Position numbers and translations under genes: made by a program. A DNA stretch of 64,000 bases from contig JAKLIQ010000005.1 in NCBI GenBank assembly GCA_022709525.1, positions 7,626-71,625 on the forward strand. The letters are read 5' to 3'. Source of the DNA: Candidatus Omnitrophota bacterium (GTDB lineage Bacteria; Omnitrophota; Omnitrophia; Omnitrophales; Aquincolibacteriaceae). Of this stretch, positions 1 to 64,000 are shown piece by piece. The stretch's first letter is position 1. Every line of letters starts with the position of its first letter. Under the pieces are notes generated by a model. The model searched no databases, was not told the origin of the DNA, and worked only from the letters and a program-made list of their open reading frames with translations.

Positions 1-121
1 TTCCGGAGAACACGCTCAAAGAATTGATCCGGGAAAAAAAGACGCTGGATCGGCTGGTAAGCTTGAAAAAGCAGTTTCGAAAATGATCTAGTGCGGTGGG
101 AAGAGATTTGGAAATTGAAAT

Positions 122-1174
122 CTACTTGCTGGAAAAAACGCCCATTTTGCGGAATTTCTGGTAACGGTGTTCGGGTAATTCCTTCTTCGGTATTTTTTTA
201 AGTTCCTCTAACGCTTTGTCGACGGCCTTGCGGAGATTCTCCGCCGTCGCATTGAAATCCCGGTGAGCTCCGCCAAGCGGCTCGGGGATCACATCGTCGA
301 TCAGGCCGAGGCCAAGCAGGTCTTGTCCCGTTAACTTCAGCGCGGCTGCGGCATCGGGCGCGCGCGTCGGCTCTTTCCAGAGGATCGCGGCACAACCTTC
401 GGGCGAGATCACGGAATAATAAGCATTCTCCATCACAAAGATCCTATCCCCCACCCCGATCCCAAGCGCTCCGCCGCTGCCGCCCTCGCCGATCACGATA
501 CAGATGATCGGAACCTTGAGTTCGCCCATTTCTCTGAGGTTGTAGGCGATCGCTTCGGCCTGACCCCGCTCCTCCGCCCCGACGCCCGGATAAGCGCCCG
601 GCGTGTCGATAAAACAGAGGATGGGGAGATCGTGTTTTTCGGCAAGACGCATGACCCGCATGGCTTTGCGGTAACCCTCCGGATGAGCGCTTCCGAAACT
701 TCTCATAAGATTTTCTTTGGTATCGCGGCCTTTTTGGTGCCCGATGATGCAGACCGGCTCTTTCCCGTTCCACTTCGCGATCCCCGTCACGATAGCCCGG
801 TCATCGCTGAAACGGCGGTCGCCGTGGATCTCAACAAAATCCGTTGTCAGGTAATTGACATAATCCAGCGTGTAGGGGCGGAGCGGGTGGCGGGCGACCT
901 GGACGCGTTGCCAAGGGGTCAGATGGTCAAAAACATCCTGGATGGCCTTTTCGAGTTTTTTTTCGGCGCTTTTGATCTCGCCGGAAAGATCGATGCCGTC
1001 GTGGCTGATCTTGCGAAGTTCGTTGATCTTTTTTTCCATTTCGACGACCGGCCGCTCGAAAGGAAGGCAGGCGTCAAAAATATCACGGGTCCCGAGCTTG
1101 ATCTTTTCTTTGACCTCGGCCGTTTCGGGAACGGATTTACCGTTGCTTTTTTTCTTTTTATTTTTCTTCTGCAT
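122..1174 (-). CDS. accA: Acetyl-CoA carboxylase carboxyltransferase alpha subunit
   Basis: AccA-like carboxyltransferase sequence throughout (e.g. GGSGGALGIGVGDRIFVMENAYYSVISPEGCAAILW). Real ATG at 1172-1174 (MQKKNKKKK...). The track extension to 1261 overlaps the next gene's stop. Confidence 0.9.
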   Translation of the reverse strand: MQKKNKKKKSNGKSVPETAEVKEKIKLGTRDIFDACLPFERPVVEMEKKINELRKISHDGIDLSGEIKSAEKKLEKAIQDVFDHLTPWQRVQVARHPLRPYTLDYVNYLTTDFVEIHGDRRFSDDRAIVTGIAKWNGKEPVCIIGHQKGRDTKENLMRSFGSAHPEGYRKAMRVMRLAEKHDLPILCFIDTPGAYPGVGAEERGQAEAIAYNLREMGELKVPIICIVIGEGGSGGALGIGVGDRIFVMENAYYSVISPEGCAAILWKEPTRAPDAAAALKLTGQDLLGLGLIDDVIPEPLGGAHRDFNATAENLRKAVDKALEELKKIPKKELPEHRYQKFRKMGVFSSK

Positions 1175-1179
1175 AAAAA

Positions 1180-2148
1180 TTAATCCTGGACGGTGACTTT
1201 TGCGCCGGAGGGCACGATGCCGTAAAGCTCCTCGACATCCTCGTTCAGCATACGGATACAACCTTCGGACGCCTGGGTTCCGATGCTCTTTGGCTCGATC
1301 GTCCCGTGGATCCCGTAACCCGGCTTGTCAAAACCCATCCAACGGGTCCCCAGGGCGTTCTCGGGGCTACCCGGAGGAAGGATCGCCCCCGTTTTAAACC
1401 AGGTGGGGTTCAAGAGCTTGTCCGTGATCTTGAACTCCCCGACAGGTGTGCAGTTGTTTTTGCCGGTCGCGACGGTATATTTTTTAAGGGGCAGGTCTTT
1501 GGAGTAAAGCGTCAGCGTGTTTTTTGATTTATCGATCACGATCGAAAAGGGCGCCGTATAGATCTTAAGTTTCATCTTCGGGTAAATGCTGTCGCTTTGA
1601 AGGCCGTTGATCTTCTTGATGAGATCGACGGTGGTGTGGTTCTTACGCGCGATCACATACAAGCTATCTCCCGGTTTAACGGTATAGGAAATGCTCTCCG
1701 GCGTGATCTCTTTGGAGAATAAATTCTTCCAGCGCTCCTTCATCTCGGCTGTGTTGATCGCGGGTACCGGTTCGGCTTTGGGGCGGGCTGAAGAAACGGA
1801 CGGGGTTTTCTTTTCAGGAACCGAAGAGGATGCGGCGGCCTTGGAAAGCTCGGCCGTTGTCGGGGTAGTTTGAAATTCTCCCGGAGGTACTAAACCGTCC
1901 AGTTTTTTCGTATCCGCAATGGTCGCAACGGGCGCCGGCGCGGCTTCATCTAAAAGAATATCTTCTTTTTTTACCGTGTCTTCATTGGCCTTTGAAAATT
2001 CTTCGGCCGCGGGGCTTTTTTCCGGGTCCAATCTGCTCAAGGTCTTGTCGACTGCTTCTTCCCCTTTTGTTTCATCCAGGGCGGATCCAGTAGCCGGGAC
2101 AAGAAAAAAACCTACGATCAAAAAAACGAGAAGGATATTTTTTTTCAT
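1180..2148 (-). CDS. LysM domain plus L,D-transpeptidase (YkuD-like) secreted protein
   Basis: N-terminal signal peptide. LysM block (YTVKPGDSLYVIARKNHTTVDLIKKINGL). C-terminal LD-transpeptidase catalytic motif (HGT...SEGCIRM). Confidence 0.8.
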   Translation of the reverse strand: MKKNILLVFLIVGFFLVPATGSALDETKGEEAVDKTLSRLDPEKSPAAEEFSKANEDTVKKEDILLDEAAPAPVATIADTKKLDGLVPPGEFQTTPTTAELSKAAASSSVPEKKTPSVSSARPKAEPVPAINTAEMKERWKNLFSKEITPESISYTVKPGDSLYVIARKNHTTVDLIKKINGLQSDSIYPKMKLKIYTAPFSIVIDKSKNTLTLYSKDLPLKKYTVATGKNNCTPVGEFKITDKLLNPTWFKTGAILPPGSPENALGTRWMGFDKPGYGIHGTIEPKSIGTQASEGCIRMLNEDVEELYGIVPSGAKVTVQD

Positions 2149-2164
2149 GTTATCTGCGTTCCCC

Positions 2165-2617
2165 TTATCTGCAAAAAAGAAGCGCGATCACGATCCCCAA
2201 GGCCGCGCCGGCGATCACTTCGAAAGGTGTATGCCCGAGAAGCTCCTTGAGGCGTTTTTCGGGAACAGCTCCTTTGGCGTAAAATTCGTCGACCATCTCA
2301 TTGAGGATCTTTCCCTGCCATCCCAGATGGCGGCGAACACCCGCTGCGTCGAACATCGTGATAAGGCACAGGATCAATCCGATCAGAAACGGAATGCTGT
2401 TAAAACCATAATAAAGCCCCACCGCCGCAGCAAGACTCGCCACAGTCGCCGAGTGAGCGCTCGGCATCCCGCCCGTGTCAAAAAGCCAGCGGACATCAAA
2501 TTTTTTCTTGCTTGCCCCGCTTAAGATCACTTTGAGGATCTGGGCGACAAACCAGCTTAAAAAAACCGCAATAAACGCTTTTTCGCTCTGAAACGGGGGG
2601 TTTATGACTGCGATCAT
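2165..2617 (-). CDS. Divergent PAP2 family membrane protein
   Basis: 150-aa polytopic membrane protein with the DUF212/divergent PAP2 signature (GGMPSAHSATVASLAAAVGLYYG...FDAAGVRR). Confidence 0.65.
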   Translation of the reverse strand: MIAVINPPFQSEKAFIAVFLSWFVAQILKVILSGASKKKFDVRWLFDTGGMPSAHSATVASLAAAVGLYYGFNSIPFLIGLILCLITMFDAAGVRRHLGWQGKILNEMVDEFYAKGAVPEKRLKELLGHTPFEVIAGAALGIVIALLFCR

Positions 2618-2805
2618 GGATTTTAGGACCCTTCGGAAACCAGAAAAGGATTGACGTTGTTCCTATTTATGCTTTATAATCATAAATAATATGAATTTAA
2701 GAAAAGTCTCCCCATTGGTCTTCCGCAAAGGGAGGATTATTATAGGTTCGGTATGTTTAAAAAGCAAGTTTGTTTCTTGCTGCCAAATAGAGGGATAAAA
2801 CCGGC

Positions 2806-3879
2806 ATGATACGTCTTCGAAGCGCCTTTGCCCTGGGGATCCACGCCTTCCCCGTGGATATCGAGGTGGATATTAGTAACGGTCTTCCTCAACTCATTCT
2901 TGTGGGGCTCCCCGACGCCAGCATCAAGGAGGCGCGGGAACGGGTCCGGACGGCGCTCAAAAACAGCGGTTTTCACATACCGCCCGACAAGATCACGATC
3001 AATCTCGCTCCGGCCGATATCAAAAAGGAGGGGGCAGCTTTTGATTTTCCAATCGCGCTCGGGATCCTGGCTTGCCATGGCGTCATTCCCCCCGAAAGCC
3101 TCGCCGCTCATACTTTTCTCGGGGAACTTGCGCTTGATGGAACTCTTCGCCCCTTAAAAGGCGTTATTGCGATCACAACGGGCTTAAAGGAATCTTCCTT
3201 TATCCTCCCGTTTGAAAACGCCGAAGAAGCGGCATTAGCTAGAGACATCACGATTTATCCGGTTAAAAATTTGAGGGAAACGGTGGATTTTTTACTTGGA
3301 AATCAGGTTGTCGAACCTCTGCGGAACCTTCCCTACCGAAGCAAGGTTCCTTCCCAGAACTCCCTTGATTTTTCGGAGATCCGCGGACAACAGGCCGCTA
3401 AACGCGCTTTGGAGATCGCGGTCGCCGGAGATCACAAGATCCTTTTTATCGGACCGCCGGGCAGCGGGAAAACCATGCTCGCGAAGCGCATTCCGACCGT
3501 TTTTCCTCCTATGAGTCCTGAAGAAGCCCTAGAGGTCACCAAGATACACAGTGTGGCAGGGTTGATAACCCAGGCGGGCGGTCTGGCTCTCGAAAGGCCT
3601 TTTCGCGCACCTCATTATACGGCATCGGCGGTTGCCTTAACGGGAGGCGGCACTTCCCCTCGTCCCGGAGAAATGTCTCTTTCTCACGGCGGGGTCCTTT
3701 TCCTTGATGAACTTCCGGAGTTCCGACGTGATGTGCTGGAAACGCTTCGAAGCCCGCTCGAAGATGGTTGTATTACGGTTTCACGCGCCAAAAGCCAGGT
3801 CACATTCCCTGCCAATTTCTTGCTCGTTGCGGCCATGAACCCCTGTCCTTGCGAGAGTTATCGCCAACTACTGGTATGA
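2806..3879 (+). pseudogene. comM: comM/yifB (Mg-chelatase-like AAA+ competence protein), 5' fragment disrupted by insertion
   Basis: YifB/ComM N-terminal Lon-like domain and Walker A ([12 protein letters not shown]). Homology stops at AAMNPCPC, where intact ComM continues with a Gly-rich and Zn-finger region. Here the frame reads ESYRQLLV* from inserted DNA. Confidence 0.8.
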
Positions 3880-5467
3880 CAACAGTAGCTTCTAGTGGGT
3901 GCTCTAAATCTTTATAAGTTACTTTTCTAACGAATCTCTTCAACGCCCCCTTACGCTGTTCTTCATCTGACTTATTCCATAACTTTCTAAGCTCGCGAGC
4001 AAAAACATATACGCTTTCAGCGTCTATTAGCTGACTTTTAGCCCTCTCCCATTTATTTTGAAAATCTTTGAGTTTTTCCTCATTCTCCGTGAACTCACCA
4101 TTAATTTCCTGCATCCTTTGTTTAAAATCGCTTGCAGTTAAATTTTGCTCTTCAAATGCTTCAAATAAAAAGGTTTTCTTCTTTTTAATTTTTTCGTTTC
4201 TTTCGCTCATCTTTTGAATTTCTTCTCTTAATAATCCTTCCGAGCTTCGTATATATTGATTATGTCGTTTAACTACATCCTCAACGCCCATTAAATTTAG
4301 ATTGTTATAAAAATCAATTACGGCTTCGCTTACGCAAGTTTCTACTAAGTTTTTTCTTATTGGGGTTGAAGTGCACGCGAGTAAACCTTTTTGATCTCGG
4401 GTATAACAACGATAGTAGGAATGTATTGTCCCGTCGGGCTTTCTGCTGGATTTCCCCTGCAAACTTCCTCCGCAATTTCCGCATTTTAGTTGCCCGGCCA
4501 ATTTATAAACTGTGTCAAACCGTACCCGCACCTGTTTTTTTGATTGTAGAATCTCTTGTACTTTATTAAAAACCTCATTTGCCACGATACCCTGATGCTG
4601 ACCATCCTTGATCAGCCAGTCTTTTTTGGGCACAACAAGCATTTTCCGGCCTTTCACCGGAGTTGTCCTCTTACCATACCAAACTTTTCCGATATAGACC
4701 GGCGTTTGAAGAATTCTTGAAAGAGAGTTACTGGTCCATGGCTGTCCTTCGCGGGTCCAAAATCTTTTTTCGTGAAGCGCATCTCTTACTTTTCTTACAC
4801 TATGCGTCTGGAGATACGTATCAAACATAAACCTGACAGCGTTAGCTTCCGGCTCATAAACATAAAGCTTTTTTTCTTCCTTGCAAGTTTTCCTAGCTAC
4901 GGGCCTTGCATCATCTTCATGCATTCCTTGTTTCAGTAATTTTTTCACCTCTTCATGGAATGTTGTATATCCAAAAGGAACGACTCCGCCATTCCATTTG
5001 CCTTCTTTTGTTCTTTGATACATTGCGAAACTTACTCGATTTCGAATATTATCTCTTTCTGATTCGGATATAAAATTTCCTGTTTTCAAAATGGGATTCT
5101 TATAACCACCGTTTTCGTTCCGCTTAATTCTTAGCCCATAATTAATCGCATAAAATTCGATATCAAACTCTTCAAATATCCCTATCCAATGGCTATTATC
5201 CCCTGAATCCCTGCTCAACCTTGAAGGTTCAGTAACAAGTACGGTTCCAACTTTTCCGTTTCTGATATCATTTAACAGTCTCGTCATTTCAGGACGGTCC
5301 AGGTCTCCCCCAGAGAACCCATCATCAACATATTGTTCAAATGGATTAAAACCTTGCCGCTCGCAGAAATCGCCGAGCCTTTTCTTTTGGGTGTTAATCG
5401 TTTCCCTCTCTCGCTGAATTTCTGTCGATACCCGGCAATAAACAGCCACTATTCTTTTGTCGTTCAT
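3800..5467 (-). CDS. Large serine recombinase (resolvase/invertase catalytic domain, recombinase domain, zinc-ribbon region)
   Basis: N-terminal [12 protein letters not shown]...[11 protein letters not shown] serine-recombinase catalytic motif. ~555 aa with a C-terminal Cys cluster (CGNCGG) and coiled-coil. ATG at 5465-5467. Confidence 0.9.
3865..3895. repeat. Putative attL core: imperfect inverted repeat CTACTG-N9-CAGTAG at the comM/insert junction
   Basis: Sequence ccaaCTACTGgtatgacaaCAGTAGcttc lies at the point where comM homology ends and about 60 bp from the serine recombinase stop. Serine recombinase att cores are imperfect inverted repeats around a 2-bp crossover. Confidence 0.35.
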
Positions 5468-5814
5468 TTATCGCAACCTCCAATGCCCACTGATAGATAA
5501 AGTCGCGCAGCGAATCGAACCCTTCATGTGACTTTTCCTTAATATCATTAGATTCTTTTTCATTAGAGTGTTCCGGCTCGAAGCTGATTAAGACTTCGAC
5601 TTTTTGAAGTTTTACTCTTTTCCCTAATCTTGTTGTTTTGGTCTCTTGTCCCGTTCGAGAGATCTCGTGATCTCCCATTTTATCCACCCCCTTGGAAAGC
5701 GTTTAAGTGCGTCCCAAAGGGAAAATCTTCTGAAGCCGGGTTCTTCTCAGACCATTTTTATTTATCTTATGTGTCTATCAAATAGACACATATTATCAAA
5801 AAAATATATCCCCC

Positions 5815-6024
5815 TCAAGCTTTTTTCCTATACTTCAATGGGATCTTATCCGCGTTTCGTTTCTCGAGATACCGTTTTACTTCTTTTGTAGTAGTGAACC
5901 ATGTCAGGCCGATCTTGAAGCCTCTCAGACGTTTTCTATCGATGGCCTTCCGCAATCCGCCCCAAGTTAAACCATATTTTTGAGCTGCCTCATGCAACTC
6001 TATTGATCCAGGAGGAATCCGCAT
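5815..6024 (-). CDS. Excisionase/MerR-like helix-turn-helix DNA-binding protein (candidate RDF)
   Basis: 69-aa HTH protein (LHEAAQKYGLTWGGLRKAIDRKRLRGFKIG) immediately upstream of and co-directional with the recombinase. Confidence 0.55.
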   Translation of the reverse strand: MRIPPGSIELHEAAQKYGLTWGGLRKAIDRKRLRGFKIGLTWFTTTKEVKRYLEKRNADKIPLKYRKKA

Positions 6025-6165
6025 GCCCGTCTCTCTATTTTAAGTAAAAGCATTGGTTGCATTGTACTTAGAGACGGCACTGATTGTCATCTACTTTACA
6101 ACATAGGCAGCATCGCCGAACCCCTATGTGCATTCATTGGGGTTCGGACAACGCAAAGACTAGGC

Positions 6166-6765
6166 TTATTCCTTTGAAAGAGCGATCTGATCAATATAAA
6201 CCGCACCAGATTTCGGATTTGAATTCTGGTCATCAAAAACAATTACGAATTCATTGAGTGAAGACCAATCCTGAATGTGGCGGAACTTATCAAACGGGAT
6301 AGTGACTTTCTGCCACTTGTCGGTGATATTTCCCACAATATAGGCTGAAGGTTTATTACCTTTATCTTTTAGTTCGATCTTCAATCGCTTCGTGAATCCA
6401 AGCTTTGCATCCCCTTTAATGTAAAACGTCAGGGAATTATAAGGGCTCGCATCCACCCCATTCAATTTCATCCAAAAACCGTTGTACGCAGGATTGGGTG
6501 AATCCACATCATAGTCCAAGCGAATCGAATAGCCGGCCCTATCACCCAAAGCATCATCCGACTCAAATTTCATCTCAGCCTTTTGAGTACTGTCATCCGG
6601 ATCCTTGTTCCATACGCCGAAATCGCCCCCGATATTATTTGGTTTGTCACCAGCATTGAAATCAGCAATGATCAATTCTTCCGCTGCGGCCATCACTTGC
6701 GATTGAAACGCAAAGGCCGCAACCATCATGCCCGTCAAAATGCCAATCATGAATTTCTGTCTCAT
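6166..6765 (-). CDS. Secreted carbohydrate-binding-module-like protein (CIA30/CBM11-like fold)
   Basis: Signal peptide (MRQKFMIGILTGMMVAAFAFQSQVMAAAEE). Single beta-sandwich-like domain with a CBM-like aromatic pattern. Assignment by resemblance only. Confidence 0.4.
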   Translation of the reverse strand: MRQKFMIGILTGMMVAAFAFQSQVMAAAEELIIADFNAGDKPNNIGGDFGVWNKDPDDSTQKAEMKFESDDALGDRAGYSIRLDYDVDSPNPAYNGFWMKLNGVDASPYNSLTFYIKGDAKLGFTKRLKIELKDKGNKPSAYIVGNITDKWQKVTIPFDKFRHIQDWSSLNEFVIVFDDQNSNPKSGAVYIDQIALSKE

Positions 6766-6835
6766 TTTACTTACTCCTTTCTTTGAATTGCCTTTCCCAT
6801 GCTTTGAATTCGAAAAAGGCCTTGCGTTTGTTTTC

Positions 6836-7477
6836 CTAAAAAATACTGGTAATTACCCCGCCAATTGCTCCATATTTGAATTTGGCAATTATTTTTTTCA
6901 AATCCGAATCTTCGCTGTATTGCCTCAGCGCCGTCTTAGTAACCGATTCAACAATAACTTTCGTTGTTTCTTCGGTTATGGGAGTTATCGCCTGCTGTTT
7001 ATGTTGACCGCTTGCAGTTCTTTGATAAATTTTTTGCCCGACTTCATCCAAAACGGTCAACTCAAGGATCATTTCCGCTTCAATGAGATGCGCCAGAGCA
7101 TCTGCCGCGAATATTCTGAGAGATTTGATTTTTAAGATGATGACGCCCTTCATCTTTTTCTTAGTCGTGATCAATTTTATGGAATCGGTTTCATTGAGTT
7201 GGACACGCACCACATCGAGTCCGACCTTTTCATTAATGTAGCGAATCAAACGATCCCCTACTAAATCAGTAAGATCGCTTTTCTTAACAATGATCGCGGC
7301 CGAGTCAATCACTCCTATCTTTTCACTAGCCCTTTCATCTATGGTATTCACCACCCCAACCGATAGCTTTTGATTCGGAGGCAACGAAATATCGGCATCT
7401 GATTTTTTTGAGAGCTTAGTCGCCGCACATCCGGAAAACGCTATAAAGCATAAAATTAAAAAAATCATTTTCCTCAT
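6836..7477 (-). CDS. Hypothetical lipoprotein
   Basis: Lipobox (LCFIAFSGCAAT). No recognised domain. Confidence 0.45.
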   Translation of the reverse strand: MRKMIFLILCFIAFSGCAATKLSKKSDADISLPPNQKLSVGVVNTIDERASEKIGVIDSAAIIVKKSDLTDLVGDRLIRYINEKVGLDVVRVQLNETDSIKLITTKKKMKGVIILKIKSLRIFAADALAHLIEAEMILELTVLDEVGQKIYQRTASGQHKQQAITPITEETTKVIVESVTKTALRQYSEDSDLKKIIAKFKYGAIGGVITSIF

Positions 7478-8658
7478 CGCTCTTTCTCCTGCTTCTCTTG
7501 AGCTTGATGACCAAGACCGGCCTCACGGTTAACGTGATTTTGCAAGAATAGCTGCTTCCCGCGTTCGATCTCTCTCTCGAGCTCTTCCGGTTTAGGTAAT
7601 TGAAGCTGGTATTTGGAGACGAAGATTTTGTTATTGAGGCCGCCAGTCGCGTATCTGACGGTTGTATTGTTCTTGTCGGAACAGAGAATGATGCCTATCG
7701 GGTCATTTTCCGCTTTCGGCAGAACATTCTCTTTTACCCAATTGACATAAAAGTTGGTTTGACCGGCATGAGAATGCGTGAACTTGGTAAGTTTCAGCTC
7801 AAGAACTATATAGGCCTTCAACAGAATGTTGTAGAGCAACAAATCGATTCGGTATTCATCGCCATCCACAGCAAATCTTTTTTGACGAGCCATAAATGCA
7901 AATCCCCGGCCAAGTTCCAGGAGGAAATTCTCAAGATGGCGAATCAGCGCATCTTCAAGATCTGATTCTGCGTAATCTTTTTTTAGCCCGAGAAAATCTA
8001 AAACATAGGAGTCTTTTACCTCATCTTCAGGTTTTGCAACGATTGGATTCTCGTTAGCTCTGGCAAGCACGAGATCTTTACGCTTCGATAATGCTGTTCT
8101 TTCATAAAGCAGCGCATTGATTTCCCGGTCAAGCTGCCGAACCGACCAGTGATTCTGAACAGAAAGAGCGTTATAGAAGGCCCTTTTTTCGGGTTCTTCG
8201 ATTCGTATGAGAAGCCGGTAATGAGACCATGAGAGAGTAAAGTAGGCATTGATCTCTCGAAGGAGATACGGGAATTGGCCACACAGTGTGTGGCCTTTTT
8301 GGAGCGCCATCTGGATGGAAGGCTTAAACCCATCTTGGCGATAGGTGAGATAAAATTGCCGTACCGTTTTAAGCTGCGTGAAACCGAACCCATTACCATA
8401 TCTTTTCGTAAGTTCTTGGGCGAGATTCTGTAAGATCTCTTCCCCGTAAGCGGCCCTTTCCTTGCCTCCCTGCTCAAATTCAACGATTCTCATCCCGATC
8501 ATCCAATAAGTTGCGATCAGCGTCGTATTGATTTGTCGAACCGCGGCCTTTCTTCCTTCTTCAATCAGTGCCGAAATGCTAGCGAAAAGCTCTTGGTACT
8601 CTGCGGGCCGCTTCGTTAACTCCTTTCCTTTTTTTATAAGGACATTTTTTTCATGCAT
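7474..8658 (-). CDS. DUF1016/YhcG-family PDDEXK nuclease-like protein
   Basis: YhcG-like N-terminal helical region (IATYWMIGMRIVEFEQ...) and C-terminal PD-(D/E)xK-like core (DLLLYNILLKAYIVLELK). Start chosen at MHEKN, position 8658. The track ORF extends to 8763. Confidence 0.65.
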   Translation of the reverse strand: MHEKNVLIKKGKELTKRPAEYQELFASISALIEEGRKAAVRQINTTLIATYWMIGMRIVEFEQGGKERAAYGEEILQNLAQELTKRYGNGFGFTQLKTVRQFYLTYRQDGFKPSIQMALQKGHTLCGQFPYLLREINAYFTLSWSHYRLLIRIEEPEKRAFYNALSVQNHWSVRQLDREINALLYERTALSKRKDLVLARANENPIVAKPEDEVKDSYVLDFLGLKKDYAESDLEDALIRHLENFLLELGRGFAFMARQKRFAVDGDEYRIDLLLYNILLKAYIVLELKLTKFTHSHAGQTNFYVNWVKENVLPKAENDPIGIILCSDKNNTTVRYATGGLNNKIFVSKYQLQLPKPEELEREIERGKQLFLQNHVNREAGLGHQAQEKQEKER

Positions 8659-9445
8659 TTTTGCGATCCTCTCTTGAGATGCATTCGGGAGCCCGCTTAT
8701 CGAAATGTCTTCTTGCTCCTTCATAGGACTCGATCGAACCGATATCAAACCATGCCCCGTCAAAATCCACGCCGTGAAGAGTTTCTTTCGTATTGAGCCA
8801 TGCGAAGAAGTCTCCGATCTTGTCCGGATTCAAGTTCTCGATCTCGAGATATTCCAGAACTCGCAGCTGGAATTTATTTGGGATGTAATAAACACCGATA
8901 CTTACCCGGGTCGATTTTGGATTTTCAGGTTTTTCCTGAAAGTCCGTGATCCGCGAGGCGTGATCGACTTCTACGACGCCGTATTGCGACGCGATGGATT
9001 TGTCTTTGACGTCATAGAGTCCCACAAAAGCGTGGTCCTTATGTCCAACGCAGTAAAGATCGATAAAATGCGTAAGCGGGTAATCGAAGTAATTGTCTCC
9101 ACACAAAACAACATATCCATCTGGATAGTCCTGCCCGGCTTGAATGCCGAGCCGAAGATCCTGGACTGCCCCCAATCTTTTCTCAGGCTCGTACACGTCA
9201 TTTTCTATGATCTGAAGCGGCTTTCGCGCGCAAGAAACTCTTTTCTTTGCCCACTCCATAAAATCAAGAGCAAAACGGCTATTAGTCACTAAAACGATCT
9301 TTTTAATGACTGGCGAGGCCTCCAATTTTTCGATCAAATGATCGAGAAGAGTTTTATCTCCGATTTCAAGAAGCGCCTTCGGCTTGAATTTGGTCAACGG
9401 GTAAAGACGGGTCCCGAAACCGGCCGCCAGAATAATTGCGTTCAT
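8651..9445 (-). CDS. Sugar-phosphate nucleotidyltransferase (NTP_transferase family)
   Basis: N-terminal MNAIILAAGFGTRLYPLT(K) nucleotidyltransferase G-rich loop. Start at ATG 9443-9445. Confidence 0.75.
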   Translation of the reverse strand: MNAIILAAGFGTRLYPLTKFKPKALLEIGDKTLLDHLIEKLEASPVIKKIVLVTNSRFALDFMEWAKKRVSCARKPLQIIENDVYEPEKRLGAVQDLRLGIQAGQDYPDGYVVLCGDNYFDYPLTHFIDLYCVGHKDHAFVGLYDVKDKSIASQYGVVEVDHASRITDFQEKPENPKSTRVSIGVYYIPNKFQLRVLEYLEIENLNPDKIGDFFAWLNTKETLHGVDFDGAWFDIGSIESYEGARRHFDKRAPECISREDRKNA

Positions 9446-9500
9446 TTGAAATGAATTCTCCTTTGAAAATTGAGTTCTTGAATTTGATAACACGATCTTT

Positions 9501-10568
9501 TTATTTGCCCGGTTGGTCATTGGCTTTCTCCTTGTTTTGGCTTTTTGGATCGAGAGCCTTCGGATTGATGAATCTTGCGAGTTCTTCCCGTGAAGGCTTT
9601 TGGATTGCCGGGAGCTTAGGCTGTATCACCCTACGTTTTCCGCTGATCCTTATCCATGCGCGCATCCCGTACTTCACATTGGAAGGAAACTCATCAAGCT
9701 TGATTTCGCAAGGAATGACGTGCTTTACATTGAAAACTTTTTCCACCTCTTCAGTGGTCCGGGGACCAACACTCGTCACTTCTCCGGAATAGGTCTTCCA
9801 GGGGAACGCCCGAAATCGCGCTTTCACCGCGTTTCCCTGCGCGACTTTTTCCACTTCCTTTTCAGAGATCAGGATTTCAAGGAAAAAGCTCCGCGGGTCC
9901 GCGAATTCCAGAACAAAATCACCTTCCTTTAATAGATTTCCGATCGTAATCCCGGGATCGGTAAGCAGCATCCCATCGAAAGGCGCTCTCAGCTCAAGCG
10001 ATTCCACTCTCTCCTTCAAAAACTTCACTTCTCCTTCAACCGATTCGATCTCTTTCTGACGCATGGCAAGCTCTTCTGCGGCCTGCGTATAATCCAGCTC
10101 GGCCTTATCCGACTGAAGACGGCCGATAACGCCGTTCTCGAACAGAATATTCTTCCGGTCTTTGTCCTTTGCCAGGAACTCAACCTGCTTTTCGAGGCGT
10201 GTTTTATCGTGATTCAGGATTTCGAGGTTTAGTTTTCGTTCCTCGAACTTCCTTGAAAGTTCGGGGTTCTCAAAACGCACGAGCAACTCCCCTTTTTTTA
10301 CTATGTCTCCTTTTTTATGAAGAAGTTCTTTCAGGATCCCGGAACTCGTAAGTCCGATCCGAGCGAACCGATCCGCCTGAACAATGCCTTCCCCCTTGAT
10401 GTATCCCTTAGGCCAAAAAAGGAAAGCTATGCCTAAGACGAGAACGATCAGAAAAAGTCTCGTCTTCCATTTACTCGTCCCTTCCGTTTTCTCTTCAAAA
10501 AGGGCCGGCTCCTGCGTGTTTTGATTCTGTTCTTTCTCCGTTTTCTTGTTTGTCTCGTTGTCGCTCAT
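9501..10568 (-). CDS. HlyD-family membrane fusion protein (periplasmic adaptor)
   Basis: N-terminal TM helix, biotinyl/lipoyl-like hairpin (GEGIVQADRFARIGLTSSGILKELLHKKGDIVKKGELLVRFEN), long coiled coil, then a beta-barrel region. Confidence 0.8.
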   Translation of the reverse strand: MSDNETNKKTEKEQNQNTQEPALFEEKTEGTSKWKTRLFLIVLVLGIAFLFWPKGYIKGEGIVQADRFARIGLTSSGILKELLHKKGDIVKKGELLVRFENPELSRKFEERKLNLEILNHDKTRLEKQVEFLAKDKDRKNILFENGVIGRLQSDKAELDYTQAAEELAMRQKEIESVEGEVKFLKERVESLELRAPFDGMLLTDPGITIGNLLKEGDFVLEFADPRSFFLEILISEKEVEKVAQGNAVKARFRAFPWKTYSGEVTSVGPRTTEEVEKVFNVKHVIPCEIKLDEFPSNVKYGMRAWIRISGKRRVIQPKLPAIQKPSREELARFINPKALDPKSQNKEKANDQPGK

Positions 10569-10586
10569 TTCTTTTAGTTCCTCCTC

Positions 10587-12173
10587 TTAGATCCAGCTTC
10601 TTAATTTCGCGGGAATCGATTTAGCTGTGAAATAGACTGTTGGTATCGAAAAAATCAGACTGATGAGAATGGGCGTTGTCTGCCAGACGAAGTACGGCGT
10701 GAGTTTCGTGCAAAAATAAAGGCCAAGGAACCCGAATGCCGTCCCGATCCAAAGCGATCGCGTCGCGGTTGGGAAATCCACTGTGGCAAACGGGTTTTTC
10801 GCCATGGGCCGCCAATGAAGCTTCTTCAAAGGAATGCTGAGGATCGCAAGCGGGCTATAAATGAAGTTATTGAGTGTCACTAGCGTGGAAATAAGAAGTT
10901 CATAAAGGTAATGCCGGACGTCCTCCCAAGTCTTCAAAATGACGGCCTTATGCAGAAAAACAACCGCGAGACTGAAAAGCAGGATCCATTTCAGGATCTG
11001 GTTCGAGAAAAGATTCATCCAGATCGAATCGATCCGGAAATAGATAAGTTCTCCGGTCATAAGGGAATGCGACAAAAGACCAAGCAGCACCCAGAAAAAG
11101 AACACGATGTCCGCCAGATAAAGATAAATGCCGTACCCGGCGAGAAACTTGGAGGCAAGCGTCACATTGGATTCGAAAAGAAGAGGCACACCCTGAAGCG
11201 TTCCTTGCGCCCAGCGGCTCGCTCTTGCTTTGGCCTCGAGATAATTCGAAGGCGCTTCGTCATACGCTTCAACATCCGGACAAAATGCGACACGGTATCC
11301 CATCTGATCAAGCCGGACGGTGTCCCAGTTATCGTGCGAGAGCAGGCCCTTCGGAAGCCGAATCTTGGAGATCGCTTTCGTTCTGGCAAGATGATGATGC
11401 CCGAATGAGATGGTTCGTCCAAAAATCGCTTGAACCGCCACGAAATTCAGGCGCTGCGCAAACCGGGTTCCGATCCTCTCGAAACGCGAGTACCAGGTCG
11501 TCGCATGCGCGATCCTCACAAATGCCTGAAAGATCGCGATATCTTGGTTTTCGGGATGTTCCGCTTTTCTGAGCAGTTTAAGGAGCGTCCCTTTCGGAAC
11601 CATCCCGTCCGCGTCACATATATATAGGTAGTCGTATTCCGGATGGGAGTGCAAAAACTCCGCGATATTCCCCTGTTTTCTTTCAACGGGGTGCGGTCTT
11701 CTCCGGTAAAACACCCGGCCGGGATGCAGCGATTCGAGTTTCGCGACAAGGTTCGCCTCATAAGGAGCGTACTCTTCCGCGGAATCCGAAAGGATCCATA
11801 AATCCACGTTGTGGAATTTATTCCCGGAAAAGGAATAATTCATCCGCTGCGACATTCCGTAGGATTCGTTGCGGATCGGGTAAACGAGCGCCACTTTCGG
11901 GAACCGTTTTACGTAGTCTTCCTTCAAGATCGGAGTTTTGAGGAAGGGATGGACCGCGCTTGTCAAAAAAAGATACGCGACATTAAAGAACAGGAACCCG
12001 AACCCAAAGATCCACGCCAAGCTCAAAAGAACCGTATCCTCCGTCATGACAATCGCGGATGACACAAGCCAAACAGCGATAAGTGTTAACACAACCACGG
12101 TTCCGAGAAAAAGCACCGTTCTTTTCTCCGGGTCCTTCAACCATCCGTGGAAATGAGATCTGTCCGGTATCAT
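10587..12173 (-). CDS. Integral-membrane processive family-2 glycosyltransferase (cellulose-synthase/OpgH-like polysaccharide synthase)
   Basis: GT2 fold with D,D,D and a Q(R)xRW-type motif (RASRWAQGTLQG). Flanked by N- and C-terminal multi-TM regions. Confidence 0.7.
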   Translation of the reverse strand: MIPDRSHFHGWLKDPEKRTVLFLGTVVVLTLIAVWLVSSAIVMTEDTVLLSLAWIFGFGFLFFNVAYLFLTSAVHPFLKTPILKEDYVKRFPKVALVYPIRNESYGMSQRMNYSFSGNKFHNVDLWILSDSAEEYAPYEANLVAKLESLHPGRVFYRRRPHPVERKQGNIAEFLHSHPEYDYLYICDADGMVPKGTLLKLLRKAEHPENQDIAIFQAFVRIAHATTWYSRFERIGTRFAQRLNFVAVQAIFGRTISFGHHHLARTKAISKIRLPKGLLSHDNWDTVRLDQMGYRVAFCPDVEAYDEAPSNYLEAKARASRWAQGTLQGVPLLFESNVTLASKFLAGYGIYLYLADIVFFFWVLLGLLSHSLMTGELIYFRIDSIWMNLFSNQILKWILLFSLAVVFLHKAVILKTWEDVRHYLYELLISTLVTLNNFIYSPLAILSIPLKKLHWRPMAKNPFATVDFPTATRSLWIGTAFGFLGLYFCTKLTPYFVWQTTPILISLIFSIPTVYFTAKSIPAKLRSWI

Positions 12174-13519
12174 TCCTCCACCCCCTCGGAATCGGAAGGT
12201 GGAACCAGAGCTTCGCTTTCGGAGCTTTGCGGAGTTGTTTCAAAATCCGCTTTCTTTTCGAGTTTGACGAGAAGAACCCGGTATTCGGTCACCGATTGAA
12301 CGTTTTTTATCTTCGCTTCTTCAAGCGCGATAAAAGAATCGATCAATTCCCCAGTTCCTTTTTCGCCGGCGATGAGTCTTGTCTTTTCATTCTTATAGAT
12401 CTCCTCGCGTTCGCGGATAAGCGCTTCCGTCAGCCGGATCTTTTCCCGGACTGCCCGGGCCTCGTGGAACGCTTCCCGGATCCCTTGCTCGTGTTTTTTC
12501 ACCTGAAGCTCGCCTTCCCATTTCATCTCCTCAATCTCGTGGGATTTCGCCTTGATCTTTGAGCCGAGCCGTCCGAAATCCCAAATGTTCCATTTTCCGA
12601 CAAGGCCGACCATGACTCGGTTTGTATCCACGAAAACATCGCTCGCCTCGTTCCATTTCGCGGAAAGACTCAGGTGCGGGTAGCGGTCGGCAACGAGTTC
12701 TTTTTTCTCAAATTGTTTTTCGCGGATCTTGAGATCCTTGAGTTTGTAGACCGGATCGTGCTCGCGGGCTGTTGTAAGGTATGTATTTGCGCCATCACTA
12801 AGCTCAGAAAAATCCCCGAGCGGTTCAAGGTCCAGAGATTCCCCCTCCCCGATCCCGATGGTTTCTTTAAGGACACTAAGCAGGTAATCGCAAGTCTCCT
12901 TGTGCTTAACGAGCGCCTGTTTTGCTCCCTGAAAGAGCGTTTCGATCCTGAAAAACTCATAGCGCGGCAGAATCTCCCGATCAACGAGTTTCTTGATCCG
13001 CTCGTACTCGACGGTGAGTTCTTTGACCTCACCCTGAGCGATCCGGGTAAGTTCCTTTTCCGCGAGCACTTCGGCGTAAAGCACCCGAACACTGGCTTCG
13101 ACGGCAACCTTGGCCTGCTCCAGTCGCAACTCTTCGCTTTCAACGATTGCTTTCTGTTTTTGCTTCTGAGCAACCGCTTTCCCGCCCTGGAAGATCGGCT
13201 GCTCGATCCCCGTGTCCACGTAATTCACGAAACTCTTTCCTCCCGTCGCGAAAGCGGACGTGATTTCGCCGGATAGTTTGGGGAAAAACTCCGCGAGGGC
13301 CCCCTTATAAAGGGACTCCTCTTTATGGAGCCGGGCAAAAGCGCGTTTTACTTCCGCGTGGTTCTTTAGCGCCCTTGCCACGGCTTCATCGAGAGTTAAA
13401 AGGGACCCAAACTGCTCCGGCGAAAGGGCATCCGGCACCGCGGCTTTTAGGGAATGCGCGGAAAACACGGCGACAGCAAAAAACGTTACGACGATGCCCC
13501 AGAACTTACTCGTTTTCAT
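12170..13519 (-). CDS. TolC-family outer membrane factor
   Basis: Signal peptide (MKTSKFWGIVVTFFAVAVFSAHS). Two-repeat OEP architecture with long coiled coils. Stop overlaps the GT2 start. Confidence 0.8.
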   Translation of the reverse strand: MKTSKFWGIVVTFFAVAVFSAHSLKAAVPDALSPEQFGSLLTLDEAVARALKNHAEVKRAFARLHKEESLYKGALAEFFPKLSGEITSAFATGGKSFVNYVDTGIEQPIFQGGKAVAQKQKQKAIVESEELRLEQAKVAVEASVRVLYAEVLAEKELTRIAQGEVKELTVEYERIKKLVDREILPRYEFFRIETLFQGAKQALVKHKETCDYLLSVLKETIGIGEGESLDLEPLGDFSELSDGANTYLTTAREHDPVYKLKDLKIREKQFEKKELVADRYPHLSLSAKWNEASDVFVDTNRVMVGLVGKWNIWDFGRLGSKIKAKSHEIEEMKWEGELQVKKHEQGIREAFHEARAVREKIRLTEALIREREEIYKNEKTRLIAGEKGTGELIDSFIALEEAKIKNVQSVTEYRVLLVKLEKKADFETTPQSSESEALVPPSDSEGVEE

Positions 13520-13572
13520 CACTCGAAATACCTCCCTTTTAGATCTGAACATGATCTTTCACCGGTCCTTGT

Positions 13573-13821
13573 CTACTTTTCCGAAAGACTTTTGATCAGT
13601 TTTTCCACGTTCTCCTGAAACGTCTTTGGATTTTCAGGGATCAGGATCCCGCGTCTTCCCGGCATCATCTGTGCCCCTTCCCGCGCCGTGAAATACCGGA
13701 TATCGCCCCGGATCTTTCCGTCCACTTCCACCTTGGTGAAATGCAGTTCTTCACCGTCCCGTGTCTCGACCACCGCCACTTTCTTCACTTCTTTGAATCC
13801 GCCTTCGTATCTTTTCTTCAT
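13573..13821 (-). CDS. Hypothetical small protein
   Basis: 82-aa ORF between trbI-like and tolC-like genes. No motif recognised. Confidence 0.3.
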   Translation of the reverse strand: MKKRYEGGFKEVKKVAVVETRDGEELHFTKVEVDGKIRGDIRYFTAREGAQMMPGRRGILIPENPKTFQENVEKLIKSLSEK

Positions 13822-13846
13822 TGTTTTTTACTCCTCCTTGTTTTGA

Positions 13847-14821
13847 TTAAATTGCTTCAAGCAGCATTACTTCAATATTGATCCCGGACTCGACCGTAAT
13901 GCTCTTGTCCACTTTGACGCTTCTTAAGTCCTGCGACGCCTGGTTCGTAAGATTGTCCGCGAGATTGACACGCATCTGGTCTTCAAGGCTGTAAGCATCC
14001 TGACTTCTTCCGCCGACAAAAAGAGACGCTCCGGCAAGCAGCGTTTCCCCGATCGCTTTGAGAACCTTCGTGTCCGTGTGTTTGTCCACTTTCCCTTTAA
14101 TCCCGCCCGAACCATCCTCGGAAAGGGCGATCGCCCGGATGCGAAGCTCGCGTCCATCCGGAAAGATCAAAAGATCAAACCGCACATTCACCCGGTCCAC
14201 CGATTTCACGACGTTCACTTCCCCAAGAAACCGGGAGCCCTGGGGAATGACGACCTGATTTTTGACGCTGAAATCTTTTGAGACCAGCGCCGTGACCGGG
14301 GCCGCGACGTTAAACGAGAATATTCGCTCATTTAAAAGCGCCGGGATCTTGGTCCCTGAAGGAATCCCGAGTTTCGCATCCTCGGAACGGACTTTAGAAG
14401 ATGTTTGCGGTTTTGGATTCTCGGGTTTGTCGATGAAGACCGCGATTTCGCTCGTGTATTTTCGTTTCCCAGAAAGGTTTTGCCGGGTTTCGCTTTGTTT
14501 CGCGCGGAAAGTCTTCCCTTTCGCGGAAGAATCAATCGCGCGCTCCATGGATTGAGTCGTAATCATGATCCGGTTCTCCTCAGGACGAGGCATGGGATTC
14601 TGGGCGCGTTTATGAGCTGGTTTAGAGAAAAGAAGGATTGAAAGCATGAAAACTCCGGCGATCACAAGCGCGATTCGGAGCGACTTTTTCTCAAGCAGGT
14701 TCTGAACAAAACCCGCCGCTTTATTCGCGCGTTTCGGCTCATCGAAAAACTCGGGTTCCGGTGGAGTTGGTAATTCGCTTGTTTTCTTTTCCGGCTTTTT
14801 CTTGAATATTTCTGGTTTCAT
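13847..14821 (-). CDS. trbI: T4SS TrbI/VirB10-like protein
   Basis: N-terminal TM, Pro-rich region. C-terminal block (VIPQGSRFLGEV...VRFDLLIFPDGRELRIRAIALSEDGSGGIKGKVDKH...LLAGASLFVGG) matches the VirB10/TrbI C-terminal domain pattern. Confidence 0.7.
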   Translation of the reverse strand: MKPEIFKKKPEKKTSELPTPPEPEFFDEPKRANKAAGFVQNLLEKKSLRIALVIAGVFMLSILLFSKPAHKRAQNPMPRPEENRIMITTQSMERAIDSSAKGKTFRAKQSETRQNLSGKRKYTSEIAVFIDKPENPKPQTSSKVRSEDAKLGIPSGTKIPALLNERIFSFNVAAPVTALVSKDFSVKNQVVIPQGSRFLGEVNVVKSVDRVNVRFDLLIFPDGRELRIRAIALSEDGSGGIKGKVDKHTDTKVLKAIGETLLAGASLFVGGRSQDAYSLEDQMRVNLADNLTNQASQDLRSVKVDKSITVESGINIEVMLLEAI

Positions 14822-15843
14822 TTGAACCACTCGAATCCTTTGATTTCGAAGTTCCGGGGTTTTGAACTCGCGCTCGCGGGCGTATCTTCCAGGAGCCGAA
14901 GCACGGGTTTGTCGTCTTTTCCCATCGCGCGATAATCAAACACAAGAACCCCGTATTCATAACTGTCGGGGTTAATGACCCCGGCGAGCTTGAGTTCCGA
15001 GGGGATCTCGATAACACCGGATTCTTTCTTGCCGAGGAACCGTTTCTCGTAGGTCTGGATCCCCACAAAGGCTTTAAGGACCCGGTAAGGAATCTTTGAA
15101 TAATTGAGGACCGAGAATCGGAGATAAAGTTTGTTTCCGACCTGAGCGAGGAAAAGCAGATTAAGCTGCACCTCGGAATCCGCTTTCGACTTCTTGAGAT
15201 CGAGCGTACGAATGCCGGTTGTGACTTTCTCTTTGATTTTTTCTTCGGAAATTTCCTGGGCTTTTTGGTCGAGTTTCTCTTCCTTTTTCTGATACTGTGC
15301 TTTAAGCTCCTCGACTTTCTTTTCTACTTTTTCCTCGAACGCGTTATGAACGAGCGTTTCGTCGTCTTGCGGGAGCCGGAAATCGAGTACGAAATCGGCG
15401 GTGTCAGGAGCCCCGACCGAAACATCGAACGCAAGCCGCGAGGAAGCGGTCATGATCACGAGATTCGTTTTCGCGTCCGGTTCGTCCGTAATGGGTTTTA
15501 TAAGGACCTGTTTCTCGTAAACCTCGACTTTGTAAAGTTCCTGGTCCCCCACGAACACCTTGAGCGCTTTTTCGGGAAGATCGATCGTGGAGACATAACC
15601 GAGCGCGGTTTGGAGTTTAAAGGTCACCGTAGAACGCATGGTAACCTTGTAGATATTTTGCGTGCTGCGCTTGAGTTTGTTGAAATGCTGGCGATCCTTG
15701 AGCGGATCCGGTTTCTCGTCCTGAACCGCGGACTCATCGTTTGACTGGGAGCTTTTGCTTTCCGCGGCGGGAAGAGAAGAAGCATGAACAAGGACGAATA
15801 CGGCAAGCGCCGCGACACTAAAGATTTGATTTGGTTTTCTCAT
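14818..15843 (-). CDS. trbG: T4SS TrbG/VirB9-like secreted protein
   Basis: Signal peptide, N-terminal beta domain (TVTFKLQTALGYVSTIDLPE), central coiled-coil/Lys-Glu linker, C-terminal beta-sandwich. Position between VirB8-like and VirB10-like genes matches trb order. Confidence 0.5.
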   Translation of the reverse strand: MRKPNQIFSVAALAVFVLVHASSLPAAESKSSQSNDESAVQDEKPDPLKDRQHFNKLKRSTQNIYKVTMRSTVTFKLQTALGYVSTIDLPEKALKVFVGDQELYKVEVYEKQVLIKPITDEPDAKTNLVIMTASSRLAFDVSVGAPDTADFVLDFRLPQDDETLVHNAFEEKVEKKVEELKAQYQKKEEKLDQKAQEISEEKIKEKVTTGIRTLDLKKSKADSEVQLNLLFLAQVGNKLYLRFSVLNYSKIPYRVLKAFVGIQTYEKRFLGKKESGVIEIPSELKLAGVINPDSYEYGVLVFDYRAMGKDDKPVLRLLEDTPASASSKPRNFEIKGFEWFK

Positions 15844-15934
15844 TGATTCCCAGCTCCTTATTTAAAATGGAGGGGATGAGAAACCAGCTGCTCAGAAGGG
15901 CCCGAATGGCCCCGGGAGACCGGTAACATCTCCC

Positions 15935-15987
15935 CTCAAAGTATTGGGCCAAAACGGGGTGTTTTGGAATAGGTTCCCACAGGTTTT
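15935..15987 (-). promoter_or_regulatory. Conserved island promoter-like element, copy A (ECF-type GGAAC-N16-CGTT on gene strand)
   Basis: One of three ~53-bp near-identical copies. Lies about 92 bp upstream of the trbG-like ATG. Confidence 0.5.
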
Positions 15988-16008
15988 GAGAAAAAAAGTG
16001 GAAGATTT

Positions 16009-16656
16009 CTAGAGTTTATTGAGGAGAATTTCGCGGTAGTCTTCGACAAGGACGCCCCAGGGGATGTCCTTGCTTCTTGGAACCTTCTTTAAGAGCAGCT
16101 CGGCTTTAAAGAGGCTTGATTCCTTATAATCCCGATCGTTGTAATTGAGGATGGTCCGCACCCCGATCAGCGCGATTTTCACGTATTCCGGGGTATTCCG
16201 GTCGATCGATTCTTCTTTGAACTCGATATGCGTGTAAAGACCGGTATCGTGGAATTTCGCGAAGAACCCGGAGTCCACAAGGTCCCGCTCCGCGATTTTC
16301 TGATACCGAGCCGTCATTCGGTTCCACGCCTCAGCCGTATCGCTTGAAAGCGTGTAGGAATTCAATTCCCTAAAACGTTTCGTGAAAGTTTTCGCGAAAT
16401 CAAAAACCTCGAAATCGGTCGGGGCGTTATTAAGCTCAAGATCATGGATCGCTTCCGCTTTTCCCACCTCATTTACCCGGATCACGACCGGCGGCCGCTT
16501 GGCGAGCATGAACGCGCCAAAGATCGTGAAGAAAAGAAGCGCGAGCAAAAAAAGACTGATGAGTTTCAGGAACTCGACCTGCGCTTCCAGGTCTCCGAAC
16601 ACCTCGTAATACCGGCGTTTCATGTTCTCGAGTTTGATATGAAAACGGGTTTTCAT
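16009..16656 (-). CDS. trbF: T4SS TrbF/VirB8-like protein
   Basis: Short cytoplasmic N-terminus, one TM (LISLFLLALLFFTIFGAFML), then a ~150-aa NTF2-like periplasmic domain. Sits between trbL-like and trbG-like genes. Confidence 0.5.
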   Translation of the reverse strand: MKTRFHIKLENMKRRYYEVFGDLEAQVEFLKLISLFLLALLFFTIFGAFMLAKRPPVVIRVNEVGKAEAIHDLELNNAPTDFEVFDFAKTFTKRFRELNSYTLSSDTAEAWNRMTARYQKIAERDLVDSGFFAKFHDTGLYTHIEFKEESIDRNTPEYVKIALIGVRTILNYNDRDYKESSLFKAELLLKKVPRSKDIPWGVLVEDYREILLNKL

Positions 16657-17513
16657 TTGTAACCGGCTCCTCCTCCGGCTGGAGTTTGGGGTTTTGAAGA
16701 TGAAGGGGTTTTAGGAATAATGTAACGGGTCGCCACAGCTGTAAACGCGCCAAGCGCGATCGAACCAAGACCGCTTAAGTTGCCGCCCGAAACGAACTGG
16801 TTTGAAAGAAGAGGGACAAGCACAAAGAGCACGATAAAAAGGACGTTCGCGGCGAGGATCATCATGAAATTGGTTTCTTCCGTGAGATAAATCGCAGTCA
16901 GGTTCATAACGGAAACGACTTTCATGAGAATCGAAAGAATAATGTTCCACGCCGAAATGGAAACAAGACTCTTGAGCCATGTGTTAAGGCCCTGAGCGGT
17001 CCCTTTATAGATCCCGACTGAGATCACGATCGGACCGATCACGTACAAAAACGACAGAAGCAGGAACCGAAGCATCATGATCGCGCCAAGAAGCGCTCCG
17101 GCGACGGCGTAAGTGACGTAGTTCAAGACCGTGGCCGTGAGTCTCAGATCGAATTTCCAGGCGGTCTTCCAGGAGAGCGGCTGCTTCAGGAACGCTTTTA
17201 TGACTTCCTGGAATTCCTCGTGCGGCATGATGGCGTTTGATACGAGGTCCGCGCCGTAAACGATCCACGTGAAGAACCGCTCGTAGAGAATGAGAAGACC
17301 AACGACGAGGATTACCCTGATGAAAAGACCGGTATAATCGGACTGGTTCTTAAGCGCCTGAAAGTTTTCGTGAAGAATCGCGACAATGAAAAGGATCGAA
17401 AGCAGAATAAACCCGATCCTCGACATCGTCTGATACGGCTGAGCGAAGAGGTCCGGGATCTGAAGAACGTTAGTAAAAAGAAACCCTTCGTTTGCGTTAA
17501 AAAGACCGGCCAT
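16653..17513 (-). CDS. trbL: T4SS TrbL/VirB6-like polytopic membrane protein
   Basis: At least 5 TM helices, C-terminal Gly/Pro-rich tail. Position after the trbJ-like gene. Confidence 0.6.
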   Translation of the reverse strand: MAGLFNANEGFLFTNVLQIPDLFAQPYQTMSRIGFILLSILFIVAILHENFQALKNQSDYTGLFIRVILVVGLLILYERFFTWIVYGADLVSNAIMPHEEFQEVIKAFLKQPLSWKTAWKFDLRLTATVLNYVTYAVAGALLGAIMMLRFLLLSFLYVIGPIVISVGIYKGTAQGLNTWLKSLVSISAWNIILSILMKVVSVMNLTAIYLTEETNFMMILAANVLFIVLFVLVPLLSNQFVSGGNLSGLGSIALGAFTAVATRYIIPKTPSSSKPQTPAGGGAGYK

Positions 17514-17515
17514 AG

Positions 17516-18283
17516 TTACGCTCCTGTAAATGCCCGACTGATGTTCTCCGCGTAATCACCGGCATCCTCCATGAATTTGAGGCGTTCGGTTTCGACGCGT
17601 TTTTCTTCGCGCGAGACCTGCGCGATTTTCGTGGCTTCTAGCTCCAACAGTTTCGCCATCGCTTCCTGGTTCTGCTGATCCAGGACCATGAGCTGGGACA
17701 TCGCCTGCGCCTGAAGACGAACCGCTCCTTTCGGGCTTGCGGTCGCGGCCTGATCCGCGATCTCGGTCGCGGCGGTGCGCGTCGCGCTTCCGGCTTCCCG
17801 GATCTGCCGGGCGAGATCGAAGGCGTCCACCACCTGCATCTCGTCAAAGGCGAGGTAGGGTTTTGCGTCCGTCTCCGGGATTTTTCCGGTAAGATCCTCC
17901 AACGCGGAACGAATGTCTTCCGGGCCGTTTGCCCCTTGAACCATTTGGATCTGCGGGGAAGTGAATCCGATATCCCTGAAAGCGTTTTGTAAGCTTGTGG
18001 TCCCCTGCCCGAGAAGGTTCCGTATGGGATCACCGATGATGGAACGCAGGATCTCATCCAGCCCCGAATGAAACCGGAATAGCTCCACAGTCTGATTCGT
18101 AAGCTGGTTGAGATGCTCGATCGCGAGCGCGATCTGCTGCCCCCATTCCGTCTGAAGGATCGAGTTTTGAAGTTGGTTCACCGCCGTATTGATCGGGTCG
18201 TTTACGATGAGCGCGTACGATCTCGGGATCGCGACGCTGATTAAAAATACCGCTAAGAACAGAATCTTAGATGATTTTTTCAT
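17516..18283 (-). CDS. trbJ: T4SS TrbJ/VirB5-like protein
   Basis: Signal peptide from MKKSSKILFLAVFLISVAIPRSYA. Largely alpha-helical, coiled-coil rich, ~255 aa. ATG at 18281-18283. Confidence 0.55.
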   Translation of the reverse strand: MKKSSKILFLAVFLISVAIPRSYALIVNDPINTAVNQLQNSILQTEWGQQIALAIEHLNQLTNQTVELFRFHSGLDEILRSIIGDPIRNLLGQGTTSLQNAFRDIGFTSPQIQMVQGANGPEDIRSALEDLTGKIPETDAKPYLAFDEMQVVDAFDLARQIREAGSATRTAATEIADQAATASPKGAVRLQAQAMSQLMVLDQQNQEAMAKLLELEATKIAQVSREEKRVETERLKFMEDAGDYAENISRAFTGA

Positions 18284-18406
18284 AAATGCCTCCCGTGAAA
18301 TAAAAGTAAAAACCCGAGTCCGAGAATCAGGGTCCCGATAAGCAACCGGAGAATCTGCCGCCGGCATATCCTTCTTATCCATCTTGTTTTTCGCTCCTCC
18401 GCCGTG

Positions 18407-20920
18407 TCAGACATGGTCCGCCTCGCTCGATTTCTTGACGCCGTTTGGGAACTTCCGGGAAAGAGTCTCGAGAACCTTGATATGAGAATAATCCGGATGT
18501 TCTTTCCGGAGCCGCGTCTCCTCGGCAAGATCCAAAGCGTCCGTCGTCGCCGCCCAGTACTCGAGCGCGCTTGGCTCAAGACGGGCAATAACGCTTTTAT
18601 CGTCGAATTTGATGAACACTTCCGAGTACCGGCCCGGTCTTACCTCAAGTTCTCCGGCCGCTTTGATCTCGTTTTCGTTTAGCCCAAAAAGCGAGAGCTT
18701 CTCGTGGCCTTCTTTAAGACGCAGAATATATTTAACCGGAGAGTTATTGATCATGACGCTCGCGATGGATGCCTCAAGAAAGTCCGTGGGATTTTGAGAA
18801 ATCGAAAGAACTGCAGCGTTCATTTTCCGGGCGGTCCGGTAAAAGGTCTCGACAAGGTCCGTTCCTTGCGTCTCTTTAAGGAGCTGCCAACATTCATCGA
18901 GCACAAGCATCTTCTTTAGATTCAGGTTTTCGAATTTACGGCGGAGCGCGAACGGAATAATGAGAAGCAGGATTTCCTGAAGCTCGGGATACTGCGAGAT
19001 CTTCCGGAGATCAAAGACCGTAAAGCGCGCGTTAAAATCGAACACCCCACGCCGGTTCAGGATCTTCCCGTACTCGCCTTCCGTAAAAAGCGTGAGTTCT
19101 TTCGCGAACTGATAAGCCTTTTTCTGGTCGTCTTCATCCCCCAGCTTGAAATTGCGAAGGTATTTTTCGAGGTCCCCAAGAAGCGGGGCGTCTTGCTCCC
19201 CGAGATTCCGGTAAACCTCCAGAATCACGCGTTCCAGGATCATCTTTTCGCTGGAGGACCACTCCCGTTTCGGGGCGATCATCTGCTGAAGCAGCTCTTT
19301 CAGGAACTGAATGAAAGTCGCGTCCGCTCCTCCCTCCGGGAAAAGAACTGCTTTGGCAGGAAAAGGATTCAGAGCGAATTTTTCGGAACATTCCACTTCG
19401 AGATAAGACCCGCCCAAAACGCCGGCGAGTTTGCGGTAACTGCCGCCAAGATCGATCACGATCACTTCATGGTCCAAAGATTCGATCAAAAAATGAAGAA
19501 GTAAGTGATTCGTGAAAAAACTTTTTCCGCTCCCGGTTGTGCCGAGCATGACGCTATGTTTCGCCTGGAGTTTGGCGTCGAAAAGATCGAGACGTAACGG
19601 TTCACTGTGGTAGGTCTTTAGAAGAAGACCGATCCGCTCCGTCCCTCTCCAACTTGCCTGAAGCGGAAGAAGATGCGTCAGGACTTCGGATCGGACAATA
19701 AAGGCCAGAGGATTCTCATCGCCCTGAAGAGGAAGAAACGAAAGAAACAAACGGTCATGGTTCATGTGATCTTCGATCCCTTGCGCGTCCCCAAGATCCC
19801 GGAACGCGCGGAGCGCCTGCTTCGAAGACCGGACGCTTTCTTCCAAGGTCTCAGCGCGCACCATCACAGAGAACGAAACGTAAAAGAGTTTGTCCGAGCT
19901 TTGAGCGATCTCGGTCAAAAGTTCGTCCGTTTCCCCGGCCTGAGCGAGCGCGTCATGATCTTTCGAACGGGAGTAAAAAGTCTTTGCTCTCGCGAAGTTC
20001 CCGTACCGCCGAATCTCGGATTTTTCCTTGTCCTGGTCCGGGACCTCGAACGTGACCGTAAAAAAATAGTCCTTTCCAAGCGCATGTTCGAAATCTTTCA
20101 TGGATTTTAGGGTCGTGGATTCGGGAAGCCGGAGCAGGTTTAACGTACGGTAAAAATAATGATCGAGATAGAAGTGATCGTATTCAAGGCGCGGCGGATG
20201 AACCGTTAAACGGCTGCGAAGGCTTGACGGATCGGATTCGCTCGCTTCAAGGTTCGATTCCCCAAAAGGAACGAACTCTTCGGAATAAGATGGGTTCAGG
20301 AACTCATATAAATACTGGAGTAGTTCCGAATCGGAAAGCGCGCGAATCTCGAACCCGAGAGCGCGGAAACTTTCCTCGATCTCACTCGAGAGCGCGTGAA
20401 GCGTTTCTCTTGAAGCGCTATATTCAAGTTCGGATAAGCGGTGCGCTTTTTTCCCGAACGCAACGGACAGGTCCGGAAGAAAGGACGAGCGTGGTTTCTT
20501 GCCGTCCGGGTGAATCACCACAAACAAAAAAACTTCCCTTTTAAGAAGCGGGCGTTTCCGGTACGCGTCGAGTTTCGCGTCAAGAAACGTTTTCCCAAGC
20601 GGGATCTCGCTTTGGATCGAGGACGCGTATTCCTTAAGCGAACCCTCATCCCCGCTCTCGGAATGGACCACGAAATGAAGCGTCGCGCCTTCGGGGAGCG
20701 CGTTTAGGAACTTGCGCATCTTTCTCTCGAAATCCTCGATCTCGGCTTCGCTCCCCAGGAGTAGATCTTTCCCTCCGAACCGGAAACCACGGGCCATGGA
20801 TCCGCTCACCCCGAGCAGTATGCCGTCCTCGAGATCATAAAGATCGATCTCCCGTAAAAAGGAAGGGCGGGTTTCTCTTTGGATAAGATCGCGGGTCTTG
20901 AGAAGAAGGTTCGTTTTCAT
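18407..20920 (-). CDS. trbE: T4SS ATPase TrbE/VirB4
   Basis: VirB4-type Walker A (MLGTTGSGKSFF) and Walker B (KKMLVLDECWQLL). ~835 aa. ATG at 20918-20920. Confidence 0.9.
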   Translation of the reverse strand: MKTNLLLKTRDLIQRETRPSFLREIDLYDLEDGILLGVSGSMARGFRFGGKDLLLGSEAEIEDFERKMRKFLNALPEGATLHFVVHSESGDEGSLKEYASSIQSEIPLGKTFLDAKLDAYRKRPLLKREVFLFVVIHPDGKKPRSSFLPDLSVAFGKKAHRLSELEYSASRETLHALSSEIEESFRALGFEIRALSDSELLQYLYEFLNPSYSEEFVPFGESNLEASESDPSSLRSRLTVHPPRLEYDHFYLDHYFYRTLNLLRLPESTTLKSMKDFEHALGKDYFFTVTFEVPDQDKEKSEIRRYGNFARAKTFYSRSKDHDALAQAGETDELLTEIAQSSDKLFYVSFSVMVRAETLEESVRSSKQALRAFRDLGDAQGIEDHMNHDRLFLSFLPLQGDENPLAFIVRSEVLTHLLPLQASWRGTERIGLLLKTYHSEPLRLDLFDAKLQAKHSVMLGTTGSGKSFFTNHLLLHFLIESLDHEVIVIDLGGSYRKLAGVLGGSYLEVECSEKFALNPFPAKAVLFPEGGADATFIQFLKELLQQMIAPKREWSSSEKMILERVILEVYRNLGEQDAPLLGDLEKYLRNFKLGDEDDQKKAYQFAKELTLFTEGEYGKILNRRGVFDFNARFTVFDLRKISQYPELQEILLLIIPFALRRKFENLNLKKMLVLDECWQLLKETQGTDLVETFYRTARKMNAAVLSISQNPTDFLEASIASVMINNSPVKYILRLKEGHEKLSLFGLNENEIKAAGELEVRPGRYSEVFIKFDDKSVIARLEPSALEYWAATTDALDLAEETRLRKEHPDYSHIKVLETLSRKFPNGVKKSSEADHV

Positions 20921-21195
20921 TTGGGAAGCTCCTCTTTTCGTTCCCGTCTCGAGAAATATTTCCGGGGACGGAGTAGGAACCGCATCACCGATCCCGCCCA
21001 ATGCGGAGCCTTCCCCTTTTTATAGAACCGCAACACCAGATACGCGCCGGACACGAGCGCGAGATTAAGGAGCAGGTTCGTGGAAAAGACGAACACCACG
21101 AGATAAATCACGAGCAGGATCAAAAGATCCAGGAACTCGAGCCCGAAAATCTTGTTTTTGCTCTGGATCTTCGTGAAACCTTTCAGTGTTTTCAT
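20917..21195 (-). CDS. trbD: T4SS TrbD/VirB3-like small membrane protein
   Basis: 92 aa with one or two TM helices. Immediately upstream of and overlapping the VirB4 start. Confidence 0.55.
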   Translation of the reverse strand: MKTLKGFTKIQSKNKIFGLEFLDLLILLVIYLVVFVFSTNLLLNLALVSGAYLVLRFYKKGKAPHWAGSVMRFLLRPRKYFSRRERKEELPK

Positions 21196-21206
21196 TTACA
21201 GCCTCC

Positions 21207-21542
21207 TTAAAAATGCGCGATGTGCGTGATGAAATCGAGGATCGCGCGGGAAAGTAAAATGAGCGCTCCGCCGCCTGCGGCAAGCGCGCCGCGCTGCATA
21301 GCCCGCTCATCGCCAAGCGCCATCCCGACCCCAGCCACGCCGACCCCGATCACAAGCACCGCCGGTCCGACCGTCCGGATCAGGAAATCGCCGACACCCT
21401 CGAGAAACGCTCCTAAATCCGATTCCGAGGTCGCTTCGGCGTACGCGACCTGAGCTTGAATCAGCAGGAACAATCCGAACAGGGCCAGCTTTTGAATTTT
21501 TGGACCAATACTTTTTCCATTCACGTTCTTTACCCTCCTCAT
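21207..21542 (-). CDS. trbC: T4SS pilin TrbC/VirB2-like
   Basis: About 110 aa from MRRVKN. Signal/leader, then two hydrophobic helices (GVGVAGVGMALG...AAGGGALILL) typical of VirB2 pilins. Start coordinate approximate, within a few nt. Confidence 0.55.
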   Translation of the reverse strand: MRRVKNVNGKSIGPKIQKLALFGLFLLIQAQVAYAEATSESDLGAFLEGVGDFLIRTVGPAVLVIGVGVAGVGMALGDERAMQRGALAAGGGALILLSRAILDFITHIAHF

Positions 21543-21627
21543 AAAGTGAGGGGAGAGTTGCCTTAAACCCCTGGGGTAGCCGCGAATCGCGACGCTCACA
21601 AATAAATTTGAATGGGTGGCATCTCCC

Positions 21628-21680
21628 CTCAAAGTATTGGGCCAAAACGGCCCTGTCCGGAATAGGTTCCCACAGGTTTT
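21628..21680 (-). promoter_or_regulatory. Conserved island promoter-like element, copy B
   Basis: Same ~53-bp element. About 86 bp upstream of the trbC-like start, immediately downstream of the sigma-region-4 regulator gene. Confidence 0.5.
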
Positions 21681-22182
21681 ATGGATTTTCCCGAGAGAAA
21701 ATTTTTTTTCGGATCCGGTTAAGCATGTCTTCCACGCCCCGGAGAGTCAGTCCCAGCCGGTTCGCGATCTCCGGACAAGAGAGCCGCTCCTCAAACCGAA
21801 GCTGGACCATGAGTCTCTGTTTTTCCGTGAGATCACAGGTATTGAGAAATTGCTTGATCCGATCTCTCTCATAAGCGCGCTTGAAAGCTTTTAAAGCGCT
21901 GGTCCTAAGAGACGAGACGCGGCGAAGCGTAACACCAAGCCGGTCCGCGATCTCAATGTCCGGAAGTTCTTCAACGTACGCGAGATGGAACCAGGCTTTC
22001 TGTTTCTCGGTCAAAGCCTTCTCCACCAGATCCCTTAACGTATTTCGAACTTCCTCGGACCGGTTTTCTTCTTCCTCCTTTCTCGCGAGCTCCTCAAAAG
22101 GACTCGAAACACAGGCGATTTTTTCTCTCACTTTCAATTCAAAGTGCGTGAGCGCTTCTCCATTTGCGTCTTCCACGCGCAT
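21679..22182 (-). CDS. Small transcription regulator with two tandem sigma-70 region-4-like HTH domains
   Basis: Two repeats of the sigma-4/LuxR-like pattern (LTEKQKAWFHLAYVEELPDIEIADRLGVTLRRVSSLRTSALKAFKR and LTEKQRLMVQLRFEERLSCPEIANRLGLTLRGVEDMLNRIRKKI). No sigma region 2 seen. Start uncertain: ATG at 22182 or TTG at 22332. Confidence 0.55.
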   Translation of the reverse strand: MRVEDANGEALTHFELKVREKIACVSSPFEELARKEEEENRSEEVRNTLRDLVEKALTEKQKAWFHLAYVEELPDIEIADRLGVTLRRVSSLRTSALKAFKRAYERDRIKQFLNTCDLTEKQRLMVQLRFEERLSCPEIANRLGLTLRGVEDMLNRIRKKIFSRENP

Positions 22183-22923
22183 GAAATCGATCGCCCTTGT
22201 TCTTGATTTGATTCGTTCATGTTTTTCCTCCTCAGTTTCCTCGACATTGTTTTTGTTTTCATTTTCGTTTTCGTTTGGTATTGACACAGCGGTGTCCTTT
22301 CCGCCGTGCGAGGAACTAGAATGAGGACACAAAAAAAACGGGCAACCCGGTAAGAGGCTGCCCGTTTCAAGAAAAGAGGCCTTAAAAACAAAAAAAGATT
22401 TTTAAGACCGCGAAGTATGCGAAGACACCATGCCCTATGGAAGGAATCCCAGGATAGGGATCACCGATCGAAAAAGAGAGAATGGATCGTGGGAAGAACT
22501 AGGATCCGGAGTCTGACAGAGTCAGCAAAGTGGAGCGGAGCTGGAAATGAGGGGAAAAGGGATTGGAGGCACACTACAACCCGAACGCGAACAACCCTTC
22601 CGCGTTGCCGTGTCTAGACTCACACGGCCGTGAGTTATAGTCTGCATACGTCGAGACGCATTCGCGTCTCGCCTCCAACTATAGGTGGTTCTTTATGTCA
22701 TGCGTGGATGCCTCATATCACCCACCGCAAACGTTCTGAAAAAAGGGACGCTTTTTTCAGAGTGCCCGATTGGGCAAAGGAACTGTACCCGATGAAATTC
22801 TTTTTTGCAAGGGACGGCAGAAATTTTTCCGGAAATGATAAAACATGATCAAAATTGCGCGGAACCCCATAGAAAAGGGTAGAATTATTAGCCGATTTTA
22901 GACAAAAAAAAGAAGGATTTTCG

Positions 22924-22968
22924 GGGAGAGGAGCCAGTCGCTTCAGAAACACTCGCTGCCTCTCCCCG
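22924..22968 (-). terminator. Stem-loop (GGGGAGAGG...CCTCTCCCC) followed by a T-run on the minus strand
   Basis: 9-bp perfect inverted repeat just downstream of the 22977-23360 gene. TTTTTTTT begins about 12 nt after the stem on the minus strand. Confidence 0.3.
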
Positions 22969-22976
22969 ATTCTCCA

Positions 22977-23360
22977 TTACCTTCGGAACCACCGCTCGAT
23001 ATCGTTTTTAATCGAGCGAACCGTGTAATCCCACGATCTCACTTGGGACTGACCGGTTCGGATCTGACTTTGCAAAGTCTCGTTTCTTTCGCGGTAAAGA
23101 GGAACAGTTACTTGCGGATTAGACTCGTAAGCCGTTCCTGCTCCATACTGCGGCGGGATTGAAACGCGGGGTTCGGATGTCTTTTGACTTTCCCGATAAG
23201 TTTTTAAAAGACAGCCGCCTCCCAGCAAATACAAAGTCACGCAAAAGATGAACAAACGAAGAAACATCTGGAATATCCATTGCGCGAGAATCGAAACGAC
23301 CCGTTTATACCAGGCCCAGGCTTTTCCGAGCACGTCAAGAACGTAACCTCTCATTTTCAT
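22977..23360 (-). CDS. Hypothetical membrane protein
   Basis: One strong TM helix (VTLYLLGGGCLLKTY). No domain recognised. Confidence 0.35.
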   Translation of the reverse strand: MKMRGYVLDVLGKAWAWYKRVVSILAQWIFQMFLRLFIFCVTLYLLGGGCLLKTYRESQKTSEPRVSIPPQYGAGTAYESNPQVTVPLYRERNETLQSQIRTGQSQVRSWDYTVRSIKNDIERWFRR

Positions 23361-23766
23361 CACCCCTTCTTTTATGTTGATTTTTCAATGTTTGAATTTC
23401 TCGAATTTCCACCTGCCCTCTCTCAGCCATTTCCTGAATTCTTTTTGTTCGCGCCGGGTCTCGATCACCGCGCAAAGAATGATTCCGGGAATGACGATAA
23501 AAAGCAGGATGATCCAATCGGTTTCAGTCACGGCGGATCACCTCCCCCTTTTCCTTGATTTTTCTCACGAAGATTTGTTTGAGCCGGGGAAACGGGACAT
23601 GGACCCAGTAGATCCTGGGCTTCCCCGTGAACTCGGTAAGACGATCGGTGTAGTAACTGCGGTCATCGGTCTCTATAAGAACCTCGTGCATAACAAGCTC
23701 CTTTCGAATGGAAAAAGCGGGAGGTACCGCGAAGCGCCTCCCGCTCATTGAAGTGACAGGTTGATA

Positions 23767-24387
23767 TCAGCGGTCCAGTTCGAAACCGATCCCGAAGCCA
23801 AGCGTCTGCTCGCAAAGGATCCGGGCATCCGCCCAATGTTGGGTTTCGCCGTCCGAATGGACCGAGATTTTTTCTTTCAGATGATGTTTCGCAATGACGA
23901 GAAACGCGGTGACCGCGAGGTCGTAGGGTTTATACGCGGTCTTGCAGAAATTGAATTGCCAGCCCGCGCCGTTTTCCTCGGTGGGATGCGAATCGAACCT
24001 GGTGCGGCGGTCTTCCGGAAGAACTCGCGGGAACCAGCAGGTCTCGTGGCTGCAATCCCCGGAGCAGGTCCTCTTATCGATCGTCGCGCCGCCAAACCAG
24101 GAGCCGTTCTGGACATCTTCACGCCAGGGGTTCGCGATACCCGCGGCATTTTGAGAAGGCCACGCGATCCCAAGCTCATAAGAGGCCGGGTGCCCGCATT
24201 TCTCAAGACCGTTAAAAGAAATCTCGGTCTTGTCGATCACGGGCTCCCCTGAGCCGTTGTCGCCGGCAAGCGTAATGCCTAGCTTCTCAAAAACAGGCAG
24301 TAACTTCTTAAAATCCGAAGCGATGCGCTCGAATACTTTCTCTTCGATTGCTTTATCCTTCCGGTACCAATAATGTGTGTATCCCAT
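23767..24387 (-). CDS. Hypothetical protein
   Basis: 206-aa ORF, ATG with upstream purine-rich tract. Cys/His/Trp-rich. No domain recognised. Confidence 0.4.
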   Translation of the reverse strand: MGYTHYWYRKDKAIEEKVFERIASDFKKLLPVFEKLGITLAGDNGSGEPVIDKTEISFNGLEKCGHPASYELGIAWPSQNAAGIANPWREDVQNGSWFGGATIDKRTCSGDCSHETCWFPRVLPEDRRTRFDSHPTEENGAGWQFNFCKTAYKPYDLAVTAFLVIAKHHLKEKISVHSDGETQHWADARILCEQTLGFGIGFELDR

Positions 24388-24485
24388 TTTCTTTTTCCTC
24401 CTGAAAAAGAAAAAGCGGAACGCATACTTCTCGTTCCGCTTTTCCAGCGTTTTGAAATATTGAGATGTTTGAAATTACTAACGAT

Positions 24486-24947
24486 TTAACAGATCCTGAA
24501 TCCCCCGGACTCGATGGCGAAATCCGCGAAATCTTTTACGTTTTCTTCGTTGAACGGGTAATGCGCGGCCCAGGGGCGTTTCTTCCCTTTCCCTTCGCAG
24601 CCGTTGCAATCCCCTTTCACGAATTCATCATTGCGTTTGCCTGTGCCCGCGCAAAGATCGCAGCGCTCATCCGGCATGGCATCAAGATGCTTTTGATATC
24701 CTTCAGCGAATCTCTTCACCTCTTTTTGATCGAGCAGAAATCTGAGACGAAGCCCGATCTCGCGCGCTTTCCGTTCAGAGATCAGCACCCCGTTATTGAA
24801 TCCTCCGGCTTCGATTTCTTTATGGGTCAGGATGTCCTGGCACTGTTTGGCCACATACCCCCATAACGGGTGCCACCACCAGACGTTATTTCTAAAATAC
24901 TCGCCCTTCTCCGTTTTTGGATCGTTTCCCACAACGTCAAATCCCAT
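24486..24947 (-). CDS. Hypothetical Cys-rich protein
   Basis: 153 aa, with CDLCAGTGK...CNGCEGKGK paired CxxC motifs. AGGAGGA RBS upstream. Confidence 0.4.
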   Translation of the reverse strand: MGFDVVGNDPKTEKGEYFRNNVWWWHPLWGYVAKQCQDILTHKEIEAGGFNNGVLISERKAREIGLRLRFLLDQKEVKRFAEGYQKHLDAMPDERCDLCAGTGKRNDEFVKGDCNGCEGKGKKRPWAAHYPFNEENVKDFADFAIESGGFRIC

Positions 24948-25032
24948 CGGAATCCTCCTTTTAAAAATAAAAAAGAGAAGGACCGAAGCCCTTCTCTCGC
25001 TAAATGTTTTTGGTTTTAAAAGGACGCTGAAT

Positions 25033-25422
25033 TTATTGGAATTTCTTCCAGCGCCAGACGACGTTCGTTACATTCACCTCAATCTCTTTTTGCTCCAGAT
25101 ACCGGCACCGCCTCGCAAGCTCAAGAGCGGCCTCACGACCTTTCTCCGAAAAAGCGAACGAGATGTCGAAATGCTCCACGTGCTTGCCGCGCCAATGGAC
25201 GAATCCTTCGTGATTGATGGTCAAAAACTCGATGCCATGGAGATAAGGTTTTTGATACTTACCCGAAGACACTTCCGCAAAAAGCTCCCGGAACTTTTCC
25301 TGGCCTTTTTCGTTCAGGAATCCGTTGACCGCGTTTTCCACAAGCCACAAGTGCTCGGGAGAGAGGTCATCCCCATCCTTCGTTTTTCTTAAAATGTCAC
25401 AGGCCATATCGCATTCATTCAT
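25033..25422 (-). CDS. Hypothetical protein
   Basis: 129-aa ORF with a clean ATG. No domain recognised. Confidence 0.4.
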   Translation of the reverse strand: MNECDMACDILRKTKDGDDLSPEHLWLVENAVNGFLNEKGQEKFRELFAEVSSGKYQKPYLHGIEFLTINHEGFVHWRGKHVEHFDISFAFSEKGREAALELARRCRYLEQKEIEVNVTNVVWRWKKFQ

Positions 25423-25521
25423 AAGCAGCCCTCCTTCACGAGATTGGAATTTGAAATGAAAAAGGGACGCGCTGAAGCATCCCTTTCAAGAAGATGATTG
25501 AAACGACAGGACTTAAAACTC

Positions 25522-26163
25522 TTAGATTTCGACCGCGACCTTCACGGTCTTCGCAACCTTAATCTCCTGTTCCTTGATTTGGTGGGATTTGGCGAAATCC
25601 AAGAACGCTTTCACCGCGCGTTCGCAGGTCTCGTCAAAGTCTTTGATCAAAATTACGCGTTTCCTGAGATCCTCGTAATTCATGGATTCGAAATCCTGAT
25701 CGTCATCGGTCCCAAGGCCGGGCTGCATGTAAACCTGCCAAAGTGGTGCCGTGAGCCGTTTCAAAGTCCCGCCGCAGCCGCTCACATGACAGGGCTCCTC
25801 GGTCTCATACCAGGTTGGGATCAGACAGGTATCGCACCGCGTTTTGTAACCGGAATCTTTCTTCCCGCCTCGGTAAAGAACCAGATACCCGCCGCTTCTG
25901 CCGTTTTGACTGATCTGCCACTCGTAATCGTGGCGAACGCCAAACTCATGAAGCGCGGCCGAGAAATCATCGAAGGCCTCCGCAATCTCCAGCATTTCAA
26001 AACAGCGGGATTCGGTCTCCCGGTCAAGTCTAAGCCGGTGAATTTTGATATTCCGGGCATAACTTGTCGCCCGGTTCCACGAATTCATCGTGGGATACCT
26101 GAAATGATTTTTCAAAAACTCGATCATCTCGAGCTTTGATCTTGGAGATGGTGTTCTACTCAT
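25522..26163 (-). CDS. Hypothetical protein
   Basis: 213-aa ORF with a clean ATG. Contains CDTC...CHVSGCGG, a possible Zn-binding site. Confidence 0.4.
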   Translation of the reverse strand: MSRTPSPRSKLEMIEFLKNHFRYPTMNSWNRATSYARNIKIHRLRLDRETESRCFEMLEIAEAFDDFSAALHEFGVRHDYEWQISQNGRSGGYLVLYRGGKKDSGYKTRCDTCLIPTWYETEEPCHVSGCGGTLKRLTAPLWQVYMQPGLGTDDDQDFESMNYEDLRKRVILIKDFDETCERAVKAFLDFAKSHQIKEQEIKVAKTVKVAVEI

Positions 26164-26183
26164 GGGTTCCTCCTAAACTTGAT

Positions 26184-26396
26184 TTAAAGTTCCGTCACTT
26201 CATGCGTCGAGGACGGATAGAAAATGATTTTCTTGCCCTCGACTCCGATTGAGATTTTTGTCTCATCAAGGAGCGGGCTGAAACTGTTCCCCTCTTCATC
26301 CGAAGCAAGCCACACCTCGAATTCTTTTTTGATGGTCCCTTGCCCGCACAAGAAGCCAAGAACTTCCACTAATCCCTTCACGCTAAGCGGTTTCAT
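26184..26396 (-). CDS. Hypothetical small protein
   Basis: 70 aa from MKPLSVKGL, with GGAGG RBS 6-10 nt upstream. Overlaps the 3' end of the VWA gene reading frame region. Confidence 0.3.
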   Translation of the reverse strand: MKPLSVKGLVEVLGFLCGQGTIKKEFEVWLASDEEGNSFSPLLDETKISIGVEGKKIIFYPSSTHEVTEL

Positions 26397-26467
26397 AAAA
26401 TTGCCTCCATAAAAGCGAACGGGCGGGAGTTTCGTCCCGCCCGGTTCAGTTGATTTACCTTCACTCT

Positions 26468-27559
26468 TCATTTTTCCTGAGGAAGTTTCAGGACTTTCCC
26501 GAACTTCCCTGAAAAATTCCCGTCCGGGGTCAGGCACCAGAGCGTCGAATATTTCGAGCGTTCCGGATAATCCCCTTCTCCATCCGTGAGATAAAGAAGT
26601 GCGTCGGGCCGGAGTTTTTCGGCGAGATCAAAGACCGGCCTGAAACTCGTGCCGCCGCGACCCGATACCGCTTTGGGTCTGGTTTTGTAGCGGTAAACGT
26701 TCCCGATCTTTGAGTCGCATTCGGCGACCGTGATATCCATGCCGAGCGCTTTAATCTTCTCAATTTCCGCGAAGAAAAGAGCAAGCTCCCGGTCGCTTAC
26801 GCTGCCGCTCGTATCAAGCCCGATCAGGAGCTTGAGTTTCTGCTCCACTTTCTGGCCCGGAAATTCCTCGAATCGCCGGTTCGGGCGCTTCCTCGAAAGA
26901 ATCGAGCGGACAAGCGTGGCGTGAATCAGGAAACGCTCAAGGACGCTTTTCCAATTCACTTTGGAGCCTTTCAAGAATTCCTTCAGTTCCTCGCTCATAT
27001 TCCCGGGAAGAGAGCCGTAATCCTCGGTCTCATCAAGAGAGATCTTGATGGCGCGCCTTAAGAACTCCTGCTGATACTCAGGATCGGATTCCCCCTCCGA
27101 ATCTTCCCAAAGCTCGTGATCATCGAGCATGGACTCACCCGCTTTCGCGATCTTTGTGGCGAGTTTTTCCGAGTTCTCGCAGAGTTTCTTGTAATACCAT
27201 TCCGCGGTCTGTTCATCCTCAAACCCGAAAAGCTTAGGAAGCAGCGCGATCTTCGGAAGGTTCTCGATATAGGTGTTGATGGCAAGATCGCAGGCGATAT
27301 TAAAGATCCTGTGGTTTTTGCCATCGCCCCGGAAAAGATGAAGATGCAATAGATGCAGCACTTCATGCTCCAAGCACGCGACCCGTTCGTCGAACGCGAG
27401 CCCCTCGAGAAACCTCGGATTGAAATAGAGATTGATGCGCTCGCGAATGTTCACACCAAGCGTCGGGATCTTCTCGGTCTCGATCCGGTTCATCTGCTGG
27501 ATGAAATGCGCGTAAAACGGTTTTGTTTGTACCAGTGAAACGACCATTTCTTCAATCAT
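26468..27559 (-). CDS. VWA-domain protein with N-terminal HExxH metallopeptidase-like domain (DUF2201-like), MoxR partner
   Basis: HEVLHLLHLH motif near the N-terminus. C-terminal VWA/MIDAS-like block (LIGLDTSGSVSD...LYLTDGEGDY). ATG at 27557-27559. Confidence 0.7.
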   Translation of the reverse strand: MIEEMVVSLVQTKPFYAHFIQQMNRIETEKIPTLGVNIRERINLYFNPRFLEGLAFDERVACLEHEVLHLLHLHLFRGDGKNHRIFNIACDLAINTYIENLPKIALLPKLFGFEDEQTAEWYYKKLCENSEKLATKIAKAGESMLDDHELWEDSEGESDPEYQQEFLRRAIKISLDETEDYGSLPGNMSEELKEFLKGSKVNWKSVLERFLIHATLVRSILSRKRPNRRFEEFPGQKVEQKLKLLIGLDTSGSVSDRELALFFAEIEKIKALGMDITVAECDSKIGNVYRYKTRPKAVSGRGGTSFRPVFDLAEKLRPDALLYLTDGEGDYPERSKYSTLWCLTPDGNFSGKFGKVLKLPQEK

Positions 27560-27935
27560 GGTGTCTTCCTCCTTTTGCGTCAAAATAGACAGCTCTATCT
27601 TTTGCAACCCGTTCGAAACCAATAAACATAACTTTCCCTTCTCCGACCTCAAGAGCCCAGCTGTCATCGCGCTCTTCCCCGGAAGCATCGATCCAGCCAG
27701 ACGCGCACTTTGGAAAGGCGCGAACGATCGCCATCACGAACCGCTGAAATTCCTCGTGATAGTTTTTCCAGTTCGCGAAAATCTCAAGACGGTAGCCGTC
27801 CTTGTCTTGCTCGATCCGGATCTCCCCGGAAGAATCGGGGAAACGCCGGCGAACGATATTCCGAAGATGTTTTCCGTCCTTTTCCGATAATCCCGGAAGA
27901 TCGATGCTTCCATTAAAATCCGTGTAATAACCCAT
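27552..27935 (-). CDS. Hypothetical protein
   Basis: 127-aa ORF between the MoxR and VWA genes, translationally coupled. The two ATG calls overlap by 8 nt. Confidence 0.4.
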   Translation of the reverse strand: MGYYTDFNGSIDLPGLSEKDGKHLRNIVRRRFPDSSGEIRIEQDKDGYRLEIFANWKNYHEEFQRFVMAIVRAFPKCASGWIDASGEERDDSWALEVGEGKVMFIGFERVAKDRAVYFDAKGGRHHD

Positions 27936-28021
27936 TTCGATACACCTCCTTCAAGATGAATAAACACAAAAAAGGCGGAGAGAACCGAAGCTCATCCCCG
28001 CCTTTTATGTTTTTAATACGG

Positions 28022-29071
28022 TTATGCCGCCGCCTGCGCAGCCTGCGCGAGTTTCTCCGTGAATTTTTCCTGGGAATGGAGAAGGGCGTTCACTTCCGGA
28101 ATCTTGACGAGTTCCTTGACGAGCGCGAACGCAAGATCCACCGGAAGGTCATCGAGAAAATCCACGAGATTGGATTTCTCCTTGGCGCTTAAAGCTTTTG
28201 CTTTCCCTTCTTTCGCGAGGATCCTCAAAAACTCATCGCCCGTGATCCGCAGAAGATCAAGCCGCGCCTTTTTCCCGGATGAGTATTTTTTGACGCGCGT
28301 TTTGACTTTCGCGTAATCCGAAAGAATCTCCTCCGCTTTGATGGGAATTTCCTGGTCCTTTTTCAGACTTTCGATAAACGCAATGGCCGCTTCCTTGCCG
28401 ACAAGGCCCATGGCGCATTGCAGCCACAGCCGGTCCTCAAGGCCGTTCAACATCCGGGAAAGCATCTCCCAGGATCTTGGGGACGGGAGCACCTCGAGAG
28501 GAAGCTCGTTTGCGGGGCTTCCCAAAAGATGCGTGTACCGCGCGATCAAATCGAGGATCTCCCCCCGGATTTTGCCGGTGTCTTTCCCCCAGCCGATCCA
28601 TTCGTTCGGTTCCGGCCGGAACTGGATGTGGAGAAACCGGTCCAACAGCGCCGGATCGAGCTCGTTTACGAAATAATCGCTCCCAGAAGGATTCGAGGCG
28701 CACACGATCTTCCAGCCGTCCGGAAGACGGTGGGTGTGGAGCCTCCGCTCCAGCACAAGCTGAAAGATTGCTTGCAGCACATCAAGCCGTGCACGGTTCA
28801 GCTCATCGAGGAACAGGATCCCAACCGTCCCTTCTCTCGGAAACCAGGAGGGTTTAAGCCAAACCGTTCTTCCGTCTTCCTTCGATGGAAGACCGATCAG
28901 GTCCCCTACTTCCATCTGGCCAAGCCGAAGATCCACGCATTCGTATTCAAGTTCAGATGCGAGGGCCTGGACGATCTGGCTTTTGCCGATCCCGTGCTGG
29001 CCCCAGATAAGCGGCGTGACATTCGCATGGAAAGATTGTTTGAGGATTTTCACTAAATCGATTGTGTTCAT
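28022..29071 (-). CDS. MoxR-family AAA+ ATPase (CbbQ/NorQ/GvpN-like, AAA_5)
   Basis: Walker A (GQHGIGKSQ), Walker B (ILFLDELNRA), and the MoxR signature (KIVCASNP). Confidence 0.85.
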   Translation of the reverse strand: MNTIDLVKILKQSFHANVTPLIWGQHGIGKSQIVQALASELEYECVDLRLGQMEVGDLIGLPSKEDGRTVWLKPSWFPREGTVGILFLDELNRARLDVLQAIFQLVLERRLHTHRLPDGWKIVCASNPSGSDYFVNELDPALLDRFLHIQFRPEPNEWIGWGKDTGKIRGEILDLIARYTHLLGSPANELPLEVLPSPRSWEMLSRMLNGLEDRLWLQCAMGLVGKEAAIAFIESLKKDQEIPIKAEEILSDYAKVKTRVKKYSSGKKARLDLLRITGDEFLRILAKEGKAKALSAKEKSNLVDFLDDLPVDLAFALVKELVKIPEVNALLHSQEKFTEKLAQAAQAAA

Positions 29072-29130
29072 GGACAGTTTTCTCCCTTGGTTTTATGTTT
29101 TTGATTTGAAGTTAAAAGAAGGTGAAAAGG

Positions 29131-30189
29131 TTAACGCGTGAAGAAGAAATGGATCTCGTTGAAAGAAGTAAAGACCTCGGCGCGGAAGAAACGATTGTGG
29201 CCGTACACTTGATGCGTCGCTTCAATCCCTTCCGGCCTAAGCGAGATCCAGAGCCGGTGGAAGTGATAGCGATCCAGGTAATACCAGGCGAGCGCCGCGA
29301 TTCTTTCCCTGTTTGATTTCGGAATTGAAACAGGCGTTACGGAACCCTCAACAAGTTTCCTCGAAACTTTCAGATCGTTACAACCTTGAAAAGATTTTGC
29401 GATCTCATATTGCTTTTTGTCGAAAGGCTGCGCAACCCTCCATTCCGATTCCTGAATATACCCCTCGGGTTTATACATCAATCTCCCGCCCGAGTAAGCG
29501 AGCATCCCGAGATAGTCATGAACGCTCCCGAACCGCCTCATGATCTCGCCCAGACATTTCTTGATGGTCTCTTCCTCGGTGACCATGCAATGCTCGGCCA
29601 CTTTATGGCTATGCAGGTAACAAGTTCCCTGAAAGATACAGCGGGAACAATACTTCTCGAGCTTTCGTTCCTGATATTCCGGGAGGTGCCTCGCGATGAT
29701 CCGGATCTTTTGATTTTGTTTGATGAGTTTCGGATCAAAAGCAACGCCGCTCAGATACGGTTTCAAGAAAGGCGTGCGTTCATTGACATCAACCGGCCGG
29801 AGTTTCCGCCACCCGGAAAGATTGATCGCGAAAGGTTTCAAATCCTCCACCGGCTGAAACGAGCAGCCCGAAGGTTTAATGCTTTTATTCAAACAATTGC
29901 CGGTGATCCCGCTTAAACGGTCCTTGCAGAGATCGCAGAATTTCGCTTTCTTCTTCGCACCGTTTATGAGGATATAAGGATCGTTCTTATCGTCGTGATA
30001 GCCCCACACCGAAGAATAGCCGTGCCGGTCTCCGTTCTCGACTTCTTTGCCGGAAAGATCCTGTAACGGAATCACGCAGGGTTTCTCCCCGACGATCCTT
30101 ACCGCGCAGGAATCCGGTTTTAAAGAGCGAAGATCGCGGGAGCGCGGAAAAACGTAGGCCCCGTCAACTTGAGTATAGACTTTTTTCAT
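29131..30189 (-). CDS. Cys-rich hypothetical protein, paralog 2 of tandem pair
   Basis: Shares with the upstream gene the blocks KFCDLCKDRL(S/H)GITGNC, KP(S/G)GCSF, YCSRCIF, AE(H/R)CMVT(E/D)E.T.K.C...RFGSV and SLAWY. ATG at 30187-30189. Confidence 0.5.
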   Translation of the reverse strand: MKKVYTQVDGAYVFPRSRDLRSLKPDSCAVRIVGEKPCVIPLQDLSGKEVENGDRHGYSSVWGYHDDKNDPYILINGAKKKAKFCDLCKDRLSGITGNCLNKSIKPSGCSFQPVEDLKPFAINLSGWRKLRPVDVNERTPFLKPYLSGVAFDPKLIKQNQKIRIIARHLPEYQERKLEKYCSRCIFQGTCYLHSHKVAEHCMVTEEETIKKCLGEIMRRFGSVHDYLGMLAYSGGRLMYKPEGYIQESEWRVAQPFDKKQYEIAKSFQGCNDLKVSRKLVEGSVTPVSIPKSNRERIAALAWYYLDRYHFHRLWISLRPEGIEATHQVYGHNRFFRAEVFTSFNEIHFFFTR

Positions 30190-30211
30190 TGTGATCTCCT
30201 TGGTAGTGAAA

Positions 30212-31315
30212 TTAACGCTCGAAACTGACAACCTCATTGAACGAATAGAATTGTTTCTCCAGAATCTCGGGAGTGCCCCACCCGTAAGGGTAATAACTGA
30301 TCTTGATACCCTCGGGGATAGGCGTAAGGGAGAGAATCCGGATCGTGCGGCCCCGGTATCCGCGGTAAGCGTCCTGATCTTTCGCGTAATATCTCTCAAA
30401 AAAATACCAGGCAAGGCTCGCAATTTTCTCCCGCCCTTCCCACGGCAACGCTCCCGGGATCACATTCCCTTCGATCCTCGCCCTTGAAACAACGGCCCGC
30501 TTAAAAGGACGGGAACGTTTACGGATGAGGAACTTATTCCGACCTACGGGTTTTGTAATCACCCATTTCGTTTTCCGTTTCTCCCCATGCGGCCGGCAGG
30601 CGATCTCTTTTCCACAAAAAGCGAGACGGTTCAGAAATTCTTCAACGCTTCCGAACCTTCCTTGGATTTTTTTGATGCAGCGTTTTTGTGTTTTCTCGTC
30701 CGTCACCATGCAGCGTTCCGCGATCCGCATGCTGTTCATGCGACAGCGCCCAAAGATGCAGCGGGAGCAGTATTTTTTCTTCTTTTTCTCAAGCTGGTTC
30801 CAGAAATCATTGCGGGCGGCAATGGCGCGCTTATTCCGGCTGATCACCTTCGAATCGAGACGGATATATTCCGCGCTCCATGGTTTCTTAAAGGGCGAGT
30901 AATGATTGACCCGGGAGGGTTTTAAGTACCGCCACCCATCCAGGGAAATGTTGAATTTCCCTAGAGCATTCGCCGGACGAAACGAGCAGCCGCCCGGTTT
31001 CACGCCGTAACTGAAACAGTTGCCCGTGATCCCGTGCAGACGATCCTTGCAAAGATCACAGAATTTGACGGTCTTGCGTTCCCCGTTAATCACGAGGAAT
31101 CTTTCGGGTTTTGCGGCATAAAATCCGAAGACCGGATCGGAGTAGCCGGAACTGCGTTTATCCTCTACACACTTTGATTGCAGGCTTTCAAGCGCAGCAA
31201 CATAAACCTGGCGGCCTTTCCTTGCGACAACGCACGAATCAAGTTTCAGGTCCGTGAGGTCACCCGGATCGGTAAGCACATAAATATCTTTGAACTTCGT
31301 ATAAAGTCTTTTCAT
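30212..31315 (-). CDS. Cys-rich hypothetical protein, paralog 1 of tandem pair
   Basis: 367 aa with the same conserved Cys pattern as 29131-30189. Clean ATG. Confidence 0.5.
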   Translation of the reverse strand: MKRLYTKFKDIYVLTDPGDLTDLKLDSCVVARKGRQVYVAALESLQSKCVEDKRSSGYSDPVFGFYAAKPERFLVINGERKTVKFCDLCKDRLHGITGNCFSYGVKPGGCSFRPANALGKFNISLDGWRYLKPSRVNHYSPFKKPWSAEYIRLDSKVISRNKRAIAARNDFWNQLEKKKKKYCSRCIFGRCRMNSMRIAERCMVTDEKTQKRCIKKIQGRFGSVEEFLNRLAFCGKEIACRPHGEKRKTKWVITKPVGRNKFLIRKRSRPFKRAVVSRARIEGNVIPGALPWEGREKIASLAWYFFERYYAKDQDAYRGYRGRTIRILSLTPIPEGIKISYYPYGWGTPEILEKQFYSFNEVVSFER

Positions 31316-31348
31316 GGAAGTGTTCTCCTTTTTGAATAAGTGGTGGAA

Positions 31349-31852
31349 TCATCTTTGTTTCGCGTAGCGAAGTCCCTCGACGAAATACTGATTGAGGCGG
31401 TCCCTCATCTGATAAAAGAGATCCGCCATTTCCTTCTGAAGTTCCGCGCTTGAAGTCCACACAAAATTCCAGGCTTTCGCGTTATATTCAGAGATCACGG
31501 CATTCTGAAATGAGACAACGACATAGGTGACGTCCTCATACGAGGCTTCGATCGCGATGGAGATGGGAGGGTAGCTGATTTTCTTTTTCTCTAAATAATC
31601 CACCTGGACCTTGTCCCGGATCACGCTAAAAATCGCGTAAAACTTCGATTTCACGGCATAGAGAAGTTCCTCCCCGATAAATTCATCGGGGACACAGCCT
31701 TCCTGGGGATCAAGGTAAAGTTTCTGAATAAGAAGGTCCCCCTCATCTTCGTTTTTCTTGATTTCAAAAAGACCTGAGTGATATTCGAGAAGTGTCTTTT
31801 TCAGATCCTGATAAAGCTCCATCTGAAGCGTTTCGCGTTTCGGGTATTCCAT
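31349..31852 (-). CDS. Hypothetical protein
   Basis: 167-aa ORF with clean ATG. No domain recognised. Confidence 0.4.
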   Translation of the reverse strand: MEYPKRETLQMELYQDLKKTLLEYHSGLFEIKKNEDEGDLLIQKLYLDPQEGCVPDEFIGEELLYAVKSKFYAIFSVIRDKVQVDYLEKKKISYPPISIAIEASYEDVTYVVVSFQNAVISEYNAKAWNFVWTSSAELQKEMADLFYQMRDRLNQYFVEGLRYAKQR

Positions 31853-31924
31853 AACTCCCCCTCCTTAAAATGAAATGGGCAGGGACGCTCTCACGGCCCT
31901 GCCCTGGTGAATTCGTTAAACAAG

Positions 31925-32281
31925 CTACTTGCGAACGTCGGTTAGTCCTTTGATGGCTCGCTTCAGATTCCTCTTTTCTTTCTCGAGATCGCCCGCTTCC
32001 GGATCGGTGTCGTAAACGCTAACCGCTGCTTTGGGGATGTTTGCATAAACACCCTGAACGATTCCTTCCTCGATATGGATCACGAGCTTCAAGGTTTCTC
32101 TCTTGAAGCGGTTAAATCTTTCAACAAGCGTACTGCAATTCAAGCGCTCGCAGAGATCATCGATCTGTTTTGATGCAAGCGGACGGACATTTTTGAAATG
32201 CTCCATGCCGACAGCCGGCCGTTCTTGAAATGTCCGAAGCGCGGCAAGCACGGTGGCGAGTTCTTTTTTTGTCAGGTTCAT
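31925..32281 (-). CDS. Hypothetical protein
   Basis: 118 aa from MNLTKKELATV. ATG at 32279-32281. Confidence 0.3.
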   Translation of the reverse strand: MNLTKKELATVLAALRTFQERPAVGMEHFKNVRPLASKQIDDLCERLNCSTLVERFNRFKRETLKLVIHIEEGIVQGVYANIPKAAVSVYDTDPEAGDLEKEKRNLKRAIKGLTDVRK

Positions 32282-32328
32282 AATTATTCCTTTTGTTGGA
32301 TTGGATTTTTTGAGTTTCAAGAGAATAA

Positions 32329-32583
32329 CTATGGGCGAGATTTCCTGCTGTAACCGTAGATAACGGCGTCGCAAATACAGCCCGGTAAATCGCAATGCGC
32401 GGTTTCCGCTTTGTATTTTTTACCCGTCCGGGCATCCGTCACGATGAACCGGACAAGCTTCCCTCTCGGCGTCCAGGCTTCCTTGATCCATAGCTTGATT
32501 CGTCTTCCGGTTTCGTGGCACAGCGGTGTAAAAATATACGCAGTTGAACCTTCAACCTTTTTCGTGAGTCGTTTGATTCGCAT
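32329..32583 (-). CDS. Hypothetical small protein
   Basis: 84-aa ORF with ATG. Partial overlap with the neighbouring ORF. Weak. Confidence 0.25.
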   Translation of the reverse strand: MRIKRLTKKVEGSTAYIFTPLCHETGRRIKLWIKEAWTPRGKLVRFIVTDARTGKKYKAETAHCDLPGCICDAVIYGYSRKSRP

Positions 32584-32623
32584 AAAGCGCTCCTTTCCTC
32601 AGTTGATTTGTTTTCTCATGGCC

Positions 32624-33109
32624 TTAGCCGAGACCGCTTTGGCAGGGCGACACGAGGTCACAATTTCCCGTTTTCCACGATTCTTTTTTCCTAGAGCGAA
32701 TGCGCTTATACCCGCATATTGGGGATGGCTTGCAATTTCGCGTAAGTCTTCCGAGATAATTGATACAGCGGGTGCAGCGAGCCTCGGCTTGAGCCATCCG
32801 CTCCACGGCTTTCTCCTTCTCCCGACGTTTGTGGTGATCCAAGAGTTCGAATTCGCTGAATACGTCCTGCTGGTTTTTGCAGGCCGTGACATCCAAAAAC
32901 ATGGTATACCCGCCGTTGAAATTGATGCGGCCGACATTCCGTCCCTGGCAGAAATGCAGCTTGAGTTCCTGGCGGTCGGGATTGTCTCTGCTGATGTAAC
33001 CTCCGATAAACCATTGGTCCCTGTAACCGGAGATATACCCGACCTGACGGCCGGCGTTCCGGCTGTTTAATTCGTTTACCGTTTCGAGTAATTCTTCGCG
33101 TGTAAGCAT
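32624..33109 (-). CDS. Hypothetical protein
   Basis: 161-aa ORF with ATG. No domain recognised. Confidence 0.35.
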   Translation of the reverse strand: MLTREELLETVNELNSRNAGRQVGYISGYRDQWFIGGYISRDNPDRQELKLHFCQGRNVGRINFNGGYTMFLDVTACKNQQDVFSEFELLDHHKRREKEKAVERMAQAEARCTRCINYLGRLTRNCKPSPICGYKRIRSRKKESWKTGNCDLVSPCQSGLG

Positions 33110-33127
33110 TTTGGAAGACTCTCCGTG

Positions 33128-33790
33128 TCAAAGTTGGTTGTGTTCTGAAAAACTAAAGTACTGGTTCTCGCCGATGATGATGTGATCGAGGATACGAATC
33201 GAAACCGTCTGACAGGCGGCTTTTATCTTCTGCGTGATCTCGAAATCCTCGCGGCTCGGTTCAGTCTTTCCGGAAGGATGGTTATGGACGAGCACGAGGT
33301 TCGATGCGTTCTGCAGCAGAGATTCCCGAACAATCTCTCGGGGATGAACCGCCGCTTCATCCACGGTCCCGAAGAAAAGATCCTTATCGCCGAGAATCTT
33401 TAAGGCCTTATCGAGAAACAAAACCTTAAAAACCTCCCGTTTGAGGTCCCGAAGACTCACCGTAAGGTAGTCGGTGACTGCTTGGGGACTTCTAACGAAA
33501 TTCTGCCCGATCATCCCCTGCTTTAAGACGCGTTTTCCTATTTCCCGGACTGCCAAAAGCTGAAACCTCTCGGTTTCGTTTAGATCCTCCAGATCAAAAA
33601 TCTTGCGAAGACCTCCTGCTTTTTTCAAAAGTTCCAAAGCAACATCAACTTCCGTTCGCTCATAAGTAGATTTTTTTAGAATCAGGGATAAAAGTTCAGC
33701 ATCCGACAAAGCTTCGATCCCTTTTTCACGTACCCGAACCACAGGTTGTTCACTTTCAGGCCAGTCTTTTACTGATAATTTTCTTCCCAT
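33128..33790 (-). CDS. radC: RadC-family JAB/MPN domain protein
   Basis: N-terminal HhH (LSDAELLSLILK) and C-terminal JAMM motif (VLVHNHPSGKTEPSREDFEITQKI). Start at MGRKLSVKDWPE. Confidence 0.8.
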   Translation of the reverse strand: MGRKLSVKDWPESEQPVVRVREKGIEALSDAELLSLILKKSTYERTEVDVALELLKKAGGLRKIFDLEDLNETERFQLLAVREIGKRVLKQGMIGQNFVRSPQAVTDYLTVSLRDLKREVFKVLFLDKALKILGDKDLFFGTVDEAAVHPREIVRESLLQNASNLVLVHNHPSGKTEPSREDFEITQKIKAACQTVSIRILDHIIIGENQYFSFSEHNQL

Positions 33791-34037
33791 GATCTCAGTC
33801 TCCTTAGACACAAGATAGGCGGGAAGAGAACTTCTCCTTCCCGCCTATCTTTCGATGTTCATTTCACGATCACTTCCCAGCCAAACCGTTTGAAACGCTC
33901 GATCAGGCGGGCGTGTTTCGATTCGTCTTGTTTTCGAATGATGAGCCGCACAAAAATCACCTCCTCCTTTAAAAAGAAAAAGGGAGAAGCGGCTTTTTAA
34001 ACCACCTCTCCCCTTAAACTTTCCTTCGAAACGCGCG

Positions 34038-34553
34038 TTAAGCGGTTGCTTGCGCCACCGCTTTCGCGGGCTCTGCTTCAGGGCTCCGGAGAGCTTCCGC
34101 CACGGCTTCCACCGAAGACTCCAAAATGGACAATGCTTTCTTGCCATTCGGGATGAAGGTTCCCTCGTCCCCTTTGAAGGCATAGCAGACCCGAACGAAG
34201 CTGTTCTTCGGACCGCGAACCTTCGAAACCTGGTACTGCTCGGTTTCGGAAATGGAAACGGCGCTCACGAGAACCGTTTCGCAGTTCTTCCCTTCAGCGG
34301 GCAGGGAAAGTTCCGGCGCTTTCTTCGCCGCGAGAATGGCCTCGGCGAGTTCCTTGCGGAATTCCGCGCGGACGTTCATACCTTCCTTGGTCTTCTTGAA
34401 CTGCCCGTCCTTCTTGTAATACACGTGAAGATCGAGGAAGGACGCTCCGTCTTTACCGGTCCATGAACTGACACGGTAAATGTCGTTTTCAAAACGGGTC
34501 ACGTCCTTGATGATCTTGTCCTGGTTTTTGTTACTTTCTTTTTTCGTATTCAT
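34038..34553 (-). CDS. PC4/YdbC-like ssDNA-binding protein (possibly two tandem PC4-like halves)
   Basis: Two blocks resembling PC4/YdbC (IYRVSSWTGKDGASFLDLHVYYKKDGQFKKTKEGMNV and SKVRGPKNSFVRVCYAFKGDEGTFIPNGKKALSI). Resemblance only. Confidence 0.4.
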   Translation of the reverse strand: MNTKKESNKNQDKIIKDVTRFENDIYRVSSWTGKDGASFLDLHVYYKKDGQFKKTKEGMNVRAEFRKELAEAILAAKKAPELSLPAEGKNCETVLVSAVSISETEQYQVSKVRGPKNSFVRVCYAFKGDEGTFIPNGKKALSILESSVEAVAEALRSPEAEPAKAVAQATA

Positions 34554-34748
34554 TGTGTTTCTCCTTTTTGGTTTTTATTTTTTGAATAGGTTGAACAACA
34601 CTGCTCATCTGTTTTTTCTCTGGCAGTCACCTCCTTTTCGAAGCTTTTGAAAATTAAAAAGGGGAAAGCGCCGCGGACCGAGGCCCGGGAACTTTCCCCT
34701 TACGAGTTTGTTAAATGGTAATTTTTATGAAGCTTTAGAACGTTGCGG

Positions 34749-36560
34749 TTATTTTTCTTCTTCCAGTTTCTTAATGATCTCAAGCGGGTTATCGATCTCA
34801 TCAAGAGCTGTGTCTTTTTCTTCCGGAGCGCTTCTCTTCGTTTTTACGGGTTTTTTCACGCTCGTTTTCGGATCGAATTCGTCGGGATAACTCGAATACC
34901 CGAAGAAATCGAGTTTGATGTGATCGGTAAGAAGCGACGGGTTTTTCCAGATCAAAGCGGCTTCCCCGCGTTTAAGACCCCGGATCAGGTCCGGCTCGAT
35001 GCGGAAGGTCTGGCCTTCGCGGACGGAACCCGCGCCCGTCAGACCTTTCCCAAGGATCTGTTCCTGGGTTTGGTAAGTGGAGATCATCGTGCGGCGCGTC
35101 CCGGCGATTTTCACGAATTTCTCCACGGAAAAAGGATCATCCTGGCGAAGAATCACCTTGATGTTGGTGTTCTCCACAACCTGCTGCTGGAAATTGGACA
35201 TACCCCGGTAAACAAGGTCCCCCAGGGATTGATGAAGAATAGTGACGGCATACCCGCTTGCCCTGCATTTATTCAGAAAATCGATGAAGTTAAGCTCCAA
35301 AAAACTTGAAGCGTCATCGATAAACACCGGAAAGAAATGACGGTTATAAGGCGTGATGTGGGACACGATATGGCTTGAAACGGCGCGGATATCCTGAATG
35401 ATCATCCGGCCGAGACGCCGCGAAGTGTCCGCGTACTTCTGAAGATCGAGCGCGAAATAACAGATCTGGTTATTTTCATAGACCGAAAGCAGATCGATCT
35501 CGGGATCATTCGTATCGAGACGGTCCGAGAATTCGCTCCTTGAGGTGAGAAAAAGATCGGACATTAATCCGGCGAGGAACTTTTGGTTGTCCCTGAAACC
35601 CGCTACCATCTTCCCGATGTCTTCTTTCAGGACCGGATTGGTCATTTCATCCGAGAGTTTTTGGAGAGCGTTTAAGTCCGTCAAATATCCGTGAAGTTCC
35701 CGGAACCGGGCAGTTCTCCCCACCGAGGCGATGGCGTTAAGGAGCGTGAGCGCGGCCTGCTCCGCCATACGCCGGTAAAACTCCTCGCTCCATGCCATGC
35801 TGTTAACGAGCTTGTCTTTCAGTTCGGTCGGGTTCCCCCGAAAAAGCGGGTTATAGGTGTTCGAGTCCTTGGGATGGCTTAATGAGAAGAAGTAGAAATC
35901 GTCCTTGCGTTTTTGTTTATGGACGATGTAGCGGATCTTGTTCCGGAGTTCCAGATCCCCTTTCCCGTCGATAATGATCGCGCCTTTTCCGTGCGCGATA
36001 TCATGAGCGAGCATCGGAAGAAGGACGGATTCCGTTTTTCCGGTGCCGGTGCTTCCGACAACCTCGCAGTGCATCAGGCGCTGGTCATTGGTGAGATAAA
36101 GAGGTTTCTTCTGGTTTAGGCCGTATCCCAAATAAACCCTGTGGTAATCGGATTTCAGGCGAAAAGCGCGCATCCGTTCAGGGGAAGGATCCGGTTTAAC
36201 GCCATCCGGCTTAAAATATCTGGCTTCCTGGTTGAGATAAGCAAAACACAGGAAAACGGGCAGCGTAATGACGAGATAAAGCAGGAAAAAGAACCCGAAC
36301 TTTACGCCCGGGGCCCAGTTGGGATTCACCAGTTTGCTTTGAAAAACGAGATCGAGAAGATCGAAAAGAGCGCCGAGTCTTAAAACGCAGAACAGGGAAA
36401 ATAAACCCAAGACTGCCGGAATCGATTTCCGAAGCCAGGGGTTTTCGAGTTTTGTCAAAACACTCAGAAGACCTTTCGAGATCCCGAAAGGAATCCCCAC
36501 AAAAATCCCGCCGATCACTCGGACGAGAATCGGTTCTCTTTTGATCGGAGGTTTCTGCAT
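34749..36560 (-). CDS. Type IV coupling protein (VirD4/TraD/TraG family)
   Basis: N-terminal TM helices. Walker A (VVGSTGTGKTESV), Walker B region, and the TraD/TrwB-like C-terminal domain. Confidence 0.85.
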   Translation of the reverse strand: MQKPPIKREPILVRVIGGIFVGIPFGISKGLLSVLTKLENPWLRKSIPAVLGLFSLFCVLRLGALFDLLDLVFQSKLVNPNWAPGVKFGFFFLLYLVITLPVFLCFAYLNQEARYFKPDGVKPDPSPERMRAFRLKSDYHRVYLGYGLNQKKPLYLTNDQRLMHCEVVGSTGTGKTESVLLPMLAHDIAHGKGAIIIDGKGDLELRNKIRYIVHKQKRKDDFYFFSLSHPKDSNTYNPLFRGNPTELKDKLVNSMAWSEEFYRRMAEQAALTLLNAIASVGRTARFRELHGYLTDLNALQKLSDEMTNPVLKEDIGKMVAGFRDNQKFLAGLMSDLFLTSRSEFSDRLDTNDPEIDLLSVYENNQICYFALDLQKYADTSRRLGRMIIQDIRAVSSHIVSHITPYNRHFFPVFIDDASSFLELNFIDFLNKCRASGYAVTILHQSLGDLVYRGMSNFQQQVVENTNIKVILRQDDPFSVEKFVKIAGTRRTMISTYQTQEQILGKGLTGAGSVREGQTFRIEPDLIRGLKRGEAALIWKNPSLLTDHIKLDFFGYSSYPDEFDPKTSVKKPVKTKRSAPEEKDTALDEIDNPLEIIKKLEEEK

Positions 36561-36571
36561 CGCTCACCTCC

Positions 36572-37336
36572 TCAGAAAAGACGGCTCAGTTTGAAACTGG
36601 CCCGTTTATTTTCAAAGAGCGTTTCCCCTTGTTCGCTCATCAGCTCGCGATACGTGGTAATCCAGATCTTCTGGGCGTTATAACGCATCCCGTGAACGAG
36701 CCAATCCTTGGTGTCCCCATCAATGATCATGAGAAGCAGGAGATAAAGTTTGTGATCGCTGTAATAATCAAAGACCTCCTGATAACGTTTCATGCTTTTT
36801 GTCAGATGATTCTCGAACTCGATCGCGATCCGTTTCCCGCGAAGGGTCAAAATACCGTCCGGAACGCGGAACAAATGATCGCGTTCCCGAAGCACCCTTT
36901 CGGGGATCCAGCCGTCCAACCCGAACTGACGGAAGAAAATCCTCACGCTTGCGACTTTTAAATCATGGTCGATGGAACGATCGAAATACGGGGTGGGCTC
37001 ATAAAGTCGGATGCCGGAATCGAGGTTCCGGTTTTTCAGAATCCCTAACGATTTCTCGGTTACGAAATAGATGTTCAGGTTCTTTCGGCCGGAATATCCT
37101 TTCGAAAGGAAGCCCGAGTTAATGAGCCGCTCGATCCGCCGGTAACAGGCCTTAGCCGGCTCCGAACGCTCCTTCCAGAACGCTTCTCGGATCTGGCCGT
37201 AAGCCAAATACCGGTGTTCATGGATTAACCTAAAAACTGCGATGTCTCGATCCGTCAACTCAATCGGTTGAATGACCTGCATCAATTCGTCGGAATCATC
37301 ACTTGCGGATTCATTATCGAGCGGTTGATCTATCAT
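36572..37336 (-). CDS. Replication-relaxation family protein
   Basis: Winged-helix N-terminus (FRLIHEHRYLAYGQIREAFW) and overall replic_relax-like pattern. Directly upstream of the T4CP gene. Confidence 0.5.
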   Translation of the reverse strand: MIDQPLDNESASDDSDELMQVIQPIELTDRDIAVFRLIHEHRYLAYGQIREAFWKERSEPAKACYRRIERLINSGFLSKGYSGRKNLNIYFVTEKSLGILKNRNLDSGIRLYEPTPYFDRSIDHDLKVASVRIFFRQFGLDGWIPERVLRERDHLFRVPDGILTLRGKRIAIEFENHLTKSMKRYQEVFDYYSDHKLYLLLLMIIDGDTKDWLVHGMRYNAQKIWITTYRELMSEQGETLFENKRASFKLSRLF

Positions 37337-37442
37337 TAAAGGCTCCTCCTTAAAAGCGCTGACGGGCCTTGCCGGGAGAAGCGTTTATCAACCGCGAAGG
37401 GGGAAGATTTTCAGGTCTTCCCCCTTTTCACCCTTTAACGGA

Positions 37443-37871
37443 TTACCGCGTAAAACTGCGGGCCGTAGAAATCGTCTGGTTTAAACGGCTCCAAAGATCG
37501 CTTAGGAGGAGTCTCCGTTCCTGAGCGATCCGGTAATCCTCCGCGGGTCTCGAAACCGCAGCCACAAACGATGGCTGCCGAATCGTTACCTTCGGATAAA
37601 AGGGCTGGGCTTTCCGGGTGCTCGGCAGCACGGGAATCGTGATCTCCCGGGACTGCTTCGGCGTCTCGTCCTTCCACATCTCCTGCCAGGAAGCCCATGC
37701 AAAATTGGAACCCCGGTTCATCAAAGCGGCAGAGGTCATGGCCACAAAAAGCACAAAACCCAAGCTGACGCCCGCACCGAACAATCTTCCCAATCTTGCC
37801 AAAAAACTTCCGTTTCGTCTCACGTTCACAGAAATTTCACGTACTTGTCTCTTGTCCAGTTCTCGTTTCAT
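37443..37871 (-). CDS. Hypothetical small membrane protein (first gene after promoter-like element copy C)
   Basis: 142 aa from MKRELDKRQV. Single TM (GAGVSLGFVLFVAMTSAALM). Confidence 0.4.
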   Translation of the reverse strand: MKRELDKRQVREISVNVRRNGSFLARLGRLFGAGVSLGFVLFVAMTSAALMNRGSNFAWASWQEMWKDETPKQSREITIPVLPSTRKAQPFYPKVTIRQPSFVAAVSRPAEDYRIAQERRLLLSDLWSRLNQTISTARSFTR

Positions 37872-37958
37872 GGTCGTTCTCCTTGTCGTTGTCGAAGGCT
37901 TTAAGGCCCTAATAAGTAGCACCAGGTTTAGGACTGGTCGTTTTGATTTATATGTTCT

Positions 37959-38011
37959 CTCAAAGTATTGGGCCAAAACGGGGTGTTTCGGAATAGGTTC
38001 CCACAGGTTTT
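37959..38011 (-). promoter_or_regulatory. Conserved island promoter-like element, copy C
   Basis: Nearly identical to copy A. About 88 bp upstream of the ATG at 37871. Confidence 0.5.
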
Positions 38012-38077
38012 TTAGAAATATTTTTCAGTTTTTTTTAAATAAAAGGTTAGAGAGGGGGTATTTTCTTGAATTCGCAC

Positions 38078-38210
38078 CGGGGCATGCCGAGCTAGAAGCG
38101 TTCGACTACGGTCCCGAGACAAAATAAATATGACGAGGGGGCGTAGTCGAACGCTTCGTACACCTGAAAAAGCGTGTAGAGGCGGATTAAAGGCGGCATG
38201 CCCGGGTGCG
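38078..38210. repeat. Nested palindromic structure (16-bp perfect inverted repeat inside an 11-12-bp inverted repeat)
   Basis: GAAGCGTTCGACTACG (38096-38111) pairs with CGTAGTCGAACGCTTC (38142-38157). Outer CGGGGCATGCCG (38078-38089) pairs with CGGCATGCCCG (38196-38206). Lies in an AT-rich spacer at the boundary of the lower-GC R-M module. Confidence 0.5.
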
Positions 38211-38359
38211 GAAAGGTCGTTGTTTAAAAGAAAATAAAGGAATTGTAAATAAGAATTCCAAAATAGGAAAAAATCTGAGAAAAAGATTATTTAGCGGCCA
38301 CTATATGAATTGCAACATACGATCAGCACAAAATCGTTATGCTGTATGGTACAATTTTA

Positions 38360-38896
38360 TTAAGAAGTTTTGATAAAATGACGCATAAGGCAGCCAGACG
38401 CTTTTTCTGCATCTGTACAAAAACGTTTGAAGTTCGCTAAATCAAAGATCGATCTTCCCTGATACATACAAGCAGAACCAGACTCCATCTCAGAAAGGCT
38501 TCGGGAGGTGCTTTTTTGCAGTCCTTCGATAAGTGCCAGGAACTTTTCCGCAAAAGCAGGCAAGCGAACGATTTTGCACAACAATGCTCGTTTTCCAGAA
38601 AAAGGAAGCTCCCCGAGAACGGCACTTTCAAAAAGCTGGCATTTCTTTACTTTCCGGGGACTTTGCCTTGCATCGATAAAATAATTTTTGATTATCCCCT
38701 CCATGAAGAGCTCTACCGAGGAAAATGCTCTGTTAACACCCAATCTTACAAGGTCGTTCCTGTCTGCAGATAAAAGCGCGCTGCGCTCCCATTGCGCAGC
38801 GGACTTCATCCCAGGCAGTCTATTCCTCTGGGTAATCAGACTTTCAATTTGTCGAATATCCTCAAGCAGTTTTTTTTCGATTCCAGATGAAACCAT
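38360..38896 (-). CDS. Hypothetical protein (last gene of the R-M/Vsr module)
   Basis: 178-aa AT-rich ORF co-directional with vsr. No domain recognised. Confidence 0.35.
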   Translation of the reverse strand: MVSSGIEKKLLEDIRQIESLITQRNRLPGMKSAAQWERSALLSADRNDLVRLGVNRAFSSVELFMEGIIKNYFIDARQSPRKVKKCQLFESAVLGELPFSGKRALLCKIVRLPAFAEKFLALIEGLQKSTSRSLSEMESGSACMYQGRSIFDLANFKRFCTDAEKASGCLMRHFIKTS

Positions 38897-38938
38897 TTCA
38901 GTTGATCCTTATTACGGAGCCCATAGCAGGAGCATCTC

Positions 38939-39373
38939 TTAACAACAGGGGCTGCCATATTTACCAGAGCCTTTATTTAAAAGATTTAAAATCCGAGAAA
39001 CGCTGCTGCTTAAACGACTTTTTAAGTTATGTTCCCAAATCCGAACAACTTTCCATCCCGCTTTTCCAAGCTTCCTATTAACAAACTTATCCCGTTTCTT
39101 ATTACGAAGAATTTTTTGATTCCAATAAGAACAGTTGGTTTTTGGCATTATGCAACGTTTAGGGTGGCCATGCCAAAAATCTGAATCAATAAAAACTGCT
39201 ATTTTTTTCCTCCTAAAAACAAAGTCCGGCTTCCCGATTATTGACTTAACATTTTGCGCAAAGTAAATCTTTCGTTTTCGAAATTCTTTCGCGATTATTT
39301 CTTCCGGAACGGTTTTGACCGAACGGATATTCTGCATATTTTTCCGGCGTTGTTCACACGTTAAATTATCCAC
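38939..39373 (-). CDS. vsr: Very-short-patch repair endonuclease
   Basis: Vsr motifs (RRKNMQNIRSVKT...PDFVF...KIAVFIDSDFWHGH...GW.V.RIWEH). GTG start at 39373. Confidence 0.8.
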   Translation of the reverse strand: MDNLTCEQRRKNMQNIRSVKTVPEEIIAKEFRKRKIYFAQNVKSIIGKPDFVFRRKKIAVFIDSDFWHGHPKRCIMPKTNCSYWNQKILRNKKRDKFVNRKLGKAGWKVVRIWEHNLKSRLSSSVSRILNLLNKGSGKYGSPCC

Positions 39374-39384
39374 GGCTCAAAACC

Positions 39385-41271
39385 TTACTCAGCTTTATAA
39401 AAATTTTTTCCCTCTGGTAATTTAACATTTGGAATCCATAAAGGCGACCCATCCCAACCTTTTTCCCGTTCGCCGATAACCCGATACAAAGTAAGCACTG
39501 GATAATTTTTCACAGTATCACCCAATGTCCTATCAACAGGTGATAACAATGTCCCTGTCCCTTTTGATATACTACGGTCTCTTCTAATGATCAACATTGC
39601 TTTGTTCTCAGCATGGCTGGCTTTTAAGGCCTTAATACAGTTAATAAATACTACATTTGACCAGTCAGACTTGGACTCGCTCTCAAAATTCTCCAAGAGA
39701 GTAATTACACCGTTTAAAGTAGTCTCGCATATGCCCTGGCCACTATATGGCGCCAACATATCGTCCACTTCTTTAATATGCTTTCGTTGAGGGAAACTTG
39801 GAAAGTAATTTACTCCGCCGACAACAACCTCCAAAATTCCGTTATCAACCACGCTCGCTCTAGTCGGTCTGATACCCGGAGGATAAAGAAGACTGATGCC
39901 TTCAGTGTTAGTACCGGCAATCTGTCCAATAAGCGCGCGGTTACTGCTATTCAATTCAATGAAAAGCTTTAACAATGACGGCGGGAGAAAAACTCTCATT
40001 AAATCAGGGTCTCTATCATACCCGAACATCCTGCAATGCTGCCAAAAAGTATCTGCTTGCGGGACCTTCGCTGTTCGACAGTAATAAACCGTCTGTAATG
40101 CAGGAAATGTTACTCCCCGGCCTAGGCTGTTGCCTCCTACAATAATGTTCATGCCTTTTGAGCAATCCACAATATTGCTTCCAATCGAATTCATCACATA
40201 AAACTTTATCTTTTCTTCATTAAGACTTTGCTTGAGAAAATCCTGCATCTTTTCAAAATCAATAAGACCGGATTTCGATTTTTGAAGATCTTCCCAAGAC
40301 CCTCTAAGCATCTCTTCCATTTTATCTTCGGAAACCGCGATAAGCATCTCATTAAGATATTCACCTAGTTTGCGCGCGATCCGATCGTGATCGGCAATCC
40401 TGACGCTGGGATGAACTAGAAAATTGCATGCCTCTGCACTCTTTGACAATAAAGTATGTGCACCTGAAACTAAAAAAGACAAAAGCGACAAACGGAGGCC
40501 TTCTGAAATAATCATCTCTTCGTTTCTTAAGTCATCAAGTTCGTTCTCAGGAGTCAAGCGAATACACGCCGAAGGCGGGTCACAATAAAAAAAATCTCCG
40601 CCCAAATACCCCTCTCCAGGAGGGAAATAATGAACAAACGACGGCCTCCAGCCAGTGGTGCTCGCCTGTAAGAACAATGGCTGAGGAGTAGCTGTTACCT
40701 GAAGATACATGCTGCTGTTAGCAAGTTTCTTTATGTCATTAAGGTGGCGATTAATGGCACTCTGCTGTTTCTGATTGATCTTCGTATTGAGGCTGGCCGC
40801 ATCACCCTCGTCATCGATGATAAATAGCGGCCGCCCATCGCAGAATTTGGAAGCCGCCAGATTGTCCTTCCATCGTTTAAGAACCCGGTTATTTTTCTTA
40901 ATTACAATCATGACCGGCTGACGAACTCTAGATTCCATAAATTTAACATCTTCATCTTCACCGCAGACGATAAATGTATCTAAATAACGCACTGCCCGCT
41001 GAAACGTCTGTTCATGTAAATACACATTATCTGTTGTAAGAAAAACAAAGATTGAAAACCCTTCATCAGCCGCCGCAGAGACAAGGCCGAACGCCTGCCG
41101 AGTCTTTCCGCTTTGAACATTACCCAAAAGCAGACCTGTTAGGTGCTCACGAAAGGAAAAAGTCTTAATGTGTTTTGGGATTAAAGCGTCAATTGTATTC
41201 CTGATTGGAGGTGTGAGGCCTGGTGAGATTGCTTCTAATTTATCAAGGTAACTTTGAAAATGGCTCCCCAT
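39385..41271 (-). CDS. Z1-domain P-loop NTPase associated with m5C R-M/Vsr modules
   Basis: Walker A (GNVQSGKT) and Walker B-like (LFIIDDEGD). 628 aa, gene context with dcm and vsr. Confidence 0.7.
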   Translation of the reverse strand: MGSHFQSYLDKLEAISPGLTPPIRNTIDALIPKHIKTFSFREHLTGLLLGNVQSGKTRQAFGLVSAAADEGFSIFVFLTTDNVYLHEQTFQRAVRYLDTFIVCGEDEDVKFMESRVRQPVMIVIKKNNRVLKRWKDNLAASKFCDGRPLFIIDDEGDAASLNTKINQKQQSAINRHLNDIKKLANSSMYLQVTATPQPLFLQASTTGWRPSFVHYFPPGEGYLGGDFFYCDPPSACIRLTPENELDDLRNEEMIISEGLRLSLLSFLVSGAHTLLSKSAEACNFLVHPSVRIADHDRIARKLGEYLNEMLIAVSEDKMEEMLRGSWEDLQKSKSGLIDFEKMQDFLKQSLNEEKIKFYVMNSIGSNIVDCSKGMNIIVGGNSLGRGVTFPALQTVYYCRTAKVPQADTFWQHCRMFGYDRDPDLMRVFLPPSLLKLFIELNSSNRALIGQIAGTNTEGISLLYPPGIRPTRASVVDNGILEVVVGGVNYFPSFPQRKHIKEVDDMLAPYSGQGICETTLNGVITLLENFESESKSDWSNVVFINCIKALKASHAENKAMLIIRRDRSISKGTGTLLSPVDRTLGDTVKNYPVLTLYRVIGEREKGWDGSPLWIPNVKLPEGKNFYKAE

Positions 41272-42327
41272 TTACACCCCGAAATCTAATATCCATACTG
41301 CGGGATTTGAGGTAGCAATCAATTCAAAATCATCCCTTCCGTAACGCCTCAATGTCTCAGAAGTCACAGGCTCGCCGACCTTGAGAGCACCGTTATTTTC
41401 AAGACGTCCTTTAATCCAGCGACCCAAAATTTTAAGATCGGGTGTGGAGCGAAAATTCTTGCTGTAGTCTCCGCTGATTTTACAGTCAAATTTCCACCTG
41501 TCATCAGTATATACGGTAATAATGCTTTTCTTATTTCGTCCCGCTTTTGGATAACCGGGCTTATCAGTAATTTCTTTGGGAACCATAAGCTCAACTTCAT
41601 ACCAATGCCTCGGTTTTACAAAACCCTTTTTATTCTTCCGACCTTTTCCAAAAAAAACATTCAAGCTGCTCTTCGAAGCTATCTCTGAACCTTTAATCGG
41701 AATCTTAAAAGATTTTTTCGTTTTATCCAAAAGAACCTTTTTCAACTCATCGTTAGTGGGCCTAACAACCCCCTCCTGATTATCTAGAAGCGTATTTTCA
41801 CCTTCAATGATTTTTGGTTCATACCCGTAAAGAGGAACGCAAGCATCTTTCGATAATTTCGTAATAAAACCGTCAATCTCACTGACCATATTTTTTTCAT
41901 CGAAGTATAAATCCGTTTCATAATGGTTTTGATCATCGAGAATACTGCTTAAGTTTGACGATCCTATAATGCTGGCAAACGGGGTCTGTTGGCTGTTTAA
42001 AAAGCTATAAACTTTCCCATGGAATTTAAATGCCTTAACAACCCTAACCTGACCGATTTTTTTGTCTCTTAAATAGTCGTCAAGATATCTAGCCGCGTCT
42101 ATCTGCGATTGAGTAAATCCTTCGAAACCGTGCATGCCGATAAGGAGTTCTAAAAATGATTTTTTATTCCCTTCTACAATTTTTTTAAGCTCAGCCAAAG
42201 CTTCCGTCGAGATATATCCGGAAGCGATTCTGACGCTGTCAGCATGCTGAAATAGATCATCAAAACAAGATTTTGTTTTTTGATGTGAGCAGCGAACAGG
42301 CGGAATATTCGACAAAAGAAGCTCCAT
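41272..42327 (-). CDS. Phospholipase-D-family restriction endonuclease (NgoFVII/BfiI-like) with C-terminal DNA-binding domain
   Basis: HxK...GSxN HKD motif (FHGKVYSF...IIGSSNLS). Directly downstream of and overlapping the m5C methyltransferase stop/start. Confidence 0.6.
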   Translation of the reverse strand: MELLLSNIPPVRCSHQKTKSCFDDLFQHADSVRIASGYISTEALAELKKIVEGNKKSFLELLIGMHGFEGFTQSQIDAARYLDDYLRDKKIGQVRVVKAFKFHGKVYSFLNSQQTPFASIIGSSNLSSILDDQNHYETDLYFDEKNMVSEIDGFITKLSKDACVPLYGYEPKIIEGENTLLDNQEGVVRPTNDELKKVLLDKTKKSFKIPIKGSEIASKSSLNVFFGKGRKNKKGFVKPRHWYEVELMVPKEITDKPGYPKAGRNKKSIITVYTDDRWKFDCKISGDYSKNFRSTPDLKILGRWIKGRLENNGALKVGEPVTSETLRRYGRDDFELIATSNPAVWILDFGV

Positions 42328-43460
42328 TAGAATACTCCTGTTAAGTTTTTTTCTTTAACAATGCATTCCATTCGTTTCTTAACAGAAATTTCTTTAAATT
42401 TTTGGTAAACAAGTCTCAAGTTAACAGGTTCATATCCCCCGCGAAAAAGAGGCATTAAAGTTTTGGCTAATGCGGTGACCCCCAAAGGGGGGACAGCATT
42501 ACCGATTTGTCTTCGAACCTCTGCAACAGAACCTATAAATTCAAAATCATCTGGAAAGGACTGCAATCTAGCACGCTCGCGATTGGTCAACGGTCTTAGT
42601 TCGGGATAATGGTAGCCCCAAGTTCCGCCACCACCTGCAGCAATAATAGTTTTTGATGGTTCACCTCTGTGAATCCTTCGATAGACATGACTAATCATGC
42701 CTTTGACATAATAGGGGCTGTCGGCAGGAATATCGGTAAAGTTACCGCCTTCTGAAATCAATTTCAGCATTTTGACGGTTTTAGGAGCAATTTTCATTTT
42801 TTCGTTATTAAATTTAATCTTTTCGACTCCTTCCAAAGCTGCTCCGGAAGAAACATAAGGTTTTGAACCTTTAGGCCCGTGCGTGGGCTGGGGATGATAA
42901 AAATCAAACCCCGTATCAATACGAACGCCAACTATTAGAACCCTCTCTCTGAACTGCGGAACACCATAATCAGCAAAATTATAAAGTTTTGGTTTTACAA
43001 TATACCCTGGAGAAATGCTTTCAAAATCGGTGACAATCTGCTCGATTGCCTTACCATTATTTGCTGTCAAAAGACCTTTGACGTTCTCCGCTACAAAAGC
43101 TTTTGGCTTTTTGGCAGCTACAAATCTCAAAAAACTTTTATACAAATTCCCCCGTTCACCGTTAAGTCCCGGCCTTTTCCAGATCATAGAAAAATCCTGG
43201 CAGGGGAATCCTCCCAAGATAAGATCGCAGGCAGGTATAGACTTCATTTTACCGGTGACAACTTTCTCAATGTCTCCGCAGTGCATCACATTCCCCAGAT
43301 TATGGCGATAAGTCTTAGCGGCCCATTCATTAAAATCATTTGCCCAGACAACATCATATCCTTGCTGATGAAATCCAAGATCAAGTCCGCCACAACCGGC
43401 AAACAACGAAATGATTTTGGGTCTTTTTTGTGTTTTTAAACTTATTATATTTTTTTTCAT
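42327..43460 (-). CDS. dcm: DNA (cytosine-5)-methyltransferase
   Basis: Motif I (ISLFAGCGGLDLG), motif IV (GGFPCQDFS), motif VI (ENV), and the C-terminal target-recognition and motif IX-X region. Confidence 0.9.
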   Translation of the reverse strand: MKKNIISLKTQKRPKIISLFAGCGGLDLGFHQQGYDVVWANDFNEWAAKTYRHNLGNVMHCGDIEKVVTGKMKSIPACDLILGGFPCQDFSMIWKRPGLNGERGNLYKSFLRFVAAKKPKAFVAENVKGLLTANNGKAIEQIVTDFESISPGYIVKPKLYNFADYGVPQFRERVLIVGVRIDTGFDFYHPQPTHGPKGSKPYVSSGAALEGVEKIKFNNEKMKIAPKTVKMLKLISEGGNFTDIPADSPYYVKGMISHVYRRIHRGEPSKTIIAAGGGGTWGYHYPELRPLTNRERARLQSFPDDFEFIGSVAEVRRQIGNAVPPLGVTALAKTLMPLFRGGYEPVNLRLVYQKFKEISVKKRMECIVKEKNLTGVF

Positions 43461-43473
43461 TAATTATCTTTTT

Positions 43474-43659
43474 TTAAGATTGCGGGAACTCGGGAAATTC
43501 GGGAAAACATCTTCTTTTGCCTATTGCTGCCCTTGAGCATTGTTGCGAACAAAATTTTGCAGCATGCGCTTGGTATCCGCTTTTGGATGAGCGGAACCTC
43601 TTTCCGCATTGCTGACATTTTTTCACGGGAGAATCTCTGCGAGTCGATTTTGTAACCAT
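43474..43659 (-). CDS. Possible small zinc-ribbon protein
   Basis: 61 aa from MVTKST, with CQQCGKRF...CSQQCS. Weak, AT-rich, no RBS checked. Confidence 0.2.
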   Translation of the reverse strand: MVTKSTRRDSPVKKCQQCGKRFRSSKSGYQAHAAKFCSQQCSRAAIGKRRCFPEFPEFPQS

Positions 43660-44090
43660 TTTACCCTCTTCCAATTTGCACTTGCGAATTATAGCAGAAG
43701 ACGCACATCCATAAAAAGAGCATTTCATTCTCACGACATTCACGAAAGATCACGCGTTAAAAAATCATCCGCTGTCCTTTCGGAGTCCGGCTGTCGCAAG
43801 CAAGTTACTGCCATATGCGCATAATTCCCAGTCGAAATATTGCTTCGTTTTCTCGGCTGTTGCTGGCAATCTGCGCCTAAAGACAAAAAACCTTCGCCAG
43901 TCACGCTTGACCAACGAAGGTTTTGCTTTTTTAAAGTCCAGGATTTATTCCTTCAAACTCGAGACTTATCACCAGATTTTGGAGATGATAATATCATGAA
44001 ATACAACGCAATCAACAGATCTTTTGTCGGCGGTTCGCTTTTACCTATCTCTGCCATCATCAACAGAGCCTTTAATATTTAGCAGAAGAA

Positions 44091-44486
44091 TCAAACGACG
44101 TGGACACAGAAAATAGACGACGGATCGTGAGGAGGAAGCGGGGCCCTCAGATGAAAACTACGGCTTTTATACCACTCGATTTTGCAGACCGAGCAGTACC
44201 TCTTTACAAGCGGAATCCGGAGATGGTATTCGCTTTTGCAGAAATCGCACCAATACACATAAATGATCTCGCCCATGTTGCTTGAGGCGAATGCCGTGCC
44301 CTGGAAGATGACTTCCCTTTCGCATTCACCGCACACCAACTTGCGGGGAGCGTGTTTCCAGTAAGCCTGGGATTTCTCATAAAGAACCTGAGAACAGTTC
44401 GGGTTTGCACAGCGCTCCAAACCGAAGCCGCCTCTCAGCTCTTGCTTTCTTTTTTGTAGATCGTTCGTTTTTTGCTCCGTGGTCAT
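44091..44486 (-). CDS. Hypothetical Cys-rich protein
   Basis: 131 aa with clean ATG and several CxxC pairs. Confidence 0.4.
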   Translation of the reverse strand: MTTEQKTNDLQKRKQELRGGFGLERCANPNCSQVLYEKSQAYWKHAPRKLVCGECEREVIFQGTAFASSNMGEIIYVYWCDFCKSEYHLRIPLVKRYCSVCKIEWYKSRSFHLRAPLPPHDPSSIFCVHVV

Positions 44487-44620
44487 TCACGGACGCCTCC
44501 TCGGAATCTCCGGGTAGTTTCATGCCGCTCTTCCGACGCGATAACTCCCTCCGGCTTGATGCCAACAACTCCTGCTAAAGTTTGATCCTATAAAACAAAT
44601 TCCTTTTAAAAATAGTGCAA

Positions 44621-45682
44621 CTAGGCGGTCTGTCGCGCCACGATCTCCGGAACATAACGGCGCTGAACGGCTTCTTCATCGCCAAACTCGATCTTGTCGA
44701 TCACAAGACCCACCGCGTCCTGGCCGATCTGGTAAAGAGGCTGCTTGACGGTCGTAAGACTTGGGGAGATCACCTTCCCTTTTTCGATATCGTCGAAACC
44801 CATAAGCGCGATCTTCTCGGGGCACCACAGCTTCGCCTCTTTCAAGGCCTTAAGCGCACCGATCGCGATATCATCGTTCCCGCAACAGATTGCCCTCGGT
44901 AAATTTCCTTCCTCGATCCATTCCTTCATCTTGTTGTAAGCGTCCGCTTCGCGGTAAGTAACACATTCCCTGATCCATTGCGGTTTCAAAAGCAGTTTGT
45001 TCTCTTTGATCCCCTCTTGGAATCCTTTTAATTTCTCTTCCGCGTCCACGCAATTTTGATGGAGTTCTTTTCCGTCTGTTTCAAAAACCGCAGCCTTGGG
45101 CCGGGCAAGATAACCGATCCGTTTGTACCCTCTCCCCGCAAGATACGAAACCGCTATTTTCATACCTTCCCGGACATCGGTGTAAAGGATGTTGGTCTTG
45201 AGATTGCTCTCGAAATCGTTCATCACCACGAGCGGAAGATCCGCCGGACAATTCTCGATCAAATGAATTAAGTGCGGATTGAAACGCCACGTGATAACGA
45301 TTAAACCGTCCACCCCGTATTCGCCGAAAAGATCCTCGGCACGGGCAAGCTGCTTTTCTTTCATCCGGAAAAGCTTAAGGTCATGACCGGTCCTGAAAAT
45401 TTGGTCCACGATACCAGCCATAATCCCCATGTGATAGCCGGAATGAATGATGTCTTTGGAAAGCGAAGTCAGGACCCCGATATTGTATTTACGTAAAGCG
45501 CGCCTTAGCCGCGCAAATGCCATGGGTTTATAGCCAAGCTTTTGGATCGCAAGCTCGATACGGGCGCGAAGATCCGCTCGTACCGTATGACGCGTCCTCG
45601 GAGACAAATAACGGGTGATCGTCGCCTGTGAGGTCTCGGCTTCCCGTGCCACATCCTGAATCGATGGTCTTTCTTTGCTCAT
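44621..45682 (-). CDS. LacI-family transcriptional regulator
   Basis: N-terminal HTH (IQDVAREAETSQATITRYL) and periplasmic-binding-fold sugar-binding domain. Confidence 0.85.
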   Translation of the reverse strand: MSKERPSIQDVAREAETSQATITRYLSPRTRHTVRADLRARIELAIQKLGYKPMAFARLRRALRKYNIGVLTSLSKDIIHSGYHMGIMAGIVDQIFRTGHDLKLFRMKEKQLARAEDLFGEYGVDGLIVITWRFNPHLIHLIENCPADLPLVVMNDFESNLKTNILYTDVREGMKIAVSYLAGRGYKRIGYLARPKAAVFETDGKELHQNCVDAEEKLKGFQEGIKENKLLLKPQWIRECVTYREADAYNKMKEWIEEGNLPRAICCGNDDIAIGALKALKEAKLWCPEKIALMGFDDIEKGKVISPSLTTVKQPLYQIGQDAVGLVIDKIEFGDEEAVQRRYVPEIVARQTA

Positions 45683-45796
45683 TTAATTTCCTTTCTTCGA
45701 ATAACGAATGACGAAAGAAAATATAACTGTAAAAGATTGGTATTACAACCCGCTATAGCGGGTAAATAAGAGTATTTCCCAGTCGAAATTAACCGC

Positions 45797-46072
45797 ATGA
45801 AAGTCACCATGAACGAGAATCCGGCAGAAAAAGCAATCGCAAAACAGTTTGGAAAGCTCGTAGGAGTTCTTCGAGTGAAAAAACGATTCACCCAGGATGC
45901 GTTTGCTTATCACGCCGGAATAAGCAGAAGCTATTATGGAGAGATTGAGCGCGGCGAAGTGAGCGTGTCGGTCTATAAGGCCGATCTCATCGCAAAAGGG
46001 CTCGGCCTAGAACTAGGCGAGCTCATGCTTTTACTGGACAAGGACCGGAAAAAAGGGACCGGAAAAGACTAA
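45797..46072 (+). CDS. XRE-family helix-turn-helix regulator
   Basis: HTH_XRE pattern (FTQDAFAYHAGISRSYYGEIERGEVSVSVYKADLIAKGLG). Alternative ATG at 45809. Confidence 0.65.
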   Translation: MKVTMNENPAEKAIAKQFGKLVGVLRVKKRFTQDAFAYHAGISRSYYGEIERGEVSVSVYKADLIAKGLGLELGELMLLLDKDRKKGTGKD

Positions 46073-46110
46073 CTGCCGTCAAAATAAACCTTTTGCTGAA
46101 CGGCCTGGGC

Positions 46111-46389
46111 TTATCCACCGCTTGCTTTAACTCGACATTCCTCAATGATCGTTTTCGGAGTCAATTTCAAGGCAATCACAATCAAAAGCGGCACAATAAC
46201 CACATCATCAAGGTGACCTAGGATGGGAATAAAATCGGGGATAAAGTCGATGGGAGATACAGCATAGGCAACCGCCATCCCAAGAAAGAATTTGGCAAGC
46301 CGGGGTGTACGGGAATCCTTTAGTACCAGTTGATAGGTTTTAAGTTCTAACTTGAATTTTTCCAAGGTCGATTTGAGTTTTTCAAACAT
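46111..46389 (-). CDS. DUF1232 (YkvA-like) small membrane protein
   Basis: Motif (SPIDFIPDFIPILGHLDDVVIVPLLI). Confidence 0.6.
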   Translation of the reverse strand: MFEKLKSTLEKFKLELKTYQLVLKDSRTPRLAKFFLGMAVAYAVSPIDFIPDFIPILGHLDDVVIVPLLIVIALKLTPKTIIEECRVKASGG

Positions 46390-46432
46390 AACGGCCCCCT
46401 TCTTTCAAACTCAAATCATTTAATCAGAAATT

Positions 46433-48262
46433 CTACTTCAATGCCAGAGCTTGTATATAAATCTCCCCGCTTGAATCTTTCCCTACTGCCGAATTTTCAA
46501 AAACAAAGGAGATTTCATCCATTTTCCTCGGATATGCGGGGCAAGGAAGGCTTACGGCGGTCCAGTCTTTCATTACCGGGAAATGGCCGAACTGAATGAG
46601 TTCGCCTTTCCATTTGAGATCCACTTTAATGGTTCTTGGAATTCCGAGCTGTTCGTTGCCTTTTATCGTGAAAAGCAGATTCTCGAAAGGTTCAATACAG
46701 ATCTCCGTCATGCGGATTGAGATCCCCGCGAATGAATAGCGTTCGCTCACGTCATAGAGCACGCAAAGCGTTTTATTGTTCTCGTTACCGACGATTTCAA
46801 ACTCGGCTTTGGCTTTTCCCTCGCCCTTAAACGATACTATCTCCCGTTCGAGGCCCAAGATATAGATTACAAAAGACGCTTGGATCCGCTTCGTGCGTTT
46901 TGTCGTTACTGATAACGCCTGAAACGAAGGATGACGCTCTTCATCCCTCAGAAGCTTTTCCGCTTTCTCGCGCCAAAGACAATTCTTCAGATAATTCTGA
47001 AAATAATCGGACGTCTTTTTCTTTCCATCAAGAGCGTTCAAGAAATTCCCAAGAGCCAAACATTCCATTCCTTTATCGAGACTCAAAATGTTTCGGTTAA
47101 CTACGCCTGTCTTGGGATCAATGGAATCGACAAACCCGAAATTCCGGTTAAAACTCTCGGGGTTAAGCTCTTCCATCTTCCTTAAATTCTCTATCGTGGC
47201 ACAGGGATCGTATTTAAGCGCGAGAAAAGTCGAGTAGGGCGTCACAAACTCGCCGGGAAACTGGCTGTATGCAATATCCCTTACGCCGGCCATCTCGTAA
47301 CGATCTTCTCCCGGCACTTCGCCGTTTGAAATACCCCAAATACCGGCTTCCGATATTCGTTTTCCGTAATCCCGATGAATCTTGATTAAATTAAGCGCGT
47401 TCGTGAGAAACGCTTTCGGCGCGATCCTATCTCCCCCGATCAGTTCATCCGCGAAAAGTCCCTCAAAGAGACTGCCGCCCCAAGGAGCCACGACGGGGAT
47501 AATTTCTCCTTCCGTTGTTTTGTAAGTACGCACAAGCCTCGATTGTTTCTTCCACGCGGACTCGGGAACATGATCCTTCAAGATCGAAAGCTGAACCATC
47601 ATTCGCGCTTCGGTATTGAAGACCGAGTAATCGGATTTGGCAAACTCTTCCTTCTCGGCGTCAAACCCGACGTTTATCATTTGATTCCCCGGACTATTCG
47701 GGTTTTTATCAAAAAAGAAACGGTAGTCCCTGTTTACAAGCAGTTTATGGATTTTCTTCGCGAGAGTCGTGTTCTTGAAATATTCCGCGACGATCATGAG
47801 CGCAATATCGAGGTTTCCGTTGTCCACCGACGAGACAAAACGGTTATACGTCACAACAGGGACCGTCTCGCTTTTCCCGTTCAGGTAATACCAGTTGTAA
47901 TGAAATCCTTCGAATGTTTCCAAAAGCCTAAGCATTCCGAACATCCGAAGCGCATGTTCGTATGCTTTCACCCAACTGACATACCCTCTTTCATTAGCGA
48001 GCAATACATACAAGAAGCCAAGCGCGATATTGGTGGGAGAGGTTTTGCTGCGGTACGGGTTCTTATAATCCCATTCGAGATCCCCGTCTGTAACGGACGC
48101 GATATCCACAGGAAATTCACAGACCGGATCGATAAGTTTCGCAAACCCCGCGAAAGTCGCTTTCTCGATCTTTCGCAGATAATCGAGATATTCGCAATGG
48201 AGATCGCCCGAAGAAATTTCGAATCCCGATTTGTCCGCTTCCAATTCCAATGTCCGGCCCAT
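46433..48262 (-). CDS. Glycoside-hydrolase-like (alpha/alpha)6-barrel protein with C-terminal beta-sandwich (DUF3131/GH144-like or glucoamylase-like)
   Basis: 609 aa. Central region pattern typical of alpha-toroid glycosidases. C-terminal ~180 aa beta-rich, possible CBM. Family assignment by resemblance only. Immediately downstream of the giant gene stop. Confidence 0.4.
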   Translation of the reverse strand: MGRTLELEADKSGFEISSGDLHCEYLDYLRKIEKATFAGFAKLIDPVCEFPVDIASVTDGDLEWDYKNPYRSKTSPTNIALGFLYVLLANERGYVSWVKAYEHALRMFGMLRLLETFEGFHYNWYYLNGKSETVPVVTYNRFVSSVDNGNLDIALMIVAEYFKNTTLAKKIHKLLVNRDYRFFFDKNPNSPGNQMINVGFDAEKEEFAKSDYSVFNTEARMMVQLSILKDHVPESAWKKQSRLVRTYKTTEGEIIPVVAPWGGSLFEGLFADELIGGDRIAPKAFLTNALNLIKIHRDYGKRISEAGIWGISNGEVPGEDRYEMAGVRDIAYSQFPGEFVTPYSTFLALKYDPCATIENLRKMEELNPESFNRNFGFVDSIDPKTGVVNRNILSLDKGMECLALGNFLNALDGKKKTSDYFQNYLKNCLWREKAEKLLRDEERHPSFQALSVTTKRTKRIQASFVIYILGLEREIVSFKGEGKAKAEFEIVGNENNKTLCVLYDVSERYSFAGISIRMTEICIEPFENLLFTIKGNEQLGIPRTIKVDLKWKGELIQFGHFPVMKDWTAVSLPCPAYPRKMDEISFVFENSAVGKDSSGEIYIQALALK

Positions 48263-48273
48263 CCTTTTCTCCT

Positions 48274-51200
48274 TTACGCCATGCTCGCGAGAAGCTTGTT
48301 CGCCCGATCCATCTGGGAGATGAATTCCATCCCAAGCGCGGCTTTGTTCTCCGCCGTGAAATATGACGGCTTCCCGTCTGAAGAGCCTCCAAGCTCCCGA
48401 AGCAGTTTCTCGGCCGCGATTTGGAGACTCCCAGACAGTTTCCGTCCCAAGGCTCGGTGCAGAAGCGCCATGAGGAACAACTTCCTGCCGTCGATAAGCT
48501 CATCTTTGCCGGGCGCTTTAACCAGGATATCCGCATGTTCTTTCCATAGCGCCAGATTATGTTCAGATGCGATCTTGAGAGCGTCTTTTCCTATAAAAGG
48601 TTCTATACCCATAAAAGACATGTGCCGGACCGGAACATTCGTGATTTCCACGAGCGATCTTAGCTCCGGTGTAATCCCGAATGCTTGTTCGATCTCATGC
48701 GTCCGGATGGCGGGATTGAGGTTCACAAGCCGGATTTTGATCCGCTCCAAAAATTCATTCGGAAGCTTCTCTTCGAGCGTTTTCAAAATTTCCATGAAAC
48801 CCCAGCCTAAAAGCCGGACTCGGCCCTCATTTTTCTCCATTAAAGATTCCACATCGAGGTCTACCTTTAAAGTTGTCTGCCTTAAAAGGGTTTCAACCAA
48901 GGAAAGGGCCATCTTTGAATCAAAGGTTTCGATAACCCTTCCCACTGAAGGAATCTCAAACGAACGAGACTTATCTCCCCGAGCTGCGTGAAGTTCTTGA
49001 TTCTTTTCTCCCGTCACTGTCTCCGACTCGGAAGTTCCCGGACGCGCCTCGATCGTCTGGACCGCAAGTCTGGCCGCTTCCTTTAATTCCACGGCCTGGG
49101 CAAGCTGATTCAAGGAGCCGATGGCTCTTTGGTCTCCGATCGCGGCCAATGCCTGAATGGCCCCCAACCGGGTTGTAAGACTGGAACTTGCTAAGGCATT
49201 GATAAGCGGAAGAACAGCGGGCTTGCCTATCTTAATAAGTTCATAAATCGCCTCTTCCCTTTTCTTGAGCGCATCCTGCGCTTGATCAGGCGCTGTTATC
49301 TCACCCGATCCCAGAAGATTTTTTGCGATGGCTTCCTTAACGTCAAAAGCCTGGACATGTTCCCGCAATTCAGACCGGGCTTCGGATCTTGAGGAATCCT
49401 TCCGCTCTCTCGAGCGATTTCCGCTATCCGGAACGTCGTAACTCGTCTTTTCGCTTATTGCCTTCGAAGAATATCCCGAACCATCCAAGCCGCTTCCATT
49501 GAAGATCTTTCCCACGGCATCTCCAAGTTTTTCCCGTAATCTCGAAACTCCCGACTGCTTCAGAACCGGGGCATCGGGCGGCTCGGCAACCTTCGGCGCT
49601 TCGCCAGCGGAGGAGATGTCAGACGCTGGAGAAGGCTTAGGCGGTTCGGAAGGTTTTACTCGCTCCAAATCAATGCGCTTAAGCGAATCAAGTCCCACTT
49701 CCTCGATGGGCTTTTTATAAACGATAATATCGATTAAAAGCTTGGCGAGCACTTTGGGAAGTTCTCTCACCTCCGGCACAAGGATGTAAGGCCGGTACTG
49801 AGTCTTCACGTAATGCATCGCATCCCCGATTCCAATCCCAACCACTTTAATTCCTTTTCGCTTGGCTTCCTCTAAAGCGCTTGAAAGAGGAGTTTCGCCG
49901 TTCCCTTCGCCATCCGTAATCACGATCGCGATCCTGGATTCCCCGTCTTCGTATGTAAGCTGCCGCACCGCTTCCGATACGGCGGCTCCGTCATTGGTTC
50001 CGCCGCCCCGGTTAAAACTTGCAAGGATCTCGCTTAAAAGATATTCCTTTCGCAGATGCTTAAATTTCGAGCTGAAGTTTTTGTGCGTTGTCGGGGAATT
50101 CGAAAATCCAACGATCGAAAAATCAATATCAAGGCGAGAGAGCACCTCTTGAATGAGCACAAGGCTGTGGATCGCGTTGATCCTTTTGACGCTTTCATCC
50201 ATGGATCCGGATTCGTCCACCACCAGCGAAAATTTGAAGCTTCGTTTGACGGGTTTGATCCTACGCTTCCAGATTTTGGTGTCTCCCGTCACCGGCATGG
50301 TCATCGCTTTTCTTAAGTTAAGTTTCGTTCCGGTTTCGAAATCGCCTTTATAGGTCGGCTTGATGTCTTTATGAAGCTGATTCTCGAGAAGACCGAAAAG
50401 CTGCTGAACAAGAGGCGCCACCGGCGCAAAGTACTCGCTGTAATCTGTCGCTTCGAGAGGAACTATCTTTCTCGCTTCGATACTTTTGCTGAGGTACTGT
50501 TCCACTTGACGCGCATCTTGACCGAATTGCTTCCGGAATTCATCGTTTGGAACCGACTCAAGCGGCTGACCTTCTTGTGAAGCTCCTCTTTGGGTTTCTT
50601 GCGAAGCTGGCTCTCCCTGCGTTCCCATGTCCCGGGATTTATCAGAAGGACTCCCGCCTTTCGCCGCCGGTTTTGCGGAACGCGTCTGAGAGGATTGTTC
50701 CCCCGCTTGAGAAGATTGAGACCTGCCTTGCTTCTCAGGCCCTGCTGGAGACTTCTGGGCGGCCCCCTGAGCTTTTTGCTGGCCTTCCCGCGCACCATCC
50801 GATTTACCTTGCTCTTGCGACGAACCTTCTTGTTCGTTCACGGTACCATTGGGCATCCTTTCAAGAGGGCGATTTGCCATTGCGGAATTTCCCGTCTCTT
50901 TACCGCGTTTATCAATGGCGACATTTTCATTTTTAAGATCCCTCGGGAATTTCGGTTCAAGTTTCTCCGAATAGGATTTGGTTTTCTGCTCGAGCTCCCC
51001 CTCCGCCTGGCCTTGAGCGGATCCTTGAGCGCCCGAACGTCCTTGGCCCGTACGAGCCATTCCTTTCATCTGGTTTTGACGCGCTTCTTGGACAAGCTCG
51101 TCATAAACCGGACGAATTTTTTCTTCGAGGATCCGATTCATGCGATATTGCGCCTGCATGACGTCCACGTCGTTAGGATTCATGTCTACTAGAAATTGAA

Positions 51201-54200
51201 AAGACTCGCCGCGTCTGAAATCCAGAAGTTCTTGACCGAGCGCCGTGGTAAGGATGAATTCGTGCTCGCTTGGACGGGAGACCGCCTGAATGAAGCGATC
51301 CTTTATCAAAAGCTGCTTCCCCACCTTAGGCATGACGAGAAGCTGTCTTGCAAAACCTCTTAAGACGGGCCGCTCAAAAACGAGCTTGTCATCTTCACGC
51401 GAGACCCTCACGCTTCCCGGGATCTGGCTGTGCGCTTCCACCAAGTCTTTACGAGTTCGTTTGAGCGCTTGAATGACTTTCGGGTTCGTAATCGAAGGAT
51501 GCGGTGTTCCATAATACCACTCATGAATAAGGCCGAGTCCGTACTGGACATGAAGCGGAGTTTTGTAATCATCAAATTTTTCTTTTGGGTCTTCCGGAAA
51601 CGCCTTGCTGTAGAGCACCTTCAAATACCGGGCAGCATTGGGAGCCCGGTAAAGCGCCCAACGGTTGACACGCACATCCTCGACGGCATTGTGAAGGAAA
51701 TGGCGGTAGACGTTATCCGCCCATTCCCGCGTAAACCAGGTAATTCTCCTGTGGGATCCCTCGTGAATGGCTGCGCCTACGCTGTAACGCCAGCCCTTTG
51801 AAAGAAGCTCTTCTTCGGGATACATAATGGTCATTGGTTTTGTTTTCATGTTGATTTGCCATTGATCGCCCGGCTCCATCCGCACATTAAAGTCCGCTCC
51901 GAAGAATTGGCTCACAATCCTCGCGCGCTCGACCACTCGATTCATCAAATAGTTTCGGTAGTCCGTTTTCATGGTTTGCAGGAAAGAGCGCGGTTTTTCA
52001 CCCTCTTGCCGCGCCTCACTGCGCTGCATGCTTGCAACCCCATTTTGGTTAAAATAATGGGTCACGATTTCTTCTTTTTCGGCTTGCGTTTTATCATCCC
52101 CGACCCAAACGAGATGGAATTTATTGAGCATCGCCTGACTCATCATCTTCCGGCCTTCCATATGGTCCGGATTCATGGCGGCGAAGAGCCTGAAATTGGG
52201 ATGGACCTTTATCGTCCGGTTATTGTGCTCAGAAAGCGTAAGGGTCCGGTCATCGTCCAAAAGCGAATTGATACGCTCGATCACCTCGGGTTCCGCCAAA
52301 TTGATTTCGTCCAGGAGAATCCACCAGCCGCGTTCCATCGCCTGGATCAGAAACCCGTCCTGCCACTCGTAACGGAGCGTCTTTTTATCTTCGCTCGGAA
52401 GCATCCGCCCGATGATTTGTCCGGTATCGGACTGCCCGTCCAGATCAAGCGGAATAAAAGGAATATGAAGAAGGTCGGCCACTTCCTTGACAATAGCCGT
52501 CTTTCCGGTTCCCGTCGGGCCTTTGAATAAAATCGGCTCATTCTGGCGGGCCGCTCGAACGATCTTTCGCATCAGTTTTTTCGTGGATTGGGTGCGTTTG
52601 AGCGGAAGCGCCGGCACAAAGGTTTCCGACACGCCGTTTCGCTTGAAAAAGACGTCACCAAACCACACGCCGTCTTTTTCTTCACGAATTTGAACGTCTT
52701 CATCATCCTTGATCTTTTCCTGGAAAGCTTTCTCGAGATGTTCACGGATCCAATCCCGAAGGCGCGCTTCAAAGGCGACCCCATCGCTTAATCCGTCCGC
52801 GTAAATTTCAAATCCTTCGCGGACGGCGGCTTGATTCAAAGACTCTTTATGCGCCGGGTTCTGACGAATTTCCTTTACCCGGTCAAGCCAGCGGATCAAA
52901 TGTCTTACCGTATAAAGCACGATGGCGTCCGATTGGGATGAAGCCTCCGAATCTTTTCCAAAACCATTTCGGGCGAGCTTCCCGGCTTCCATGTGGAAAC
53001 GAAGCGCTTGTTCGATAAAATTCTGCGGAAGGCTTGCTCCATATTTTCCAAGCGCAATCGCGCGGAGTTCGGCTTCATCAAAGACGTCAATCCATTTTTG
53101 CCGGAAACGGTTCATAAGCGCGGGCGAGAAAAGCTGACGGCCCGCGTAGTTTTCCGCGGGGTTCATCGTTGCAAAAAGCCGGAAATCCGAATGGATCCTG
53201 AAAATCCGTTCCGAGTCAAGATGCTCCTTCATGAGCAGCTTGAGCGTTTCTCGATTGTTTTTGTTTCCTTTCCCAAGCTCCGTTTCCACTTCTTTTTCCA
53301 AAAGCGCGTCATAACGATCCGGCTTCATCCATTTCTCATCCTCATGCTCGGTGACGATCACAAACCCGTCATCATCAAGAAGCGAATTGAGGCGCTCGAC
53401 CACTTGCGCGGGCGCAAGATTGATTTCATCCAAAACAAGCCATTGGCCTTCTCTCATCGCCTGAATCAGCATCCCGTCCGACCAGGTGAATTCCCCCGCT
53501 TCATCGGGATGGTGTTTCCCGAGAAACTCCGTTTTCTCGGTCTGACCGCTCAAATTAAGTCTTAAGAAAGGACTGCGTGTGAGATAGGCGAGATAGCGAA
53601 TAAGCGATGTTTTTCCAGCCCCGGTTTCCCCCACTAAGAGCAAGGGATCGTCCAAAACAATCGACCGGGCCACTTTCTCAAGCTCACGGACGGTTTTAGG
53701 GGTGAGCACAAGGTTCGAGGACGCCTCAGTCGGCACAAGCGGTCTTGCCGAATCCGCGTGTTGATTAAGCTCAACACCGTCAATTTTGACGCGGCCGGCG
53801 CCTGCTTCGATCCGAACCTCATCCTCTTTTTTAGCTTCACCAAAAGTGCGCTCAAGAATCTGGTCGAAAAGCTTCCGGTCGTTTTCATGTTTCAGCTGAT
53901 CGCCATAAAAATAGCGGGCTCCATGAAGAGCCGCCTGATCCGTTCCCTCCTGATTTGAAAATTTCCCGATGAATCGCGCCCAACTTTTGAGCTCGCGCAT
54001 GCTGAAGCGGTAAGAGCTAAACGCTTTTTGCTCCAATTCATTTTTCGGCTGAGCCAGTTGGTTATGAAAATCCGTCATTTTGCGCGCAAGCGTGCTGCGA
54101 TCCGCAGCTGAAAGCGAGGTGTAACGAGCGAGATAACGGTTTAAGATTTCATGCACTTCCCCGTCCGGAAGACGCTCCGGAACCCAAAGCTCCTGGAACT

Positions 54201-57200
54201 TATTGCGCATGGCAAGACTCAGACGGTTACGGCCCGAATAGTGCTCGGGATTCATGGCGGCAAAGAGCCGGAAGCCGGGATGGATCGGAAAGATCCGGTT
54301 CGCTTCAAGTTCGGCTTTCGCCTCAATTTCCGCTTGAGCCGAAGGAACGCCTTTTTCGACAAGCTTGTCTTTTTTGGTTTTTACCTTATCCTCATAATCC
54401 CGGAGCGGAACATACTTTTCATTCTCGTTTTCCGTGATCACGATGGACCCGTCATCATCCAAGAGTGAGTTGATGCGCTCGAGAATGTCGGGTTCGGCTA
54501 AATTCACTTCGTCAAAAAGCACCCACCACCCGTTCTTGAGGGCTTTGGCGAGTTCGCCCGGATGCCAGGCAAACGTTGCTTTATCCGGCGTCGTTTTTCC
54601 ATGCTTCTCTCCGCCATCAACCGGCACAAATTTCCCGATAATTTCGCTCGTATCGGTTTGCGCATCAAGACTCATACGGATGAAGCTGTTGCCCGTGCGG
54701 TGAGCAAGATCCCTGATCAAGCTCGTTTTGGCGACTCCGGTTTCCCCTATCAGAAGAACGGGCTCCCGCATCGCGACTGACTTTGCGATCTTTTTAAGAA
54801 GTTTGCGGGTTGTTTTTGTTTGAAAAAGCTCGGCTTCGTTTCCCGGCACATGCGGAGTCACCGCGCGGTTGATATCCAGAGAAATATCGCCGAAAAAGAC
54901 TTTGTCATTCGCGGTTTTAATTTCATCATTGGCATCATCCAGCGCAAGCGGCTTGGACGCCGATTTTGCGGCAACGGGTTTTTCATCGTCCTTTGCGTCT
55001 TCGCGAAATACATTTTCAATGATGGCAAAACGGACGTCTCTTCGCTCGGAATCCTGACGGATCCGGTCCGTATAAACTTCGGTGAACTCTTGGGCAACCA
55101 GTTCCGTCGCGCCAAAAGGCCCCGCCTGAGCGATTCTCTTTTGAGCGCGCCGCATCACGCGGAGGAGATCCCGTAACGTAAAATAATAGGGATCGCTTTC
55201 CAGATTACCGACCCTTCGGTGGAACGCCGCGTCAGAAAGCAAAACGTGGCCTTGAATCAAAGATTTAAGCAGCGAAATTCCGAAAATGAAATTTCCAAGC
55301 TCATCCGGGAAGCGCTCATTTAAGATCGCTTTTTCTTCAAGATCCGTAAAATTATTCACCCATTTCACACGGAAACGGTTTAATAACGCCGGAGAGAGGA
55401 GTTTTCTGCCGGCGTAGTCCGAAGGATTCATGGCGGCAAAAAGCCGGAAATCGGGATGAATTCTTCTGAAGCCGTCTTCGTAAAGACGCTTTTTCGCGAG
55501 GGGCGAATCTTTCCAGACCGCTTCATATTCGGCGAGCTTCCTGTCGTAGCGATCCGCCGGAATCCAAATCACATTGCCTTGTTCGGTAAGCCTGAGTTCG
55601 CGGTCATCATCCAAAAGCGAATTGATCCGTTCGATCACCTGCGAATCCGCGAGATTGATTTCATCAAGGACAAGCCAATGACCCGCTTCCATCGCCTTCA
55701 CCAAGATACCGTCCACCCAGCGAAACCGGCCGTCAGGCCCGGGTTTAAAACCGCCCACAAATTCGGTTTTGTCGGTCTGTCCGTTTAGATTAAAACGCTT
55801 AAAATTATGACGCGTCTGAGCGGCTAAGTAACGGACCAAACTCGTTTTCCCGACCCCGGATTCTCCGATCAAAAGAACCGGATCGTTTAACTGGATCGCG
55901 AGCGCAAGTTTTTTCACATTCCGCACGGTGGAGAGCACCGGAATCAGGTTTGTCGATTCATCGTCTACCGGAACATCGTTTGAAACCGCTCCTTTTTTGC
56001 CATAAGGAATCAGGATGGTATTAATAAGAAGTCCTTGATCCGTTTTACGAATAACATTGCCTTTAAGCACGGCTTTAAAGTCTTCCTCGTTCAGATCGTC
56101 CTCTGTCTTTTCGAGTCTTTTGCCGATCTGATGGCGCAGTCCCCTTAAAAGATCCTGCGTTTCTTTGGAATATGGAATTTCCGGCTTAAAAAATGCGTCG
56201 GTTTTCGACGTTATCCGTTCGATCACGAATGAGCGAAGCGGAGCATAAATCATTTCCTTTAACATCAGAATCCCAACGGGAAGCAAAGAAGCGACAAAAT
56301 AGCTTGTGAAACCAAGCGCCGTCATCGTAATGGCCCAAAGAACGGGCGGCCATGCAAGCCAGATGGGAATGACCGGCAACGCATCCGCGCCGCTATGGGA
56401 AAGAAAGAACCAGCCCCAGACCGCGCCTAAAGCAACCGCGGAAAGCGAATAGAGTCTTGCGGCGGGATGCTTGAGAAGTTCCGAAACCGTCTGAGCTGAA
56501 ATGCCGGATCTTAAGAAATCACCGGTTCCTTTGCGTTCAAGAAGCGCGTAAAAATCATCCGGCGTAAGCGGAAGCGAGCGGTAACGTTTATTCAACAGAA
56601 GATACTGAGGGAGGTAAATCACGGCATATACCAATTTGAAAAGAAGCGCTAAACCAAGGCCGATCCCGGCTGAAACAGCCAGAAAACTCAAAGGATAGGA
56701 AATGAGCGCCAAAAGACCCGAGTAACCTTTCGCTCCCAAAAGATAAGGCGTCATAAAAACGGAAACGGCGCCAGCGACACATGCAATCGAGGCCAGCGTT
56801 CGCTTTTCTTTCAGGAACGCGAAAAGACCGAGGTAATCTCCGGCTTCTTTCGACTTAATGAGGCGCGAGATCGTTTCGCGGAAAGAAAGATTTCCAGGAC
56901 GCTTTTTGATCCGGTCATTGGCTTCTTTCTTCCAGTCTTGCCAACCAAGACGCTCGACCAAAACAAGGGCCGCGGTGAGGCGCGTCCCCTGGTCCGGATC
57001 CTCAAGGAACGGAACAATTTCTCCGATCATGGAAATAATCCTCCGGTGCCCCGCCACTTCAATCGCCGCTTTTCGGATATCGGGACGGGAATTAAAGAGA
57101 GCGGTTCGCGTGAGCGTTTCGACAACGGAAAGGTAATTTTCGTCTTGCGATTTTTTCTCGGGGATCGGAAGCATGGCAAATCCTCTCACGCCGTCCGCCG

Positions 57201-60200
57201 CCGTTTCAAAACGTTCCAGATTCTTCATGATTTGATTGAGGGCGTCGCGCGCCTTTTGAGGAAAATTACTCGTGAATTCCCAAAATCTCTTGCGAAGAAC
57301 AAGAAGCTCTATCCCCGCTTCGGTCTCGGCGAGCTCCGGATGCTCGCTCACGATCCTTTCCGCAATGCTTGCAAGGCCGCGTAATGATTCCTCCAAAATA
57401 TCCAGGCCCTGAATGTCCACTTCCTCGCCGCCAAGCACTCTCTGAGCTTCGCTCGTCATCACTTCCTTGAGCACCAGATCACGGAAGATTTCGCGGTCGG
57501 ATTCGCTTTGAAGACGGTCGCGGTAGATATAAAGGGCTCCCTCGATGATCGTCCGCGAAAGGCCCCACTCGCGCCGTCCCTCATCGGTTGCGTTCATCCT
57601 CTTCAGATAATCCAGGGTTTTCGTGTGCTGGAGAAGATCAGCCTCCTGTTCGGCCTTTTCAATGGAGTCAGGCGTGCTTCTAGGGATTTTCTCGCTGATT
57701 CTTCGGATATCTTCTTCAAGCTCAATCATCTGCCCCGCAAGCGTTTCTTTGCCGATCACGAGCGCTTCCGTGCGGATAAAGTCCGCCCAGTCCTTGATCT
57801 CACGGAGGCTGAAGGAGTAATCCTCGCCTTCGCCTCGAGCGAGTTCAAGCGCGCCGATCCGGTGTTCCCGGATGAGGCGAAGAACACCTTCATGAATTTG
57901 ACGCATCAAAGGGGCTGCTTTCCCTGCAAGATCATCAGGAAGACGCATGCCCGAAAAAAGAGCCGGTTCCGTCAAATAAAAACGAGCGACTTCATCGGTT
58001 TCTTCAGGTTTAAGTTCTCCTGAAACCCAAATTTCGGTAAATTTATTGCGGATCGCAAGACTCAAGCGCCTTCTCCCCGCATAGCCTTTCTCGGGGTTCA
58101 TGGCGGCAAAAAGCCGGAAATCGGGATGAATCCGGTGGTAGCCCCCGGTCACCATGCGGGCCTTAGCTTCTTGTTCCGCCGCATCTTTCGTTCTTCCCAG
58201 TTTTTGAAGCTCAAGTGAGTATCTTTCGAGGATCGAATCGAATTCAGACGAAGGGATATATTTTTCGCCCTTGTGCTCGGTAACCGTAAGGGAACCTTCA
58301 TCGTCGAAAAGCGAGTTGAGCCGCTCAAGAATTTCGGGCTCTGCCAGATTAAACTCATCGAGCAGCACCCAGTCACCCGCCTCCATCGCCCGCAGAAGAA
58401 TTCCGGGGGACCATTCGAAGGTTTTCGTGCCTTCCGCGGGTGAGTCTTTTCCGATCAGTTCCGAAGTATCCGTGAAGGCATCAAGATTCACCCGTTTAAA
58501 CTCTCTTCCGGTCCGGTTGGCCAAATAACGGACAAGTGAAGTCTTTGAAGCGCCCGTAGGACCGACCAAAAGCGGCCGCTCACCGGCGGATACGGCTCTC
58601 GCGATTTTATCGAGAGAACTCCGGGTCGCCGGAACAAGCGCGAGTTTTTCTTCGCGAAGGAGTGTACGTTTGGCAAGATCCACCGGCAGTATTGTTTCGC
58701 CGACCTGAAACATATGCCCGCCATTCAGGTCGCCCGCATCAATGACACGTCCATCGAACGGAAGCGGGAGAATTTTCCCGATCTTTTGGTTGAAAATCTC
58801 CCGGCTTCGTTCGCTCTGGATGCCGTCCCTGAAAATATAGGCCGCTTCAAGCCCGAGTTCTTTTTTAAATTCGCTCTCAGAACTCGACTTGGCGCGCCTT
58901 GCTTCCCATTCATGAAGCCGCTCGGCAAGTCTCAAGAAATGTCTCACCGTAAAACAATAGATCTCGCCGGTTTCCTTGGCGATCCGGCCGTCCGATCCGC
59001 TCAAAGTACGAAGCTCTTTATAAAGCGCCTCTCCAAGATCAAGCTGTTTTTCGTTCCACCCGTAACGGCCTTCGAGAATCATCCGGATGTCCGTAGCGGA
59101 AAGTTCGGGAATCCATTTCACCATAAATTTATTCATCATGGCTTCGGAGAGCCGCTTCCTTCCTTCGTACTCTTCTGAAGGCGGATTCATGGTGGCAAAG
59201 AGCCTGAAATTGGGATGGATTTTGAAAATCTTCCGGTTTTGAAGCTCACGCGATATTTCTTCAACGGAACGGCCGGGATTTTTTTTGAGTTCTTCGCGGA
59301 TGAGCCGGTCATAAGCGTGCGTTGAAATCCATTTCTCGCCTTCATGCTCGCTTAAAACAAGATAGCCTTCCGATTCAAGAAGGTAACGGACCCGCTCGAT
59401 CACCGCGGGATCGGCCAGATTGATCTCATCCAAAACGAGCCAATCCCCTGAGCGCATAGCTTCAATTAAAATCCCGTCATGCCACTCAAAACCCGCACTG
59501 CCGTCCGATCGCCGGACGGGCTTGTGACTGCCCAGAAATTCATCTTTGTCCGTCTGGCCGTTTAAGTTGAGTCTTAAGAAACCGTTGTTCGTAAGAGAAG
59601 CAAGGTGACGAATAAGCGAGGTTTTGCCCGCTCCGGTTTCACCGACAAGAAGAAGCGGATGATTGAGCGCTACGGCTTCGGCGATGGTCTCAAGGTCTCT
59701 GACCGTGCGCGGGATATGGATCATGCCGGACGTTTTCTTGAAAGGTACGCGGGAAGGCACCAGCGGATCGTAATTGACGGGAAGTTTTACGCGGCCAATC
59801 CGGACCGTTTGACCATCGGATGCGATTTTTCCAACCCCGTTCAATGCTTCATCTAAAACTCCCTCAGCGCTCATCCGAACCTTGTGCGTGGCCTCATCAA
59901 GCAGCGCGATCGTATCGAGATCCACTTCCTTCAGAGCGGCCAGAATTTCGGGTTGATCGCCATCCGAAAAGCCGCGGCTTCCATAGATATAAAAAGCGCC
60001 GTAAACGACCGCACGCGTTCTTCCCCAAACGGGAGCAAAGCGCTTATAAAAATCAACAAAACGCCTGAGATCTCTGATCGTAAGCGGTACGCTTTCACCG
60101 TGACCGTTGCCGTTAAGACGCGCATGGCGGATTTTTTCGTGAAGGATCACAATCGCCTTGGCTGCCACCGGGTCAAGTCCGTCCTGACGCATAAAACCCT

Positions 60201-63200
60201 GAACGGCGCGTTTTTCTCTAAGACGCGAGAAAAAGTTAAGGCCTTGTTTCAGGAGAATTTCCCGCCCACGCTGGTCAAAAAGCGCCGGAAGAATTTCCCT
60301 GGCAAAGTTATGGTTTAGTTTCTTCCCATTTTTGGAATCGGACGGAAGCGAACGGGCAAGATATTCAAGGAGCGCTGAAGCTGCCTCATCAAATCCTTTT
60401 TTCCGGGCAAGCTCAAGAATCTCATGAAACCCGCTCTGGTCCAGTCCCTTATCCGATTCAAGAACCCGGAGAACCTCGTCTTGCTCCATGGGTGAAAACG
60501 TGAGGAAACGCCTTACTTCCTGAAGAGAAACGGAAAATTCCTCGTAAAAATCCGTATGAGACGGGGGCGCTCTGGCGGGCAGGGCGTCCTCCATCAAGTG
60601 CCCAAGCTCGTGCTCAAGCTCCATCAAAAGAAGTTTAGAGGAACGAAAAAGATCGACGTCAAGCGTAATGACGGACGTCAGAGGCATTGCATGAGCCATA
60701 CGGTCGTGGTTTTGGACGATTTCGATTTCGCGGATCCCGCGAAGTGCCGGGTCATAGCCAAGACGGCGAACCTCCTCGATAACCTCAAGCAGACGCTCGG
60801 CATTACGCCGGCCAAATTTGCCGTTAGAAGTTTCTACGTCCTGATAACGGATACTTCCTTCAGCCGTAAGCCGAAAACGGGCAAGCTGCTCTGAGGAAAT
60901 GTGGTCCTCACGGACCGTTTTCAAAATGGGCGAGGTTTTACGGCGCTTTTTTAAATCCATCCTGAATTTAACGCTTCCCATCCCAAGACCCAAAAGCGCG
61001 ATGGAAAGCAGGTAATAAGGAAGGTAATCTTTACCGACATTAATGAGATCCGGCAAAGTTTTCTCGCGGAACCTCAGATTCTGAAAAACTTTCTGGGATT
61101 CCTGATAATCAACTTTCCAGAGAATGGAAAGCGCAACCCCCGCAAGTTCCGGATCGTCAGCCTGCCAGATCACTTTATAAAGAATATTAACCGTGTCATC
61201 TTTCTCAAAAGAACCTAATGATTCGATCAGAAGCGAGCGCATGGCGGGATCAGCCGTATTGCCAAGCTCGCGAACAAGCGCTTCTGCTCCGGCTTCTTTC
61301 ATCTCACGAAGCGCGGGCGTTGCCGCCTCGCGCCAATCCCGGTAACCGGATTGGACCGCGAAAAGAAGCGTCTTTGCTCCCATTTCTCCAAGCGACGTCA
61401 GATGCGTTTTCGCAAGGTCACGTTCACTAGAATTCTCTGAAAGAAGAAGGGTGGCTAAATAGGCGAGTGTTTTGGCGTCCTTGGAAGCGGTTACTTCCTC
61501 CCGCCCCTGCTTACGGAGATCATCGCTTGAGGAAAGGAGCTTTGTCCGAGTCCCCTCATTCGCCTGAAGAACACCCAGACGCTCCAGTGAAAAAGCGGCC
61601 GCAAGCCGGACATCGAAAGATGGATCGTTTAAATATTCCTCTTGAAGACGAATGATCCGAGGTTCCTTTTCAAACCGGCCAAGCGCGGAGGCGATCGCGC
61701 GTCTTACAAGCGGATCGGAGTCGTTTTTATGCTTTAAAAGATCTGCTATTGTTTTGGGAACGCTTAGTTTTCCAAGCGTAAGAGCGGCCTCGCGCCTCAC
61801 TTTAGAATCGGGGTCATCCAAAAGCTGTGACAGTTCTCCAACCGCCGGTTTTGCATCCAGAAGTCCTAATCCCGTCACCGCGGTCCGCCGTGTAAAAGCA
61901 TCCGGATCTTTCAGAAGAAGGACGAGCGACGCACCGCCGCGCGCGTCCCCGGAAAGGGCAAGGGCAATCGCGGCGTTTTTCCTGACACGCGGGCTTGAAT
62001 CTTCGAGGGCACGGATCAAAGAACCAATTGCGCTCGGATGAGGGAGTGAGGCCAAAGCAATCGCTGAGCGCCAACGAACGTCCTCGGTTTCATGAGTCAG
62101 TCCGCGGATGAGATAGACGGCGCTTGCTTCAGGTTTCCCGATTTGAATCAGCGCGCCTTGGGCCGCTTCACGCACTAAATAAGAACCGCTTCCAAAGGCT
62201 TCAACCAGCGCGGGGATGGCGGGCTCTCCGATTCCCGCGAGGACGTCAATTGCCGCTTTGCGCGTTGCGGGGTGCCAATGCTCGAGTTTCTGGATAACAA
62301 ATGGAACGGCAGGCCTACCGATCCTTATCAGAACCGAACGCGCATATTCACCCAGGGTTTTGTGAGACAAATCATCGATGACCACCGAAATGGAAGGCTC
62401 GCCGATGCTGCTGAGAGAATCCACAAGCGCTTCTTTACTCACCTTTGATTTTTCATCCGAAACGGTTTTTTTAAGCGCACCATAAAGGGCCTTGGCCGCG
62501 TCACGCTCATGAAAGCTTCCAAGCGAGCGAATGGCGACATGAACCACCTCATTATTTGAATCGTCGAGAAGACGGATCAAAGGCGCGAGCGCGGCTGAGT
62601 TTCCGCTTATTCCGGTGACGCGGGCGGAAATCTCGCGCACATTATCATTTTTGGACTCCATGCCCTCAAGAAATGGAGCGATATCTTTTTTGGATAAAAT
62701 AATCAAAGCATCGGTAAGCTCCTCTTTTGCCCGAGGCTGGCTATACGACGAAAAGTAATAATCGGCTGTCCCTTCGAGCAAGGGGCGGCTTGCGCTTGGG
62801 TCGCCGATCGCGGCAAGAAGTTTGGCGCCTGCAATAAGATCCAGCTTCTTTTCTTTAATCTGGGAAAGAAGCGGACCGACGGATTCAACTCCGAGCGCTT
62901 CCGGGTAACGGGCAAGCTCTCCGGTCGCAAACTGGGCAATGTTCTTCTCCGAATCCGAAAGCGCAAGTTTCAAGCTTGCGATCAGGTAATCGCTTCTCGT
63001 TTGAACTCGTTTTGAATCGCACGCCAGAATGCCAAGCAGGATCTCGACTTCTCTTATCGCGCGTCCTCCGGGGATTTTTTCAAGCGCCTGCGCAGATAGT
63101 TTTCGGCTCGTCCAATCGCTTGAAAAAAGAAGCTCTTTCAGCGGAGGGATGAACGACGTACTCCTCATATCCCCAAGAATCTGAATAGCTGCATAGCGGG

Positions 63201-64000
63201 TGGACGGATCGGTGGAACTTAAATTCGAAATCAGAATTTGCCGAGCCGAGGAATCGCCGGATTCATTTAAAAGTTTCGCGGCGTTCGCATGAGAAAGACC
63301 TGTTTCATCGGGTTTATTTCTTAAAACTTTTTCAAGTCTCTCAAGGACGGATCTTGAAGCTGCTCTCTTTGCCTCCGGCTTCAGCTCAAAAAGGCGGGCG
63401 ATCAACACGGGATCGCTGAGCTTCTCGAGTCCGGGTCCGAAATATCCCTTTTCGTAAAGCAAAATAAGAGCCCTGTCCCCCGCGTTGGTTTTGTCGCGAT
63501 TTGCCAAGTCAAAAAGCGCCGTTCTGGTTCTTTCCCCGTCATCCAATCTTCCAAGCGCTTCCGCCGAGGCAAAACGCACGTCGGAATCCTTATCTCCGGT
63601 TCTTTCAATCAGCTTTGGAATCGCGCTCCTCTCCCCAAACGCTCCCAGCACCTCAACCGCCGCCTTGCGAAGTTTCCATTCATCATGATTCAAAAACGGA
63701 TTAAGCTGATCGGCCTTGGATCGTACCAGCCTTACCGCGGCCTCGCGGGCTTTTGAATGAACGGAAGAAAGAGCGCTTGAGGAATCCGAAAGAACCGTCA
63801 TCAAAAAGGAAAGGTCGGTGGATGCGCCGATCGCGCCCAGTTCGTCCAGCGCCTTGAGAGCGCTTGGTGAGCTATAGTTCCAACGGTTTGATTGATAGAT
63901 TTCCTTGAGGATCGCAATGGCGCGAGGCTCCTTAAGCAAAACAAGGGCATCCTTCGCAAGTTGCGCCTCATCCGCCGGCGCTTCTTTTAAAATAAAAAGA
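48274..64000 (-). CDS. Giant (>5221 aa, 5' end off-window) midasin-like membrane protein: HEAT repeats, HExxH, 6x MoxR-type AAA+ modules, MIDAS/VWA, HEAT repeats
   Basis: Six Walker A motifs decoded at about 59620-59660, 58520-58570, 55830-55880, 54720-54765, 53590-53645 and 52500-52530 (GETGAGKT, GPTGASKT, GESGVGKT, GETGVAKT, GETGAGKT, GPTGTGKT). Each is followed by the LVLDE(I/F)NLA Walker B and the R(I/L)HP(N/D)FRLFA(A/T)MNP sensor block. DESGSM MIDAS motif at about 50200-50240. HELGH at about 60600-60640. TM cluster at about 56250-56850 plus a single TM at about 60965-61010. PBS-lyase HEAT repeats at both ends. The frame is open to position 64000, so the true start is upstream. Confidence 0.85.
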   Translation of the reverse strand, partial: LFILKEAPADEAQLAKDALVLLKEPRAIAILKEIYQSNRWNYSSPSALKALDELGAIGASTDLSFLMTVLSDSSSALSSVHSKAREAAVRLVRSKADQLNPFLNHDEWKLRKAAVEVLGAFGERSAIPKLIERTGDKDSDVRFASAEALGRLDDGERTRTALFDLANRDKTNAGDRALILLYEKGYFGPGLEKLSDPVLIARLFELKPEAKRAASRSVLERLEKVLRNKPDETGLSHANAAKLLNESGDSSARQILISNLSSTDPSTRYAAIQILGDMRSTSFIPPLKELLFSSDWTSRKLSAQALEKIPGGRAIREVEILLGILACDSKRVQTRSDYLIASLKLALSDSEKNIAQFATGELARYPEALGVESVGPLLSQIKEKKLDLIAGAKLLAAIGDPSASRPLLEGTADYYFSSYSQPRAKEELTDALIILSKKDIAPFLEGMESKNDNVREISARVTGISGNSAALAPLIRLLDDSNNEVVHVAIRSLGSFHERDAAKALYGALKKTVSDEKSKVSKEALVDSLSSIGEPSISVVIDDLSHKTLGEYARSVLIRIGRPAVPFVIQKLEHWHPATRKAAIDVLAGIGEPAIPALVEAFGSGSYLVREAAQGALIQIGKPEASAVYLIRGLTHETEDVRWRSAIALASLPHPSAIGSLIRALEDSSPRVRKNAAIALALSGDARGGASLVLLLKDPDAFTRRTAVTGLGLLDAKPAVGELSQLLDDPDSKVRREAALTLGKLSVPKTIADLLKHKNDSDPLVRRAIASALGRFEKEPRIIRLQEEYLNDPSFDVRLAAAFSLERLGVLQANEGTRTKLLSSSDDLRKQGREEVTASKDAKTLAYLATLLLSENSSERDLAKTHLTSLGEMGAKTLLFAVQSGYRDWREAATPALREMKEAGAEALVRELGNTADPAMRSLLIESLGSFEKDDTVNILYKVIWQADDPELAGVALSILWKVDYQESQKVFQNLRFREKTLPDLINVGKDYLPYYLLSIALLGLGMGSVKFRMDLKKRRKTSPILKTVREDHISSEQLARFRLTAEGSIRYQDVETSNGKFGRRNAERLLEVIEEVRRLGYDPALRGIREIEIVQNHDRMAHAMPLTSVITLDVDLFRSSKLLLMELEHELGHLMEDALPARAPPSHTDFYEEFSVSLQEVRRFLTFSPMEQDEVLRVLESDKGLDQSGFHEILELARKKGFDEAASALLEYLARSLPSDSKNGKKLNHNFAREILPALFDQRGREILLKQGLNFFSRLREKRAVQGFMRQDGLDPVAAKAIVILHEKIRHARLNGNGHGESVPLTIRDLRRFVDFYKRFAPVWGRTRAVVYGAFYIYGSRGFSDGDQPEILAALKEVDLDTIALLDEATHKVRMSAEGVLDEALNGVGKIASDGQTVRIGRVKLPVNYDPLVPSRVPFKKTSGMIHIPRTVRDLETIAEAVALNHPLLLVGETGAGKTSLIRHLASLTNNGFLRLNLNGQTDKDEFLGSHKPVRRSDGSAGFEWHDGILIEAMRSGDWLVLDEINLADPAVIERVRYLLESEGYLVLSEHEGEKWISTHAYDRLIREELKKNPGRSVEEISRELQNRKIFKIHPNFRLFATMNPPSEEYEGRKRLSEAMMNKFMVKWIPELSATDIRMILEGRYGWNEKQLDLGEALYKELRTLSGSDGRIAKETGEIYCFTVRHFLRLAERLHEWEARRAKSSSESEFKKELGLEAAYIFRDGIQSERSREIFNQKIGKILPLPFDGRVIDAGDLNGGHMFQVGETILPVDLAKRTLLREEKLALVPATRSSLDKIARAVSAGERPLLVGPTGASKTSLVRYLANRTGREFKRVNLDAFTDTSELIGKDSPAEGTKTFEWSPGILLRAMEAGDWVLLDEFNLAEPEILERLNSLFDDEGSLTVTEHKGEKYIPSSEFDSILERYSLELQKLGRTKDAAEQEAKARMVTGGYHRIHPDFRLFAAMNPEKGYAGRRRLSLAIRNKFTEIWVSGELKPEETDEVARFYLTEPALFSGMRLPDDLAGKAAPLMRQIHEGVLRLIREHRIGALELARGEGEDYSFSLREIKDWADFIRTEALVIGKETLAGQMIELEEDIRRISEKIPRSTPDSIEKAEQEADLLQHTKTLDYLKRMNATDEGRREWGLSRTIIEGALYIYRDRLQSESDREIFRDLVLKEVMTSEAQRVLGGEEVDIQGLDILEESLRGLASIAERIVSEHPELAETEAGIELLVLRKRFWEFTSNFPQKARDALNQIMKNLERFETAADGVRGFAMLPIPEKKSQDENYLSVVETLTRTALFNSRPDIRKAAIEVAGHRRIISMIGEIVPFLEDPDQGTRLTAALVLVERLGWQDWKKEANDRIKKRPGNLSFRETISRLIKSKEAGDYLGLFAFLKEKRTLASIACVAGAVSVFMTPYLLGAKGYSGLLALISYPLSFLAVSAGIGLGLALLFKLVYAVIYLPQYLLLNKRYRSLPLTPDDFYALLERKGTGDFLRSGISAQTVSELLKHPAARLYSLSAVALGAVWGWFFLSHSGADALPVIPIWLAWPPVLWAITMTALGFTSYFVASLLPVGILMLKEMIYAPLRSFVIERITSKTDAFFKPEIPYSKETQDLLRGLRHQIGKRLEKTEDDLNEEDFKAVLKGNVIRKTDQGLLINTILIPYGKKGAVSNDVPVDDESTNLIPVLSTVRNVKKLALAIQLNDPVLLIGESGVGKTSLVRYLAAQTRHNFKRFNLNGQTDKTEFVGGFKPGPDGRFRWVDGILVKAMEAGHWLVLDEINLADSQVIERINSLLDDDRELRLTEQGNVIWIPADRYDRKLAEYEAVWKDSPLAKKRLYEDGFRRIHPDFRLFAAMNPSDYAGRKLLSPALLNRFRVKWVNNFTDLEEKAILNERFPDELGNFIFGISLLKSLIQGHVLLSDAAFHRRVGNLESDPYYFTLRDLLRVMRRAQKRIAQAGPFGATELVAQEFTEVYTDRIRQDSERRDVRFAIIENVFREDAKDDEKPVAAKSASKPLALDDANDEIKTANDKVFFGDISLDINRAVTPHVPGNEAELFQTKTTRKLLKKIAKSVAMREPVLLIGETGVAKTSLIRDLAHRTGNSFIRMSLDAQTDTSEIIGKFVPVDGGEKHGKTTPDKATFAWHPGELAKALKNGWWVLFDEVNLAEPDILERINSLLDDDGSIVITENENEKYVPLRDYEDKVKTKKDKLVEKGVPSAQAEIEAKAELEANRIFPIHPGFRLFAAMNPEHYSGRNRLSLAMRNKFQELWVPERLPDGEVHEILNRYLARYTSLSAADRSTLARKMTDFHNQLAQPKNELEQKAFSSYRFSMRELKSWARFIGKFSNQEGTDQAALHGARYFYGDQLKHENDRKLFDQILERTFGEAKKEDEVRIEAGAGRVKIDGVELNQHADSARPLVPTEASSNLVLTPKTVRELEKVARSIVLDDPLLLVGETGAGKTSLIRYLAYLTRSPFLRLNLSGQTEKTEFLGKHHPDEAGEFTWSDGMLIQAMREGQWLVLDEINLAPAQVVERLNSLLDDDGFVIVTEHEDEKWMKPDRYDALLEKEVETELGKGNKNNRETLKLLMKEHLDSERIFRIHSDFRLFATMNPAENYAGRQLFSPALMNRFRQKWIDVFDEAELRAIALGKYGASLPQNFIEQALRFHMEAGKLARNGFGKDSEASSQSDAIVLYTVRHLIRWLDRVKEIRQNPAHKESLNQAAVREGFEIYADGLSDGVAFEARLRDWIREHLEKAFQEKIKDDEDVQIREEKDGVWFGDVFFKRNGVSETFVPALPLKRTQSTKKLMRKIVRAARQNEPILFKGPTGTGKTAIVKEVADLLHIPFIPLDLDGQSDTGQIIGRMLPSEDKKTLRYEWQDGFLIQAMERGWWILLDEINLAEPEVIERINSLLDDDRTLTLSEHNNRTIKVHPNFRLFAAMNPDHMEGRKMMSQAMLNKFHLVWVGDDKTQAEKEEIVTHYFNQNGVASMQRSEARQEGEKPRSFLQTMKTDYRNYLMNRVVERARIVSQFFGADFNVRMEPGDQWQINMKTKPMTIMYPEEELLSKGWRYSVGAAIHEGSHRRITWFTREWADNVYRHFLHNAVEDVRVNRWALYRAPNAARYLKVLYSKAFPEDPKEKFDDYKTPLHVQYGLGLIHEWYYGTPHPSITNPKVIQALKRTRKDLVEAHSQIPGSVRVSREDDKLVFERPVLRGFARQLLVMPKVGKQLLIKDRFIQAVSRPSEHEFILTTALGQELLDFRRGESFQFLVDMNPNDVDVMQAQYRMNRILEEKIRPVYDELVQEARQNQMKGMARTGQGRSGAQGSAQGQAEGELEQKTKSYSEKLEPKFPRDLKNENVAIDKRGKETGNSAMANRPLERMPNGTVNEQEGSSQEQGKSDGAREGQQKAQGAAQKSPAGPEKQGRSQSSQAGEQSSQTRSAKPAAKGGSPSDKSRDMGTQGEPASQETQRGASQEGQPLESVPNDEFRKQFGQDARQVEQYLSKSIEARKIVPLEATDYSEYFAPVAPLVQQLFGLLENQLHKDIKPTYKGDFETGTKLNLRKAMTMPVTGDTKIWKRRIKPVKRSFKFSLVVDESGSMDESVKRINAIHSLVLIQEVLSRLDIDFSIVGFSNSPTTHKNFSSKFKHLRKEYLLSEILASFNRGGGTNDGAAVSEAVRQLTYEDGESRIAIVITDGEGNGETPLSSALEEAKRKGIKVVGIGIGDAMHYVKTQYRPYILVPEVRELPKVLAKLLIDIIVYKKPIEEVGLDSLKRIDLERVKPSEPPKPSPASDISSAGEAPKVAEPPDAPVLKQSGVSRLREKLGDAVGKIFNGSGLDGSGYSSKAISEKTSYDVPDSGNRSRERKDSSRSEARSELREHVQAFDVKEAIAKNLLGSGEITAPDQAQDALKKREEAIYELIKIGKPAVLPLINALASSSLTTRLGAIQALAAIGDQRAIGSLNQLAQAVELKEAARLAVQTIEARPGTSESETVTGEKNQELHAARGDKSRSFEIPSVGRVIETFDSKMALSLVETLLRQTTLKVDLDVESLMEKNEGRVRLLGWGFMEILKTLEEKLPNEFLERIKIRLVNLNPAIRTHEIEQAFGITPELRSLVEITNVPVRHMSFMGIEPFIGKDALKIASEHNLALWKEHADILVKAPGKDELIDGRKLFLMALLHRALGRKLSGSLQIAAEKLLRELGGSSDGKPSYFTAENKAALGMEFISQMDRANKLLASMA

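What the first reader, a model, noticed from the sequence alone, without database searches (positions are those of the whole stretch)
48274..64000. Bacterial membrane-embedded midasin-like giant: six concatenated MoxR/dynein-type AAA+ modules plus MIDAS domain in one ORF of more than 5221 aa
Seen in sequence. Six tandem AAA_5-type modules each have Walker A (G(E/P)(T/S)G(A/V/T)(G/S/A)KT), Walker B (W(L/V)(L/V)LDE(I/F)NLA) and the conserved RxHPxFRLFAxMNP sensor segment. A ~170-aa Q/G/S/A/E/K-rich low-complexity linker follows, then a VWA domain with an intact DxSxS MIDAS motif (DESGSM). From established knowledge, six AAA modules, an acidic or low-complexity linker and a C-terminal MIDAS is the eukaryotic midasin/Rea1 architecture. 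Single MoxR ATPases normally act in trans with separate VWA partners, and such a pair sits on this same island at 26468-29071. This protein adds features absent from midasin. It has about 1000 aa of N-terminal PBS-lyase HEAT repeats. It has an HELGH zinc-metallopeptidase-like motif before AAA1. It has a 5-6-helix membrane segment inserted between AAA2 and AAA3. It has a second HEAT array after the VWA domain. The domain content (HExxH, MoxR-like AAA, VWA) resembles a mega-fusion of the small MoxR/VWA-HExxH pair encoded 20 kb away. Function is unknown. The membrane anchoring and adjacency to a glycoside-hydrolase-like gene and the conjugation machinery suggest a cell-envelope or cell-contact mechanoenzyme.
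Basis: partly seen in the sequence, partly recalled or inferred. Interest (0 to 1): 0.9.

Follow-up and report, generated by a model that had tools for sequence, protein, structure and literature searches.

The report
Membrane-anchored single-chain six-AAA MIDAS giant
An uncultured Omnitrophota bacterium encodes an 8,308-residue membrane protein that joins six motor ATPase units and their metal-site adaptor in one chain, a layout so far discussed only for the eukaryotic ribosome-assembly motor midasin.

Summary
The minus-strand frame is open from 48274 to the window end (5,241 aa). An identical JGI contig calls the whole gene at 8,308 aa. Four independent assemblies match the window gap-free over 36433-58262, which includes about 10 kb of the gene. 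The protein has six intact AAA_5 modules, a hydrophobic block between AAA2 and AAA3, a low-complexity linker and a complete MIDAS VWA domain.

The best reading is a covalent 6:1 fusion of a MoxR-class motor with its adaptor. The C-terminal half (zincin-like domain, linker, pre-MIDAS segment, VWA) is homologous end to end to stand-alone CobT-like partners of CobS-like ATPases. The modules match single CobS-like ATPases at least as well as midasin modules. Midasin remains the only known protein with the same overall layout, shares the pre-MIDAS signature, and its lid families are the ones that match.

The family is rare: 9 loci in 185,579 species genomes, plus soluble variants, one from an archaeal MAG. 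No paper found describes it. The client and the biological role are unknown. It is a new variant of a known kind, with high evolutionary interest.

The parts
48274..64000 (-). Giant ORF, C-terminal 5,241 aa plus stop. The N-terminal ~3,067 aa lie beyond the window end.
   Evidence: Open frame. The full product is called at 8,308 aa on an identical JGI contig. Four assemblies are identical over 36433-58262.
61030..63999 (-). HEAT / PBS-lyase-type repeat array (aa 1-990 of the window part), inferred to be extracytoplasmic.
   Evidence: HEAT_2 E 7.8e-85 in 8 stretches, plus HEAT_PBS. Sidedness is inferred from the positive-inside rule at the next helix.
60964..61026 (-). Predicted transmembrane helix TM0 (aa 992-1012), followed by KFRMDLKKRRKTSP.
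   Evidence: Sequence and hydropathy (peak 1.42, moderate). Conserved in P0002, P0151 and P0005.
60355..60894 (-). First HExxH domain (HELGH at nt 60598-60612), with a minigluzincin-like fold.
59800..60147 (-). Lid-like helical bundle preceding AAA1, possibly a remnant of a further module.
59035..59730 (-). AAA1 (aa 1424-1655), Walker A GETGAGKT.
   Evidence: Its lid hits AAA_lid_7 at 22.2 bits.
57946..58650 (-). AAA2 (aa 1784-2018), Walker A GPTGASKT.
56245..56796 (-). Hydrophobic membrane block (aa 2402-2585), inside a ~550-aa insert between AAA2 and AAA3.
   Evidence: Only segments with Kyte-Doolittle score at or above 1.6 in the protein. The same block lies between AAA2 and AAA3 in all eight GTDB loci long enough to show it and in P0002, P0151 and P0005.
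55276..55953 (-). AAA3 (aa 2683-2908), Walker A GESGVGKT.
   Evidence: Its lid hits AAA_lid_7 at 29.2 bits, above the cut-off.
54100..54834 (-). AAA4 (aa 3056-3300), Walker A GETGVAKT, Walker B WWVLFDE.
   Evidence: Its lid hits AAA_lid_5, AAA_lid_7 and MDN1_4th weakly.
53011..53718 (-). AAA5 (aa 3428-3663), Walker A GETGAGKT.
52021..52608 (-). AAA6 (aa 3798-3993), Walker A GPTGTGKT. It lacks the ~45-aa insert before sensor 1.
51046..51987 (-). Second HExxH domain (HEGSH at nt 51751-51765), CobT_N-like: zincin core, beta-rich subdomain and a long helix.
50425..51045 (-). Low-complexity Q/E/S/G/A/K linker, about 200 aa, charge-neutral.
   Evidence: Composition.
50230..50364 (-). Pre-MIDAS segment (aa 4546-4590, KGDFETGTKLNLRK...KIWKRRIKPVKR). 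It occupies the position of the CobT shaft.
   Evidence: The signature is shared with midasin and with the phage CobT-like protein. The shaft role is inferred from CobST structures (paper 10.64898/2026.07.21.739949).
49660..50412 (-). VWA domain with a complete MIDAS (D4595, S4597, S4599, T, D).
   Evidence: Pfam VWA E 2.2e-15, VWA_CoxE, CobT_C. Residues located.
48277..49302 (-). C-terminal region: one or two weak HEAT-like repeats (49015-49302), then a ~240-aa domain of unknown function.
   Evidence: HEAT_2 24.7 bits, below the cut-off. By eye, an (I/L)RLVN-type motif recurs in P0002 (weaker in P0005).

Best explanation
This gene encodes a membrane-anchored, single-chain version of a MoxR-class AAA+ motor plus its VWA adaptor.

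Shown. Six CobS-like AAA_5 modules are concatenated. They are followed in the same chain by one CobT-like adaptor: a zincin-like N-domain, a flexible linker, a pre-MIDAS segment and a MIDAS VWA domain. The overall layout is the one known from eukaryotic midasin.

Inferred mechanism.
- The ring is held there by one helix before the first HExxH domain and by an even number of helices inserted between AAA2 and AAA3.
- The ~200-residue linker lets the VWA domain fold back onto the ring.
- The pre-MIDAS segment enters the ring pore, as the CobT shaft does in CobS hexamers.
- The MIDAS metal site grips an acidic residue of a client protein.
- ATP-driven asymmetry of the ring then rotates or pulls the adaptor and remodels or extracts the client.

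The large HEAT solenoids, inferred to lie outside the cytoplasm, act as scaffolds that place the machine at the envelope. The two HExxH domains either dock onto lid domains, as CobT_N does, or cleave the client. The client is unknown.
For: Anatomy.
- Six AAA_5 modules have intact Walker A, Walker B and sensor motifs.
- MIDAS is complete.
- The only hydrophobic block lies between AAA2 and AAA3.

Homology of the C-terminal half.
- A 478-aa phage CobT-like protein, encoded next to a CobS-like ATPase, aligns with the window's VWA region at 108 bits. Eukaryotic midasin gives 52-58 bits.
- Its N-domain matches the second HExxH domain at hhalign probability 96.4%.

Homology of the modules.
- Single AAA_5 plus CbbQ_C proteins score 145-151 bits, midasin modules 110-132.
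- Midasin is nevertheless the best solved match (E 2.6e-149).
- The lids hit the midasin lid families and not CbbQ_C.
- The pre-MIDAS signature is shared with midasin.

Mechanistic precedent.
- In CobST, a fragment directly before the MIDAS inserts into the CobS ring pore, CobT_N binds a lid domain, and the client binds near the MIDAS (paper 10.64898/2026.07.21.739949).
- NorQD works by twisting (abstract of PMC13036017).

Conservation.
- All eight of the nine GTDB loci long enough to show it have six Walker A motifs, the membrane block and the second HExxH. The six whose ORF reaches the MIDAS region have a DESGSM MIDAS.
- Modules correspond one to one with orthologue P0002.

Reality. Four assemblies are identical.
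Against: - Ring closure with a 550-residue membrane insert is therefore untested.
- The number of membrane passes was not predicted with a dedicated tool.
- The client is unknown, and no conserved neighbouring gene points to one.
- Similarity to bona fide CobT is weak: CobT_C scores only 19.8 bits, and no CobT chain came up in the PDB sequence searches. The shaft analogy therefore rests on position and on the phage CobT-like intermediate.
- AAA2 and AAA4 have S or A in place of the last glycine of the P-loop.
- The HExxH residues are invariant. This fits real catalysis better than a purely structural role.
Confidence: 0.6

Rival explanations
1. It is a true prokaryotic midasin. Either it is the sister or ancestor of eukaryotic midasin, so that the single-chain six-AAA plus MIDAS layout predates eukaryotes, or it is a midasin gene acquired from a eukaryote and later decorated.
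For: - After about a dozen prokaryotic relatives, the next roughly 140 best hits among 1.84 billion representatives are midasin-sized proteins (2,000-6,100 aa) at E ~1e-145; the four I read look like eukaryotic midasins.
- Midasin is the top solved match for both the ring and the VWA.
- The lids hit Pfam midasin lid families.
- JGI pipelines label related fragments 'midasin'.
- A BLOSUM-distance NJ tree groups odd and even modules of both lineages together.
Against: - There is no position-by-position correspondence: every prokaryotic module hits eukaryotic AAA3 or AAA5 best. This argues against recent transfer of a whole midasin.
- The odd/even split has only 29-36% bootstrap support, and the Walker A signatures suggest the opposite pairing.
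- The modules and the VWA are closer to split CobS/CobT-like proteins than to midasin.
- The ~1,700-residue midasin linker and the acidic region are absent.
- The high rank of midasins partly reflects summing over six modules.
Confidence: 0.15
2. It is an ATP-dependent membrane protease, comparable in logic to FtsH. The ring unfolds or extracts substrates recruited by the MIDAS, and one or both HExxH zincin domains cleave them.
For: - Both HExxH motifs and a downstream acidic residue are invariant across relatives at 22-37% identity.
- MoxR-vWA-peptidase degradation systems have been proposed before (PMC3495828).
Against: - The second HExxH domain is homologous to the N-domain of CobT-like adaptors. 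In CobT that domain serves as a docking module on the ATPase lid, and viral cobT is said to be misannotated as a peptidase (PMC8651126).
- No Pfam peptidase family matches either domain.
Confidence: 0.15
3. It is a metal- or cofactor-insertion chaperone for a membrane or envelope enzyme. It would work like CobSTN, NorQD or CbbQO, with the fused format only fixing the stoichiometry.
For: - The nearest split relatives are annotated CobS/CobT.
- The window VWA hits CobT_C and VWA_CoxE weakly.
- Known MoxR-VWA pairs of this branch act in metal-centre maturation (abstract of PMC13036017).
Against: - No CobN-like or other candidate client gene lies nearby, and neighbours are not conserved.
- Thousands of residues of HEAT repeats and membrane anchoring have no counterpart in those systems.
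- Similarity to genuine CobT is marginal.
Confidence: 0.08
4. The ORF is an assembly artefact, for example collapsed or chained copies of a single MoxR gene.
For: The modules are repetitive, 38-51% identical at protein level, and the source is a metagenome.
Against: - Four assemblies from different samples are 99.995-100% identical and gap-free over about 10 kb of the gene plus flanks.
- The modules are too diverged to be collapsed by an assembler.
- Orthologues with one-to-one module correspondence exist in other genomes.
Confidence: 0.01

Closest known systems
Eukaryotic midasin (Rea1 / Mdn1)
   Same: - Six AAA_5-type modules in one chain, then a flexible region, then a C-terminal MIDAS VWA.
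- Shared pre-MIDAS signature, (K/R)GD(F/Y)xTG(K/x)xLNxxK ... KIWxRRxKPxKR, followed by DxSxSM.
- The lids match Pfam midasin lid families.
- Best solved match, E 2.6e-149.
   Different: - No ~1,700-residue linker domain, and the tether is charge-neutral, not acidic.
- No module-by-module orthology.
- This protein is membrane-embedded and carries HEAT arrays and two HExxH domains.
- Bacteria have no pre-60S particles and no known Ytm1 or Rsa4 counterparts (background knowledge).
Viral and bacterial cobST-like two-gene cassettes (AAA_5 plus CbbQ_C ATPase, with a 'CobT' zincin-VWA partner)
   Same: - The adaptor architecture is the same from end to end: HExxH N-domain, linker, pre-MIDAS segment, DESGSM VWA.
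- These are the closest single-module ATPases found, at 145-151 bits.
   Different: - There the ATPase and the adaptor are separate small genes. Here six diverged ATPase modules and the adaptor form one polypeptide.
- The lids here are midasin-type, not CbbQ_C.
- The cassette proteins show no HEAT domains; membrane segments were not checked.
CobSTN cobaltochelatase motor, and the CbbQO and NorQD remodellers
   Same: The same logic applies: a hexameric MoxR-class ring plus one VWA/MIDAS adaptor whose segment enters the pore, with the client held near the MIDAS (PMC13036017 abstract).
   Different: - Sequence similarity is only distant: CbbQ 51 bits, NorQ 43, CobS 40, NorD E 0.34.
- No chelatase or oxidoreductase client gene is nearby.
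Omnitrophota giant membrane proteins ('Archaeovorins', bioRxiv 10.1101/2023.11.21.568195)
   Same: - Same phylum.
- Very long ORF with several membrane helices and HEAT_2 arrays, which that study predicts to be extracellular.
- That study lists AAA_5 among its 20 most frequent domains.
   Different: - Those proteins exceed 30,000 aa, and most carry SecA-like domains.
- The preprint gives no six-AAA plus MIDAS or midasin-like reading.
- No SecA domain was found in the window part.

Membership tests
Midasin (Rea1/Mdn1) | Six tandem AAA_5-type modules in one polypeptide | tested here: met
   Pfam AAA_5 six times; motifs intact.
Midasin (Rea1/Mdn1) | C-terminal MIDAS VWA with the midasin-type N-terminal extension | tested here: met
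   Best PDB hits are midasin MIDAS domains (E 4.7e-11) with an aligned pre-MIDAS signature. The signature is not exclusive: a phage CobT-like protein has it too.
Midasin (Rea1/Mdn1) | Midasin-type AAA lid domains | tested here: inconclusive
   AAA_lid_7 scores 29.2 bits for the AAA3 lid, above the cut-off. The other lids score 17-22 bits, just below it. None hits CbbQ_C.
Midasin (Rea1/Mdn1) | A ~1,700-residue linker domain after AAA6, followed by an acidic D/E-rich region | tested here: not met
   In aa 3934-4600 the only significant PDB match is to the MIDAS region. About 310 residues of zincin-like domain and a charge-neutral low-complexity linker stand in their place.
Midasin (Rea1/Mdn1) | Position-specific orthology of AAA1 to AAA6 | tested here: not met
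   All six modules hit eukaryotic AAA3 or AAA5 best, whereas eukaryotic midasins match each other one to one.
Midasin (Rea1/Mdn1) | Removes UBL-domain assembly factors from pre-60S ribosomes | not testable with these tools
   A functional property. The host is a bacterium.
MoxR-class AAA+ with VWA adaptor, cobST-like subtype | AAA_5 ATPase of the CbbQ/NorQ/CobS branch | tested here: met
   Single AAA_5 plus CbbQ_C proteins score 145-151 bits against the modules.
MoxR-class AAA+ with VWA adaptor, cobST-like subtype | Adaptor with an HExxH/M48C-like N-domain, a linker, a pre-MIDAS segment and a VWA | tested here: met
   hhalign probability 96.4% for the N-domain. The VWA scores 108 bits and shares the DESGSM motif.
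MoxR-class AAA+ with VWA adaptor, cobST-like subtype | ATPase and adaptor are separate proteins that assemble as a homo-hexamer plus adaptor | tested here: not met
   Here all seven units are in one reading frame.
MoxR plus DUF2201 (VWA-metallopeptidase) pairs, as on the neighbouring element | Sequence relationship to DUF2201_N / DUF2201 | tested here: not met
   hhalign probability 0.2%. BLASTP finds no significant hit, and the local MoxR scores at most 38 bits.
Omnitrophota 'Archaeovorin' giant proteins | More than 30,000 aa, many membrane helices, SecA-like DEAD domain | tested here: not met
   The product is 8,308 aa. No SecA family appears in the listed Pfam hits for the window part. The N-terminal 3,067 aa were not seen.

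The most novel reading that the evidence does not exclude
The single-chain six-AAA ring with a tethered MIDAS is not a eukaryotic invention. These PVC-bacterial and archaeal giants would be the prokaryotic sister or source lineage of midasin, and so of the midasin/dynein style of motor. In Omnitrophota the ring would further act as a transmembrane force transducer, coupling cytoplasmic ATP hydrolysis to the extracytoplasmic HEAT solenoids used in cell-cell contact.
Probability: 0.2. Interest if true: 0.9.

Novelty: new variant of a known kind. Interest (0 to 1): 0.7.

Why it matters
Published accounts place the origin of a six-AAA single chain early in eukaryotic evolution, from a MoxR-like prokaryotic precursor (PMC3495828). 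This family shows that prokaryotes also built covalent six-module rings with the adaptor attached. Split (cobST-like) and fused forms can be compared side by side.

That gives a concrete test set for how midasin-type motors arose. It also offers a natural single-chain system in which each of the six ATPase sites can be mutated individually, which homo-hexameric MoxR proteins do not allow.

The finding also assigns a readable mechanistic core to one class of the poorly understood giant membrane proteins of Omnitrophota.

Tried and rejected
- Word-indexed searches with the second HExxH domain and with the VWA returned only a few fragments.
- The upstream 9 kb could not be recovered.
- The first alignment was too diverse for the search for related loci.
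- Pfam, NCBIfam and PADLOC name neither the whole protein nor either HExxH domain.
- The idea that the second HExxH domain is a DUF2201_N relative was rejected.
- The idea that the two HExxH domains are paralogues was rejected.
- The AFDB Foldseek library was unavailable. PDB Foldseek on the second HExxH model gave nothing significant.
- The odd/even module phylogeny shared with eukaryotes looked attractive in one NJ tree but has only 29-36% bootstrap support. I do not rely on it.
- A conserved partner gene downstream was sought and not found.
- The first bootstrap script timed out.
Full report
**Observation**

The minus-strand frame read from nt 63999 is open for 5,241 codons, down to the stop at 48274-48276. 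The ORF listing reports it as 5,221 aa from the first TTG. The start is not in the window. The downstream glucoamylase-like protein occurs with identical sequence on nine contigs. On JGI contig Ga0116153_10000303 (69,070 bp) the adjoining gene is called with an 8,308-residue product. About 3,067 N-terminal residues are therefore missing here.

Loci from four assemblies (three JGI samples and one ENA assembly) are 99.995-100% identical to window 36433-58262 without a gap. This excludes a one-off chimeric or collapsed assembly for aa ~1913-5241.

Other window proteins are identical to NCBI entries from a 'Candidatus Omnitrophota bacterium' MAG (HOW87073-HOW87077, HOW87334).

**Anatomy**

Numbering takes aa 1 at nt 63999.

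- **HEAT array and first helix.** Pfam finds HEAT_2 in eight stretches over the first ~990 residues (E 7.8e-85). A moderately hydrophobic helix follows at aa 992-1012 and is itself followed by KFRMDLKKRRK. By the positive-inside rule, the HEAT array lies outside the cytoplasm and everything after the helix lies inside. This is an inference.
- **Six AAA_5 modules.** Walker A motifs sit at aa 1453, 1813, 2712, 3085, 3457 and 3827. All six have Walker B D-E and the HPxFRLFAxMNP segment. The modules are 38-51% identical to one another. AAA1, 3 and 5 resemble each other most, as do AAA2 and 4.
- **Membrane block.** A ~550-residue insert between AAA2 and AAA3 holds the only strongly hydrophobic block of the protein, aa 2402-2585. 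Both flanks must be cytoplasmic for a ring to form, so an even number of passes is expected.
- **After AAA6.** Then come a ~200-residue charge-neutral low-complexity linker, the segment KGDFETGTKLNLRK...KIWKRRIKPVKR, a VWA domain with complete MIDAS residues, and a C-terminal region with at most weak HEAT similarity.

**Relatives**

An exhaustive HMMER search of 1.84 billion representatives with AAA5, AAA6 and the second HExxH domain found about a dozen prokaryotic relatives. The rest of the 150 listed hits are midasin-sized proteins at E ~1e-145; the four I read look like eukaryotic midasins.

- The named prokaryotic relatives are almost all Candidatus Omnitrophota 'AAA family ATPase' entries. 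One 4,005-aa soluble version comes from a 'Thermoproteota archaeon' MAG.
- P0002 (7,557 aa), P0151 (7,592 aa) and P0005 (6,708 aa) share the whole layout: both HExxH domains, the membrane block and a DxSxS MIDAS.
- A scan of one genome per species (185,579 species) found nine loci, in Omnitrophota MAGs and in MAGs labelled Planctomycetia or Planctomycetales.
- All eight loci long enough to show it have six Walker A motifs, hydrophobic segments between AAA2 and AAA3, and the second HExxH. The six whose ORF reaches the MIDAS region have a DESGSM MIDAS.
- Downstream genes differ in each locus examined. Gene neighbourhood says nothing about function, and the adjacency to the conjugative element in the window is incidental.

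**What it is related to**

*Evidence pointing to midasin.*

- It is by far the best solved match to the ring (6or5, E 2.6e-149, against 2.4e-13 for CbbQ).
- It is the best solved match to the VWA, with an aligned signature before the MIDAS.
- The lids of AAA1, 3, 4 and 5 hit Pfam midasin lid families, and none hits CbbQ_C.

*Evidence that limits the midasin claim.*

- Module-by-module scores show no positional correspondence with eukaryotic midasin. Every module hits eukaryotic AAA3 or AAA5 best. Correspondence with orthologue P0002 is strictly one to one.
- One NJ tree united odd and even modules of both lineages. Bootstrap support is only 29-36%, and the Walker A signatures suggest the opposite pairing. 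I treat this as unresolved.
- Single-module AAA_5 plus CbbQ_C proteins, annotated CobS or MoxR-like, score 145-151 bits against the window modules. Midasin modules score 110-132.

*The split relatives.*

- Two of these single-module proteins lie on contigs that look phage-derived (one carries terminase and portal genes, the other many small unannotated ORFs), adjacent to or about 2.4 kb from a ~480-residue VWA protein.
- That VWA protein has an N-terminal HExxH domain, a pre-MIDAS GKYRTGKKLNKRR...LFQRRLEP segment and VVDESGSM.
- It matches the window's VWA region at 108 bits, against 52-58 bits for midasin.
- Its N-domain matches the profile of the second HExxH domain with hhalign probability 96.4% over 161 columns.
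- Such viral cobST clusters are known, and their cobT is often annotated as a peptidase (PMC8651126).
- By contrast, the MoxR/DUF2201 pair on the neighbouring conjugative element is unrelated beyond the superfamily level.

The giant is therefore best described as six CobS-like modules plus one CobT-like adaptor in one chain.

**Mechanism (inferred)**

A recent CobSTN study reports the following (bioRxiv 10.64898/2026.07.21.739949):

- CobT has an M48C-like N-domain that binds a CobS lid.
- A fragment immediately before the MIDAS inserts as a shaft into the pore of the nucleotide-bound CobS ring.
- The client CobN sits next to the MIDAS.

NorQD is reported to act by twisting (abstract of PMC13036017).

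The window protein has the same parts in the same order after AAA6. I infer that the six modules form one ring at the inner face of the membrane. The tethered VWA docks with its pre-MIDAS segment in the pore, and ATP hydrolysis moves a MIDAS-bound client.

The two HExxH domains have invariant metal-ligand motifs. Real proteolysis of the client is therefore a serious alternative to a purely docking role.

Shown here:

- the parts and their order;
- their conservation across relatives;
- their homologies.

Not shown here:

- ring closure;
- membrane topology;
- ATPase or peptidase activity;
- the identity of the client.

**Known or new**

In the searchable library I found no description of prokaryotic six-AAA plus MIDAS proteins.

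- Zhang and Aravind place the origin of the six-tandem AAA protein early in eukaryotic evolution (PMC3495828).
- A preprint on Omnitrophota giant genes lists AAA_5 and HEAT_2 among frequent domains without further reading.
- A 2026 Omnitrophota preprint and the 2023 Nature Microbiology study do not mention AAA, MoxR or dynein.
- Searches for 'midasin-like', COG5271 and midasin with Asgard gave nothing relevant.
- Automated JGI annotation does call some fragments 'midasin', so pipelines see the similarity even though it is not discussed.

I rate it a new variant of a known kind: a MoxR/VWA machine in a fused, membrane-embedded, midasin-like format.

**Caveats**

- Two Cavalier-Smith papers that mention midasin are only partly held. 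Garbarino and Gibbons 2002 is not held.
- BLAST and HMMER bit scores of single modules are a crude proxy for phylogeny.

Noticed in passing
[not shown]
   Followed up: partly
window ~3800-37336: Conjugative-element genes: a recombinase (3800-5467), a TraC/VirB4-like ATPase (18407-21001), a coupling protein (34749-36560), a Replic_Relax protein, RadC, and a MoxR (28022-29071) plus DUF2201_N/DUF2201 (26468-27688) pair. Proteins at least 90% identical to this MoxR occur in many MAGs, including one labelled Harrisonbacteria.
   Followed up: partly
L017 1126-6165: In a relative from JGI 3300045917, the ORF ending in the MIDAS VWA overlaps the start of a further long ORF. That ORF has SecA DEAD-like, SecA preprotein-binding and HEAT domains, the combination reported for Omnitrophota giant proteins.
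   Followed up: partly
L006 1-19702: In this Omnitrophota MAG the reading frame continues about 2,770 residues beyond the MIDAS. The extension carries another HELGH motif and two more hydrophobic segments, so the C-terminal extension varies widely within the family.
   Followed up: no
P0006 (MFC1753351.1) and P0023: Apparently soluble variants exist. One, of 4,005 aa, comes from a 'Thermoproteota archaeon' MAG and has no hydrophobic block. Another, of 4,471 aa, has three near-identical AAA pairs separated by helical repeats. A Candidatus Nitrosotenuis vWA fragment is 38% identical to the window VWA.
   Followed up: partly
L015 6001-8564 and L014 6001-10932: Contigs that look phage-derived (L015 has terminase and portal genes) carry a CobS-like AAA_5 plus CbbQ_C ATPase and a VWA protein. 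The N-domain of the L015 VWA protein has a clear HExxH...IEDxRIE motif and matches the giant's second HExxH domain; the L014 protein keeps only the downstream ExxRIE. This may explain why viral cobT is often annotated as a peptidase.
   Followed up: yes
window 59800-60147: A helical bundle resembling an AAA lid, with the motif xTIRDLRRFxxF, precedes AAA1 without a preceding ATPase core. It may be a remnant of a seventh module, or a lid that completes the ring interface.
   Followed up: partly
window ~45800-46390, between the glucoamylase-like and LacI genes: Gene calls on the identical contigs list two small genes not examined here: a DUF1232 protein (92 aa) and an HTH_3/HTH_31 regulator (91 aa) on the opposite strand.
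   Followed up: no
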